From a virus (taxonomy: Duplodnaviria; Caudoviricetes), in IMG/VR virus record IMGVR_UViG_3300049730_000057, positions 1 through 45,580 of that record: 45,580 nucleotides of DNA. One strand, given 5' to 3'. Below are positions 1 to 45,580 of the stretch, piece by piece (the stretch's first letter is position 1; each line of letters opens with the position of its first letter). The translations under genes and the position numbers were made by a program. The notes beneath the pieces were generated by a model. It was not told the origin of the DNA. It did no database searches and saw nothing but the letters and a program-made list of their open reading frames with translations.

Positions 1-657
1 AGCTTGATCTGGCGGCCATTGGGGAGGCTGGAGGCCCCTTCCTTCATGAGCGTTGAGAGATGCTCCCAGGCGTCCTTGACCAATGTTTGGCCATGCTCGT
101 TATAGCGGCGCTCGACAGCCACTTACGTGCCCCCGCATCCGGTTGGGTTGTTCAGCACTGAGCAGTCGGGGAATCGAAGGATGCCTTTTACCGCATGGTC
201 AAAATGCGCCCAGGCATCCCGCCCAATCACATCAGCATCAATGATGTGAGTCATCCAGGTGTCCTTGCGGCCTCGCTGGAAGAGCAGATCGCGCCAGGTG
301 AAGCCCAAGAAGTGCTGCTGGAAGGGGACATTGGGGTAGGTGTGACTCCACCCCTCTTCCAGGGCCTTGAGCACGTCGAAGAAGCGCACCCCGGGGTCAG
401 CCCCCGGGACGGCGCCAGCGATAACACGCATGATCCATTGAGACTGTCGAGCAGAGACCAGGACATTGACGAACGGGCGCCCATGGTTGGCGTAGTCGTT
501 CCCTGGAACAGGGGCAGGCCCTACCCGGATGGCTTCTGAGAGGTGCCAGAGGACCCGACCCCAGTACACCCCGGAGCGCCAGAGTGTCCAGAGAGCTTCC
601 TTCACGTCACCATGGGGGCCGATGACGCCATGGATGCCGTTCGGAAAGGGAGGCTGG
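1..657. repeat. Diverged allele of 44798-45454 (colinear, no indels)
   Basis: Same proteins encoded with mostly synonymous changes, e.g. VAVERRYNEHGQTLVKDAWEHL vs MAVERRYNEHGQALVKDSWDHL. Confidence 0.9.
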
Positions 658-1175
658 GGGTAGGGGTCAGTAAACAGGAGGCTCCGGTCCACAGCGTTGA
701 GGGATCGAAGGGTCTCATCAAGGCTGTACTCGATACTGTTGAGCTGAGCAGCCAGAAACTCTGACGCACCGGGTCGGAGGAGCTGAGCATCAGCCTTGGC
801 CCTGTTGGTGAACTCGACGGCATGTTCCAAGAAACTCATCCACAATGCCACTTGCTCAGAGCGAGGGAGGGCGTTCCAGGTGTCGTACTGGGGGGTGAAC
901 TGTGTCTCGGGGATGATCCCCAGCAGCCCACCCAGCACCCTATTGATGTGGGAGTGAGCATAGGAGATGTCTCGCACGAGATCAGCCACCCTGACGCGGT
1001 TCCCGGAGACCGTATGCACCTCCACCACCACAACCGTTGGGTAGATGGCGGCGGTGGTGAGGGCGGCTGAGGCCGCGTCAAGGTGGGCCAGGGCGGCCTT
1101 CTCCTGACTACTGAGGGCCCCGTAGGAGGTCACAGGGGCCAGGAGAAGGCATAGGGCGGCGATGAAACTTTTCAT
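123..1175 (-). CDS. Secreted hypothetical protein with signal peptide
   Basis: 350-aa ORF; N-terminus MKSFIAALCLLLAPVTSYG; protein conserved between the two alleles. Confidence 0.8.
   Translation of the reverse strand: MKSFIAALCLLLAPVTSYGALSSQEKAALAHLDAASAALTTAAIYPTVVVVEVHTVSGNRVRVADLVRDISYAHSHINRVLGGLLGIIPETQFTPQYDTWNALPRSEQVALWMSFLEHAVEFTNRAKADAQLLRPGASEFLAAQLNSIEYSLDETLRSLNAVDRSLLFTDPYPQPPFPNGIHGVIGPHGDVKEALWTLWRSGVYWGRVLWHLSEAIRVGPAPVPGNDYANHGRPFVNVLVSARQSQWIMRVIAGAVPGADPGVRFFDVLKALEEGWSHTYPNVPFQQHFLGFTWRDLLFQRGRKDTWMTHIIDADVIGRDAWAHFDHAVKGILRFPDCSVLNNPTGCGGT
658..783. repeat. Exact 126-bp terminal overlap with 45455-45580 (circular contig, unit length ~44,797 bp)
   Basis: Base-by-base identity of 658-783 with the last 126 nt, offset 44797. 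Confidence 0.93.
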
Positions 1176-1186
1176 TCAACCAAACC

Positions 1187-1543
1187 TCAACGTGGCTCAG
1201 GGTCACCAGCCGTTAGGGCCAGCTGGGTAGCCTGCCCATCCTTGAAGAGGGCGATAGCAGCATCGATATCAGCGTTGACGTCCTGGAGGTCATCGAAGGC
1301 GATGCCCAGGATTTCTCTGATATCCACTTCGGGATAGCCGTCAGCTTCGAGGTTATCCAGGGCCAAGAGGGCAGCGTCCATGAGGTCCATGCGCCTGCGG
1401 AACTGAGAGATGGAGAGTTGAACCTCTTCCATGGTCTGGGGCTTGAGGTCTAGGCGCGCTAGGCGCTCTAGACCCTCAAGCTGTGGAGTCATGATGGCTC
1501 GGTGATCCATTACCTCTTCTTGGAGATCATCCAGAAGAGCCAT
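1187..1543 (-). CDS. Acidic helical hypothetical protein
   Basis: 118-aa ORF packed tightly in the operon. Confidence 0.7.
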   Translation of the reverse strand: MALLDDLQEEVMDHRAIMTPQLEGLERLARLDLKPQTMEEVQLSISQFRRRMDLMDAALLALDNLEADGYPEVDIREILGIAFDDLQDVNADIDAAIALFKDGQATQLALTAGDPEPR

Positions 1544-1545
1544 GG

Positions 1546-1872
1546 TTACTTGGGCTCAGCAGGCCCCGCTGCCAGTCCGAAGGCGGCAGCCTGAGCACCC
1601 TGCACTTCGTAGGTGACGGTGTCCTGGATCAGAACTTCGCCTTCACCAAGGTCGGCGTCGGCCTCAATCAGGTATTCGGTGGTACCGGGGTTGTCGCCAG
1701 AGACAGCCTTGAACATCAGAGGGGTGGCGGCGTCCTGCTCGACGGTACCGTCGCCAGAGACCACCGTGACCCTGAGCGCCCCCTCAATCTGGGCGGGGCG
1801 ACCACTGGAAGTCATTGGACTGGCAGTAACAGGAACCTTCTGCTCGTTAGTGCTAGCGATGTTGAGAGGCAA
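1546..1872 (-). CDS. Beta-rich (Ig-like) hypothetical, possibly a virion accessory protein
   Basis: 108-aa ORF, TTG start after AAAGGA, alternating hydrophobic beta pattern. Confidence 0.6.
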   Translation of the reverse strand: MPLNIASTNEQKVPVTASPMTSSGRPAQIEGALRVTVVSGDGTVEQDAATPLMFKAVSGDNPGTTEYLIEADADLGEGEVLIQDTVTYEVQGAQAAAFGLAAGPAEPK

Positions 1873-1925
1873 GTTCAGACCAATCCTTTCATGGGGTGAG
1901 GGGTGACTGAGAGAGTGTTGATGTT

Positions 1926-2081
1926 GCCCCGCAACGTCTGGCAGGGGCCCCGTTAATCCCTCTATCGTTTAGAGGGCGGGTAACCTGAGTTCCCCTCTCA
2001 GGAGAGCTGGGACCGCTGGCGGCGCTAAGCCTTCATCATCAGAATAGGGTGGGGAGGTAGGCCGATGTGGGCCCCAGCTCT
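1926..2081 (-). ncRNA. Candidate structured RNA or leader with four stems
   Basis: Minus-strand stems AGAGCTGGGGCC/GGTCCCAGCTCT, CCTGAG/CTCAGG, CCCTCT/AGAGGG, GCCCC/GGGGC in an intergenic gap. Confidence 0.4.
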
Positions 2082-2111
2082 AGGAGCAGTCTAAAGGGAA
2101 CTGAAGCAGGG

Positions 2112-2276
2112 TCAAGGTTTGTAGACCTCAAACACCCAATCCATGTCTCCAATGTAAGCCTCGGCAGCCCTCTCAGCAGCCCGCTTACTGAAGAACTCGG
2201 TGGGGAGGGTCAGGGAGCCCCCTTCGAAGCAAGGCTCGTCAGAGCAGGCCTCGCAGAAGATGACCGCTCTCCACAT
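2112..2276 (-). CDS. Small CxxC-containing hypothetical protein
   Basis: MWRAVIFCEAC...; GGGAGG RBS upstream of the ATG at 2276; alternative ATG at 2294. Confidence 0.55.
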   Translation of the reverse strand: MWRAVIFCEACSDEPCFEGGSLTLPTEFFSKRAAERAAEAYIGDMDWVFEVYKP

Positions 2277-2306
2277 TCCAGCCTCCCGTCTCATGACACA
2301 GATTCC

Positions 2307-2366
2307 CGTATATTCAGTTTGGGGACGTACAGGTATCTGGACTGTTCGAGCCGTCGATTTATTCAC
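2307..2366 (-). promoter_or_regulatory. 60-bp element, copy A
   Basis: 43/60 ungapped identity to 28261-28320; adjacent CTCATGACACAG at 2290-2301. Confidence 0.7.
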
Positions 2367-2728
2367 CTGATTCGACCCCACCTCGAAAATAGTTCCATGA
2401 GCCCGCTAACTAGCTGATTTCCCTAGAGGGGGCCCCAGAGCCCGGTACGACTGATTCTAGCACCCTGGGCGAGGTGGAGGCGAGGGGGGCTATCTAGCTA
2501 TGGTTTCAGGAAAATGGGGGCTCCAAGGCTCTCCTAGGCTCACGAAGGGGCATTGTACGGGGGCGCTGGGGGGCGGGGAAAAGGCTCCATCTGTGTGTAT
2601 TTAGGTATGCCAGGCCATGCCCCAACCTACCCGGCCAGGGGGGCCCCACCACTCGGGATGGGGGCCAGCCAGGAGAGGGGCAGGGGATGGCTCATCGCTT
2701 GGGCATGCTCATGATATCAATCATTTGC

Positions 2729-2766
2729 GGGGTAGGGGTGGGGAGAGGGTGGGGAGGGGGTGAGGG
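2729..2766 (+). other. G-run tract able to form a G-quadruplex, in the large non-coding region
   Basis: GGGG-ta-GGGG-t-GGGG-aga-GGG-t-GGGG-a-GGGGG-tga-GGG. Confidence 0.5.
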
Positions 2767-3012
2767 TGGCTGGTGGTCTGGAATAGGGGCAGAGCAGTGC
2801 GTCAATGTGTGTATGACAAAGTGTGTGACAAGTGTAAGTGGCTGAGAAGTAAGGGAAGACTGTGTGTTATAAAATCTTCAACAGTCAACCTGACAAAATG
2901 CCCGATTCATGATGCTACAACGCTAGCACGCTAACATGCTGACTTTGCAGCACTCGTGCTATCAAGCCCGCCATCCTGCCCGAGTGCCCCGCCCGCTGGG
3001 TAGCGGGCATTC

Positions 3013-3110
3013 TGTCATGAGCCCAAGTATCCCGCCCGTCGAAGTCCTTGATTCGATTGCTCGTATCCCCCTGGTACGAAAGCGGCACGCAAGGTGCATT
3101 GTCATGAGCC
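3013..3110 (+). promoter_or_regulatory. Two TGTCATGAGCC boxes (3013-3023, 3100-3110) upstream of the early operon
   Basis: Perfect copies of the genome-wide 11-mer, both followed by CA. Confidence 0.65.
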
Positions 3111-3138
3111 CAGATCGCAGCACACAGGAGACAGGCGA

Positions 3139-3351
3139 ATGGACACACCGATGACTCGCAAAGACGCACTCGAAAGCCTGATCGATCAGAGCACCCTTCC
3201 TGAGGTCCTCGCCGATCTTGCCCATGTCTGCGGGGAGAAGGCCGAGCACCTCCGCGCCAATTGGCAGGACGAAGTGACGGCTAGGCAATGGGAGAAGGCA
3301 GCTGACTGCATTGACAAGGCAGCTGCTCGAATCATGGGCCTGGGGCTGTGA
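3139..3351 (+). CDS. Early hypothetical protein
   Basis: AGGAG RBS; 70-aa helical ORF. Confidence 0.7.
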   Translation: MDTPMTRKDALESLIDQSTLPEVLADLAHVCGEKAEHLRANWQDEVTARQWEKAADCIDKAAARIMGLGL

Positions 3352-3463
3352 TTAGCTTCAAGTTTCGCATCTTCACAGCCAACGGCTACCTGTGGCTCGT
3401 CCTCCATCAACCCGTCTGCCGCGCTTGGGGGTTCAAGTGGGGGCAGACCGTGCGAGTAGTGGC

Positions 3464-3643
3464 ATGAGACCACATGGGGCCGGATGGAAGCTTCGATGGA
3501 CGGTACGCAAGTGGGAAGGCAACAAGCCACTACGCATCTACATCCGCACCATGCCGAACGGGTCATGGGAGCGCTTCGCAATCTGCGAGGACGAGTGGGA
3601 GCATACCGACTCCCGCCATACCAGGCTCGGAGGCAGCGACTAG
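3464..3643 (+). CDS. Early hypothetical protein
   Basis: ATG overlaps the stop of a 39-aa ORF at 3348-3467. Confidence 0.5.
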   Translation: MRPHGAGWKLRWTVRKWEGNKPLRIYIRTMPNGSWERFAICEDEWEHTDSRHTRLGGSD

Positions 3644-3700
3644 ATTGCAGACTCGGGGCGCATCTAGCCATACCGCGCCCCCACCGCTCTAGCAGCACCA
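3644..3700 (+). promoter_or_regulatory. Repeated hairpin motif, copy 1
   Basis: ATTGCAGACT, 7-bp stem, 13-nt loop, stem, ACCGC...GCAGCACCA; same geometry at 5034-5084. Confidence 0.55.
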
Positions 3701-3728
3701 AATCAGAGAGCGCACAGGAGAGACACAC

Positions 3729-4727
3729 ATGGCCCACGATCTGAGCATCCAGAACGGCAAGGTTGAGATGGCCTACAGCGGGGACACTCCCTGGCACTCA
3801 CTCGGCACCCGGGTAGACGGTCTCCAGACACCTCAGGACATGGTGAGGGTGGCTATCCCCTTCACTGTGGGACTGCGCGAGGTGTACCAGCAGGTAGATG
3901 GCCAGCCGAGCCTGATCCAGGGGCACCGGGCCATCGTCCGAGAGGATACCAATGTGGTTCTGGGCATGGCCAGTAAGAATTACAAGCCAGTCCAGAACCT
4001 CCAGGTTGCCGAGATCATGGACGCCATCGTCAGTGAGGGCAACGCCACGGTCGAAGTCTGTGGCGCCCTTGGCAATGGCGGAGAGTGCTGGATGCTCTCC
4101 CGTATCCCTGACACCTTCGAGGTCACCCGGGGCGATCAGATCAACAACTATGTCCTGCTGGCATGGGGCCATGACGGCAAGCATGGGATCGCGGGCAAGG
4201 TCACTCCCACCCGAGTGGTCTGCCGCAACACCCTGAGGGCAGCTGGCTTCGGCAAGGGCAAGTGGAGCACGAGTGCCGATCTGTACCTCAAGCATTACGG
4301 GGACATGAGAGTCAGGATCGCTGAGGCACGGGATGCTCTTGGCTTGATCCACAAGCAGGTGGAGACCACGCAAGAGGCCTACAAGGCTCTCGCCGCTCAC
4401 CAGGTGACCACCGAAGAGGTCCGCGCCTACTTCAAGACTCTCTTCCCCGAGCCCGTCAAGCCTGAGACCCCTACCAGTGCCTACAAGGAGCAGGTGAACC
4501 ATTGGCTTGACCGCTACTCAGAGCTTATCAGCGCCTATGAGAGTGCTCCCGGGGCCACTCCAGGGACAGCGTGGGGCGCCTACAACGCCGTGACCTACTA
4601 CACCGATCATCGCTACCCGATCCTGAGCAATGGCCAGTGGTCGCAGTCTCGGGTGCAAACGGTTGCAGCTGGCAGCATGGCCACGGTCAAAGACAAGGCA
4701 CTCACGGAAGCTCTGGCCCTGCTGTAA
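3729..4727 (+). CDS. DUF932-family (phage/plasmid-like TIGR03299-type) protein
   Basis: PWHSLG, YKPVQN, GALGNG, TPTRVVCRNTL, GTAWGAYNAVTYYTDH motifs. Confidence 0.85.
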   Translation: MAHDLSIQNGKVEMAYSGDTPWHSLGTRVDGLQTPQDMVRVAIPFTVGLREVYQQVDGQPSLIQGHRAIVREDTNVVLGMASKNYKPVQNLQVAEIMDAIVSEGNATVEVCGALGNGGECWMLSRIPDTFEVTRGDQINNYVLLAWGHDGKHGIAGKVTPTRVVCRNTLRAAGFGKGKWSTSADLYLKHYGDMRVRIAEARDALGLIHKQVETTQEAYKALAAHQVTTEEVRAYFKTLFPEPVKPETPTSAYKEQVNHWLDRYSELISAYESAPGATPGTAWGAYNAVTYYTDHRYPILSNGQWSQSRVQTVAAGSMATVKDKALTEALALL

Positions 4728-4730
4728 GCA

Positions 4731-4795
4731 AGGCGAAACCTAGGGGCCAGCAATGGCCCCGATGGTCTCCAGGTATCACCTGGACTGATGAGCCT
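4731..4795 (+). ncRNA. Type II hammerhead ribozyme
   Basis: AGGC-GAAA-stem III-GUC (4765-4767)-stem I TCCAGGT/ACCTGGA-CTGATGA-GCCT; complete catalytic core. Confidence 0.9.
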
Positions 4796-4833
4796 GAGAG
4801 GGGCCATACGCATCGTAGCCTGAGGAGGCACAC

Positions 4834-5028
4834 ATGCAGATTCAATGTGAGAAGTGTGGGTGTATCGGGATCAATTTTCCTCGGAAGTGGGCGCATGAGG
4901 AAGCTAAACAGCACCGAGCCAAGCATAGGGCCCTAGGCGTGAACGGGCACCATGGCGATGTCCGGGTGAAGGTCGAGAAGGATGGAGACATAGGGGCGCT
5001 TGCGATGTTCACGCTACCCCGACGCTAG
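4834..5028 (+). CDS. Small Zn-finger-like protein
   Basis: CxxC...HxxxH; GAGGAGG RBS. Confidence 0.65.
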   Translation: MQIQCEKCGCIGINFPRKWAHEEAKQHRAKHRALGVNGHHGDVRVKVEKDGDIGALAMFTLPRR

Positions 5029-5033
5029 CCCAT

Positions 5034-5084
5034 ATTGCAGACTTGGCCCCCATCTGCCGCACCGGGGGGCCGACCGCAGCACCA
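5034..5084 (+). promoter_or_regulatory. Repeated hairpin motif, copy 2
   Basis: Stem GGCCCCC/GGGGGCC with 3 compensatory changes relative to copy 1. Confidence 0.55.
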
Positions 5085-5104
5085 TCAATGCAGAGGGGGA
5101 GAGC

Positions 5105-5443
5105 ATGAGCACCTATCCGACGCCGGGACCATGGTTCGTGAGGGAGAGTACGTGCAAGCGGCACTCGCCCGGAGACCCAGAGTGCAGGATCGGGCCAGAT
5201 GTCATGGTCCGCACGGGGGAGGATTTGCCCGTGGCACAGTGTTACGGGTCGCCCCACCGGAGCCTGAATCAGGCGAAGGATAACGCTCGCCTGATCGCCG
5301 CGGCGCCGGAGATGTTGGCATTCCTGAAGCTTGTGGCCGACTACCAGCACGCCGCATGGTCGGATGACGCTGAAGAGCAGCGGTCAGCCTTTGCCATGAG
5401 TGCATGGGAGATCATCGCCAAGATCGAAGGGAGGGAGGCATGA
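5105..5443 (+). CDS. TPGPW...NARLIAAAPE-type phage protein, paralog 1
   Basis: Motifs common in small phage early proteins; paralog at 6109-6471. Confidence 0.75.
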   Translation: MSTYPTPGPWFVRESTCKRHSPGDPECRIGPDVMVRTGEDLPVAQCYGSPHRSLNQAKDNARLIAAAPEMLAFLKLVADYQHAAWSDDAEEQRSAFAMSAWEIIAKIEGREA

Positions 5444-5676
5444 GCACCCTGCGACCAAAGCACAGGGCTAGAACCTATGGAGACTTGCCCAGAACCCCCT
5501 CACATGGGGTGCTCCTAGGGTGCTTGATCGAAGGGCATGACGAGTATTCAGCCTCTAGGGGTGACTACTTTCTTATTCCAGATGAGGCGAAGCTGCCTGA
5601 GTGCTCAGTCTGTGGGGCGAGATGCCAGCTGATGAGGAAGAGGGTTGTCAGATCAGTAGTGGGGGTGGAGCCATGA
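5440..5676 (+). CDS. Small Zn-binding hypothetical protein
   Basis: ATGA overlap, GGAGG RBS, CxxC. Confidence 0.6.
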   Translation: MSTLRPKHRARTYGDLPRTPSHGVLLGCLIEGHDEYSASRGDYFLIPDEAKLPECSVCGARCQLMRKRVVRSVVGVEP

Positions 5677-5909
5677 CCACCACCACCACCACCACCTACC
5701 ACGACATGACCGACGTAGCGAAGTGGGATTGCCCGGTCCTGGTTGAGTCTCAGCTGTACCAGGAGAAGCTTGCCCGCTGGCCCCTGCCCTTGCAGGGGCT
5801 CAAGCTCGATAGCTGGCTGTATGCGGCAGCCAACAAGAGAGAGCATCATGACAAGGTGTCGTGTTGGAGTGTGGATGAGACGTTGGTGTTTGAGGGGTGG
5901 CCCAACTGA
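5673..5909 (+). CDS. Hypothetical protein with poly-Thr N-terminus, paralog 1
   Basis: (ACC)7 after the ATG; KLARWP.PLQGLKLDSWLYA shared with 6468-6740. Confidence 0.75.
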   Translation: MTTTTTTTYHDMTDVAKWDCPVLVESQLYQEKLARWPLPLQGLKLDSWLYAAANKREHHDKVSCWSVDETLVFEGWPN

Positions 5910-5962
5910 TGGCCCCCTGGAGCCGACCGCAGGTGAGCAGTCAAATTGCAGAGGAGGAGACC

Positions 5963-6112
5963 ATGAGTAACCCTGAGACAATCCCAAATGAGCAGTGCTC
6001 CTGCATCGTCGGGCCCGAATGGTCGGGTTCGCCCGTCAACAATGACACCGCATGGGAGTGCGACGAGTGCGGCCGGATCATCCCGTGCGACGAAGAAGGG
6101 GCCAAGGCATGA
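5963..6112 (+). CDS. Small Cys-rich protein
   Basis: GAGGAGG RBS; CxC...CxxC. Confidence 0.55.
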   Translation: MSNPETIPNEQCSCIVGPEWSGSPVNNDTAWECDECGRIIPCDEEGAKA

Positions 6113-6471
6113 GCACCCACACGCCGGGACCGTGGAAGGCTGAAGTCGTTAGCAGGAGCATGGATCAAGGGCGCCGTGCCCAGATTCAGATTCACGGCAG
6201 CATCACGCCCATATCTGCCGTTGTGGTGGCGGACCTACCCACTACGCTAGCGTGGCCACCACCTGAACCGGGCCACCATGCAACGTGGGATGGTCTCCTG
6301 GCTAACGCTCACCTGATCGCCGCGGCGCCTGAGATGCTGTCAGCATTAAGGGTGCTCCTGACCAGGTACGACGAGCTAACCACGGGCCGGACAAAGGCAC
6401 ACATCCAGTTTCAAAGGGAGATTGAGCCAGTACGCGCCCTCATCGCCAAGATCGAAGGGGCTATCCAGTGA
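6109..6471 (+). CDS. TPGPW...NAHLIAAAPE-type phage protein, paralog 2
   Basis: Homologous ends with 5105-5443 (IAKIEG). Confidence 0.75.
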   Translation: MSTHTPGPWKAEVVSRSMDQGRRAQIQIHGSITPISAVVVADLPTTLAWPPPEPGHHATWDGLLANAHLIAAAPEMLSALRVLLTRYDELTTGRTKAHIQFQREIEPVRALIAKIEGAIQ

Positions 6472-6740
6472 CCACCACCACCACCACCATTGACCACTGG
6501 CCCCAGGACAAGCAGGGCTACTACCATAACCTGACCCGGATAGCTGACTGGGGCTGCCCAGTCTTCGTAGAGACAAAGCTGTATCACGCGAAGCTCGCCC
6601 GCTGGCCCGAGCCCTTGCAGGGGCTCAAGCTTGACAGCTGGTTGTATGCCCTAGCGAACCGGAGGGAGCACAGTGACAAGGTGACAGGGGGGAAGTTTGA
6701 CAACATGCTGGTGTTTGAGGCTGGAGGGAGCCATGAGTGA
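6468..6740 (+). CDS. Hypothetical protein with poly-Thr N-terminus, paralog 2
   Basis: (ACC)6 after the GTG; homolog of 5673-5909. Confidence 0.75.
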   Translation: MTTTTTTIDHWPQDKQGYYHNLTRIADWGCPVFVETKLYHAKLARWPEPLQGLKLDSWLYALANRREHSDKVTGGKFDNMLVFEAGGSHE

Positions 6741-6894
6741 GTTTATCGTCACGCTCACAATGAAATATCGAGTCCGAGCACCTGATAAGAAGGCGGCTAG
6801 TCAAAAGGTACATGACCGAATATGCGCCCCAGAGGATGATCCTCCAGGCGATCTGGAGTATTGGAAGGTCACTAGTAAAGAGGTTGGAGCCTAA
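6733..6894 (+). CDS. Small hypothetical protein
   Basis: GGAGGGAG RBS; 53 aa. Confidence 0.6.
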   Translation: MSEFIVTLTMKYRVRAPDKKAASQKVHDRICAPEDDPPGDLEYWKVTSKEVGA

Positions 6895-6905
6895 AGGAGA
6901 ACAAC

Positions 6906-7085
6906 ATGCCAAGATTCATTGTTAAGGCAACGGTGAGACTGTCAGTCATCGCGGATAACGTCGACGCAGCAGAAGAGCGAGCGTGGTCTATCCTACAGGC
7001 TTTGGAGCGGAAAGATCATGGCTTGGATGTGAGCGTCATAGCTTCCCTTAAGGATGAGACTCGGCTAGCGGAGGGGGGCGCCTAG
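6906..7085 (+). CDS. Small hypothetical protein (not in the ORF track)
   Basis: AAGGAG RBS; MPRFIVKATVRLSVIADN..., 59 aa. Confidence 0.6.
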   Translation: MPRFIVKATVRLSVIADNVDAAEERAWSILQALERKDHGLDVSVIASLKDETRLAEGGA

Positions 7086-7097
7086 CCCCCTTCTTCA
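7071..7097. terminator. GC-rich hairpin at the convergence of the early and integrase units
   Basis: GAGGGGGGC-GCCTA-GCCCCCTTC followed by TTC. Confidence 0.5.
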
Positions 7098-7255
7098 CAA
7101 CTATCTAGCCCCTCGACAGCCTCTTCTCTTGTAGCCCACACCCCCGCCAGACAGTTATCCTCATTCTCCCGAACCATCGCTAGCTCTGCCTCATCCTCAA
7201 TTCTGGCAAAGGTCCAGCTGGCAACAGTAGGAGTACCAGTGCCCGATCCGGGCCT

Positions 7256-7483
7256 CTATCGGCAGCAGGGGCGCATCTGCGGCCTCTGTGGCAGCACCAC
7301 CGGGGTATTCACCGGAGGCTGCTGCGGAATCATGACCGGTGGGTAGGTCACCACCTGCCCATAGTTACTCTGTAGCAACCCCTGGCTGAGCCCCTGACCT
7401 GCCCCCACCCAGTTCACCTCTCCCGAGGCACAACCTGCCCCCAGGATGCTCACAGATGCTGCTAGAGCCATCTCTTTAAGCAT
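7256..7483 (-). CDS. Putative lipoprotein (candidate superinfection-exclusion factor)
   Basis: Hydrophobic leader plus lipobox LGAG-C; co-oriented downstream of the integrase; function is inference. Confidence 0.5.
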   Translation of the reverse strand: MLKEMALAASVSILGAGCASGEVNWVGAGQGLSQGLLQSNYGQVVTYPPVMIPQQPPVNTPVVLPQRPQMRPCCR

Positions 7484-7486
7484 GTG

Positions 7487-7552
7487 TCACCCCTCCACCA
7501 GAGACAGTACCACGACCCACAGAACCACCAGCGTCAAGAGCACCCAGATCAT
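7487..7552 (-). CDS. 21-aa transmembrane peptide
   Basis: MIWVLLTLVVLWVVVLSLVEG with GGGGAGG RBS. Confidence 0.4.
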   Translation of the reverse strand: MIWVLLTLVVLWVVVLSLVEG

Positions 7553-7622
7553 GCCCCACCCTCCCCCTGTAACATGTTGACTTGCTTACCTGTACGATGC
7601 TCGAACCCCACCTTACGATGCA

Positions 7623-8759
7623 TCAGAGGTCACCCACCAAGTCATCGTTATCATGAGCCTCTGGCCCTTGGGCGCGGTCGCCTCGTCGGGATAGGCCACC
7701 GACTGAAAGGTCAATCATGGCGCCCATCTTCCCCATGGCCCCCTGCACCTGCCCCCTGTAGATCGGGATGTACCGCTGTGTCGTGGTGACCTTCGAGTGC
7801 CCCATGCAGGCCATGATGGTGATGAGGTCTTCCCCTTGGTCTGCCAGGAGGCGGGCGAAGGTGACCCGGAGGTCGTGTAGGCGAAGGTTGGGCATGCCGA
7901 TAGCCCTGGTCGCCTGCACCCACCATCGGCGGGTGTGGTCCTTAGATCGGTTCCTGAACACGTACCCATCAGGACGGGGGCCAAGGCTACGAAGAATCCC
8001 TATCACTTGATCCGACAGAGGGATGGAGCGGTCCAGCCGCTTACTCCTGTAGGTCAACATCCGACCCGAGAGATCAACTTGTTGCCACGTCATGTCTACA
8101 ATGACCCCCCTACGTTGCCCCGTAAGGGCCAGCAGGGCCACCTTGGCCCTCTCTTCGGGGTCAGGGGCTAGATCAAGTACCTGGGCTATCTGGGGGGCTG
8201 TGAGGCTCTGGTAGGCCCTCCAGGGCTCTGGATAGAGCTTCACCCGGCGAGGGGATGCTGGATTGTCAGCAGCCAGGCGATGGTTGATGGCCCAAGTGAA
8301 GAAGGCTGACAGGTGAGCGAGGTCACGGTTGACCGTAGCCCCCTTAATCGGTTTCCCCCGGTGCTCTGTCATGAGCCTGGCCCTGGCCCATGCCTCCACG
8401 TCGTCAACCTGGATGTCGGCTATCTTCTTGCCAGGCCATGAGGCAGCGAAGCGATTGAGGGACCGCTCGACATGAGCCTCATCGGTCAGGCGGCCCCGGA
8501 CGTGGGTCAGCAAATATTTCTTTGAGAGGGTGGTGAATAAAGTAGGGCTCTCACTCGTCCGTATACTTGTACGTCCCAAGGTTGAATCATGGAGTCGTGG
8601 TCTGCTGGGCATACCACCACTGTCATGAGGTCCAAGCTCCAAAATCCTCTGAGCCTCCATGATCTGGCATGCCTCTTGCGTGGCAGCATGCCCCTCATAG
8701 CTCTTCCCCGCCCGCTTGAACCTGTACCGCCATCCCCCCCGATGATACTTGCTCACCAT
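7623..8759 (-). CDS. int: Tyrosine integrase/recombinase
   Basis: Catalytic R (TGQRRG), HDLR, MGH, terminal RY; N-terminal W-Y-F arm-binding-like domain; likely start M at 8759. Confidence 0.93.
   Translation of the reverse strand: MVSKYHRGGWRYRFKRAGKSYEGHAATQEACQIMEAQRILELGPHDSGGMPSRPRLHDSTLGRTSIRTSESPTLFTTLSKKYLLTHVRGRLTDEAHVERSLNRFAASWPGKKIADIQVDDVEAWARARLMTEHRGKPIKGATVNRDLAHLSAFFTWAINHRLAADNPASPRRVKLYPEPWRAYQSLTAPQIAQVLDLAPDPEERAKVALLALTGQRRGVIVDMTWQQVDLSGRMLTYRSKRLDRSIPLSDQVIGILRSLGPRPDGYVFRNRSKDHTRRWWVQATRAIGMPNLRLHDLRVTFARLLADQGEDLITIMACMGHSKVTTTQRYIPIYRGQVQGAMGKMGAMIDLSVGGLSRRGDRAQGPEAHDNDDLVGDL
8533..8592 (+). promoter_or_regulatory. 60-bp element, copy C (inside int, inverted relative to A and B)
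   Basis: 52/60 identity to the reverse complement of 28261-28320, with a 39-bp perfect core; TGTCATGAG at 8621. Confidence 0.75.
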
Positions 8760-8760
8760 G

Positions 8761-9186
8761 TCATGAGCCCTCCTCACTCGTAGGATGCTCCGACCCTTCT
8801 GACAGTTCCCTCCAATCCTTCTCCCTCCACGGTTCAAGGAGGTCCAGCAAGCTGATGACCGTGGCCCACTCCCTCCCATGGCCAAGGGTACGATTCCACA
8901 GCTTCCTGATCTGCTGACACGCCTTCTCAGCCCCCTTCGACTCCCGCCAAGCCCTACTTGTCCACTCTTCCCCTCGGTCTCGGACCATGGCGGTGGTGGT
9001 CCCTTCTATCCAGCCCCGCAGAATCTCTGGCCACGGGTCCGGTATAGGGTGCGTTCTCCCCCACCCTGAAACCGTTTGCAAGCTCTTTCCGACAGCCTTA
9101 GCTAAGTTCTTTGCTGACCCATACTTAGCGACCAAGGCTTGCTTTAGCTCTACATGGTCCTCTGGCACCCCGGCGACCTTGGGCAT
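8761..9186 (-). CDS. HTH transcriptional regulator, probable immunity repressor
   Basis: YGSAKNLAKAVGKSLQTVSGW HTH; upstream of int and divergent from the replication operon. Confidence 0.75.
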   Translation of the reverse strand: MPKVAGVPEDHVELKQALVAKYGSAKNLAKAVGKSLQTVSGWGRTHPIPDPWPEILRGWIEGTTTAMVRDRGEEWTSRAWRESKGAEKACQQIRKLWNRTLGHGREWATVISLLDLLEPWREKDWRELSEGSEHPTSEEGS

Positions 9187-9319
9187 TGTCTTCCTCCCAC
9201 CCCCTCAAGGCATCACTCGTGCCACCCCCCTGTCGAAACCAACACGTATCAAGTGCATCTGAATATTTGATCCATGTGGTACGGTCTAACCGTTCGAACC
9301 AAACGGGGAGGGGTCGAGC

Positions 9320-9748
9320 ATGGTCCCAGAGGTCAGCCTGCCGGAGCTGCTGGGGTTCTGTCGGCGGATGCACGAGAAGCGGGTGGCTCTGATCGAGAAG
9401 AAGGGCCACGACTACAACCGCCAGCAACAGGAAGGCGGGAACACCCTCTTCAACCTGACGGTGGCCGAGCTGCTGGGCATCGTCCCCACCGCTGAGCGAG
9501 GCATCCTGGTGCGCCTGAGTGACAAGTTCATGCGGCTCATCAGCCTCATGGCCCCTGGGGTTCTGGCTGCCAATGCTGAATCCCTGGAGGACACCGTAGC
9601 TGACATCCACAACTATGTGGACTATGCCCTCTGCCTCTACCAGAAGCGGTGCTCTGGCGAGCTAAAGCCTGGCGAGTGCGTCCACGGCGTGGGGCTCTGC
9701 ACAGGGTCATGTAGTAAGAAGAGAGCACCGCGCGAGCTAGAGCGATAG
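9320..9748 (+). CDS. DUF1599 / nucleotide-modification-associated (MazG-like) domain protein
   Basis: KKGHDY...GILVRLSDKFMRL...ESLEDTVADIHNY. Confidence 0.7.
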   Translation: MVPEVSLPELLGFCRRMHEKRVALIEKKGHDYNRQQQEGGNTLFNLTVAELLGIVPTAERGILVRLSDKFMRLISLMAPGVLAANAESLEDTVADIHNYVDYALCLYQKRCSGELKPGECVHGVGLCTGSCSKKRAPRELER

Positions 9749-9752
9749 AGGT

Positions 9753-10154
9753 GTGGCCAGGTATGGCTGGGCGTGGTGGCATGGCCTCAGGGCCTCTCTT
9801 GGCTGCTCCCCCTGCCTCAAGTGCCACGGGTTGGCGCACCCCCTGTACGAGAAGGATCGCCACGGGAGAAGTGTGTGCTTGCGGTGCTGGAATTGTGGGC
9901 AACGGGTCTGGGTCGCCACTGAGGCAGGTCTCTGGGGGGTCAAGGCTGTCTATCGAAGACGGGGTGTCGCGTGGTGGGCCAAGTGGGACGAAAGGAAGAC
10001 ACGTGGAGCCACTCGCCGTACTGGGCGTCGCTCTCGGGCTGGTCGTGCTGCAAGGGCTGCTGACGATCGCGTGTATCGAGTACCTGATTGTCCGACCCCT
10101 CAAGCGTCAATCGGAGGCGTTGAGGAATCTCGTGGAGAGGAGTTGACCGGATGA
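9753..10154 (+). CDS. Zn-ribbon hypothetical protein (3' part overlaps a small TM ORF at ~10003-10146)
   Basis: CxxC...CxxC; extent uncertain. Confidence 0.45.
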   Translation: MARYGWAWWHGLRASLGCSPCLKCHGLAHPLYEKDRHGRSVCLRCWNCGQRVWVATEAGLWGVKAVYRRRGVAWWAKWDERKTRGATRRTGRRSRAGRAARAADDRVYRVPDCPTPQASIGGVEESRGEELTG

Positions 10155-10300
10155 AAGTGACACAGACCCACAACATCACCCTGGAGCTGGACATGAGTCG
10201 TGAGGAGGCTGAGAAGCTGCGCGACTACTTGGCCGAGGCTGAGGATGAGGGCTTGAGCATGATCTATGACGCTGTCGTGGAAGCCCTCGAACAGTATTAA
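10151..10300 (+). CDS. Small acidic hypothetical protein
   Basis: GAGGAG RBS; 49 aa MKVTQTHNITLEL... Confidence 0.55.
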   Translation: MKVTQTHNITLELDMSREEAEKLRDYLAEAEDEGLSMIYDAVVEALEQY

Positions 10301-10312
10301 AGGGAGGAAAGA

Positions 10313-10663
10313 ATGACCGAGACTTTCGACCCGACCGCAGCACACAGTGAAGAGGTTGGCATTGAGGATGAGAAGGAGTGGACTCAAGTTGGCGGCTTTG
10401 ATGGCTCCTTCTTCAAGTTCGTCAACCCCGGGGACACGCTGACGGGCGTCTGGCGGGGCAGCCGCAAGGGGCAGTTTGACAGCCCCCTCGGGACCGTGGA
10501 CACGCCAGAGGGCTCGGTGACCTTCCCCATGAATACCACCCTGGTGACTGATCTGGCCTCCATCGCCCTGGGCACCACCATCCGGGTCACGTATACCGGC
10601 AAGGCCATCGCCAAGAAGTCTGGTCGCGAGTTCAAGGCCTTCAAGGTCTACCAGGCGAAGTGA
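10313..10663 (+). CDS. Putative ssDNA-binding protein (OB fold)
   Basis: FFKF..PGD.L.G...G..I.VTYTG...KAFKV pattern; next to the exonuclease. Confidence 0.65.
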   Translation: MTETFDPTAAHSEEVGIEDEKEWTQVGGFDGSFFKFVNPGDTLTGVWRGSRKGQFDSPLGTVDTPEGSVTFPMNTTLVTDLASIALGTTIRVTYTGKAIAKKSGREFKAFKVYQAK

Positions 10664-11313
10664 TGAGTCGCCCCAAGGGCTGGGTCCAGTACACCTTGCA
10701 GGACGGCACCCCTGTACCTGGTGTCACCACCATCCTCTCTAGGTTCAAAGAGAGTCGGGGCCTGATGCACTGGGCCTGGGGGCAAGGGATGGCTGGGATT
10801 GACTATCGGGACGCACGCGACTCGGCTGCCTCTGCCGGGACACTGGCCCATGCCCTTGTGGAGGGTGACATCAGGGGGGTGCCTTCTCCCCAGGTGCCCC
10901 TTACTGATGAGCAGACAAAGGCTCTCAAGGCCTTTGAGAACTACAAAGAGTGGGCGGCACAGACTCAGCTAACTCCCGTGAAGACCGAGACCCGCCTCAT
11001 CAGTGAGAGGCACAAGTATGGCGGCACGATTGACGCCATGCTGGTGGGGGGCAAGTTGAGCCTGGGCGATTGGAAAACAAGTAATGCGGTGTACCCCGAC
11101 TACTTGATCCAGCTTGCCGCATACGGTCTCCTGTGGACTGAGAACTTCCCCGACCAGCCTATCGAGGGTGGGTATCACCTGCTCCGCTTCTCCAAGGACA
11201 CGGCCGACTTCGTCCACTACCACTTCGGCGAGCTGGATGAGGCTGCCGAAGCCTTCCTACTGATGCGGCGTCTGTATGACCTGGACAAGGTACTGAGGGC
11301 GAGGGTTCGATGA
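10663..11313 (+). CDS. PD-(D/E)XK exonuclease (RecB/Cas4-like phage family)
   Basis: PGVTTIL, GTLAH, GGTID, DWKTS, QLAAY. Confidence 0.85.
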   Translation: MSRPKGWVQYTLQDGTPVPGVTTILSRFKESRGLMHWAWGQGMAGIDYRDARDSAASAGTLAHALVEGDIRGVPSPQVPLTDEQTKALKAFENYKEWAAQTQLTPVKTETRLISERHKYGGTIDAMLVGGKLSLGDWKTSNAVYPDYLIQLAAYGLLWTENFPDQPIEGGYHLLRFSKDTADFVHYHFGELDEAAEAFLLMRRLYDLDKVLRARVR

Positions 11314-11400
11314 AGACCTGTAACCGCTGTGGTGACACCTACAACCATGCCTCTGCGACCCGCTGCCGCTCCTGTGGCCAAGTCTTGCTGGGAGGTCAGA

Positions 11401-11697
11401 GTGAACCGTTATCAGAAGGGCCGTCGCCTGGAAAAGAAGTCTCAAGACTGGCTCACGGGGCAGGGGTATGCAGTGCCCATGACCTCCAGAGGCTCGAAGG
11501 GTCTCTTTGACCTGGTGGCCATCAATCAGCGCCCCACTGGCGGGGCCTCGGTCCACTTGGTCCAGGTCAAGGCCAACAGGATGCCCACGAAGCATGAGAT
11601 GGCCCTGCTGGCTGACTTCTGGACACCGGTCGGGGTGGTGAAGGCTGTGCATGTGTGGCGTGATCGGGTGAGCACGCCTGAGGTTCACATCCTTTAA
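11401..11697 (+). CDS. Hjc-type Holliday junction resolvase
   Basis: KGRRLE...L...GY...SRGSKGLFDLVAI...VQVK. Confidence 0.75.
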   Translation: MNRYQKGRRLEKKSQDWLTGQGYAVPMTSRGSKGLFDLVAINQRPTGGASVHLVQVKANRMPTKHEMALLADFWTPVGVVKAVHVWRDRVSTPEVHIL

Positions 11698-11866
11698 CAG
11701 GAGACACTGAGATGGGCTCATTGCCTCGCTACATCGTGGATGCGGTGATTGATGACCCTAGTGACGATGAGGGCAAGACACCGCTTCAGGAGATCAAGAC
11801 TGTGTTGAAGCATGTGCTTCAGGGCCAAGACTTCACCATCAAGAAGCTCGTCGTGAAGAGGATTGC

Positions 11867-12109
11867 ATGACAGCCACCATCATCCGAGAGCTGGATGGCT
11901 TCGAGGGCCAGGCTGTGCTGGTGCAGAAGGGTGAGCGATTCTACGTTGTGTCATCGCTCCCCTTGGCCTTTGACACAGGGCTCCCTGAAACCCTCGTGTT
12001 CCCCGCTGATGAGTCTGGGGAGGTCACAAGCTGGGGAGAGGTTGCCGGTGGTCGCTTGGTAAGCCGGGAGGATGCCATCAAGGAGTTGGGGGGGTTGGAT
12101 GAAGACTGA
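11867..12109 (+). CDS. Hypothetical protein
   Basis: 80-aa ORF with ATGA overlap; ETLVFPAD motif. Confidence 0.65.
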   Translation: MTATIIRELDGFEGQAVLVQKGERFYVVSSLPLAFDTGLPETLVFPADESGEVTSWGEVAGGRLVSREDAIKELGGLDED

Positions 12110-12163
12110 CCCTCACCAAGCAGACCGCTTGACCCGCAACCAGAAGTCTGTGTTCCGTCTCAT
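12099..12163 (+). pseudogene. 5' fragment homologous to 12365-12429
   Basis: MKTDPHQADRLTRNQKSVFRL vs MKTDPGQADRLGRNQKSVSRL. Confidence 0.7.
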
Positions 12164-12181
12164 TGTAAGGAGGCAGCAAAT

Positions 12182-12364
12182 ATGCGGGCGTATGAAACTC
12201 ACCGCTTCACTCAATACCCCGATGTGGGTGATATCCTTTCCGAGGGCCGAAAATCCTCGGTGGGCCGTCTCGACAAGAAGAGCTACTGCAATCCCCGTGG
12301 CAAGGCCGCCGCGCGTCGGGGTCTGAAGCGCGCCGACCGCGCCCGGGCCAAGGGAAGGGACTGA
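12182..12364 (+). CDS. Small basic hypothetical protein
   Basis: AAGGAGG RBS; 60 aa. Confidence 0.6.
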   Translation: MRAYETHRFTQYPDVGDILSEGRKSSVGRLDKKSYCNPRGKAAARRGLKRADRARAKGRD

Positions 12365-12574
12365 ATGAAGACTGATCCCGGTCAAGCAGACCGCTTGGGC
12401 CGCAACCAGAAATCCGTGTCCCGCCTCATGGCAGACGGTGGCTGGCACACTGCCGAAGAGATTAGGCGTGCGGGTGGTACTGAAGGCTTGAGACGGTTCC
12501 GGGAGCTACGGAAGGGGCAGGACTGGGCCAAGCAGCATGTGGGCAATGGGCTGTGGGCGTATAGGCTGCTGTGA
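12365..12574 (+). CDS. Winged-HTH-like protein
   Basis: LMADGGWHTAEEI...EGLRRFRELR...G.WAYRL. Confidence 0.7.
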   Translation: MKTDPGQADRLGRNQKSVSRLMADGGWHTAEEIRRAGGTEGLRRFRELRKGQDWAKQHVGNGLWAYRLL

Positions 12575-12686
12575 TAGTGGTTCCCCTGACCCTTAAGCAA
12601 GCCAATGCTCTCGTGGCTCAACTCCACCGGCACCATATGGATCAGCCCATGGTTCCTAAGGTTAGGTGGGAGAAGGTTCTGGGGTT
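12571..12686 (+). pseudogene. Internally deleted remnant of an XF1762-like gene
   Basis: N-terminus VVPLTLKQANALVAQLHRHH joined directly to a C-terminal-like PKVRWEK. Confidence 0.45.
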
Positions 12687-12788
12687 GGGGGCACTGAGGG
12701 GCTCAGACGGTTCAGAGAGCTGCGGCAGGGGAAGGATTGGGCCAAGGCATACGTTGGAGATGGGGTGTGGGCATACAGGCTCCTTTGA
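12687..12788 (+). pseudogene. 3' fragment homologous to 12473-12574
   Basis: GGTEGLRRFRELRQGKDWAKAYVGDGVWAYRLL*. Confidence 0.7.
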
Positions 12789-12799
12789 GGGGGGAGTGA

Positions 12800-13015
12800 A
12801 TGTTTAAAACTGCTGTGAGGAAGTCTTTCATGATTCTGGGTCGTGAGGGGCGAGTGATCGTTGAGGAAACACCACACGGCCGTGAGGTCGCCATTTGCCT
12901 GATAAGCGGTGAAGAGGAGGGTCGGGGCGGCGAGAGCCTGCAACGAGTATGGCTGAGCAAGGAGGCCTGGGAGGACTTGTGCGATCTCCGGTACTCTGTG
13001 AGCTGTGGGGAATGA
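12800..13015 (+). CDS. Small hypothetical protein, probable paralog of 14325-14531
   Basis: SKEAWEDLCDLRYS vs SREDFEALCNLRYT. Confidence 0.65.
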   Translation: MFKTAVRKSFMILGREGRVIVEETPHGREVAICLISGEEEGRGGESLQRVWLSKEAWEDLCDLRYSVSCGE

Positions 13016-14328
13016 CCCTCGTTAGAGACATCCCCGCCTGCCGTGGTTGCCCTCATTACCAAGACGGCAGCCAGCCCTTCGTCCCTGACGAGCCCCCAGG
13101 TGCCCCCATCGTCATCATGATGCAGAATCCTGGAGCCACTGAAGAGCGTGAGGGGAAGCCAGCGGTCGGGGACACAGGGAGGGTGTTGAACAGCGTCTAC
13201 CTCCCCAAGGCAGGCCTCCACCGTGACGGGGTGCAGGTGTGCAATGCTCTCCGGTGCAGGGTTGCTGGGAGGAATGAGCTTCCTCCCTTGAATCTTCTCT
13301 CTACGCGAGCGGCCCTGGCTCACTGCAACACGACCCACTTCTCCCCTAATCCAGATGCCAAGCTCTACGTGGCCATGGGTGCCTATGCCCTGTACTTTCT
13401 GACGGGTGAGGGTATTGGGCCTCGTCATACCATCAGCTCGTGGCGAGGGTGGCTGCTACCGTGGGGAGTCCCCTATGAGCCGTTGACTCGCCTCTATCAT
13501 CCAGAGCCCGGTAAGCCCAGCGTCTTCGCCACCATGCATCTGGCAGCCCTGGTCCATGACCCTGGTCTCAAGATTGCTCTGTCGGCTGACTGGCAGCGCA
13601 TCGGGCGCTATCTGCGGGGCACCTGGCCCGAGAGGTTGCCTGTCTATCATGTCGGGCCTCCTGTACATCTCCCGACCATCTGTACGTTTGACACCGAATA
13701 CGATATCGACACAGGGGAGCTGTACCGCTACTCGATGCACGATGGCGAGCAGACCTGGGTGGTGGAGGCCTCAGAGACCGGTCCCTTGCCCTATCAAGAG
13801 GGGTCCACGGTCATCCTCCAGAATGCAGATGCTGACCTGGACACCCTGTCCACCGTTGTCCCCCTACAGGCTGTCAGAACCGAAGACACCATGCTGGCTG
13901 ACTCGGTTCTGTGGAGCGGGTTGCCCCATGATCTCGAATATCTCGGAAGTCTGTATGCTCGACTTAACCGATGGAAACATCTCTATCAGGCCAGCCCTCT
14001 TGACTACTCGGCGGCTGATGCAGTCGCTACCTGGGATGTCTGGCAGGCTTTATCACGTCAGTTTGCAGCTGACCCAGGGAGCTGGCGGGTCTACGATTCA
14101 TATGTCCGCCCACTCACTCCCATCATCCGGCGAGCTGTCCAGCGCGGCACCAGACTTAATCAAGAGCGAGTCAGAGCCGCTCTCACCGAACTCATTGGAT
14201 ACCGAGACCGAGCAAGTCAAATAGGCCAGGCGGCTGTGGGCTGGCCAATCAATCTAGGGTCACCGCAGCAGGTGTCCAAAGAGCTGTTTGAGACGAGGCG
14301 CATCAGGGTGCCAAGGAGGAATGCATGA
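13012..14328 (+). CDS. polA: Family A DNA polymerase, N-terminal part (UDG family-4-like domain, 3'-5' exonuclease, start of thumb)
   Basis: CxxC, QNPG..E...G.P.VG.TG, NALRCR; Exo motifs FDTE, QNADAD, DTML, YSAAD; INLGSPQQV..ELF. Confidence 0.85.
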   Translation: MTLVRDIPACRGCPHYQDGSQPFVPDEPPGAPIVIMMQNPGATEEREGKPAVGDTGRVLNSVYLPKAGLHRDGVQVCNALRCRVAGRNELPPLNLLSTRAALAHCNTTHFSPNPDAKLYVAMGAYALYFLTGEGIGPRHTISSWRGWLLPWGVPYEPLTRLYHPEPGKPSVFATMHLAALVHDPGLKIALSADWQRIGRYLRGTWPERLPVYHVGPPVHLPTICTFDTEYDIDTGELYRYSMHDGEQTWVVEASETGPLPYQEGSTVILQNADADLDTLSTVVPLQAVRTEDTMLADSVLWSGLPHDLEYLGSLYARLNRWKHLYQASPLDYSAADAVATWDVWQALSRQFAADPGSWRVYDSYVRPLTPIIRRAVQRGTRLNQERVRAALTELIGYRDRASQIGQAAVGWPINLGSPQQVSKELFETRRIRVPRRNA

Positions 14329-14531
14329 TGATGAGGACAGAATACTCCTCCACAAGCAGTGAGGGGTATAAGCTGAGTGTCTGGTTCACTGAGGATGGTG
14401 AGTGTGCTGTGTTCAGCATCAGTGGGGGTGGGTGTGGGAGTGCAGATATCGATGTGTCTCGTGAAGACTTCGAGGCACTGTGCAACTTGAGGTACACGCT
14501 ACCTCCTCAAGAGCCCCCACCTGCAGAGTGA
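14325..14531 (+). CDS. Small acidic protein lying between the two polymerase halves
   Basis: Start overlaps the polA-N stop, stop overlaps the polA-C GTG; AAGGAGG RBS. Confidence 0.65.
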   Translation: MMMRTEYSSTSSEGYKLSVWFTEDGECAVFSISGGGCGSADIDVSREDFEALCNLRYTLPPQEPPPAE

Positions 14532-15589
14532 GAAGCGTAGATGCCGACACCATGCGTCGCATCCTCTCGGTCTCCCAAGACCCCTTGGCCGAGGCCAGAC
14601 TCAAGTTCTCGGAAGTGGAATCGTTTCGGAAGTACCTTAGCCCCCTTGTTGGTAAAGAGCGGTGTCACAGCTCTATGCTTCCTACCCAAGCCTCGGGGCG
14701 CTGGTCGACCACCAACCCGCCCAAGGTGAACTTTCCAGATGACAAGAAGGCGGAAGAGTATGACCTACCGGAACTCCAAAGTGTGTTCATGCCCGACCCT
14801 GGATATTGGTGGCTGGGCTGGGACCATGATGCGATTGAGGCTCGGCTGGGGACGGCATACTGTGGGGATAAGCTTGATCTGGAGTCGTTCGCTAATGGGT
14901 GGGACATTCACACTCTCACTGCGTGTGATCTATTTACCTTGCCCCTGCCGCCTTCCAAGCTGGAACAAGACATTCATAGTAAGTCCCCCACTCCCACTAT
15001 GGCTGCTTGGCAAGCACAGGTGAAGTGGGGCGGCAAGGGAGACCGCAGGCGTCACCTGGCCAAGACAGCCCGGTATGCCCTCACGTATGGCGAGGATGAG
15101 AAGGCCTGCACCACGGCTAAAGGGGTCGAGAAGCTGGGGCTCAGTAAGCAAGAGCTGCTGGATGCTGGTCGACGGTTCCTCAGGGCCAAGGCCAAGACCC
15201 TTGTCATCTGGAAGAAGATCACCTGGGCCGAGTGCATCCGTACCAAGATGGCCCGCACATTCCTCGGGAGAAGGCGGATGCTCTTTGGTCCTGACCATCA
15301 TGTGAAGAAAGAGGGTTTGAACCACATGATCCAGGGCGCGGTGGCTGACGTGATGAATGCCAACCTCATCAGTCTGCTGGGCCCTGGGGGCATGTTGGAG
15401 CAGTGGGGGACCTTGGAGCTGAATGCCCATGACGGGGCCCGCATCGCTCTCCCTGTTTCCATTGATCTCGGAATCCTCCCCTATGTGCGAGCCATCGTAG
15501 AAAGGGAATGGGATGTTCAAGGGAATCGGATGCGCTTTCCCGCAACCTTCTACTGGATCGATGACCAGGGGGTGAAGGCAGGGCTATGA
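14528..15589 (+). CDS. polA: Family A DNA polymerase, C-terminal polymerase part
   Basis: SGRWSTTNP, motif A DHDAIEAR, DIH, motif B RHLAKTARYALTYG, TFLGRRR, N..IQG..AD, motif C AHD. Confidence 0.9.
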   Translation: MRSVDADTMRRILSVSQDPLAEARLKFSEVESFRKYLSPLVGKERCHSSMLPTQASGRWSTTNPPKVNFPDDKKAEEYDLPELQSVFMPDPGYWWLGWDHDAIEARLGTAYCGDKLDLESFANGWDIHTLTACDLFTLPLPPSKLEQDIHSKSPTPTMAAWQAQVKWGGKGDRRRHLAKTARYALTYGEDEKACTTAKGVEKLGLSKQELLDAGRRFLRAKAKTLVIWKKITWAECIRTKMARTFLGRRRMLFGPDHHVKKEGLNHMIQGAVADVMNANLISLLGPGGMLEQWGTLELNAHDGARIALPVSIDLGILPYVRAIVEREWDVQGNRMRFPATFYWIDDQGVKAGL

Positions 15590-15903
15590 GAACACTCATG
15601 ATGGCAGCAATCCTCTTGACAGCAACCTCAGCCATGGCCGCTAGTGACGGGGAGAAGTTCAAGCAAAAGATTGAGAACACCGTACGACCTTCTCCCCTGT
15701 GCTACTGCATCGATGCCAGTGGGGTTAAGCGGGTGGGGGTCATCATCCCTTCGTACTCAGCCATCGGGGGAGGGGGCAACCTCTTCGTCTACGTCACCTG
15801 CGGCATCCCTCGCTTCCAGTGGCTCCCGGACAACACTATCGGGGATGAAGTGGGCAATGAGTTTGAGGTGCAGTGTGGCAACTTTGAGAGGCTGACCAAG
15901 TAA
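15586..15903 (+). CDS. Secreted Cys-containing hypothetical protein
   Basis: Signal peptide MRTLMMAAILLTATSAMA. Confidence 0.7.
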   Translation: MRTLMMAAILLTATSAMAASDGEKFKQKIENTVRPSPLCYCIDASGVKRVGVIIPSYSAIGGGGNLFVYVTCGIPRFQWLPDNTIGDEVGNEFEVQCGNFERLTK

Positions 15904-16149
15904 ATGGGTCGCACCAGCAAGACCGTCAAGTTTATCTTCCACAGCTCCCTGCGTCACAGCTCTGAGGTGGAGGAGTTGGAGGCCAAGGGGCACACTGTGT
16001 GCCAGATGACCGATGAGCAGGAGCAGCACATGTTTCTGGGCCCCAACTGTTGGCGCATGACCCTCAGTCAGATCGCCTACCTGGACCTGGCACTCAAGGA
16101 AGCTCGCAAGAGCATGTACCCCAAAGAGGCTCATGACAATGATGCCTAG
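15904..16149 (+). CDS. Hypothetical protein
   Basis: 81-aa ORF abutting the upstream stop. Confidence 0.65.
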   Translation: MGRTSKTVKFIFHSSLRHSSEVEELEAKGHTVCQMTDEQEQHMFLGPNCWRMTLSQIAYLDLALKEARKSMYPKEAHDNDA

Positions 16150-16262
16150 ACTTCGCGCGCTGGTCGACCTGACTCTTGTTGCCTGTGCCTTGACCGTCAC
16201 CATCGTCGTGGTGGCCAAGGTCGTGAGTGATCCTGCTCCCATCACCATTGTGTGTCCCAGTC

Positions 16263-16484
16263 ATGAATGAGATTCACTTCAACGTCATCACCAAAGACGG
16301 CTCCACCTACACCCTCTCAGCCATCGATATCCTGACAGCCTACGTCACCAACATCATGCGCTTGTCCATGGACCCGGAGTCAGCCCAGATGCCCCTCCGG
16401 GAGTCTGCTATACGCGCAGAGGAAGCCCTGCACTGGCTCAATATCGCGACCAAGGTCTTGAATATGCCTGATGCCCCTGCCTAG
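16263..16484 (+). CDS. Hypothetical protein with weak Acb2/Tad1-like helical motif
   Basis: RESAIRAEEALHWLN. Confidence 0.45.
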   Translation: MNEIHFNVITKDGSTYTLSAIDILTAYVTNIMRLSMDPESAQMPLRESAIRAEEALHWLNIATKVLNMPDAPA

Positions 16485-16495
16485 GAGAGCCTGTC

Positions 16496-16822
16496 ATGAC
16501 GCATCAAGAGCGAATTGAGAAGTATGGAGAGTCGAGTCTGTATGCCCCCCGCCGAGCCGACAACAGGGTGAAGTGGACCCTGGAGACGGTGGCTCGGTTT
16601 GTTGATCGCTGGGATCACGGGATGCCGGTCATCGAGCTGGCTAGGGTCTTTGACCTGAAGAACCCCCGCTCAGTCCGCAACATCGTGCGCTGGTTGCGGG
16701 GGAAAGGCATTGAGCTGGCCCAGCGGGAGCCTGGCCCTGACATAGGGTGGGAGACAGGGGGTTATGCGGAGTCTTCGGTCTACAAGCGTAACGGGAAGTA
16801 TATCCGCCAGTGGAGGCCATGA
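16496..16822 (+). CDS. HTH-like DNA-binding protein
   Basis: KWT.E...GMPVIELARVF....RSVRNIVRWLR..GI.L; AGGAG RBS. Confidence 0.6.
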   Translation: MTHQERIEKYGESSLYAPRRADNRVKWTLETVARFVDRWDHGMPVIELARVFDLKNPRSVRNIVRWLRGKGIELAQREPGPDIGWETGGYAESSVYKRNGKYIRQWRP

Positions 16823-17073
16823 CATGCATCTGTGGGGGGCTGCTGTACAGCGTCAACATTGTCTTCAACTCAGGCTTCGGGGATCAGGTCCCCAGTTCCC
16901 CATGGTGTTCTCGGGAGTGTCTCGATGAGAAGGAAGAAGGCTACTGGCGGCACTGGGGTGCCATCAACCGAGCCCTCTGTGATTATGTCCACCGGCAGAA
17001 GGTCCCCGATGTCGTGGCCGGTGTCGCTCAGCATGTGCCCATGTTGTGGTATGGCGAAGACCCAAGTGATTAG
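16819..17073 (+). CDS. Zn-binding hypothetical protein
   Basis: CxC...WCSxxC. Confidence 0.55.
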   Translation: MTCICGGLLYSVNIVFNSGFGDQVPSSPWCSRECLDEKEEGYWRHWGAINRALCDYVHRQKVPDVVAGVAQHVPMLWYGEDPSD

Positions 17074-17485
17074 GACGACAGGGGCGGTGGAGCCTGTGTG
17101 CGTCTGCTGTGACCTGGACTCTGTGACCAGGCCTGACTGCCCCCATAAGGAGGGCCACAGTGCCAGCGAAAGACGGCAACCTCAAATATCAGAAGTCATA
17201 CGAGAAGAGCGAGAAGGGCAAGGCCACGCGCCACAGGTACTACCTCAACAAGATACAGAGACAGCGTGACGGCATTCAGCCCTCAGCTGGTGCTGGGGAT
17301 GCCGGTGGCACGGCACCTCTATGTCGGGAGGGGTGAGCAGTGGATAGGCTCATGACAATCCATCCAGTCACCACACGGATCGGGAAGTGTGCCCGAAAGG
17401 GCCACAGGCCCCCTAACAGGTTCAAGGTATGCACGCGGTGCGGGAAAGAGGTCAGCCTGCTGGAGTGGCTGACTAGGAGGGCGCT

Positions 17486-17746
17486 GTGAGCAAGCCCCGC
17501 TTCTTCAAGTCATTCCATGGACAGGCTGTGAGCAGGCTTGAGTTGGGGCCTGCTGCACCGCCCCCTTTCCACAGGGGCTCAGTGAAGTGTGCGGTGGAGG
17601 GGTGCCGAGAGATGGTGTTTGTCACATGGGGCAGGAATCGGGCATGGAAGCGATGCATTCTGCATTCCCCTAATGGCCCAGCAATCCAGTCTGCCATTGC
17701 CAAACGTAAAGAGTACATTGCTGAGGTCATCAGGAGAACCTCATGA
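17486..17746 (+). CDS. Hypothetical protein
   Basis: AGGAGG RBS; C-x4-C...CxxH. Confidence 0.55.
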   Translation: MSKPRFFKSFHGQAVSRLELGPAAPPPFHRGSVKCAVEGCREMVFVTWGRNRAWKRCILHSPNGPAIQSAIAKRKEYIAEVIRRTS

Positions 17747-17955
17747 AAGCCACCCTCGAATTCACCCTGCCTGAAGAAGAAGATCTGCACCAACGAGCCA
17801 TTGACAGTCAGGACATGGCCACGACCCTGATGGACCTGTATCAGGCTCTGCGGACTCAGCTGAAGTACGGTGACCTGACCCCTGAGACACACAAGGCCCT
17901 GGATGCCATCTACAAGGACCTGAGCGAGAGTCTCTCGTGGTTGAGGCTTCTTTGA
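17743..17955 (+). CDS. Conserved-type phage hypothetical protein
   Basis: MKATLEFTLPEE...LRTQLKYG. Confidence 0.7.
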   Translation: MKATLEFTLPEEEDLHQRAIDSQDMATTLMDLYQALRTQLKYGDLTPETHKALDAIYKDLSESLSWLRLL

Positions 17956-18669
17956 ATGCTGTGGGCAATAGCCTCTGACTTCCAGTGCCCTTTCTGGGAC
18001 ATGTGGGCGGTGGACTTGTTCCTGGAGACCTGTTCAGCCCGCAAGGTTGATGGGGTCATCCTCGATGGTGACATCTTGGACTGCCCCCAGTTCTCAGACT
18101 TCGACAGGGACCCTCGCCGAGCCACCCGCTTCACCCATGACATTGAGCGGGTGTGCAATGAGCTGTTGAAGCCCTTGCACGGGGTCAAGAGGCTGATCTG
18201 GATCGATGGCAACCATGAAGACAGGCTGCTCAAGTACCTCGTGAGGAAGGCCCCTGAGCTGCTGGAGACCCACCCCACCATCCCTGACATGCTGGGTCTG
18301 GATGACATTGGCTGGGACTATCTGCCCTACAAGGACTACTACAAGCTGGGCCACCTGATCGTGACTCATGGCCAGACGTACCGCTCAGGTGTCCTGGCCT
18401 CTGTACGGGCAGAGATGCAGCGGTACGGGGGCTCAGTCTTGATGGGCCACACCCACAGGCTCGGGATGTTCTACCACACCGACCTGAGGGGCCCCCATGT
18501 GGGCTGTGAGAATGGACACATGAGTGACGTGAATCAGTTGACCTGGATCAAGCATCCTGATTGGCAGCAGGGCTTCTCTCTGGTCAAGGTCGAATCGAAT
18601 GGTCTCTTCCACATTCAGCAGCTTCCCCTGTTGGGGGAGCGCAGAAGCAAGCGGGTGGTGATGCTATGA
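17956..18669 (+). CDS. Calcineurin-like metallophosphoesterase
   Basis: SDFQ, GDILD, GNHE, HG, GHTH. Confidence 0.88.
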   Translation: MLWAIASDFQCPFWDMWAVDLFLETCSARKVDGVILDGDILDCPQFSDFDRDPRRATRFTHDIERVCNELLKPLHGVKRLIWIDGNHEDRLLKYLVRKAPELLETHPTIPDMLGLDDIGWDYLPYKDYYKLGHLIVTHGQTYRSGVLASVRAEMQRYGGSVLMGHTHRLGMFYHTDLRGPHVGCENGHMSDVNQLTWIKHPDWQQGFSLVKVESNGLFHIQQLPLLGERRSKRVVML

Positions 18670-19058
18670 ATCCTGGGTTGGTCAAGCGTCTCCGAGAACT
18701 GTGTGCTGAGCACGACAAGATGGAGCGAGAGATTCTGGTGCTGTGCCGCAAGTTCACCGATGCCGAGCTGGTGGAACTGGGGATGGCGTGTGCTCCCACC
18801 GTTGATGAGGCTGCTGATGCGCTGGTGGGGGGCATGCATAGTCAGGCCTGCGCTATACGCGCCCTCTACGCCCCGCTGGTGGAGGGGGTGGCGTATTGGG
18901 GAGAGGTGGCGGCCCGGGCGGTGAACGCCAATCACGCGCTGAACGCGGCGCACGCCCGCCTGCTCGCGGACTTCCGTTGGCTAGCGGCGGAACTCCGACT
19001 GACGTACTTCACGACCGCAGAGTGGCGCGAGCACATCGCCCCGCACCTCGAACCCTGA
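18666..19058 (+). CDS. Hypothetical protein
   Basis: ATGA overlap; 130 aa. Confidence 0.55.
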   Translation: MNPGLVKRLRELCAEHDKMEREILVLCRKFTDAELVELGMACAPTVDEAADALVGGMHSQACAIRALYAPLVEGVAYWGEVAARAVNANHALNAAHARLLADFRWLAAELRLTYFTTAEWREHIAPHLEP

Positions 19059-19125
19059 AGTAACGCACGGGGTCTGGCTGCAACCAGACCCCGTGGCCCT
19101 GAACCCACAACCCCTAAGGAGGCAG

Positions 19126-20523
19126 ATGATGTGGGCAGCTAAGCTTAGCACTTCTCTACTCTTTACCCTGCTCCTGGTCTCTCCAGCAGCCGCCGAGTGG
19201 GTCTTTATCCTCCCGCACATCCAGGACGTGTGTGAGGCAGACTTCGACGGCGACGGGCGGAAGGATAGCTTGTTGCTGAACAACGTGGACGGACTCAAGA
19301 CCATTCTCTTGAGCCGGGATGATGGTGGTGCCCCCTACTATCACAACGTCCAGTTTCAGGATCTCAACTGGCGCATCGTGGCCTGTGCTGACTTTACCGG
19401 TGATGGGGTGCCGGACACGTTGGAGCGGCATGCGTCTGGGGATGTGGCGATACGGCCCTATTATCAGGGGTGCTGGTGCTTCGGTGACCTGGTCTTCTGG
19501 CACGCGAACCCTGGTGATGGCTGGCGCATCCAGTCCGCAGCCGACAAGGATGGGAACGGCATCGCAGACATCATCTGGCGGGGGCCCAACTGGGAGCGAG
19601 GCATCTGGTACATGAGCGGGAGTTACGGGTATCCCTTCATCATGGCCCCCATATACATCCACAAGGGTGCCCACGCCCCTCAGGCGACGTGGCACGACGC
19701 CGCGCAGTTCACCGTGGTCTCAGCCCCCCTCGGAGGGGGCTCCATGGTGGTGCGGGGGCCGCAGTCTGACATTGTGATTGTGCGAGCCAACGGGGACGGT
19801 GGGGACTACTTCGAGGTTGCGGCAGCCCCGCCCCCAACTCCCACCGTGAGCCCTGGGGAGGCTGCCACCAACTTTGCTGACAGTGCCGTCCGCTCCCTGC
19901 ACGAGCTGGCCGGGGAAGCTGAGTCCCTCCGACAGATGACCACGGTGTGGAGCATGCTCTGGCATCGCTACGACACCCGAGCGAGCAAGGTCCGGGCTGG
20001 GAAGGTCAGCCTTATCTCCATCAATAGCTGGGTCCAGGGTATTCGGCTTCTCAAGCTTCAGCATCCTGGGAATGCTGCCGTGCATGCCCAACTCATCAGG
20101 GCTGAGGAAGCCCAGGCACTGGGTCGAGAGATCTTCGCAGGCATGGAGACGATGCTGGGGGGCCGCTCGGTCCCACCTATCCCCATCCCCCCGCTCCCTG
20201 TTACCTCGCCTCCGGTCCCCGTCCCACCCCCGCTCCAGGGCAACAGCATCGCTCAGCACCGAGCTGATGAGGCTGGGGTGACTACCTCACTGGACCCGAT
20301 GGTGGGGACGACCACGGTGAACGGCACCGTGCAACTCACCCAGCCCCTCCAGAACCCCAATCTTTCAGCGCCCCCCTTCACCCTCCCCAGCACCACCTAC
20401 AACCCCGTGTCGCTGGTGTCCATACCCCCACAATTCATGCCCAGTCAACTCGTACCTGTTGACCCGACCTACCCGCCACCACCCTACATCATTGACCTGT
20501 TTGCGCGTCCACCAGGCTTCTGA
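19126..20523 (+). CDS. Secreted FG-GAP/VCBS-repeat protein with Pro-rich tail
   Basis: Signal peptide; ADFDGDGRKD, ADFTGDGVPD, ADKDGNGIADIIWR repeats; TAAGGAGG RBS. Confidence 0.8.
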   Translation: MMWAAKLSTSLLFTLLLVSPAAAEWVFILPHIQDVCEADFDGDGRKDSLLLNNVDGLKTILLSRDDGGAPYYHNVQFQDLNWRIVACADFTGDGVPDTLERHASGDVAIRPYYQGCWCFGDLVFWHANPGDGWRIQSAADKDGNGIADIIWRGPNWERGIWYMSGSYGYPFIMAPIYIHKGAHAPQATWHDAAQFTVVSAPLGGGSMVVRGPQSDIVIVRANGDGGDYFEVAAAPPPTPTVSPGEAATNFADSAVRSLHELAGEAESLRQMTTVWSMLWHRYDTRASKVRAGKVSLISINSWVQGIRLLKLQHPGNAAVHAQLIRAEEAQALGREIFAGMETMLGGRSVPPIPIPPLPVTSPPVPVPPPLQGNSIAQHRADEAGVTTSLDPMVGTTTVNGTVQLTQPLQNPNLSAPPFTLPSTTYNPVSLVSIPPQFMPSQLVPVDPTYPPPPYIIDLFARPPGF

Positions 20524-21011
20524 GCACAGGGTGAGGGGAGGGTCAGCGCGTTGGGCTCTCAACAGTTCCATGGTGGCGTCCAGTCGATGCATCAGCTCTT
20601 GGTGACTGAGGGGAAGGGGCCTTGGATGCTCATCCATCACACTCAGACCCGTGTTGAGTATCTGGATGCAGAGGGCAATGGCGGGGAGGGTGGTCATGGT
20701 CAAGCAGGGTAGCACCTACCGCACCATGCTGCACGGCACCTGTCTGGTGGGGGGTCGGCACCCTGAGGGCTCTGATCTCTGGTTGGAGTGTCCCGTGGTG
20801 AAGGCAGCTGAGAGGGGGAGGAAAAGGGCTCTAGGTGTCCCCCTGAGGGCTCCTAGGATGCCTCAAAATAAGCCTAGGAGACCCCAGGAGCAGGTAAATA
20901 AGCCCACTGAGGGCTAGAGTACTCCCCAGGATGACCAGGGTCTCTGGCCAACAGTAGACCCTATCATCCTGCCCCACTCCAGGGCTCATGACATTGAGCC
21001 AGCACCACGTT

Positions 21012-21308
21012 CTACTGAACCACGTCAAAGCTTACCGAGCGGAAGACTGAGTCCCCCACCGCATCCGTAATCCTGATCTTGCTGGTCCATGAGCCCACCT
21101 GACTGCTTGCAGGAAGCTCATGGTTCAGGGTCCAGACCCCGATGGCGGCATTGGTCATGGCCTGGTCGGTCAGCTCTTCGGTACCGTCAGGCCTGAAGAC
21201 TGTCAGCCGCACATTGGAGGGGTTAGCCAGGATGTTATTCAAGGATGCGTCTCTCGTCTCCACCCTGAAGAAGAGCACATGGGGGGCGATGACTCTGAAG
21301 AGTGCCAT
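21012..21308 (-). CDS. Ig-like tail-associated protein
   Basis: V.LTV.RPDG...G.W......GSW pattern; follows the tail fibre gene. Confidence 0.6.
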   Translation of the reverse strand: MALFRVIAPHVLFFRVETRDASLNNILANPSNVRLTVFRPDGTEELTDQAMTNAAIGVWTLNHELPASSQVGSWTSKIRITDAVGDSVFRSVSFDVVQ

Positions 21309-24300
21309 CTACTCACCTCCATTGGGGACGGTGAAGCCATACACGTCAAGGAATGCTCCCCCGGTGGCGACGGTTGCGCCCCCAGAGTCCAGCCGATAGA
21401 GAATCTCTTGCTCTATGATGGCCCACTCCCCCACTGACCCCTCGACAAAGGTATTGGTGGTGTCAAGACACTGCACCCCAGCCGCCGCCATTTCCCCCAG
21501 CCCTCCAGGGACTTGGAGCCTGACGAACAGCGGGGCTGGTGCTCCAGCATTGATCCTGGCGAACACCACCGCGAGCAGGTGGGCGCGTCGAGTGAAGGGG
21601 GGCACCAAGCCAGAGAGATCAACAGCGGTGAAGGTCGTGGCGACCCCGTTCTCCAGGACTCTGAGGGAACTGGTAACGTTCGTCCCGTCATACATTCCCC
21701 TGGAGCCGTAATAGTTCATCCGCATCAGGTTGCCGCTGTTGTTCTTGCGGACTGAGCAGACATAGGTCCAGTAGGCGTACCCACTGGGAAGGTTGGGCCC
21801 ATCCTCGGGCTCATTCAGGCTAGAGATCGTAGCGAAGGTGTTGTCATCTTTCTGGATGTAATAGAAGTGAATCCAAGTGTTGTTGCCAAAGGCTCCTGAT
21901 TGATCTCGCCCACCCGCAACAGGCCCCGATGTGTTGATGTTGTTGGTGTCAAAGAGGGTCGGGAATCCATGCAGGTCAATGACCTTGATGATCCCGTTGC
22001 TGGGGTTCCGGGTGACGATGTAGTCCGCTCGCAGGTCAAACTGAGAGTTGGGGGTGGTGGGGTTGTTCATGCCCACAAACCCTTGGACCCTCGGAGTGCC
22101 GATCATTTCCACACTTCCTTCCAGTGAGGCAGCATTGCCGGTGAGGGTGTAGGTTCCAGGGTTGGCTGCCAGGATGTAGCCATGTCGCGTGGTGGCGGCC
22201 TGCCCGGTCAGGGTGTAGAGGTCGGGGTCAGCAGCCAGGCGACTGGTCTTCCTGAAGGTGGCCACGCTGCCGGTGATGTTGTAGGCCCCAGCGTCTGCCA
22301 GGAAGCCCTGGTTGGCGATCAAGCCAGCATCTCGGCCCGTCAGGGTGTACAGGCCAGGGTCAGCCGTGAGCCGCTTGCCCTTGAGCAGGTTCGCCACACT
22401 TCCTGTGAGGCTGTAGGCTCCAGGGTCAGCAGCGATCCTGCGCGCTGGTCTCAGGGTCGCCACAGACCCAGTCAGGGCATACGTGCCAGGGTCAGCTGGC
22501 ATCAGCTTGGTCTTGAGCAGGGCTGCCGGTGAGCCTGTGATGGCGTACAGCCCACTTTCTGCCAAGAAGCCAGAGTGCTCGAACAGGGCTGCATCGACCC
22601 CGGTGAGGGTGTACACCCCAGGATCAGCCAGGAAGCGGGTGGCCTTGAGCAGGTTGGCCACGGTCCCCGTCAGCGCATAGACCCCCGTCATTGCAGCCAG
22701 CACCCGGCCATGGATCAGGCTTGCTGGGCTCCCGGTGAGGCTGTAGGAGCCTGGGAGAGCCTCCACCGTGTTCCCTGATGGCCGGATGATGAGGCCCTGG
22801 TCGAAGGGCCCCAGCAGGTGCTGGATGGTCCAGCGGGGGGCCAGGCCATGAGCCAGCCGCCACTCAGGAACATAGGTCACGGAGTGGGTCAGGTCCCATC
22901 GAGACTCCACCCCGAAGGCCGAGAGGTGGGTGATCGAAGTCGTGACCAAGCCATGGGTCAGGTCTGCTGGGTAGCCGAAGAGGACATAGACCCCTGACTC
23001 AGCCAGCAGGACACGAGTCAGGGGGAAGAGGGCTGCTGCACCCGTGAGACTGTACACCCCTGGCTCTGCTGCAAGAGTAGAGGCCTTGGTCAGGGTTGCT
23101 GGAGAGCCGGTCAGAGCGTAGGTGCCAGGGTCAGCCGCGATGGTGAAGGCCCCGGGTTGGGTGTAGATCAGCTCAGCAGCACTGCCGGTCAGGGTGTACG
23201 AGCCAGGGTCAGCCGAGAGCCGGTAGCCAGCGAGCAGGTCAGCCGCTGTCCCGATCAGGTCATACGTACCAGGGTCAACCGAGAGGAGCCTGTCGGCTTC
23301 CAGCAGAGCGGCAGAGCCTGTGAGGGTGTAGGCTCCTGGGTCGGCTTCAATGGTGAAGGCCCCACCGTCCAGAGACTGCACATGAACGTGGGCAATGTAC
23401 GAGAAGCTGGCTTCGGCATCCGGGGTGCCGATACACAGGACGAGATTGGTCGCAGTGAGTTCGACATCAACCGCAACATTCAGCGTGGGCCAGTCTGTCG
23501 TGGACCGAGACACGTCAGAGGCATCAAAGAACTCATCGGCACTGAACCCAGCAGGGCGGTCAATGGTGATGACAGGGGTCCCAGAATCCCCACCATCAAG
23601 AATCTGGACGAATTGATAGGCAGAACCGAACTCTGCCGACCCAGCAGCAATCTTGATCCGATAGTTCCCAGGGGCTGGGACCGTGAGGGGGTAGAAGCCC
23701 TGCTCCCCAGTATTCTGAATCCAGCAGCTCCCAGCGAGACGGCGGTCAACGGTGTTGTCGCTATCACTGGCACCAACACTCGCGGTGCTCCAGAGACCCC
23801 CACCCCCGACCTGAACCTCATCGCCTTGGTCTTCGACAAAGGGCTCTTCAGCCCGGAAGTTATAGCCTTTGGAGTAGCCCCCGACAGGCGTGTAGGTGAG
23901 AGTGGCAGCGACCCCAGTGAGGGTGTAGACCCCGGTGACGGCTGCCAGCAGAGAGGTCTTGAGGAGGGAGGCCACCGACCCCGTGAGGCTGTAGCTGCCG
24001 GGGTCAGCGTCCAGGGTGAAGGCTCCACCAGTGGCCTCGGCAATCTCCAAGCCGATCATGGCCCAGCGGGTGACCGAGCCCCACGAGGCACTGGCGTCGT
24101 CGTCCGCTTGCCGGTACTGGGTTTCTAGGGAGGTCGCGGGGGCGGAGCCAACAACATCATGAATCTCTGTCCAGTTGGTGCGGTGAGTGACAGCCTGGGC
24201 ATTGTTGAGGCCCACACCAGCCAGGGCCAGGTTGCCTGCACTGCTGAAGGCTGCAAGGGTGACCGACGCAGAGGTCTGAGTGGTGTCGTTGGCATTGGTG

Positions 24301-24674
24301 GGGCTCTGGACGATGGGGCTGGAAAGGTTGGCCCCCGTCACCTCGAACAGGGACCAGCTGACCCCCGTCATGGCCTGGCCAGCATGATCGATGCTGATGG
24401 CACCAGCACCGGGGGAGGCCCCCGTGGCCCAGAAGACCGAGAGTTTGCGGTCGGGGGAGGCGATGGTGTTGTAGGTGGCGTTGGCAATAGGGGTCCATGT
24501 CAAGCCACTGCTAGTGATGGTGGGAGTGTTGGGGGCTGCTGCGGAGGTGGTGCTGACGACAAAGAGAAGCTGGAGGACATTGGCCGTGGGGGTGACCGAT
24601 GCCGTCGTGTAGGCCGTGGACTGGTTGGCGGTGCTGGTCCCTGAGGTGAGGGATGTGGGGGTGCCGACAGCCAT
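21309..24674 (-). CDS. Tail fibre / receptor-binding protein with 18 ~22-aa repeats
   Basis: Repeats (L/I)xAxPGxYxLTGxxAxL; C-terminal domain typical of fibres (GG.D.......W...Y). Confidence 0.8.
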   Translation of the reverse strand: MAVGTPTSLTSGTSTANQSTAYTTASVTPTANVLQLLFVVSTTSAAAPNTPTITSSGLTWTPIANATYNTIASPDRKLSVFWATGASPGAGAISIDHAGQAMTGVSWSLFEVTGANLSSPIVQSPTNANDTTQTSASVTLAAFSSAGNLALAGVGLNNAQAVTHRTNWTEIHDVVGSAPATSLETQYRQADDDASASWGSVTRWAMIGLEIAEATGGAFTLDADPGSYSLTGSVASLLKTSLLAAVTGVYTLTGVAATLTYTPVGGYSKGYNFRAEEPFVEDQGDEVQVGGGGLWSTASVGASDSDNTVDRRLAGSCWIQNTGEQGFYPLTVPAPGNYRIKIAAGSAEFGSAYQFVQILDGGDSGTPVITIDRPAGFSADEFFDASDVSRSTTDWPTLNVAVDVELTATNLVLCIGTPDAEASFSYIAHVHVQSLDGGAFTIEADPGAYTLTGSAALLEADRLLSVDPGTYDLIGTAADLLAGYRLSADPGSYTLTGSAAELIYTQPGAFTIAADPGTYALTGSPATLTKASTLAAEPGVYSLTGAAALFPLTRVLLAESGVYVLFGYPADLTHGLVTTSITHLSAFGVESRWDLTHSVTYVPEWRLAHGLAPRWTIQHLLGPFDQGLIIRPSGNTVEALPGSYSLTGSPASLIHGRVLAAMTGVYALTGTVANLLKATRFLADPGVYTLTGVDAALFEHSGFLAESGLYAITGSPAALLKTKLMPADPGTYALTGSVATLRPARRIAADPGAYSLTGSVANLLKGKRLTADPGLYTLTGRDAGLIANQGFLADAGAYNITGSVATFRKTSRLAADPDLYTLTGQAATTRHGYILAANPGTYTLTGNAASLEGSVEMIGTPRVQGFVGMNNPTTPNSQFDLRADYIVTRNPSNGIIKVIDLHGFPTLFDTNNINTSGPVAGGRDQSGAFGNNTWIHFYYIQKDDNTFATISSLNEPEDGPNLPSGYAYWTYVCSVRKNNSGNLMRMNYYGSRGMYDGTNVTSSLRVLENGVATTFTAVDLSGLVPPFTRRAHLLAVVFARINAGAPAPLFVRLQVPGGLGEMAAAGVQCLDTTNTFVEGSVGEWAIIEQEILYRLDSGGATVATGGAFLDVYGFTVPNGGE

Positions 24675-24717
24675 ACGTTACTCTGAGGGGATCACCCCCT
24701 GAGTTGATACCTCCGCG

Positions 24718-24903
24718 TTAGCCAAGCCTGAGCCCGATCTTCCCTGGCTCAGCGTTCAGGTGGAAGTGGCGGCAGCCACACCGGAGGCAGATGGATACCG
24801 AGTCGGCAATCCTCTCCGGTGCGCGCTGCCAGGGGCTGCGGTTGGCGGGGTTGGCGCAACAGGCCTTCATGAGGCCGATGTGGATGGGCTTCAGGGGCAC
24901 CAT
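24718..24903 (-). CDS. Small Cys-rich protein
   Basis: CC...CxxCGCRHF. Confidence 0.6.
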   Translation of the reverse strand: MVPLKPIHIGLMKACCANPANRSPWQRAPERIADSVSICLRCGCRHFHLNAEPGKIGLRLG

Positions 24904-24906
24904 GAG

Positions 24907-25329
24907 CTAGGCCAGGTCGAAGATTTTGTTGCTGCCGAAGTCGATGGTGAAGGTCTCACCACTGGCCAGGGTCAGAGCCGACCCGTAGTCCCACCAGTTT
25001 ATCAGGGGGTCAGCGGGCGAGGTGGGGGTGTCGTTGTAATCCACCACATACTGAAAGGGGCCCACCGACCCACCCGATGCGGTGATGACAATGTCCACCG
25101 CGTTCATGGTGGCGGTGCCGCCAGTCTCGCTGATGGTGTTCTGGGTGTCGTGCCCCCCAGCAGTGTAGCCGTTACCCCCAGAAATCTCTGCGAGATCAGC
25201 CTTCACCGCATCAGCGGAGGCACTGGGGACGGCGTTACTGAGGTAGGCCTTGACGAGTCCGGTGTGAAGGTTGTGGACCCCAACACAGAGGTCCTCTACG
25301 AATTGCTGAAACTTATTGTATGCAGCCAA
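24907..25329 (-). CDS. Tail/virion structural protein
   Basis: EISGGNGYTAGG...GPFQY.V.YNDT...LI.WWDYGS..TL.SGETF. Confidence 0.7.
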   Translation of the reverse strand: MAAYNKFQQFVEDLCVGVHNLHTGLVKAYLSNAVPSASADAVKADLAEISGGNGYTAGGHDTQNTISETGGTATMNAVDIVITASGGSVGPFQYVVDYNDTPTSPADPLINWWDYGSALTLASGETFTIDFGSNKIFDLA

Positions 25330-25347
25330 TTAGATCACATCTCCTTT

Positions 25348-26058
25348 TTATGGTCCTACGACAGTGGAACCGAGCCAGTCATAGGCACCCCCGGCATTGC
25401 GGGGGAATTGAATGGGGTCTAGGGGGAAGGTGTCGTGCTCTGGCTCACCGAAGAGCTGGGCACTTCTCAGTGTCGCAATAGCTTCATTCACATACTTCTG
25501 GGCGCTGCCTGGAGGGAGAGCCTTGATGTGCTCCATGCCCCTGAGACGGATGTATTCAATGAGGGTCCAGTCATCCGGGAAGTCTGGAACATCATTCTCA
25601 TCCAGCACAGCAGGCAGAGCGTAGTACCACAGGGTCGCCGTCACCGTGTCACTGGGGCGAGGGGTGAAGCGGATCACATTACCCTGTTTGGTGTAGTAGC
25701 AGGGCTCATTCGATCCAGTGATCCCTCTCAGGTCATAGTTCAACCACTCTTGGAATCCTTTCCGCAGCACCCGGACCTTGTGCTCAGGGATCAGAATGCC
25801 GTCCTTCACATCAATGATGAAGTCTGTCGGGAGTGTCAGTACCCCGGTACTCGTGAGGGTGATTGATTGACTGGTCAGCCTCCCGGCCATGGGGAAGATG
25901 CGGTGGAAGGTGTCGAGTCCATCCTGGAGCCAGGCGATGGTGAAGGCATTGGTGGCCAGCACTGAACCACCTGGCCGGTCATGGGCATCCAGAGCCACAC
26001 TGTCGATCTCGTCCAGGGCTCTGGCGATCAGTTGGTCACGGTTCAGCCTATTACTCAC
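25348..26058 (-). CDS. Head-tail adaptor (podovirus gp11/gp4-like)
   Basis: TLPTDF, P.YY......I.F.P.P motifs; position in the operon. Confidence 0.7.
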   Translation of the reverse strand: MSNRLNRDQLIARALDEIDSVALDAHDRPGGSVLATNAFTIAWLQDGLDTFHRIFPMAGRLTSQSITLTSTGVLTLPTDFIIDVKDGILIPEHKVRVLRKGFQEWLNYDLRGITGSNEPCYYTKQGNVIRFTPRPSDTVTATLWYYALPAVLDENDVPDFPDDWTLIEYIRLRGMEHIKALPPGSAQKYVNEAIATLRSAQLFGEPEHDTFPLDPIQFPRNAGGAYDWLGSTVVGP

Positions 26059-26121
26059 TCATACATCATCTCCTTTGATGAGGGGGGTTCTAGGGGGCCT
26101 CCCCCTAGCCTCAATCATTGT

Positions 26122-26667
26122 TCAGCTCCTTGCGGTGCGGAGGGCATCGGCCCATAGTTCGATCTGAGTGATCTGGAGCGCCTGGGCCGTGGTGGTGGCC
26201 GAGACGACGGTGCTGTACAGGCTCGTGGTGTCGTTGTTGCGGTAGGCCCGCACCCGGTAGAACTTGGTCACGCCAACCCCACCCAGCTTATTGTCCACGT
26301 ATTGGAAGCCCTGGGTGATGGTGAGCACTTGGTCATTCAGCAGGAAGCCAGCATCATCCGCCCTGCGAACCTCGTATCCCGTGATCGTTGGGTCTGCTAC
26401 CAGGTCCCAGCAGACCCCGATCCCATCATAGAAGGGAATGGCTACAGGGGTGGTGGGGGCGGGGGGAGGGCCAAAGTTTACTGGAGGAATCAGGATGTCA
26501 TTGGCCGACACCCGCTCCCCACCGGCCCCAGCATTCAAGAGATCAGCCTGACTCGCCCCAGCCTCAACCAACATATCGGACAGCTGACCGATGTAGCTGT
26601 ACAGGGAATCCAGGTCTATCTTGGCATCCCCAGTACGACTGGGAAGCTGGAGCAGCGGCAAACTCAT
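26122..26667 (-). CDS. FN3-like domain structural protein
   Basis: W......GYEV.R...Y.D......FYRVRA...S.YS. Confidence 0.65.
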   Translation of the reverse strand: MSLPLLQLPSRTGDAKIDLDSLYSYIGQLSDMLVEAGASQADLLNAGAGGERVSANDILIPPVNFGPPPAPTTPVAIPFYDGIGVCWDLVADPTITGYEVRRADDAGFLLNDQVLTITQGFQYVDNKLGGVGVTKFYRVRAYRNNDTTSLYSTVVSATTTAQALQITQIELWADALRTARS

Positions 26668-26704
26668 ACTTTGTCAGCTCGCTGCAAAGTTTGTGGCGAA
26701 GCCA

Positions 26705-28240
26705 TCAAACCGGATGCCCACCCATCACGCCACCGTAGTACCTGACCGTGCTAGTGGAGACCCAGGAGAGCTTCATCCCCATGTACCGCCCCCTGGCATC
26801 CACACCCTTCAAGTCATAGGTGGGAGCAGTGTTCAGATTGACAGTGGCTTCAGGAGACAGCACCGTCCCGCCTTCAACCTCCAGCACATTGCTGACCACA
26901 GCCTGCACCATGGCGGTGCCGAAGCCATTGAGCCTCTGGATCAGCAGCTCCAGAGAGTCCAGGCGATGGGTCTTGAGTCCCCCCATGGGATTGAGCGGAG
27001 TCTGAATGGAGGCGTTAAAGGCCTCATGTTCAGGGTGATCGATGTCCCAGCCCCTCACTCCATAGGAGGGAGTCACCTCGTCAGTGATTGCTGCAACCGG
27101 GTACGCCCTCTTCTCACTATCCCAGTATTGATAGGCAGCGGCTGCCGTCACCTCTAGCGCAAGATTCCCTAGCCAACAGGCAATCTTGGGAATGCCGTGG
27201 GCTGGATAGGGAAGGTTGACGACACAGAGACCCTTGTTCCTGATGACCCCACCCACGAGCTTGGGGTAGGCAAACACGACACTGTTGGTCCGGGGATCAT
27301 GCCACGCGGTGAGCTTGTTCCTGCTGAGGGCCCCCTGCTGAATCTCAGCGTTGATCGCTGGCCACACACCATCCCCGATCCACTCATGCTGGTTGCCGCC
27401 GTCATAGCGGGCGATGCGACCAGAAGCGGTCATGTAGTAGTCCCACCCGTCTACGGTGACCCGGGCTCCGGGGCCAGCAGGCCCCTCAATGATTCCCTTA
27501 AGCACCCACTTGAAGATGCCAGCACTATTCTCCCGACCGCTGGGGACACCCAACCAGATGCTGTCTCTCCTGTACACAATGATCCCCGCATCCCCCCGCC
27601 CGCTGATCGCGACGACAGGTTCAGTGGTATCCCCAGCAGTGTCTGCAAGGATGCGTCGGTTCGCTGACGGCCACAGGCTCAGGGAGGCCTGCTCTCCCCA
27701 CTGGATCGTGTACGGGGGGATGATGCCGACGATGCGATCGGTGGCGGTGCAGATGTCAGTCCAGAGGGGGGCTCCGGCGATGTCACTCCAGACTCCTGTC
27801 CCTTGGTACTGCTTGGGTTGGTTGGTGCCGTTGGTGATGACCAGGGTCGGAGTGAGCCCCAACACGATTTGGGTGGTCCGGGGCAAGGGGGAGCTGACGG
27901 TCAACGAGCTGCCGGTGATGTCCTGCCAGCCCCCCGAGACGAAGGCAAACCCCTTGCTGGCGGTGATGACGAAGGGGATAGCCGAGTTGGCCTCCCCCAG
28001 CCCATCGATCACCAGGCTCCCAGTGGCCAAGGGCTCCTCGTTAGCAGCCCCGCTCAACACGAGCCCGCCACCAGCCTGCACGACCCCTGGGCGACTGGTC
28101 AGGGCCCCCTTGTACAGGATGACGTTGCTGGCGTTGTACATCGAGTCAGGGGGCAGCTGGTGGGCTGGGAGGGTGCGGATGACCCCAGTAACAGGCAGGG
28201 GCCACAGGGCGATGGGGTTGCTGATGGGGTTGCTGCTCAT
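26705..28240 (-). CDS. Tail nozzle / packaged-DNA stabilisation protein (P22 gp10 / T7 gp12-like)
   Basis: NV....GAL..RPG at the N-terminus, RGRY..K at the C-terminus, beta-propeller-like composition; start ATG lies inside the TCATGA box. Confidence 0.7.
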   Translation of the reverse strand: MSSNPISNPIALWPLPVTGVIRTLPAHQLPPDSMYNASNVILYKGALTSRPGVVQAGGGLVLSGAANEEPLATGSLVIDGLGEANSAIPFVITASKGFAFVSGGWQDITGSSLTVSSPLPRTTQIVLGLTPTLVITNGTNQPKQYQGTGVWSDIAGAPLWTDICTATDRIVGIIPPYTIQWGEQASLSLWPSANRRILADTAGDTTEPVVAISGRGDAGIIVYRRDSIWLGVPSGRENSAGIFKWVLKGIIEGPAGPGARVTVDGWDYYMTASGRIARYDGGNQHEWIGDGVWPAINAEIQQGALSRNKLTAWHDPRTNSVVFAYPKLVGGVIRNKGLCVVNLPYPAHGIPKIACWLGNLALEVTAAAAYQYWDSEKRAYPVAAITDEVTPSYGVRGWDIDHPEHEAFNASIQTPLNPMGGLKTHRLDSLELLIQRLNGFGTAMVQAVVSNVLEVEGGTVLSPEATVNLNTAPTYDLKGVDARGRYMGMKLSWVSTSTVRYYGGVMGGHPV

Positions 28241-28260
28241 GACACAGCGACCCCGCAACT

Positions 28261-28320
28261 CGTATATTCAACCTTGGGACGTACAAGTATACGGACGAGT
28301 GAGACCCTCTCTTTATTCAC
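28261..28320 (-). promoter_or_regulatory. 60-bp element, copy B (intergenic)
   Basis: Matches copies A and C; CTCATGACACAG at 28236-28247. Confidence 0.75.
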
Positions 28321-28691
28321 GGGCACCATGCACCAGCCAGCGCAGGCTCCTTTTCGATCTTCTGACGGATAGCCTTTCGCTCTTCAGGCGTGTACCAGGC
28401 TGAGCAGGCTACGATCTTCAGGCTGCTTGCGAGGGACAGATACTCCTTCTCCCGGGCGGCGCCCTGCTGCTGGAGGGTCGACATGACGAGATTCAAGATT
28501 TCCTGCCGAGCCACAGCAATATCTGACCCTGAGTTCCTGATCTGAGTCTCAATCCGGTCGCCGATGTAGAGCAGAAGCCACCCCAGCGAGATGGCCAGAG
28601 CCAACACCAGGACCACGATGACCACGAGGGCCCCCTTGGCACTGATCTCGACCCCGAAGCCCTTCCCATGGAACTCTTCACCGTTGGCCAC
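28317..28691 (-). CDS. Single-pass membrane protein (possible lysis accessory)
   Basis: Long hydrophobic segment followed by a coiled region. Confidence 0.55.
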   Translation of the reverse strand: MANGEEFHGKGFGVEISAKGALVVIVVLVLALAISLGWLLLYIGDRIETQIRNSGSDIAVARQEILNLVMSTLQQQGAAREKEYLSLASSLKIVACSAWYTPEERKAIRQKIEKEPALAGAWCP

Positions 28692-30075
28692 CCAACCCCT
28701 GCCCGCCCATCCGGGTCAAGATGGACCCGAGCAGGGCGTCAATGCCGGGGTCTCGCTTGGGCACAGCTTGCTGGCCCACGTACTTGGTGGCTGTGCCCAG
28801 GGGGACGCCAGCAGCAGCAGCCCCCACCCGAGCTGATCCAGCATCCTTGGCCCCCACAGTGCCGATGAGAGAAGGAAGACGGTAGGTCTTGGACACATCC
28901 CGCTCCCCGATGGCAGCTCCACGGGTGATGGCATCAAGGAGGTCTTTGTTGTTGCTGGTCATCAGTCTCTCAGCCCAATGGTCAGCGGCCCCCTTGACTG
29001 GCGTCATGAGCCGCGTCTGCAAGGCCTCCATGTTGGGGGTGCCGTCAGGGTTCCACAGGGCCTTGTCTCCCAGGAAGCCCTTGGCAGCCTTGTATTGGTT
29101 ATAGTCCTTCAGCGCCCCCTTGTACCGTGCCTCGACACCAGGGCCAGCCTCCCGGATCAGATAGTTCTCGATCTGCTCAACCTGCTCCCGGATCATACGA
29201 CCTCGCACCGCGTTGCCTGTGCGCTCCACAGACCTCGCCATCTCTTTGCGTAGGCGCACCTGGTCCATGAGAGTCTTGGGGTCCTCCACCTCGCCAAGGG
29301 CATCCAAGGCCTCCCGCATCAGCGTGGTGCGTTGCTCAGGGGGCATGTCAGCGGCGAAGAGTTGATCCATGAAGGTTGTCGTGCGCTGTCGCACCTCCTG
29401 GGAGATGTTCTTCTCGATTGCAGCATCGGCCGCATTCATGGCCTCCTTCTGGGCCCCCTTCGCGGTGGCGGCGAACACGTTGCTCGTGAGGCCTTTCAGG
29501 TCATTAGCTGGGAGCACATTGCTGACTGAGTTGATGAGGCCCTTGGCATCAGCAGCCTTCTGAGCAGTCCCAAGGAAGTTCTGTTGGACTGCACGCTTGG
29601 CCCCACCGCCTGCCTGCCCCAGCATGCCGCTGAGGCCGGTGGTGGCCCCGCTGATGGCGGCTGAGTCATCGTTACCAGTAGCCATGTCGGTGGCAGCTGC
29701 GGTGCCTCCACCAACGAGCCCTCGGCCAGCGAGCCTGAGAGCCTTGCCAGCGATGCTGGTACCCCTGCCCAGGGGGGTGGCCAGGAGAGCGGCTTCCCCT
29801 GTCACCTGCCCAGGAGTCTCAGGGATGATGGCCTCAGCAGCCACACGGCCAAAGTTGCCGAGGGTGCCTTCCCGCTCGCCCCCTCGCTCAGGCCACAAGA
29901 AGTCAATGGCGGCCCTGCGACCCTGCCGGTAGAGGTCTCCAACCTTCTCCAGGACATCAGGGCCATCGGTCTGCATGCGTTCAGCGATGCGGTCTAGCTC
30001 TTCGTCGCTGGGGCGGACAGAGAACTCCTTGGTGTAGGTGCCGCCGTCACGAGTGTCAAACTCAAACTTAGGCAT
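28678..30075 (-). CDS. Putative internal virion / ejection protein
   Basis: A/G-rich, helical; position typical of podovirus core proteins. Confidence 0.6.
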   Translation of the reverse strand: MPKFEFDTRDGGTYTKEFSVRPSDEELDRIAERMQTDGPDVLEKVGDLYRQGRRAAIDFLWPERGGEREGTLGNFGRVAAEAIIPETPGQVTGEAALLATPLGRGTSIAGKALRLAGRGLVGGGTAAATDMATGNDDSAAISGATTGLSGMLGQAGGGAKRAVQQNFLGTAQKAADAKGLINSVSNVLPANDLKGLTSNVFAATAKGAQKEAMNAADAAIEKNISQEVRQRTTTFMDQLFAADMPPEQRTTLMREALDALGEVEDPKTLMDQVRLRKEMARSVERTGNAVRGRMIREQVEQIENYLIREAGPGVEARYKGALKDYNQYKAAKGFLGDKALWNPDGTPNMEALQTRLMTPVKGAADHWAERLMTSNNKDLLDAITRGAAIGERDVSKTYRLPSLIGTVGAKDAGSARVGAAAAGVPLGTATKYVGQQAVPKRDPGIDALLGSILTRMGGQGLGGQR

Positions 30076-31709
30076 TACTTCTCACGCCACCCTTTGCCGC
30101 TCTTCTTCTGCTTCTCTTTGTCCTCTCCAGGGGCCGTGACAGCGGGAGGCTTGGTCGGCACCCCGCGACCTTCAGCCACGCTCCTGAGGATTCTCTCGGC
30201 CTGGTTCAGGACCGCTTCAGCCGACTCCTGGGTGTCCCCAGTGGTGGCCATGAAGCTTTCCAGCAGCTCACGCTCTTTGACCGCGATGTTGGCCGTGTCA
30301 CCAGTGGCCCTGGCTTGAGTGGCCAGGGTGCCCTTGAGAGCTGAGAAGCGGCGAGCGTCAGGGTTACCGGCCTTCTCCAGCAGGAAGAGCTTGGCCCTGT
30401 TGCCTTGGACCGCATACAGGTCCTTGGCTGAGTCGCCAGTGCTCTTAGGCAGGAGCTTCTTGACCAAGGATCGGTACTCTTGGAGAGTCTCCAAGGCGGT
30501 CTTGGCAGAGGCAGCCGCATTCACCCCTGACTGGGTGACCGGGACAGCAATCTCCATGACCTCTCGCATGGGGGTCCTGGGGTCCACGGGGCCAGTACCG
30601 TCACGCTTCATCCAGAGGGCAGCGTCCTTGCCTACTGGCTCATTGCTCTTGGCTTCAGCACGCGCTTCTCGACCAGCAGCAGCCCCCGCCGCGATGGTGG
30701 CCCTGCGATCCAGCACAGCCTGCTGGCGATCCTCTCGCCGGTCTTCGAGGTTGCGCTGGTACCGTCGCTCTTCCTCAGTCATCTTCTCTTCACGGAGCTG
30801 CTTCTCTTTAGCTGTCTCAGGAAGCTCAGTGACCGAGGGGGCCTGCTGAGCTGGGAACTCAGACACCAGGCCTGCATAGGGGGCCTGACCAGGAGTGTCG
30901 ATCTGCCTCCCGGCCTCAATCGAGGTCTTGGGGGCCTGGGGACCCTTCAAGGCTCTAGCTGGCTGGGTAGGCTTGCCGGTGTAGGGGTCAATAGGCTCAT
31001 AGACACCCTCATGCTGGCGGATGTCGACCTTGGGTGGATCAAGCCAGGGGACCAGCTTCTCCACAACCTTGGGGTCTCCACCCTTGCGAAGCATCTGGAT
31101 GCCTGCCTCTACCCTCTGACGGACAGCTGGGTGGGTCTCAGCGTTCAGGGAGCCCTCCAGGGCCCCGATGTAGGCCTCAGCCTCTTGCTGCTTTGACTGG
31201 GCTTCCTGAGCCTGCTTGGCGCCAGCTTGCTGCTGACTGAGCTTCCCTCGCTCCTGCACCAGCCTCAGCTGATCAGCTACCCTGCGCTTCTGCTGTTCCT
31301 CTTCTTGCCTCCCAGCCATAATCTGCTGCAGCACTCCAGCACCACCCCCGCCACCACCACGAGGGTTGCCGTAACTCATGCCTTGGAGGCCGCCACCCAG
31401 TGCCATGAGGGCATTGCGCCAGTCGAAACCCTGACTTGGAGCCTGCTGAGGGGCCTGCTGGGGGGCCGTAGAGGGCCCCGAAATGGGGCTAGGAGGCCCC
31501 TGGGAGGGTCCAGATTGGCCAGAAGGGGCAAAGGGAGGGGTGGAGCTGGGAATGGGCCCCCTGCCCTCCTGCTGATAGATGCCCTGCGACATCTTCTGGA
31601 TGTACTCTTCGCGCTCGTCTTCGGTGTAGCCCCCAGCGTCAAAGAGTTCCTGGAGCTGCTGTACTCCCCGGGGGCCCAGCCTGCCGAACAGCTCTTGGGC
31701 TGAGGGCAC
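30075..31709 (-). CDS. Putative internal virion / ejection protein
   Basis: Q/A-rich coiled coil; position. Confidence 0.6.
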   Translation of the reverse strand: MPSAQELFGRLGPRGVQQLQELFDAGGYTEDEREEYIQKMSQGIYQQEGRGPIPSSTPPFAPSGQSGPSQGPPSPISGPSTAPQQAPQQAPSQGFDWRNALMALGGGLQGMSYGNPRGGGGGGAGVLQQIMAGRQEEEQQKRRVADQLRLVQERGKLSQQQAGAKQAQEAQSKQQEAEAYIGALEGSLNAETHPAVRQRVEAGIQMLRKGGDPKVVEKLVPWLDPPKVDIRQHEGVYEPIDPYTGKPTQPARALKGPQAPKTSIEAGRQIDTPGQAPYAGLVSEFPAQQAPSVTELPETAKEKQLREEKMTEEERRYQRNLEDRREDRQQAVLDRRATIAAGAAAGREARAEAKSNEPVGKDAALWMKRDGTGPVDPRTPMREVMEIAVPVTQSGVNAAASAKTALETLQEYRSLVKKLLPKSTGDSAKDLYAVQGNRAKLFLLEKAGNPDARRFSALKGTLATQARATGDTANIAVKERELLESFMATTGDTQESAEAVLNQAERILRSVAEGRGVPTKPPAVTAPGEDKEKQKKSGKGWREK

Positions 31710-31714
31710 TCAGA

Positions 31715-32113
31715 TCACATCCCTGTCGGGGGCCCTGGCTGGGGCCGCATGCGCTGCTGGATGCGCTGCATCAGTTCTGCTCTGGGGTCAGGAGGCCGCT
31801 GCCCCCCGCCACCCATCTCAAAGCGAGACGGCATCGGCATGCTGGGCCTCGGGGTCATGTCGGTGGGGGCTGGGCCACGCTGACCGAGGGCGGTAGGCAT
31901 GCTGCCACCCCCGCTTGGAGGGGCCCCAGGAGGGGGGCCACCGGCAGCCATGCCCTGCATCATTTGCATGAGGCGGGGGTCTCTCTGGGCACCCTGAGGG
32001 CCACCCATGTTGCCACTCTGAAGGCCACGAGCAGCCCCGCCAAGGGCCCCCATGGCCCCGCCCGCTCCACCGCCCATCGCCGCGCCTGCTCCCGCTCCCG
32101 CTCCTGCTCCCAT
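31715..32113 (-). CDS. Gly/Pro/Met-rich low-complexity virion protein
   Basis: GGAGA RBS; composition. Confidence 0.55.
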   Translation of the reverse strand: MGAGAGAGAGAAMGGGAGGAMGALGGAARGLQSGNMGGPQGAQRDPRLMQMMQGMAAGGPPPGAPPSGGGSMPTALGQRGPAPTDMTPRPSMPMPSRFEMGGGGQRPPDPRAELMQRIQQRMRPQPGPPTGM

Positions 32114-32142
32114 CCTGATCTCCCTTTCCCTGTGAACGCCTT

Positions 32143-32484
32143 TTAGCGCCCTCTCAATAGCTGCATGACGCTGTTGGTATCAAGGTCACTGTTGACTCGC
32201 CGCACACCCATCTGAGGCATCTGGGGGCGCCTCGGGAGGGTCACTGAGGGGTTCTGGAGGAAGCCCTGCATCCGGCCACCAGGGTCCTGGGCCCCACCCC
32301 CGCCATAACTCATGTTCTGGAGACCGCTACCGAGAGCCATGGCGCCCCGGGTAAGGCGCTTCCCCCCAGTATCCTGGTTGCCAGAACCAGCCATCTGGAG
32401 CAACTGGGACCAGAGGTTGTACCCGCCACCTGTGGCTGAGATGTTGCCCAGTTCAGCGGCGCTACCAGTCTCAAGACCGTACAC
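32143..32484 (-). CDS. Gly/Gln-rich hypothetical protein
   Basis: MALGSGLQNMSYG resembles MALGGGLQGMSYG in 30075-31709. Confidence 0.55.
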   Translation of the reverse strand: MYGLETGSAAELGNISATGGGYNLWSQLLQMAGSGNQDTGGKRLTRGAMALGSGLQNMSYGGGGAQDPGGRMQGFLQNPSVTLPRRPQMPQMGVRRVNSDLDTNSVMQLLRGR

Positions 32485-32659
32485 TGTCGATCAGCCCCTT
32501 GAATCGTGTCAGTGCCATCTCTTTGGTGCCCACATCAGTTGGGTACTCAGCCAGTTGCGCGGCAAAGGCCTGGAGGGCAGCGTCATAGCGCCCAGCTTCC
32601 AGGTGAAGGCGGTAGGCTGATGGGCCCAAGAAGACTGCTCGCTTGAACTCTTCATCCAT
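32471..32659 (-). CDS. Small hypothetical protein
   Basis: Abuts the upstream stop. Confidence 0.5.
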   Translation of the reverse strand: MDEEFKRAVFLGPSAYRLHLEAGRYDAALQAFAAQLAEYPTDVGTKEMALTRFKGLIDSVRS

Positions 32660-35600
32660 TTACGTGACCCCACCTGCCACTGCTCCGATAACGGTGCCGA
32701 GCATCTGGCCACCAAACTGCGCCCAGTCACGCTCATTGCGGGTGGTCTGGTACATGCGGGCCTGGTTGCTGACGGGAAGGCCAGTGATGATGGACTGCAC
32801 ATAATCACTCTCGCGCAGCAGGTTCTCCAGGTTCGACATCCTGCCCACTCCTGCAGCCTGGAGGGCAGCGTTGATGCGGTCCATCTCTCGGCCCTCCATC
32901 TGACCTCCAAAACCCATCCGCATAGCGGCTTGGTCATTGGCAGCACCAAGCATGCCGAGGTTGTTCTGCTGGAGACCGAGGCTGTAATCGAGGGCTCTGT
33001 CCTGCTGGAGGCCGAGCTGGTTCATCCAGTTCGACTCCCCAGCAGCCTGGGTGCCGTAGATGTCAGCCATGTTCCCCATCCACTGGTTGGCCCCACTCAT
33101 GCCGATGTTGGCCAGGTCAGTCTGGGCACCAAGCTGACTGCCGTACATGCTGGCGAGGGCACTGAGCGCTGCATTCTGGTCCTGTTGACGGATGCCGAAG
33201 GCTTGGGTCTGGGCCCCGAGAGTGTCCCCGGCAAGCCCACCCAGGATGTTCTGGTTGGCAGTATTGGCACCCATGAGGTTCTGGGCCATGTTCTGGGTGA
33301 AGTCTGTCCCCATGCCGATGCCTTGGAGCCCGCCACCCATGAGGGCTTGAGCCATGTTGGCGTTGACCCCCTGGCCAGCAACTCCTGACTGCATCAGTTG
33401 GCCCAGCACATCGGCATTGATACCTTGACCCTGCACCCCTGACTGAAGGAGCTGGCCCAGCATGTCGCCCTGGAGACCAGCAACCTGAAGGCCAGAGTCT
33501 CTGAGACCTTGAGCCTGTTGGATGCCAGCTTGGCCAGCGGTCAACTGACCTTGCCTCTGTTGGTTAGCCATGTCACTGGTCAACTGGCCCTGGCCAAGGC
33601 CAAACTGGAGCAGTTGAGCCAAGAGTTGATTCTGAGCCTGCTGCCCCTGGATGCCAGCCTGACGCTGACCCATGGCCTGCTGAAGATTCGCCTGCCCAGC
33701 AGCCTGCTCAGAGGCCTGACGCTGAGCGTCCATCTGAGCGGTCAACTGTTGGCCCTGGAGCCCCTGTTGCATGAGTTGGCTCATGAAGTCGGCATTGAGG
33801 CCCTGAGACTGGATGCCTGCCTGCCTGAGATCAGCACCAGCCTGCACGCCGGTCTGGCCAGCCTGCAAGGCTGCCTGACGCTGGGCCTGGTTCAGTTGCT
33901 CATTGATCTGCTGACTGCCAAGGCCTGTTTGCATCATCTGCTGAAGCATCTGAGCATCGATGCCGCCTGCCCTGAGGGCAGCGTCACGTTGCTGAGCACC
34001 AGCCTGCAACTGAGCCTGGCCAGCACCCAGGGCAGTGGCTTGGCGGGCTCGCTCAAGATCACCAGCAACCCCTTGGCCCTGTGTCCCCTGGGCCAGAAGC
34101 TGCTGCATCATGTCGGCCTGGATACCGGCTCCCTGAACGCCTGCTTGCCGGAGACCCTGACCGGCCTGGAGACCTGCCTGCCCTGCACCGAGGGCGGTGG
34201 CCTGACGGGCTCGCTCCAAGTCGCTGAGGATGCCTTGACCCTGGAGACCTTGCTGACCGAGTTGAGCGAGCAGATCGGCATTGATGCCGCCCGCCTGGAT
34301 GCCTGCTGCACGCTGCTGAGCACCAGCCTGGAGACCTGCTTGGCCCTGAGCGGTCATGGCTTGGCGCTGAGCCTGGCTCATGGCGGCATCAAGCTGACCA
34401 CCAGCGATGCCACCTTGCATCAGTTGACTGATTAGGTCTGCTTGGATACCTGCGCCCTGGACGCCTGCTGCTCTTCGCTGGCCTTCAGCAGCGAGTCCAG
34501 CCTGTCCAGCCGCTGTCTGAGCCTGTCGAACATCACCCAGCATTCCAGCGCCAACCTGTCCAGCTCCCAATCCAGATTGGAGAAGTTGTCCAAGGAGGCC
34601 CTGTTCAATGCCTCCCGTCTGGACACCAGCCTGGCGTAGACCGGCTCCAGCCTGGAGACCTGCTTGCCCAGCCATGCCTTGAAGCTGTTGCGTGTTCTGG
34701 AGAATCGGGAGGATAAGATCAGCACCCGCTCTGGCAAGGTCCTCGCCATAGGCGCCGCTTCTAACCCCGCCCAATCCTCCCTGTTGAAGTCGGTTGGCAA
34801 GCTCTCCGCCAACAACCTGCTCAAGATATTGCTGGGCTGCATTGAGCTGTCCAGTAGGATCAGTAGCTCGGTCAAAATTCTGCTGTCCCCACTGCTCAAA
34901 GCCTGTGAGCCCCATGTTTTGCTGGAGTCTCTGCTGGATGGCGGCTGCATTCTGACCCCCTTGCTGATTCATCTGGGCCAACTGTTGATTGATCCCAGTC
35001 ATCCCTTGGTCAGCATAGGACTGGCCAAGGGCGGCCTGGGCCTGCAACTCTTGCGGTGTCAGGTTCTGGTTGGCGCCCAGTTGGGCCGCCACCCCTTGCC
35101 CTGCGGCAGAGGCCTGGCCGAGCTGATTCTGGAGCCGCTGGCTCGTCTGTGCAGCGCCCATATCACCGACAGACTGATTGAAGGCTTGCATGCCCATCTG
35201 TTCCATCTGATTGCCACCCATGGCGGCCTGAAGCTGCTGGGCGATCTGCTGGGCGCCTGCATTGCCGCTCTGAGCTAGGGCCTGAATCTGTTGCATGATC
35301 TGGGGGGTCATGCCAGCACTGAGAGCCTGGTTGAGCGCCCCTTGACCCTGCTGCTCGAACTGGTTCTGCTGCATGTTCTGGCCCAAGCCAGCCGTGATGC
35401 CTTGAGCCGTTTGCTGGCCCTGCTGCTGAAGCTGTTGGAGGGCTTGCATGATGGCTTGGGTGTTGCCCTGCTGCATTGCGGTGGCAAGGGCTTGCTGGCC
35501 ACCTTGCTCGAACTGATTGCCTCCCAGTGCCCCCTGCATCTGCTGGCTAATCTGGCCTGATTGCTGGGTGCCCTGCAGGTTGAGGGCCTGGAGAGCCTGA

Positions 35601-36799
35601 GAGATGTTGCCAGCGCCCATATCGCCTGAGGCCTGGCCCATGAGCCCCATGCCCTGCTGCTCGAAGGCGTTCTGGCCCATATTGGCTCCGAGATTGCCTT
35701 GAAGTTGGCCAGCAAACTGATTGCCCTGATTCTGGAGGCCTGAGAGCTGGGCCATGATGCCAGGGGTCATCCACTGGTTCGCGGCATTGTTCATGTAGTT
35801 GAAGCCGTGAGTCTCCAGCGGGTTCCACCCAGCGGCCTGGTTGATGGCTTGCTGGGAGCTGTCGAGACCTTGCTGACCCATCTGACCGTACTGACCCAGC
35901 TGCTGGTTGACTTGTCCCTGGGCCCCAGCACCAGCGCCCAGGTTCAGATAGTTCTGGGCGGTGGTGTCAAGCCCACTCCACCCAGCAGCCCGCCAAGCTG
36001 CATCGCCGATGGCGCTCGACCAGTCAACCCCCATTTGCTGGTTGCCTTGGAGAGCGCTCTGGATACCCTGGGCCCCCTGTTGGCCTTGCTGCTGGAGGCC
36101 TGCAAGTTGGCTCTGGATGCCACTCGCGTTGTTGTAGGCGCCCCCCATGGTGTTCTGGACACCACCCCACAGGTTCTCAGCGCCCATCTGCCGGTAGGCT
36201 TCACCCAGTTGCTGGTTACTCAGGCCCATCTGAGCCAGCTGGTTGTATCGCTGGTCGCCTTGACCGAAGGCACCAGTGATCTGGGACTCCCCCAGAATCC
36301 CCTGCATCCCACGAAGCTGGTTGAAGGCGTCAAAGTAGGTCTGCTGGGTCTGTCCCACCTGGCCCTGGCCCTGGGCAAGGGCTTGCTGGCCCATTTGGAA
36401 GGCCCCTTGACCCTGTTGCTGGGCAGTCTGACCCATCTGCTGAAGCTGACCCGAAGAGCCCAGCATCCGGGCTTGGGCCTCGGCACCCTGCTGAAGACCA
36501 CCCTGCCAAGCCCCGCCGTACTGAGCCTGAGCCTGAGCGAGGGCGTTATCCATGTTCCCGAGAGCCTGGCTCTCGAAGGTGTTGACCAGGGGCTGCTGGG
36601 GGCGGCCCTGGATGGTGTTGAGGAGGTTCTGTTCGCCAGTAGAAGGCTGAACGAGGCTGCTGGGAAGGCGAAGATAATTCGCGAGCGTGCCCCCAGCAGC
36701 TTGCAGATCAGTCGTCTGCTGAGACCGCATCCGGTTCAGATGCTGAAGGTCAGGGTCCTGCTGGTTGGACATGGACGTCGTGCCGCCTGCGCTACCCAC
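32660..36799 (-). CDS. Large Q/G/A-rich repeat ejection (DNA-transfer) protein
   Basis: MGS.GG N-terminus, central GG..SG motif, two repeat arrays, C-terminal hydrophobic GxxxG segment. Confidence 0.7.
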   Translation of the reverse strand: MGSAGGTTSMSNQQDPDLQHLNRMRSQQTTDLQAAGGTLANYLRLPSSLVQPSTGEQNLLNTIQGRPQQPLVNTFESQALGNMDNALAQAQAQYGGAWQGGLQQGAEAQARMLGSSGQLQQMGQTAQQQGQGAFQMGQQALAQGQGQVGQTQQTYFDAFNQLRGMQGILGESQITGAFGQGDQRYNQLAQMGLSNQQLGEAYRQMGAENLWGGVQNTMGGAYNNASGIQSQLAGLQQQGQQGAQGIQSALQGNQQMGVDWSSAIGDAAWRAAGWSGLDTTAQNYLNLGAGAGAQGQVNQQLGQYGQMGQQGLDSSQQAINQAAGWNPLETHGFNYMNNAANQWMTPGIMAQLSGLQNQGNQFAGQLQGNLGANMGQNAFEQQGMGLMGQASGDMGAGNISQALQALNLQGTQQSGQISQQMQGALGGNQFEQGGQQALATAMQQGNTQAIMQALQQLQQQGQQTAQGITAGLGQNMQQNQFEQQGQGALNQALSAGMTPQIMQQIQALAQSGNAGAQQIAQQLQAAMGGNQMEQMGMQAFNQSVGDMGAAQTSQRLQNQLGQASAAGQGVAAQLGANQNLTPQELQAQAALGQSYADQGMTGINQQLAQMNQQGGQNAAAIQQRLQQNMGLTGFEQWGQQNFDRATDPTGQLNAAQQYLEQVVGGELANRLQQGGLGGVRSGAYGEDLARAGADLILPILQNTQQLQGMAGQAGLQAGAGLRQAGVQTGGIEQGLLGQLLQSGLGAGQVGAGMLGDVRQAQTAAGQAGLAAEGQRRAAGVQGAGIQADLISQLMQGGIAGGQLDAAMSQAQRQAMTAQGQAGLQAGAQQRAAGIQAGGINADLLAQLGQQGLQGQGILSDLERARQATALGAGQAGLQAGQGLRQAGVQGAGIQADMMQQLLAQGTQGQGVAGDLERARQATALGAGQAQLQAGAQQRDAALRAGGIDAQMLQQMMQTGLGSQQINEQLNQAQRQAALQAGQTGVQAGADLRQAGIQSQGLNADFMSQLMQQGLQGQQLTAQMDAQRQASEQAAGQANLQQAMGQRQAGIQGQQAQNQLLAQLLQFGLGQGQLTSDMANQQRQGQLTAGQAGIQQAQGLRDSGLQVAGLQGDMLGQLLQSGVQGQGINADVLGQLMQSGVAGQGVNANMAQALMGGGLQGIGMGTDFTQNMAQNLMGANTANQNILGGLAGDTLGAQTQAFGIRQQDQNAALSALASMYGSQLGAQTDLANIGMSGANQWMGNMADIYGTQAAGESNWMNQLGLQQDRALDYSLGLQQNNLGMLGAANDQAAMRMGFGGQMEGREMDRINAALQAAGVGRMSNLENLLRESDYVQSIITGLPVSNQARMYQTTRNERDWAQFGGQMLGTVIGAVAGGVT

Positions 36800-37343
36800 T
36801 CACAACAGCTCCTTCAACAGGGATACGGTGCAATGTGGCACTAATCTGTGTGCCGAAGATTCGAGACATGGCCCTGGGGGACCGCTGACTGCCCCACAGG
36901 ATGTAACTGGCTCCAGTATCGCGGGCCCACTGCTTGAGGTCTTCGATGTAGTCCTTCGCTACCTGGGGAGTGCTGTCAGTGCTGTTGTAACCAACCTGAC
37001 AGAAGACCCACCGGCTGCCGCCCTCAGACTCCAGAGTGGAGAGGGCGAGGGCCACCAGCACACCATCTCCATCAACCATCAGGGTCAGACGAATGTAGGG
37101 ATCATTGAAGATCACCCGAGCCAGGAGCCTGCGAAGCTGTTGGTGACCCCCGCGCTCGGGCCACTGGTCCTCGAAGCCACTCAGGAGGAAGCAGACCTGG
37201 GGCCATAGCTCTGTATGCTCCCGCAGAGTCAGATCAGGGTTAATGAGTAAGTTTGGGGGCCCTGCCACAAACTTTGCGGCGGAGCCGTCAAAGGTCAATG
37301 TCACAGACCTTGATCTGGCGATAGAGCTTGAAGCCAAACTCAT
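36792..37343 (-). CDS. GNAT-like virion-assembly protein (true start probably nearer 37300)
   Basis: LKQWARDTGASYI.W...R...R.FG; paralog of the next gene. Confidence 0.5.
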   Translation of the reverse strand: MSLASSSIARSRSVTLTFDGSAAKFVAGPPNLLINPDLTLREHTELWPQVCFLLSGFEDQWPERGGHQQLRRLLARVIFNDPYIRLTLMVDGDGVLVALALSTLESEGGSRWVFCQVGYNSTDSTPQVAKDYIEDLKQWARDTGASYILWGSQRSPRAMSRIFGTQISATLHRIPVEGAVVSG

Positions 37344-37752
37344 CTTCCCAGCCCTTGTCTCCTTTACCAGTAATCAGCACGAGCTTCGTGGCCCCGTTCT
37401 TCTGAGCCCATGTCTGGATGGCTTCCATGGCCGTCTTCTGGCCATTGCCCACGCCAGGGTCAGCCTTGATCTGGAGCACGGTGGCCCAGCAGGAGGATTG
37501 GTCCATGCCAAGCTGCGCCACGGCATGACCCACCACCTGAGACTTGTCGTTGACGAGGGCCAGGACCAACTGGGTGGGGTCCCCTTGGTAGAGACGGGTC
37601 ATCACAGCCTTTGCGACGGCTTCGCTGCTGGTTTCAGGGCTCTGAGACTTAGCCGAGTCGAGCACCCGCTGGACGACGAAGGGCACCAGGAAGCCCGCTG
37701 AAGGGTCGTAGGGGTCGACCTTCGCGACAACAGCGTCGATAGGCTTAGCCAC
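37288..37752 (-). CDS. GNAT-like protein (T7 gp13-like position)
   Basis: IQTWAQKNGATKL.L.....GW...FGF. Confidence 0.6.
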   Translation of the reverse strand: MAKPIDAVVAKVDPYDPSAGFLVPFVVQRVLDSAKSQSPETSSEAVAKAVMTRLYQGDPTQLVLALVNDKSQVVGHAVAQLGMDQSSCWATVLQIKADPGVGNGQKTAMEAIQTWAQKNGATKLVLITGKGDKGWEDEFGFKLYRQIKVCDIDL

Positions 37753-38077
37753 GCTTGCCTCCACGCCGCTCGCGGGATTCAGTGATGGCCCGCTGATCGG
37801 CCTCAGCACGCTGACGATAGGCGTCCTGAATCATCTCTTGCGTCATGGGGCGGTTGCCGAAAATCGTGTCCATCACCTCCCTCACAGCCATCGCCACTTC
37901 GGGGCCGTGGCGGCGCTCAATCTCTGTGGCAACGATGATGCGGTTGTTCATGTCGAGCATCCTCTGGTCCACGGTCTTGAACATCTCCAGGATGCTGATG
38001 TCATCATAGGATGAGCCCTCGGCCTCGGCGGTGATGACCTCGCCTGTGGCGCTCTGCTTTGACAGCGTAACCTTCAC
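37745..38077 (-). CDS. Hypothetical protein
   Basis: GGAGG RBS; GTGA overlap. Confidence 0.6.
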   Translation of the reverse strand: MKVTLSKQSATGEVITAEAEGSSYDDISILEMFKTVDQRMLDMNNRIIVATEIERRHGPEVAMAVREVMDTIFGNRPMTQEMIQDAYRQRAEADQRAITESRERRGGKRG

Positions 38078-38487
38078 TGTTTCCCTCCAACCCGCACGCC
38101 TGGAGCTGCAGCCTCCAGAGAGCGGTCAAATGTTTCATAGGCGACTTGGTGCTTACTGTAGCTACCGGGGTGACCACCGATGATGAAGGCTCGACCGTTG
38201 CGGTCGTAGAAGTCGTTCTCCACTTCAGCAGCCTGGCTATCGTTGCCCGAAAGCTGGCGGGCCAGGTCACCACGGACCTTGATCACGCCAGGGCCATAGA
38301 CGATGCCGTTGATGTAGTGGCGGAAGCGGAGACGGATAGTGACGGGACGAGCCAGGTCCAAGGCTTCAAGACGCCTGGCCTCTTGCTCGGGGGTCAACGG
38401 CTTGACAACACGCTTGCGCTTCTTGAACTGGACAATCTCTCGCCCGCGTGCGTCGTACTTGATAACGGGTTCCTTTTTCTTTGCCAT
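38074..38487 (-). CDS. Hypothetical protein downstream of the capsid gene
   Basis: H.ING..YGPG motif. Confidence 0.6.
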   Translation of the reverse strand: MAKKKEPVIKYDARGREIVQFKKRKRVVKPLTPEQEARRLEALDLARPVTIRLRFRHYINGIVYGPGVIKVRGDLARQLSGNDSQAAEVENDFYDRNGRAFIIGGHPGSYSKHQVAYETFDRSLEAAAPGVRVGGKQ

Positions 38488-38526
38488 TGAGTAACCTTGT
38501 GCGGGGTCTTCCACAATGGGTGGGTG

Positions 38527-38545
38527 GACCCCGCGAGGGGTTTTT
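38527..38545 (+). terminator. Hairpin with T-tract just after the capsid gene (T-tract on the + strand)
   Basis: GACCCC-GCGA-GGGGTT-TTT. Confidence 0.5.
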
Positions 38546-38583
38546 GTGTACCTAAGAGGTCCTAAGGTACGAGAAGGTTGACC

Positions 38584-39891
38584 TTAGGCGGGGAGCATCG
38601 CGCTGTAGGCGCTGCCGGTCTCAATGCGAGCGAAAAACGTGTTGTCAAGAATCCACGATTTCCACATCACTTTGTGACCAACTTTGCGACCTTGCGCGAG
38701 AGGGTTACTCCAGGAGGAACCATCAGGAGTGATGTAGCTTTCCAGGCTCATCCCGTTCAGCTCAACACGCCCATGGCTATCCTTGCCGAAGACCCACGCG
38801 ATAAACACCTCGATCTGATCCGCCGGGGATGCCGGGGCGATGGCCTCTGTGCCCGTTGGCTCAGTCGTCTGCACCACGGTGGCGCCCGCTGCCTGGCCAG
38901 ACTTGACCAGGAAGAGGTTGCCGGTACCACCAGCAGCCGTCATGTAGATGTCATAACGGTAGTTGGTGGACGAGGGCATGACGAAGGTGAAGGACTCGTT
39001 ATTGCCGGTTGCCGCAGAGGCAATGTTGGCCGAGGGGACGCTGATCTTCCGCTGCTGGTTGGAGTTGACATCACGAGCCACGACCACAAACTTGAAGTTC
39101 GTGGCCGAGGTGATGCTGCCTCCACCATCGGTGGCGGTGATCTGTGTCTTCTCTGCCGTCGCTGCACCTGTGGTGACCGCTGGAACACCCTTGAAGACCG
39201 GGAGGAAGTTCCCCCGGAGCCATCGCACGCCCATCCACACACCAATCTCTGCCTGTTCCAGACGTCGGACATTGGCAAAGTTGCTGGCTTGCTGGAACGT
39301 GGTGTCAGTCCCCAGGACATCACCCTCTTGCTGCGGAGCCATAACCCCGCCATAGAGGCCGCCTTCAAAGGACGCTGCACCCTGAGAGCGGAGGGCGGTC
39401 GTGGTCTTGAGGATCACGGCCGTCGACAGCTTGTCAGTGGCCACGAGACCACTGCGAACAGTGACCGCAGCCGGGAAGAACACCTGGGTTCCTCCCAGCA
39501 ACATCGCACCCAGTTCCCGCTCAAACATTTCTGCCATCGCGAGACCAGACCGCTCGTTCGCGATCTGCAAGGCTGGGTGGACGGTGGTGATCTGCGCCAC
39601 ATCGGTCAGCAGGACCACGAGGCCCCACTGCTCGACCGTCACGTCGACATTCTCAATCGACAGGGCTACCGCATCGGGGGGCGTCCCCTCAGTCAGGGTG
39701 GTCGTGGGCAGGGCGAGCCGCCGAGGCCTCGTCACCCGCAGAGTCTTGCTGGACCGCTGAGGGAGTTCAAAGCGGGTGGCGAACTTGCCGAGCACCATGT
39801 CGCGCTCTGCGAGTCGGTACACCTTCCGTGCGATGTGGACATTTGGAGCGTCGTTGGACAACGCTGCAAAATTTGTTACCGCATCAGGCAT
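38584..39891 (-). CDS. Major capsid protein (N4-gp56 family)
   Basis: LTEGTPP, V.VEQWG....TD, EIG...GVRW, FGKDS.G, SNPL.Q...G.K. Confidence 0.9.
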   Translation of the reverse strand: MPDAVTNFAALSNDAPNVHIARKVYRLAERDMVLGKFATRFELPQRSSKTLRVTRPRRLALPTTTLTEGTPPDAVALSIENVDVTVEQWGLVVLLTDVAQITTVHPALQIANERSGLAMAEMFERELGAMLLGGTQVFFPAAVTVRSGLVATDKLSTAVILKTTTALRSQGAASFEGGLYGGVMAPQQEGDVLGTDTTFQQASNFANVRRLEQAEIGVWMGVRWLRGNFLPVFKGVPAVTTGAATAEKTQITATDGGGSITSATNFKFVVVARDVNSNQQRKISVPSANIASAATGNNESFTFVMPSSTNYRYDIYMTAAGGTGNLFLVKSGQAAGATVVQTTEPTGTEAIAPASPADQIEVFIAWVFGKDSHGRVELNGMSLESYITPDGSSWSNPLAQGRKVGHKVMWKSWILDNTFFARIETGSAYSAMLPA

Positions 39892-40006
39892 TCATTTTCA
39901 CCTCTCTCTGTTGACAGTCTCAGGACTCAATCCCCATCATCCCTGTGGCCCATTGCCTAGGGGTGAGAGGGTCTGCTGACCGCTCAGCGTGTCACAGCCT
40001 TCACGG

Positions 40007-40147
40007 TCAAGGTGCTTGGTGCTCGTAGGAAGCAGGATGTGAGGACCCATGCATCTTCCAGCCTGCCTCCACTTCGATATGCCGGGCCTGGGAGCATCCA
40101 ACCAGGAGAAGCATCAGCAGAATCGCCACATGAATCAGTGCCCTCAC
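40007..40147 (-). CDS. 46-aa putative lipoprotein (not in the ORF track)
   Basis: VRALIHVAILLMLLLVG-C lipobox. Confidence 0.5.
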   Translation of the reverse strand: MRALIHVAILLMLLLVGCSQARHIEVEAGWKMHGSSHPASYEHQAP

Positions 40148-40151
40148 TCCT

Positions 40152-40730
40152 TTAGAAGGGGACGTTCTTCAGTGCATTCTCTAGCTCTTCGTCAGTGGCA
40201 TCGATAGCCGCCTTCATGGGCTGTCCAGGAGAACGGGTGAGGCCAGGACCCAGCATCGTGTTGTTCCGGGCTCTGGAGGCCGCGTCCTGGCGCTCCTTCA
40301 TGGTCTTCTCAAGCAACTGGTCAAACAGCTCGCTGCCCCGCAGGTAGCTCCAGGCCTGCTCACGAGTGATGGGGCGTCCCCGGTTGGCCTGATCCATGAC
40401 TACTTCCTCGATACGCTGGCGAAAGGGGGCGGCTTCAGGGCGGTTGGGGTAGAAGACTGCGGCATCAGCCGCCAGTTCAGCCTTGAGGTTGAGAAACTGG
40501 GCGATGGGAGCCAGGTACGGGGCCAAGACATCCCTGAGCGGGTCAGGCTGCGGCTGCTGCTGAGGCACTGGGACGTATTGGGGCTGGGGCCGGTACTGCT
40601 GAAGACCCTGCTGAACAGCCGTGGTGACGTGCTCTTGGAGAGCTTTCGGGTCATACTGCGGCTGCTGCGGTGCCTGAGCAGGCTGTTCAGCAGGCTGGTC
40701 TACATCAGTTCCCTGAAATTCGTCAGACAT
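40152..40730 (-). CDS. Capsid scaffolding protein
   Basis: Acidic/Q-P-rich N-terminus, helical; between portal and capsid genes. Confidence 0.7.
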   Translation of the reverse strand: MSDEFQGTDVDQPAEQPAQAPQQPQYDPKALQEHVTTAVQQGLQQYRPQPQYVPVPQQQPQPDPLRDVLAPYLAPIAQFLNLKAELAADAAVFYPNRPEAAPFRQRIEEVVMDQANRGRPITREQAWSYLRGSELFDQLLEKTMKERQDAASRARNNTMLGPGLTRSPGQPMKAAIDATDEELENALKNVPF

Positions 40731-40762
40731 TCAAATGTGACCTCATAGTCCAAAATAGATAC

Positions 40763-40828
40763 GAGGGGTCCCAGCAGTGCGGGCCCTCCAGCCTGTGTCG
40801 GGGCAAGCTGGACACCGGTGGGCCCCTC
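40763..40828 (-). promoter_or_regulatory. Nested stem-loop in the scaffold leader
   Basis: GAGGGG/CCCCTC, CCCA/TGGG, TCCAGCTTG/CAGGCTGGA. Confidence 0.4.
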
Positions 40829-40842
40829 ACTTGTGAATACTG

Positions 40843-41034
40843 CTAACCTTGGTCGGTATTGTCAAGAATGAGGGGGAGGCCTGGCAGCTCGTTCAAGAGG
40901 GCCCTGTAGACCTTGGCCTCGGCCTGCAACCGGTACAACTGAGGTAGCTCAGCATCCTCCATCTCGACATGGGCCATCATGAGACCCTTTTCGAGGCACT
41001 GCTTGATCTCTAGCCAGGTAGGATGGCGGGTCAC
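40843..41034 (-). CDS. Small protein after the portal gene
   Basis: P.W..I...L...YRLQ.E..VY pattern; GTGA overlap. Confidence 0.65.
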   Translation of the reverse strand: MTRHPTWLEIKQCLEKGLMMAHVEMEDAELPQLYRLQAEAKVYRALLNELPGLPLILDNTDQG

Positions 41035-42899
41035 TGCACACGCTCCAAGTTCGCCCTGTTCATCCTCTGCTCCACCTGGGCCCCATTAGCCCCTGGGCCT
41101 GCTGGAGGGCCTGGGGGACCTCCTGGGGGTGGGGGGCCAGCCTGATTGACCATCTGCTGAGCCTGGACCTGCTGCATCTGGGGGGTCATGGGCATGATGA
41201 TCTGCTCCACTCCCCGCTCCCCCATGCCATCCCGCCACATGCGCTTGATGAACAGGGGCCAGTTGATCATGACCCCCTGTCGATTGAGCAAGGGCTCGAC
41301 CTTGGCGATGCCCTGAGCGGCAGCGTTCATCTGCTGGGCCAGTGCTTTCATTTCCTGAGCCTGTTGAGAGCCAACCCACACCAGGTCCCAGTTGCCCTCC
41401 AGCTCTCGGACATCGATGGTCTTGGCTGGGTAGTACTGGGTGCCGGGGATACGCATGATCTGGGCCGGGGGGATGAAGAGCACAGACAGGCGATGCAAGC
41501 GAGCCAGCAAGGGTGTGAGGATTTCAGTCTCAATGATCTCGCAAGCATCTTTGATGTCAGCCGCAGCCAGGGTGATGAGAGAGTTGACCGCTTGGGTGCC
41601 CCTGGGGAGGCCTCGGGTGGGCTGGCCTTCCAGCATCCTGGGAGATGCCCCCAGCACGTCAATCATCTGAAGGGTGTTGCCCTGGGCCCTGAGAGCGCTG
41701 GTGTAGGTGTCGGGGATTTCGATGGGCACGACAGACTGCTTGGGGTTCTGGATGATCCACTTTTTGCGGTAGCCGAAGACAAACTGATCGCTGCGGTTAC
41801 CACCCATGCTGGGGTCCAAGGCGATGGGAGGGAAGGCAGTGGTGGCCCGAGCCTCTTCACCCTGGTTCACTTGGTCGTTGTAGAGAATCTGGAGGGGCTC
41901 CAGGTCTGACATGAGCCCGAGGGTGTACTGCTCACCAGCCATCGGCGAGGCTTGGGCCAGGAAGTAGGGGATTTCTGGGAACTCAGACATGTTGACCCGG
42001 ACACAGAGGGGGCTCTTGGGGACGTTCCACACGAGCCACACCTGCACCAGTTGACCGGTTTCCATGTAGAACCAGCACTCGGTCAACGAGATGAACTTCT
42101 GGGGGGCTGCGATGGGGGTCACAGAGCCCTGGGAGTCTACCGCAGCCCCTTGCATGGCTGAGGGGTTGGGGAAGCCCTGGTACTGCATCCGGGTGGTGAT
42201 GTGGTGGGGCCAGACAGGCGAGCCAACCTCATCCTGGGGAATCTGGTCACAGAGCCCCGAGGCAGCCATCGAGTTGTAGTGGTTCAGGGGGACCATGGAG
42301 TCTTCGAACACCATGACCGCATCTTCGACATTGCTCACTGTTTCAGGCCACACGTAGAAGCTGAAGGGGTCCACGGTGCGAGCGGTCGGCCAAATCTCTT
42401 CCAGGGGGCCCTGGACCCCGGCATAGTCCACCTGCTGCTGGGTGACCATGACTCCAGCCTTCACGATGCCCCGGCCGAAGACACAGAAGCTCCTGCTGAT
42501 CTCTGCTACCAGGCGCCTGATCTTGAGCCTTCTGCGGAGCAGATAGCTCATGTAGGCCCGTACCGAGTCAGCCTGGAGACCTGCTTGGGGGTTGCCTTCG
42601 TCACCGGGATAACACTCAAAGAAATCCGATGATGGGAGCATCATCTGGACCATCCGGTTGACAAAGCGATTCGTTGACCGTCTGGCTACCGGGATATAGT
42701 AGTCAAAGCTCTCTGAACGGAACTTGCGTCGCTCTGGTCGAACCTCAGCCTTGTAGGCGGCGTCACAGTAGAGCCATTTCTCTTCCAGAAGGCGCCGACG
42801 GGAGCGGATGGAGACAATCGGCCCCGCCAGCCGCCTGCTGACCTCTTCCTTCTGGTCGGGGTTGAAGGCTTGCGGCAACGAGGGGTCGATCAGGTTCAT
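41031..42899 (-). CDS. Portal protein
   Basis: 622 aa after terL; VFG.GI.K, VDPF.FY, GL...L..LQ..N. Confidence 0.85.
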   Translation of the reverse strand: MNLIDPSLPQAFNPDQKEEVSRRLAGPIVSIRSRRRLLEEKWLYCDAAYKAEVRPERRKFRSESFDYYIPVARRSTNRFVNRMVQMMLPSSDFFECYPGDEGNPQAGLQADSVRAYMSYLLRRRLKIRRLVAEISRSFCVFGRGIVKAGVMVTQQQVDYAGVQGPLEEIWPTARTVDPFSFYVWPETVSNVEDAVMVFEDSMVPLNHYNSMAASGLCDQIPQDEVGSPVWPHHITTRMQYQGFPNPSAMQGAAVDSQGSVTPIAAPQKFISLTECWFYMETGQLVQVWLVWNVPKSPLCVRVNMSEFPEIPYFLAQASPMAGEQYTLGLMSDLEPLQILYNDQVNQGEEARATTAFPPIALDPSMGGNRSDQFVFGYRKKWIIQNPKQSVVPIEIPDTYTSALRAQGNTLQMIDVLGASPRMLEGQPTRGLPRGTQAVNSLITLAAADIKDACEIIETEILTPLLARLHRLSVLFIPPAQIMRIPGTQYYPAKTIDVRELEGNWDLVWVGSQQAQEMKALAQQMNAAAQGIAKVEPLLNRQGVMINWPLFIKRMWRDGMGERGVEQIIMPMTPQMQQVQAQQMVNQAGPPPPGGPPGPPAGPGANGAQVEQRMNRANLERVQ

Positions 42900-44392
42900 G
42901 CGGTGGTCATTCCTTTGATCTTGGCGATCTCAGCGATCATTTGGTCTTCAGAAGGGTAGGGCTCCATCCATTCCCAGGGGGAGGCGTAGCGTTGGGCACT
43001 GGGGGGCACATACTCCCGTGCATCATCGAATCCCAGGACCTCACGGCGCAGATAGTTCCACATGGCGTACCGGGCACTATCACAAATATCATCATAGAAC
43101 CCATCCTTCACAGGCTTGTCCGTGGGCCGGTTTGGGGGGCAGTGGTAGCCTCCAAGCCAGCCATCGATCAGATGGCGGCACCGACGGTGGATGGACACGA
43201 GATATTGGCCACATTTGCACTTGGGCTTCTCCAACTGGGTGCGGATGAAGTCCAAGGAGGGATCAATGTCCATCAGCTTGGTGTAGCGCCACTGGTAGCC
43301 CCTGGACATGCCCAATCGAAGGATGGGGCCCGGGCCACGCTCGTTGACAGCGGCCCCGCTGCCGTCACCAGCTTCGAGGATCATGTTTTTCTGGAAACTG
43401 GGGAACAGGGAGCGTGTGAGCCCCTCAACCAGGTCGGCGAAGCCCTCGGTTTCGATTTCCTGAGCATCCAGCTCGGCATAGGTGAACCAGTGGGGCTCAT
43501 TCTGGCGACAGCGGATGATTTGGTGCCAGGTGACGGCAGGATGGCGAAATCCGAAGTCCCAGCCTCGGATCAGGGGCACTCGGGGGTCTGGATCGGAGAA
43601 TCCGACATGGTTTTCAGGCTTGAACTGAGGCATGACGGGTGGGCCGTCAGAAATGAAGCCATAATCCCCGTCCACCACCCTCTTGGCCTCAGCTTTCGAG
43701 TGGGTGGCGACCAGATCGTCCAGATAGCCGCTCGGGAGGTGGGGATTCTCCTTGGTGGCCGACTTGATGAGGTGATAGGTCGACCTGCCGAGGGTCTTGT
43801 AGCCCTCTTCCAGCCCAAAGAGGCGGGCGATCCAGTGACGGTCGGTCGGGGGGTTAGTGGTCAGGATTCCTTTGAGGTATTTCCCTGCGTGGGGCAGCCG
43901 CAAGCGTGAGACGAGACCCTTGAAGGTCGCTTCAGGCTCTTCTTGAGCCTCATCCACGTAGAACCAGCCAAAATCTTGCCCGAGCCAGCGGCCCAGGTTC
44001 TGACTCTCACGAGCCACCACCTCAGAACCATTAGGAAATACAAACTTGTGAGGAAATCGATCACGGTTCTCCAGTCCGGTGTATTCCACCTGAGCACCAT
44101 GGAGCATCTGGAGCCATTTATCCAGTGTCGAGTCATGCAGCTTGGGGTTCGAGCGGCGGACGATGACCCCACGGTTGTTGGGAATGCTGAGGGTCAGGGC
44201 CAGGGCTAGCGCGCAGGCTGGGACGGTCTTCCCTGATCCATACCCCCCGATCAAGCAGACGTACTTGGAAGGGGAGTCAATCAGCGCCCGCTGGTGTGGG
44301 AGGACATGGCGGTGGCGGCCTCGCTGAGGGCAGGATTCGATGGTGCAGATCGGGAACAGGGACTCGACACCCAGGCTCGCTTTAGCCGTCAT
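42896..44392 (-). CDS. terL: Terminase large subunit
   Basis: Walker A GGYGSGKT, Walker B FYVDE, TTNP, nuclease GWDFG and DDICDSARY. Confidence 0.93.
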   Translation of the reverse strand: MTAKASLGVESLFPICTIESCPQRGRHRHVLPHQRALIDSPSKYVCLIGGYGSGKTVPACALALALTLSIPNNRGVIVRRSNPKLHDSTLDKWLQMLHGAQVEYTGLENRDRFPHKFVFPNGSEVVARESQNLGRWLGQDFGWFYVDEAQEEPEATFKGLVSRLRLPHAGKYLKGILTTNPPTDRHWIARLFGLEEGYKTLGRSTYHLIKSATKENPHLPSGYLDDLVATHSKAEAKRVVDGDYGFISDGPPVMPQFKPENHVGFSDPDPRVPLIRGWDFGFRHPAVTWHQIIRCRQNEPHWFTYAELDAQEIETEGFADLVEGLTRSLFPSFQKNMILEAGDGSGAAVNERGPGPILRLGMSRGYQWRYTKLMDIDPSLDFIRTQLEKPKCKCGQYLVSIHRRCRHLIDGWLGGYHCPPNRPTDKPVKDGFYDDICDSARYAMWNYLRREVLGFDDAREYVPPSAQRYASPWEWMEPYPSEDQMIAEIAKIKGMTTA

Positions 44393-44693
44393 TCATCTCA
44401 CGCCACTCGGCGAACTCCATCGGCACCTCCACCCTCCCGATCTTGACCAGCTTTGAGACCATGCCAGAGGGGAGGCTACTGCGAAGCCTGGTGTCCTGAT
44501 TGGCGAAGAACTCCCCCGCAATCTGCACCTGGTCATCATCCGCCTTTTCCACAACCCCGAATGTCATGGCGGGGATAGGGCTCAGGGGACGCTTGGCCTC
44601 ATCAGGGGTGGCGATGGCATCGGTCCAGATGGCTGCGTAGATGTCGATATAGGGTTTCCGGGGGCGCTTCTTACGTGGCTTGCTCTTTGCCAT
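44382..44693 (-). CDS. Hypothetical phage protein (W-x-DA motif family)
   Basis: IWTDA...TFG......V.IA....LP.GMV. Confidence 0.65.
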   Translation of the reverse strand: MAKSKPRKKRPRKPYIDIYAAIWTDAIATPDEAKRPLSPIPAMTFGVVEKADDDQVQIAGEFFANQDTRLRSSLPSGMVSKLVKIGRVEVPMEFAEWREMNDG

Positions 44694-44919
44694 GGGTCTC
44701 TTGAAGGGTGAAGTTGGTCAATGTGGGGGCTGGGGCTCCCTTGGGAGGGCTGAAGCTGGCCAGCCACTGGAAGAGGCGGATGCACTCGCCATCCGTGAGC
44801 TTGATCTGACGGCCAGAGGGGAGACTCGTGGAACCCTCTCGCATCAAGGTAGTGAGGTGGTCCCACGAGTCCTTGACTAGTGCCTGGCCGTGCTCATTGT
44901 ACCGGCGTTCTACCGCCAT
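44671..44919 (-). CDS. Hypothetical protein, candidate terminase small subunit
   Basis: Upstream of terL; conserved in the allele at 1-122; function from position only. Confidence 0.5.
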   Translation of the reverse strand: MAVERRYNEHGQALVKDSWDHLTTLMREGSTSLPSGRQIKLTDGECIRLFQWLASFSPPKGAPAPTLTNFTLQETHGKEQAT

Positions 44920-45580
44920 CTACGTGCCCCCACACCCGGTTGGGTTGTTCAGCACTGAGCAATCGGGGAATCGAAGGATGCCTTTGACCGCGTGGTCAAA
45001 GTGTGCCCAGGCATCCCGCCCGATGACATCAGCATCAATGATATGAGTCATCCAGGAGTCCTTGCGGCCCCGCTGATACAGCAGGTCTCGCCATGTGAAC
45101 CCGAGGAAGTGCTGCTGGAATGGGACGTTGGGGTGAGTGTGACTCCACCCCTCTTCCAGGGCCTTGAGCACGTCAAAGAAGCGCGCCCCGGGGTCTGCCC
45201 CTGGGACAGCGCCAGCAATAACCCGCATGATCCATTGAGACTGGCGTGCTGAGGTCAGGACGTTGACGAAGGGGCGCCCATGGTTGGCGTAATCGTTCCC
45301 TGGGACGGAGGCAGGCCCCACCCGGATGGCTTCCGAGATATGCCAGAGGACCCGACCCCAGTACACCCCGGAGCGCCAGAGGGTCCAGAGGGCTTCTTTC
45401 ACGTCGCCATGCGGCCCGATGACACCATGGATGCCGTTCGGGAAGGGAGGTTGAGGGTAGGGGTCAGTAAACAGGAGGCTCCGGTCCACAGCGTTGAGGG
45501 ATCGAAGGGTCTCATCAAGGCTGTACTCGATACTGTTGAGCTGAGCAGCCAGAAACTCTGACGCACCGGGTCGGAGGAGC
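44920..45580 (-). CDS. 3' part of the secreted protein gene (allele of 123-1175), truncated by the window end
   Basis: Near-identical protein sequence. Confidence 0.85.
   Translation of the reverse strand, partial: LLRPGASEFLAAQLNSIEYSLDETLRSLNAVDRSLLFTDPYPQPPFPNGIHGVIGPHGDVKEALWTLWRSGVYWGRVLWHISEAIRVGPASVPGNDYANHGRPFVNVLTSARQSQWIMRVIAGAVPGADPGARFFDVLKALEEGWSHTHPNVPFQQHFLGFTWRDLLYQRGRKDSWMTHIIDADVIGRDAWAHFDHAVKGILRFPDCSVLNNPTGCGGT

Follow-up and report, generated by a model that had tools for sequence, protein, structure and literature searches.

A three-copy element of a soil phage genome, with one copy antisense in the integrase linker, as a candidate promoter cassette

The phage genome and its integrase locus

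The stretch of DNA considered here (the window; 45,580 nucleotides, the full length of IMG/VR virus record IMGVR_UViG_3300049730_000057) was recognized by Pfam and PHROG annotation as a whole or nearly whole tailed-phage genome. Leftward genes encode terminase, portal and major capsid proteins and include a tyrosine integrase and a helix-turn-helix (HTH) gene at 7623-9186; early and replication genes run rightward. Because the first and last 783 bases (1-783 and 44798-45580) are 88% identical and a strain contig spans this junction, the genome is circular. The two ends are two strain alleles of one circular junction, and the ORF at 44920-45489 corresponds, in variant form, to the 3' part of that at 123-1175. 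All 24 listed runs holding positions 7600-9600 are soil metagenomes. A scan of GTDB with the integrase of a sister phage (described below) returned three loci, weak and uninformative as to host or prophage, and one GenBank record proved to be a distant relative only. Neither tRNA nor tmRNA was found in the window, and no S24 peptidase domain (PF00717) in the genome. The sigma domains PF04542, PF08281 and PF04545 found no match in the phage, and any sigma factor invoked below would therefore be the host's.

Several repeated or divided features occur elsewhere in the genome. A family A polymerase occupies two ORFs (12949-15589), the first with a uracil-DNA-glycosylase domain, and is split likewise in two relatives (G001 and G006). 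Tandem paralogous gene pairs, 74-82% identical, lie at 5696-5895/6521-6720, 12096-12163/12362-12429 and 12473-12574/12687-12788. Repeats of 66 nt are found in a fibre-like gene of 1121 aa, and of 54 and 162 nt in a virion gene of 1379 aa (window positions 22118-24029 and 33390-34672). Directly 3' of a DUF932 gene is a hammerhead-like core (GAAAC ... GTC ... CTGATGAG; 4732-4797, +) of which two stems fold, Rfam Hammerhead_3 scoring only 20.3 bits (E 9.2) at this position.

The integrase gene (7623-8759, - strand; 378 aa) was assigned by Pfam (PF00589, E 8e-16), PHROG 1, alignment and an AlphaFold model, in which an N-terminal domain of three strands plus a helix is followed by a linker and by core-binding and catalytic domains. 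Linker residues 45-69 are of low confidence in the model (pLDDT below 50). The suspicion that this linker represents an insertion was borne out: 31 residues separate ELG from the first core-domain Phe, versus 11 and 12 in the relatives G001 and G002, and the linker exceeds that of the six closest full-length homologues in alignment. Codons 57-75 of int show near-lowest codon adaptation for the gene (one of 360 windows is lower) and contain TTA, a codon used once among the 689 Leu codons of 14 further genes; this stretch is interpreted as a DNA-level feature. The TTA codon is nearly absent genome-wide, yet occurs once in each lysogeny gene, at int codon 74 and repressor codon 28. The C-terminus of the integrase (7623-7710) forms a low-confidence tail of about 30 residues ending in GDL, similar in the sister integrase and lacking in most relatives; a foreign 30-nt match within it, at 7669-7698, is at about chance level. 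The adjoining HTH repressor-like gene (8761-9186, -; 141 aa) matches phrog_409 (E 5.5e-4) and, under the cut-off, NF046037 (E 1.1e-5).

A three-copy element and a dispersed box

An earlier reading of the sequence had described three gap-free copies of a 60-bp element, and recomputation agreed: A at 2307-2366 (+), B at 28261-28320 (+) and C, the reverse complement of 8533-8592, share 43/60 (A/B), 52/60 (B/C) and 36/60 (A/C) positions. The 39-bp perfect B/C core reported with them is likewise present, 8549-8587 corresponding to 28266-28304. No further gap-free 60-mer in the window exceeds 30/60, and a PWM built from the three copies scores them at 71-85 and the next site at 1.9, leaving no fourth full copy. 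The conserved unit comprises 55 bp, from ATTCA to TTTATTCAC. Read in the lytic direction, every copy presents GTGAATAAA, a 15-nt spacer of constant length and variable sequence, then GTCC and a further conserved block, with about 20 conserved bases after the predicted transcription start. Downstream, GTCC recurs at 16 nt and TGAAT at 49 nt. Ten of the 17 A/B mismatches fall inside the spacer, as do all four B/C differences when the spacer is defined from A/B (P = 0.004). Clustering of mismatches in blocks was also indicated by a runs test (P 0.014 for A/B, 0.002 for A/C), and a 9-bp end block is invariant beyond the diverged spacer.

Each copy is oriented into a lytic block: A into head and packaging genes, B into tail genes and C into replication genes. 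Copy A (2312-2366, -) stands at the head of the leftward late operon, with a predicted -35 block at 2358-2366, a predicted -10 GTCC at 2339-2342 and a conserved block at 2322-2331 that would hold the +1 at 2330-2331, as suggested by mapped starts in the promoter table of PMC6180224; the first gene after it (2112-2294, -; 60 aa) has no NCBIfam match and was called on 36 contigs. Copy B (28266-28320, -; predicted -10 at 28293-28296 and +1 at 28284-28285) fills a 76-bp gap between gene 28317-28691, whose stop lies within the -35 block, and the tail/adaptor block, which begins with a virion structural gene (26705-28240, -; 511 aa; phrog_3287, E 2.6e-5). A and B thus lie directly upstream of leftward genes, as originally noted. 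Copy C (8533-8587, +; predicted -35 at 8533-8541, -10 at 8557-8560 and +1 at 8568-8569) lies within int codons ~58-75 and faces right, antisense to the 5' end of int and to the repressor-like gene and sense to the replication block. A separate string, AGGTGGGGT(T)CGA, occurs on the - strand at 7600-7613, just past the int stop, and at 2370-2383, 17 nt upstream of A.

Two other explanations of the element as a unit were discarded. An intron or excision event at the ATTCA direct repeat would remove 49 nt, out of frame, and short-peptide coding is contradicted by frames that differ between copies and are closed by stops.

All three copies are accompanied on the same side by a short box, CTCATGACA, as had been claimed; the implied specificity did not stand, however, as the box has 10 copies in the genome (0.7-1.0 expected). 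Seven exact copies of the 11-mer TGTCATGAGCC were found versus about 0.1 expected. The box follows the element at 13 nt (A), 21 nt (B) and 33 nt (C), a placement with a chance of about 0.003 per copy, the copies being dependent if box and element were copied together. In its nine-base form, TGTCATGAG, it lies at 2290-2298 (-), 8621-8629 (+) and 28236-28244 (-), and at A and B it includes the ATG of the next gene (2112-2294 and 26705-28240, respectively). Seven more boxes occur without the cassette, at 3013, 3100, 8367 and 8759 on the + strand and at 16130, 17349 and 20985 on the - strand, and eight of the ten nine-mers read in the lytic sense. The + boxes (3013-8759) all fall in one arc of the genome and the - boxes (16130-28244, and 2290) in the other (~0.04 by chance), the arcs diverging near 2300-3000.

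Promoter-like geometry and the sigma factor it suggests

From these comparisons we tentatively propose, with a little less than even confidence, that the element is a promoter cassette in three copies, predicted to be read by an alternative, ECF-type sigma factor of the host. The original prediction had offered, as its second inference, protein-controlled promoters with C producing antisense RNA. The polarity, the spacer pattern and published promoter geometry fit that inference; transcription and control by a protein stand as predictions.

In a test of the -35 region, GAATAA is matched at 6/6 positions in A, B and C, and the ECF26 form GGAATA at 5/6; for the -10 region, GTC follows GAAT at N18 in all copies, matching GGTCT at 3/5. 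By eye, GAAT-N18-GTC is present in four of the six RpoE1/RpoE4-dependent rows not marked as RpoD- or RpoH-type in Table 1 of PMC6180224. Mapped starts lie 11-12 nt past the -10 G in the two rows of that paper with a lower-case start, a distance that here falls on the first base of the conserved TGTACGTCCC block. Thirteen consensus pairs printed in Table 4 of PMC13492112 were compared in both orientations with four spacers. The best of them was ECF207, in the lytic orientation, with a score reached by 13 of 300 column shuffles (P = 0.043, for a consensus picked post hoc), and among ~91,000 strand positions it ranks A 2, B 4 and C 4. Rank 1 in the genome falls to a further site, D (9260-9288, +; TGAATAT ... 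GGTCT), which played no part in picking the consensus and lies inside the 101-nt stretch ahead of gene 9320, the first of the rightward lytic genes, 60 nt upstream of it. High scores are not enriched, since 7 real positions reach at least 11.3 versus 10.3 in shuffles, and 29% of 200 shuffles produce a score of at least 14.65; the argument accordingly rests on position and not on score. Site D is only weakly like A downstream (3.7% of 1,402 windows are as similar) and shows no resemblance to B or C (26%), and no box occurs near it or between the repressor-like gene and 9320. Imperfect palindromes at 9274-9297, over its -10, are candidate repressor operators.

GAATAA-N16-GT[CT] occurs three times in the window, at A, B and C. 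The printed ECF26 pair ranks A/B/C at only 265/109/109, and the FliA consensus ranks C 1, B 16 and A 124; the copies carry TGAAT and GTCC, in place of the GGAAT and GTCT seen in the majority of mapped ECF26 promoters. The sigma assignment, drawn from printed consensus pairs, could be altered by full ECF position matrices; RNA runs entered the analysis as contigs only. None of the three copies had a terminator called. A host can use its resident ECF26 sigmas to fire ECF26 promoters of foreign origin (PMC10880074), which makes the ECF-sigma idea testable.

In the mechanism we propose, GTGAATAAA would act as the -35 and GTCC as the -10 region, transcription would begin at the TGTACGTCCC block and the box would be an operator gating the promoter. 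The ~20 conserved bases after +1, left over by the promoter model, may bind a phage protein. RNA polymerase starting from copy C would run against the ~190 nt at the 5' end of int and against the entire repressor-like gene and so favour lysis, with the disordered integrase linker accommodating the additional ~20 codons. Recent copying or gene conversion would explain the 39 bp identical in B and C, and a B x C crossover through ordinary homologous recombination would split int. Because hybrid cassettes would stay before the tail and replication genes, such an inversion would be at most a by-product, a side effect and no designed switch. A more ambitious construction, in which a stress-responsive host ECF sigma is wired into the lysis decision through four promoters (head, tail, replication and antisense in the int linker), with SOS-independent induction of a repressor that has no autocleavage domain and occasional inversion to an integrase-null, lytic-competent isomer, is speculative and on balance unlikely. 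If the ECF reading is true, it would identify a specific way in which prophages in soil are induced independently of SOS; if it fails, the element would be an ordinary lineage-specific duplication. In the open-licence PMC and bioRxiv full text we found no paper in which a host ECF sigma reads the lytic promoters of a phage, or in which repeated late promoters lie antisense in int.

The same polarity and regulatory role would be retained if the blocks were bound instead by a phage protein, as a late activator or an antiterminator loading site, together with a housekeeping or FliA-like sigma. Such a protein would account for the ~35 conserved bases, which exceed what a sigma needs, and is compatible with the first rank of C under the FliA consensus; a candidate is an HTH gene (16496-16822; 108 aa; PF13518) that follows the replication genes. 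Q-dependent late promoters carry pause elements, and the downstream GTCC and TGAAT repeats recall them. Against this, sigma-70 sites reading in the lytic direction are missing from A, B and C, the HTH protein found no Atlas family match at or above 0.9 and none to GcrA or sigma region 4, and the element is absent from relatives that possess this late module. We regard a phage-protein site as unlikely.

Distribution of the element and its possible origins

Pattern scans of viral collections retrieved the element from this phage's own contigs only, the remainder being chance matches (3/3 own in one scan; 3 own and 5 unrelated by their flanks in another; 4 own and 1 unrelated, in a coding gene, in a third). 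All ten matches in JGI metagenomes were unrelated by flanks, the exact 22-base pattern was absent from 185,579 GTDB genomes, and blastn against INPHARED gave 0 matches. Conservation of the element in related phages was not seen: it is present in 0 of 5 related records, and a comparable dispersed repeat in 0 of the 3 relatives tested. By these sequence scans, which may lack records very close to the window, the element is restricted to this soil-phage population or lineage.

In relative G001 (capsid 61% and integrase 38% identical) the gene blocks are oriented as they are in the window. Its counterpart of the tail gene, 34% identical to the product of 26705-28240, is stop/start-coupled to the upstream gene with no gap, and that upstream gene differs from the one in the window; G001 has no cassette. 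Since G001 is gapless here and the linkers of G001 and G002 are short, the gap at B and the ~20 codons at C are taken as additions in this lineage. Within the population, a strain contig carries a G-to-A variant of B at 28278, in the central conserved block, and the variant makes up ~40% of depth in two of four runs. The sister phage (integrase P0057 and repressor P0059, each with a longest contig of 44,914 bp), examined here through two short contigs, has a near-identical repressor and integrase N-terminus and an integrase core that is 56% identical. A mosaic boundary of the sister phage lies near 8500, adjoining C. A 151-nt contig of depth 2.6 aligns to 8503-8567 with five differences; in the GGGACGTACA block the alignment breaks off, and TGAAT lies 6 nt beyond the break. 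The other loose end of the contig translates, by eye, as the N-terminus of the sister integrase P0057. The downstream block of C thus appears changed in the sister phage, although a single contig of low depth may be wrong.

These distributions bear on whether the copies are neutral or nearly so, an intergenic piece having been duplicated into a tolerant integrase linker and kept alike by recent recombination. Confinement to one phage population would suit that origin, as would the low-confidence linker and the variation of the central block, seen at B in a strain and, apparently, at C in the sister phage. It leaves unexplained, however, why mismatches cluster in blocks with the 9-bp end block invariant past a diverged spacer, and why all copies point in the lytic direction and are followed, at differing distances, by a box; we consider it quite unlikely.

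Control at the level of RNA is very unlikely. Under this reading, C within the int/repressor mRNA of the lysogen would serve as an antisense arm directed at the late leaders of B and A; alternatively, the element would form a small structured RNA. The copy in int mRNA is indeed the exact complement of 39 nt of late mRNA at B, and a sigma-70-like site on the + strand occurs at B only (28239-28268, 10/12). Yet sigma-70 sites are at chance level (4 found versus 4.1 expected), the shared 39 nt leave the ribosome-binding regions uncovered, Rfam over the copies gave chance-level scores only, folding z-scores run from -0.4 to +1.7, and covariation counts against the consensus fold, its term being unfavourable. 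Likenesses to twister, hammerhead, HDV-like, CRISPR-repeat, dif, DnaA-box, LexA-box and sigma-54 elements were dismissed after no consistent match and a negative Rfam search.

The first inference of the original prediction, that the integrase acts on A, B and C and that its gene is split, as a switch, when B and C recombine to invert the DNA between them or the phage integrates through C, we judge highly improbable. Its geometry was accurate: the B and C arms lie 19,652 nt apart, in agreement with the ~19.7 kb proposed, and the B x C fusion comes out as described, at 92 aa. The accompanying statement that inversion detaches the tail genes is only half right: a hybrid cassette would remain before them. 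Phage Mx8 has an att site inside int. Att sites inside integrase genes are also known from the suicidal integrases treated in PMC8371274. Copy C does lie between the N-terminal and core domains, four boxes that fall within int or at its edge (8367, 8621 and 8759, plus 7649 with one mismatch) could be arm sites, and the sister phage, whose integrase core is 56% identical, seems to carry another central block. Against these points, no dyad beyond shuffles, no host junction and no inverted record was found. The best inverted core-type arms round a 6-8-bp spacer match at 6/9, a value reached by 53-64% of shuffles. Only four phage flanks adjoin the core in all four runs, in which a rare prophage would escape, and the search for a host attB gave 0 GTDB genomes with the exact pattern; the window has no tRNA or tmRNA. 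Each of the three IMG/VR contigs that span B is arranged as in the window, k=31 contigs being blind to an inversion at a 39-bp repeat or in a minority; full-length 378-aa integrase was called on two Logan contigs, and the gene calls hold no protein of 33-105 aa that shares words with the integrase N-terminus. The 10 genome-wide copies of the CTCATGACA box, six exact boxes of which, together with the box at B, lie kilobases away from int, also argue against this reading, and the suicidal integrases are described in PMC8371274 as archaeal only. Depth differences beside C and absent cover at 8724-9626 in run X5 were considered and gave no evidence of inversion.

Repeated regulatory cassettes are already known in phages; here the layout is unusual in that a cassette has moved antisense into the integrase linker while also heading late operons. 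Convergent lytic and lysogenic promoters are familiar from coliphages 186 and P2, and antisense promoters from lambda. The predicted promoter at C is like these in being directed, in the lytic sense, against a lysogeny operon, and unlike them in lying inside int, with an overlap of ~620 nt and a sequence common to two late-gene cassettes. The predicted promoters resemble ECF26/ECF207-type promoters such as those of S. meliloti RpoE1/RpoE4 (in the rows of PMC6180224 cited above) in the 18 nt from GAAT to GTC, the variable spacer and a predicted start 11-12 nt after the -10 G, and share the GAATAA of the C. metallidurans RpoO consensus printed in PMC13492112; they differ in the TGAAT/GTCC motifs, in about 20 extra conserved bases after +1 and in belonging to a phage in which no sigma gene was found. 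The PeSL cassettes of T4-like phages (PMC4122927; PMC2839356) are likewise short, multi-copy regulatory cassettes and possible recombination points between unrelated loci. The present element has no terminator hairpin and only three copies, one of them inverted in coding sequence, in a temperate phage, and precedes core lytic blocks, whereas PeSL precede accessory genes. With the suicidal integrases of SSV1, pTN3 and pT26-2 (as presented in PMC8371274) it shares the position of a repeated DNA element near the 5' part of an integrase gene. Here, by contrast, the integrase is a bacterial one of lambda type, the partner copies lie within the phage, there is no tRNA-like core, and no split gene or host junction was seen.

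The dispersed box is an asymmetric short sequence in the manner of the Cluster K ESAS/SAS repeats and Cluster A stoperators of mycobacteriophages (PMC3203893, PMC4351075), and, like these, it stands in some cases at start codons and is linked to a longer upstream element. Unlike these, it has no 17-bp inverted repeats, only eight of ten copies face the lytic direction, and it is a candidate operator. G001 carries nine copies (at most one mismatch) of a dispersed 12-bp motif and G002 five copies of another, some of them in or near int and, in G001, also in the early control region. As both relatives have dispersed motifs of their own, the box is best read, by this analogy, as a lineage-specific, operator-type site used in stoperator/SAS manner. 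In the early control region of G001, a 21-bp inverted pair lies 296 nt apart (L044, 9133-9153 and 9450-9470).
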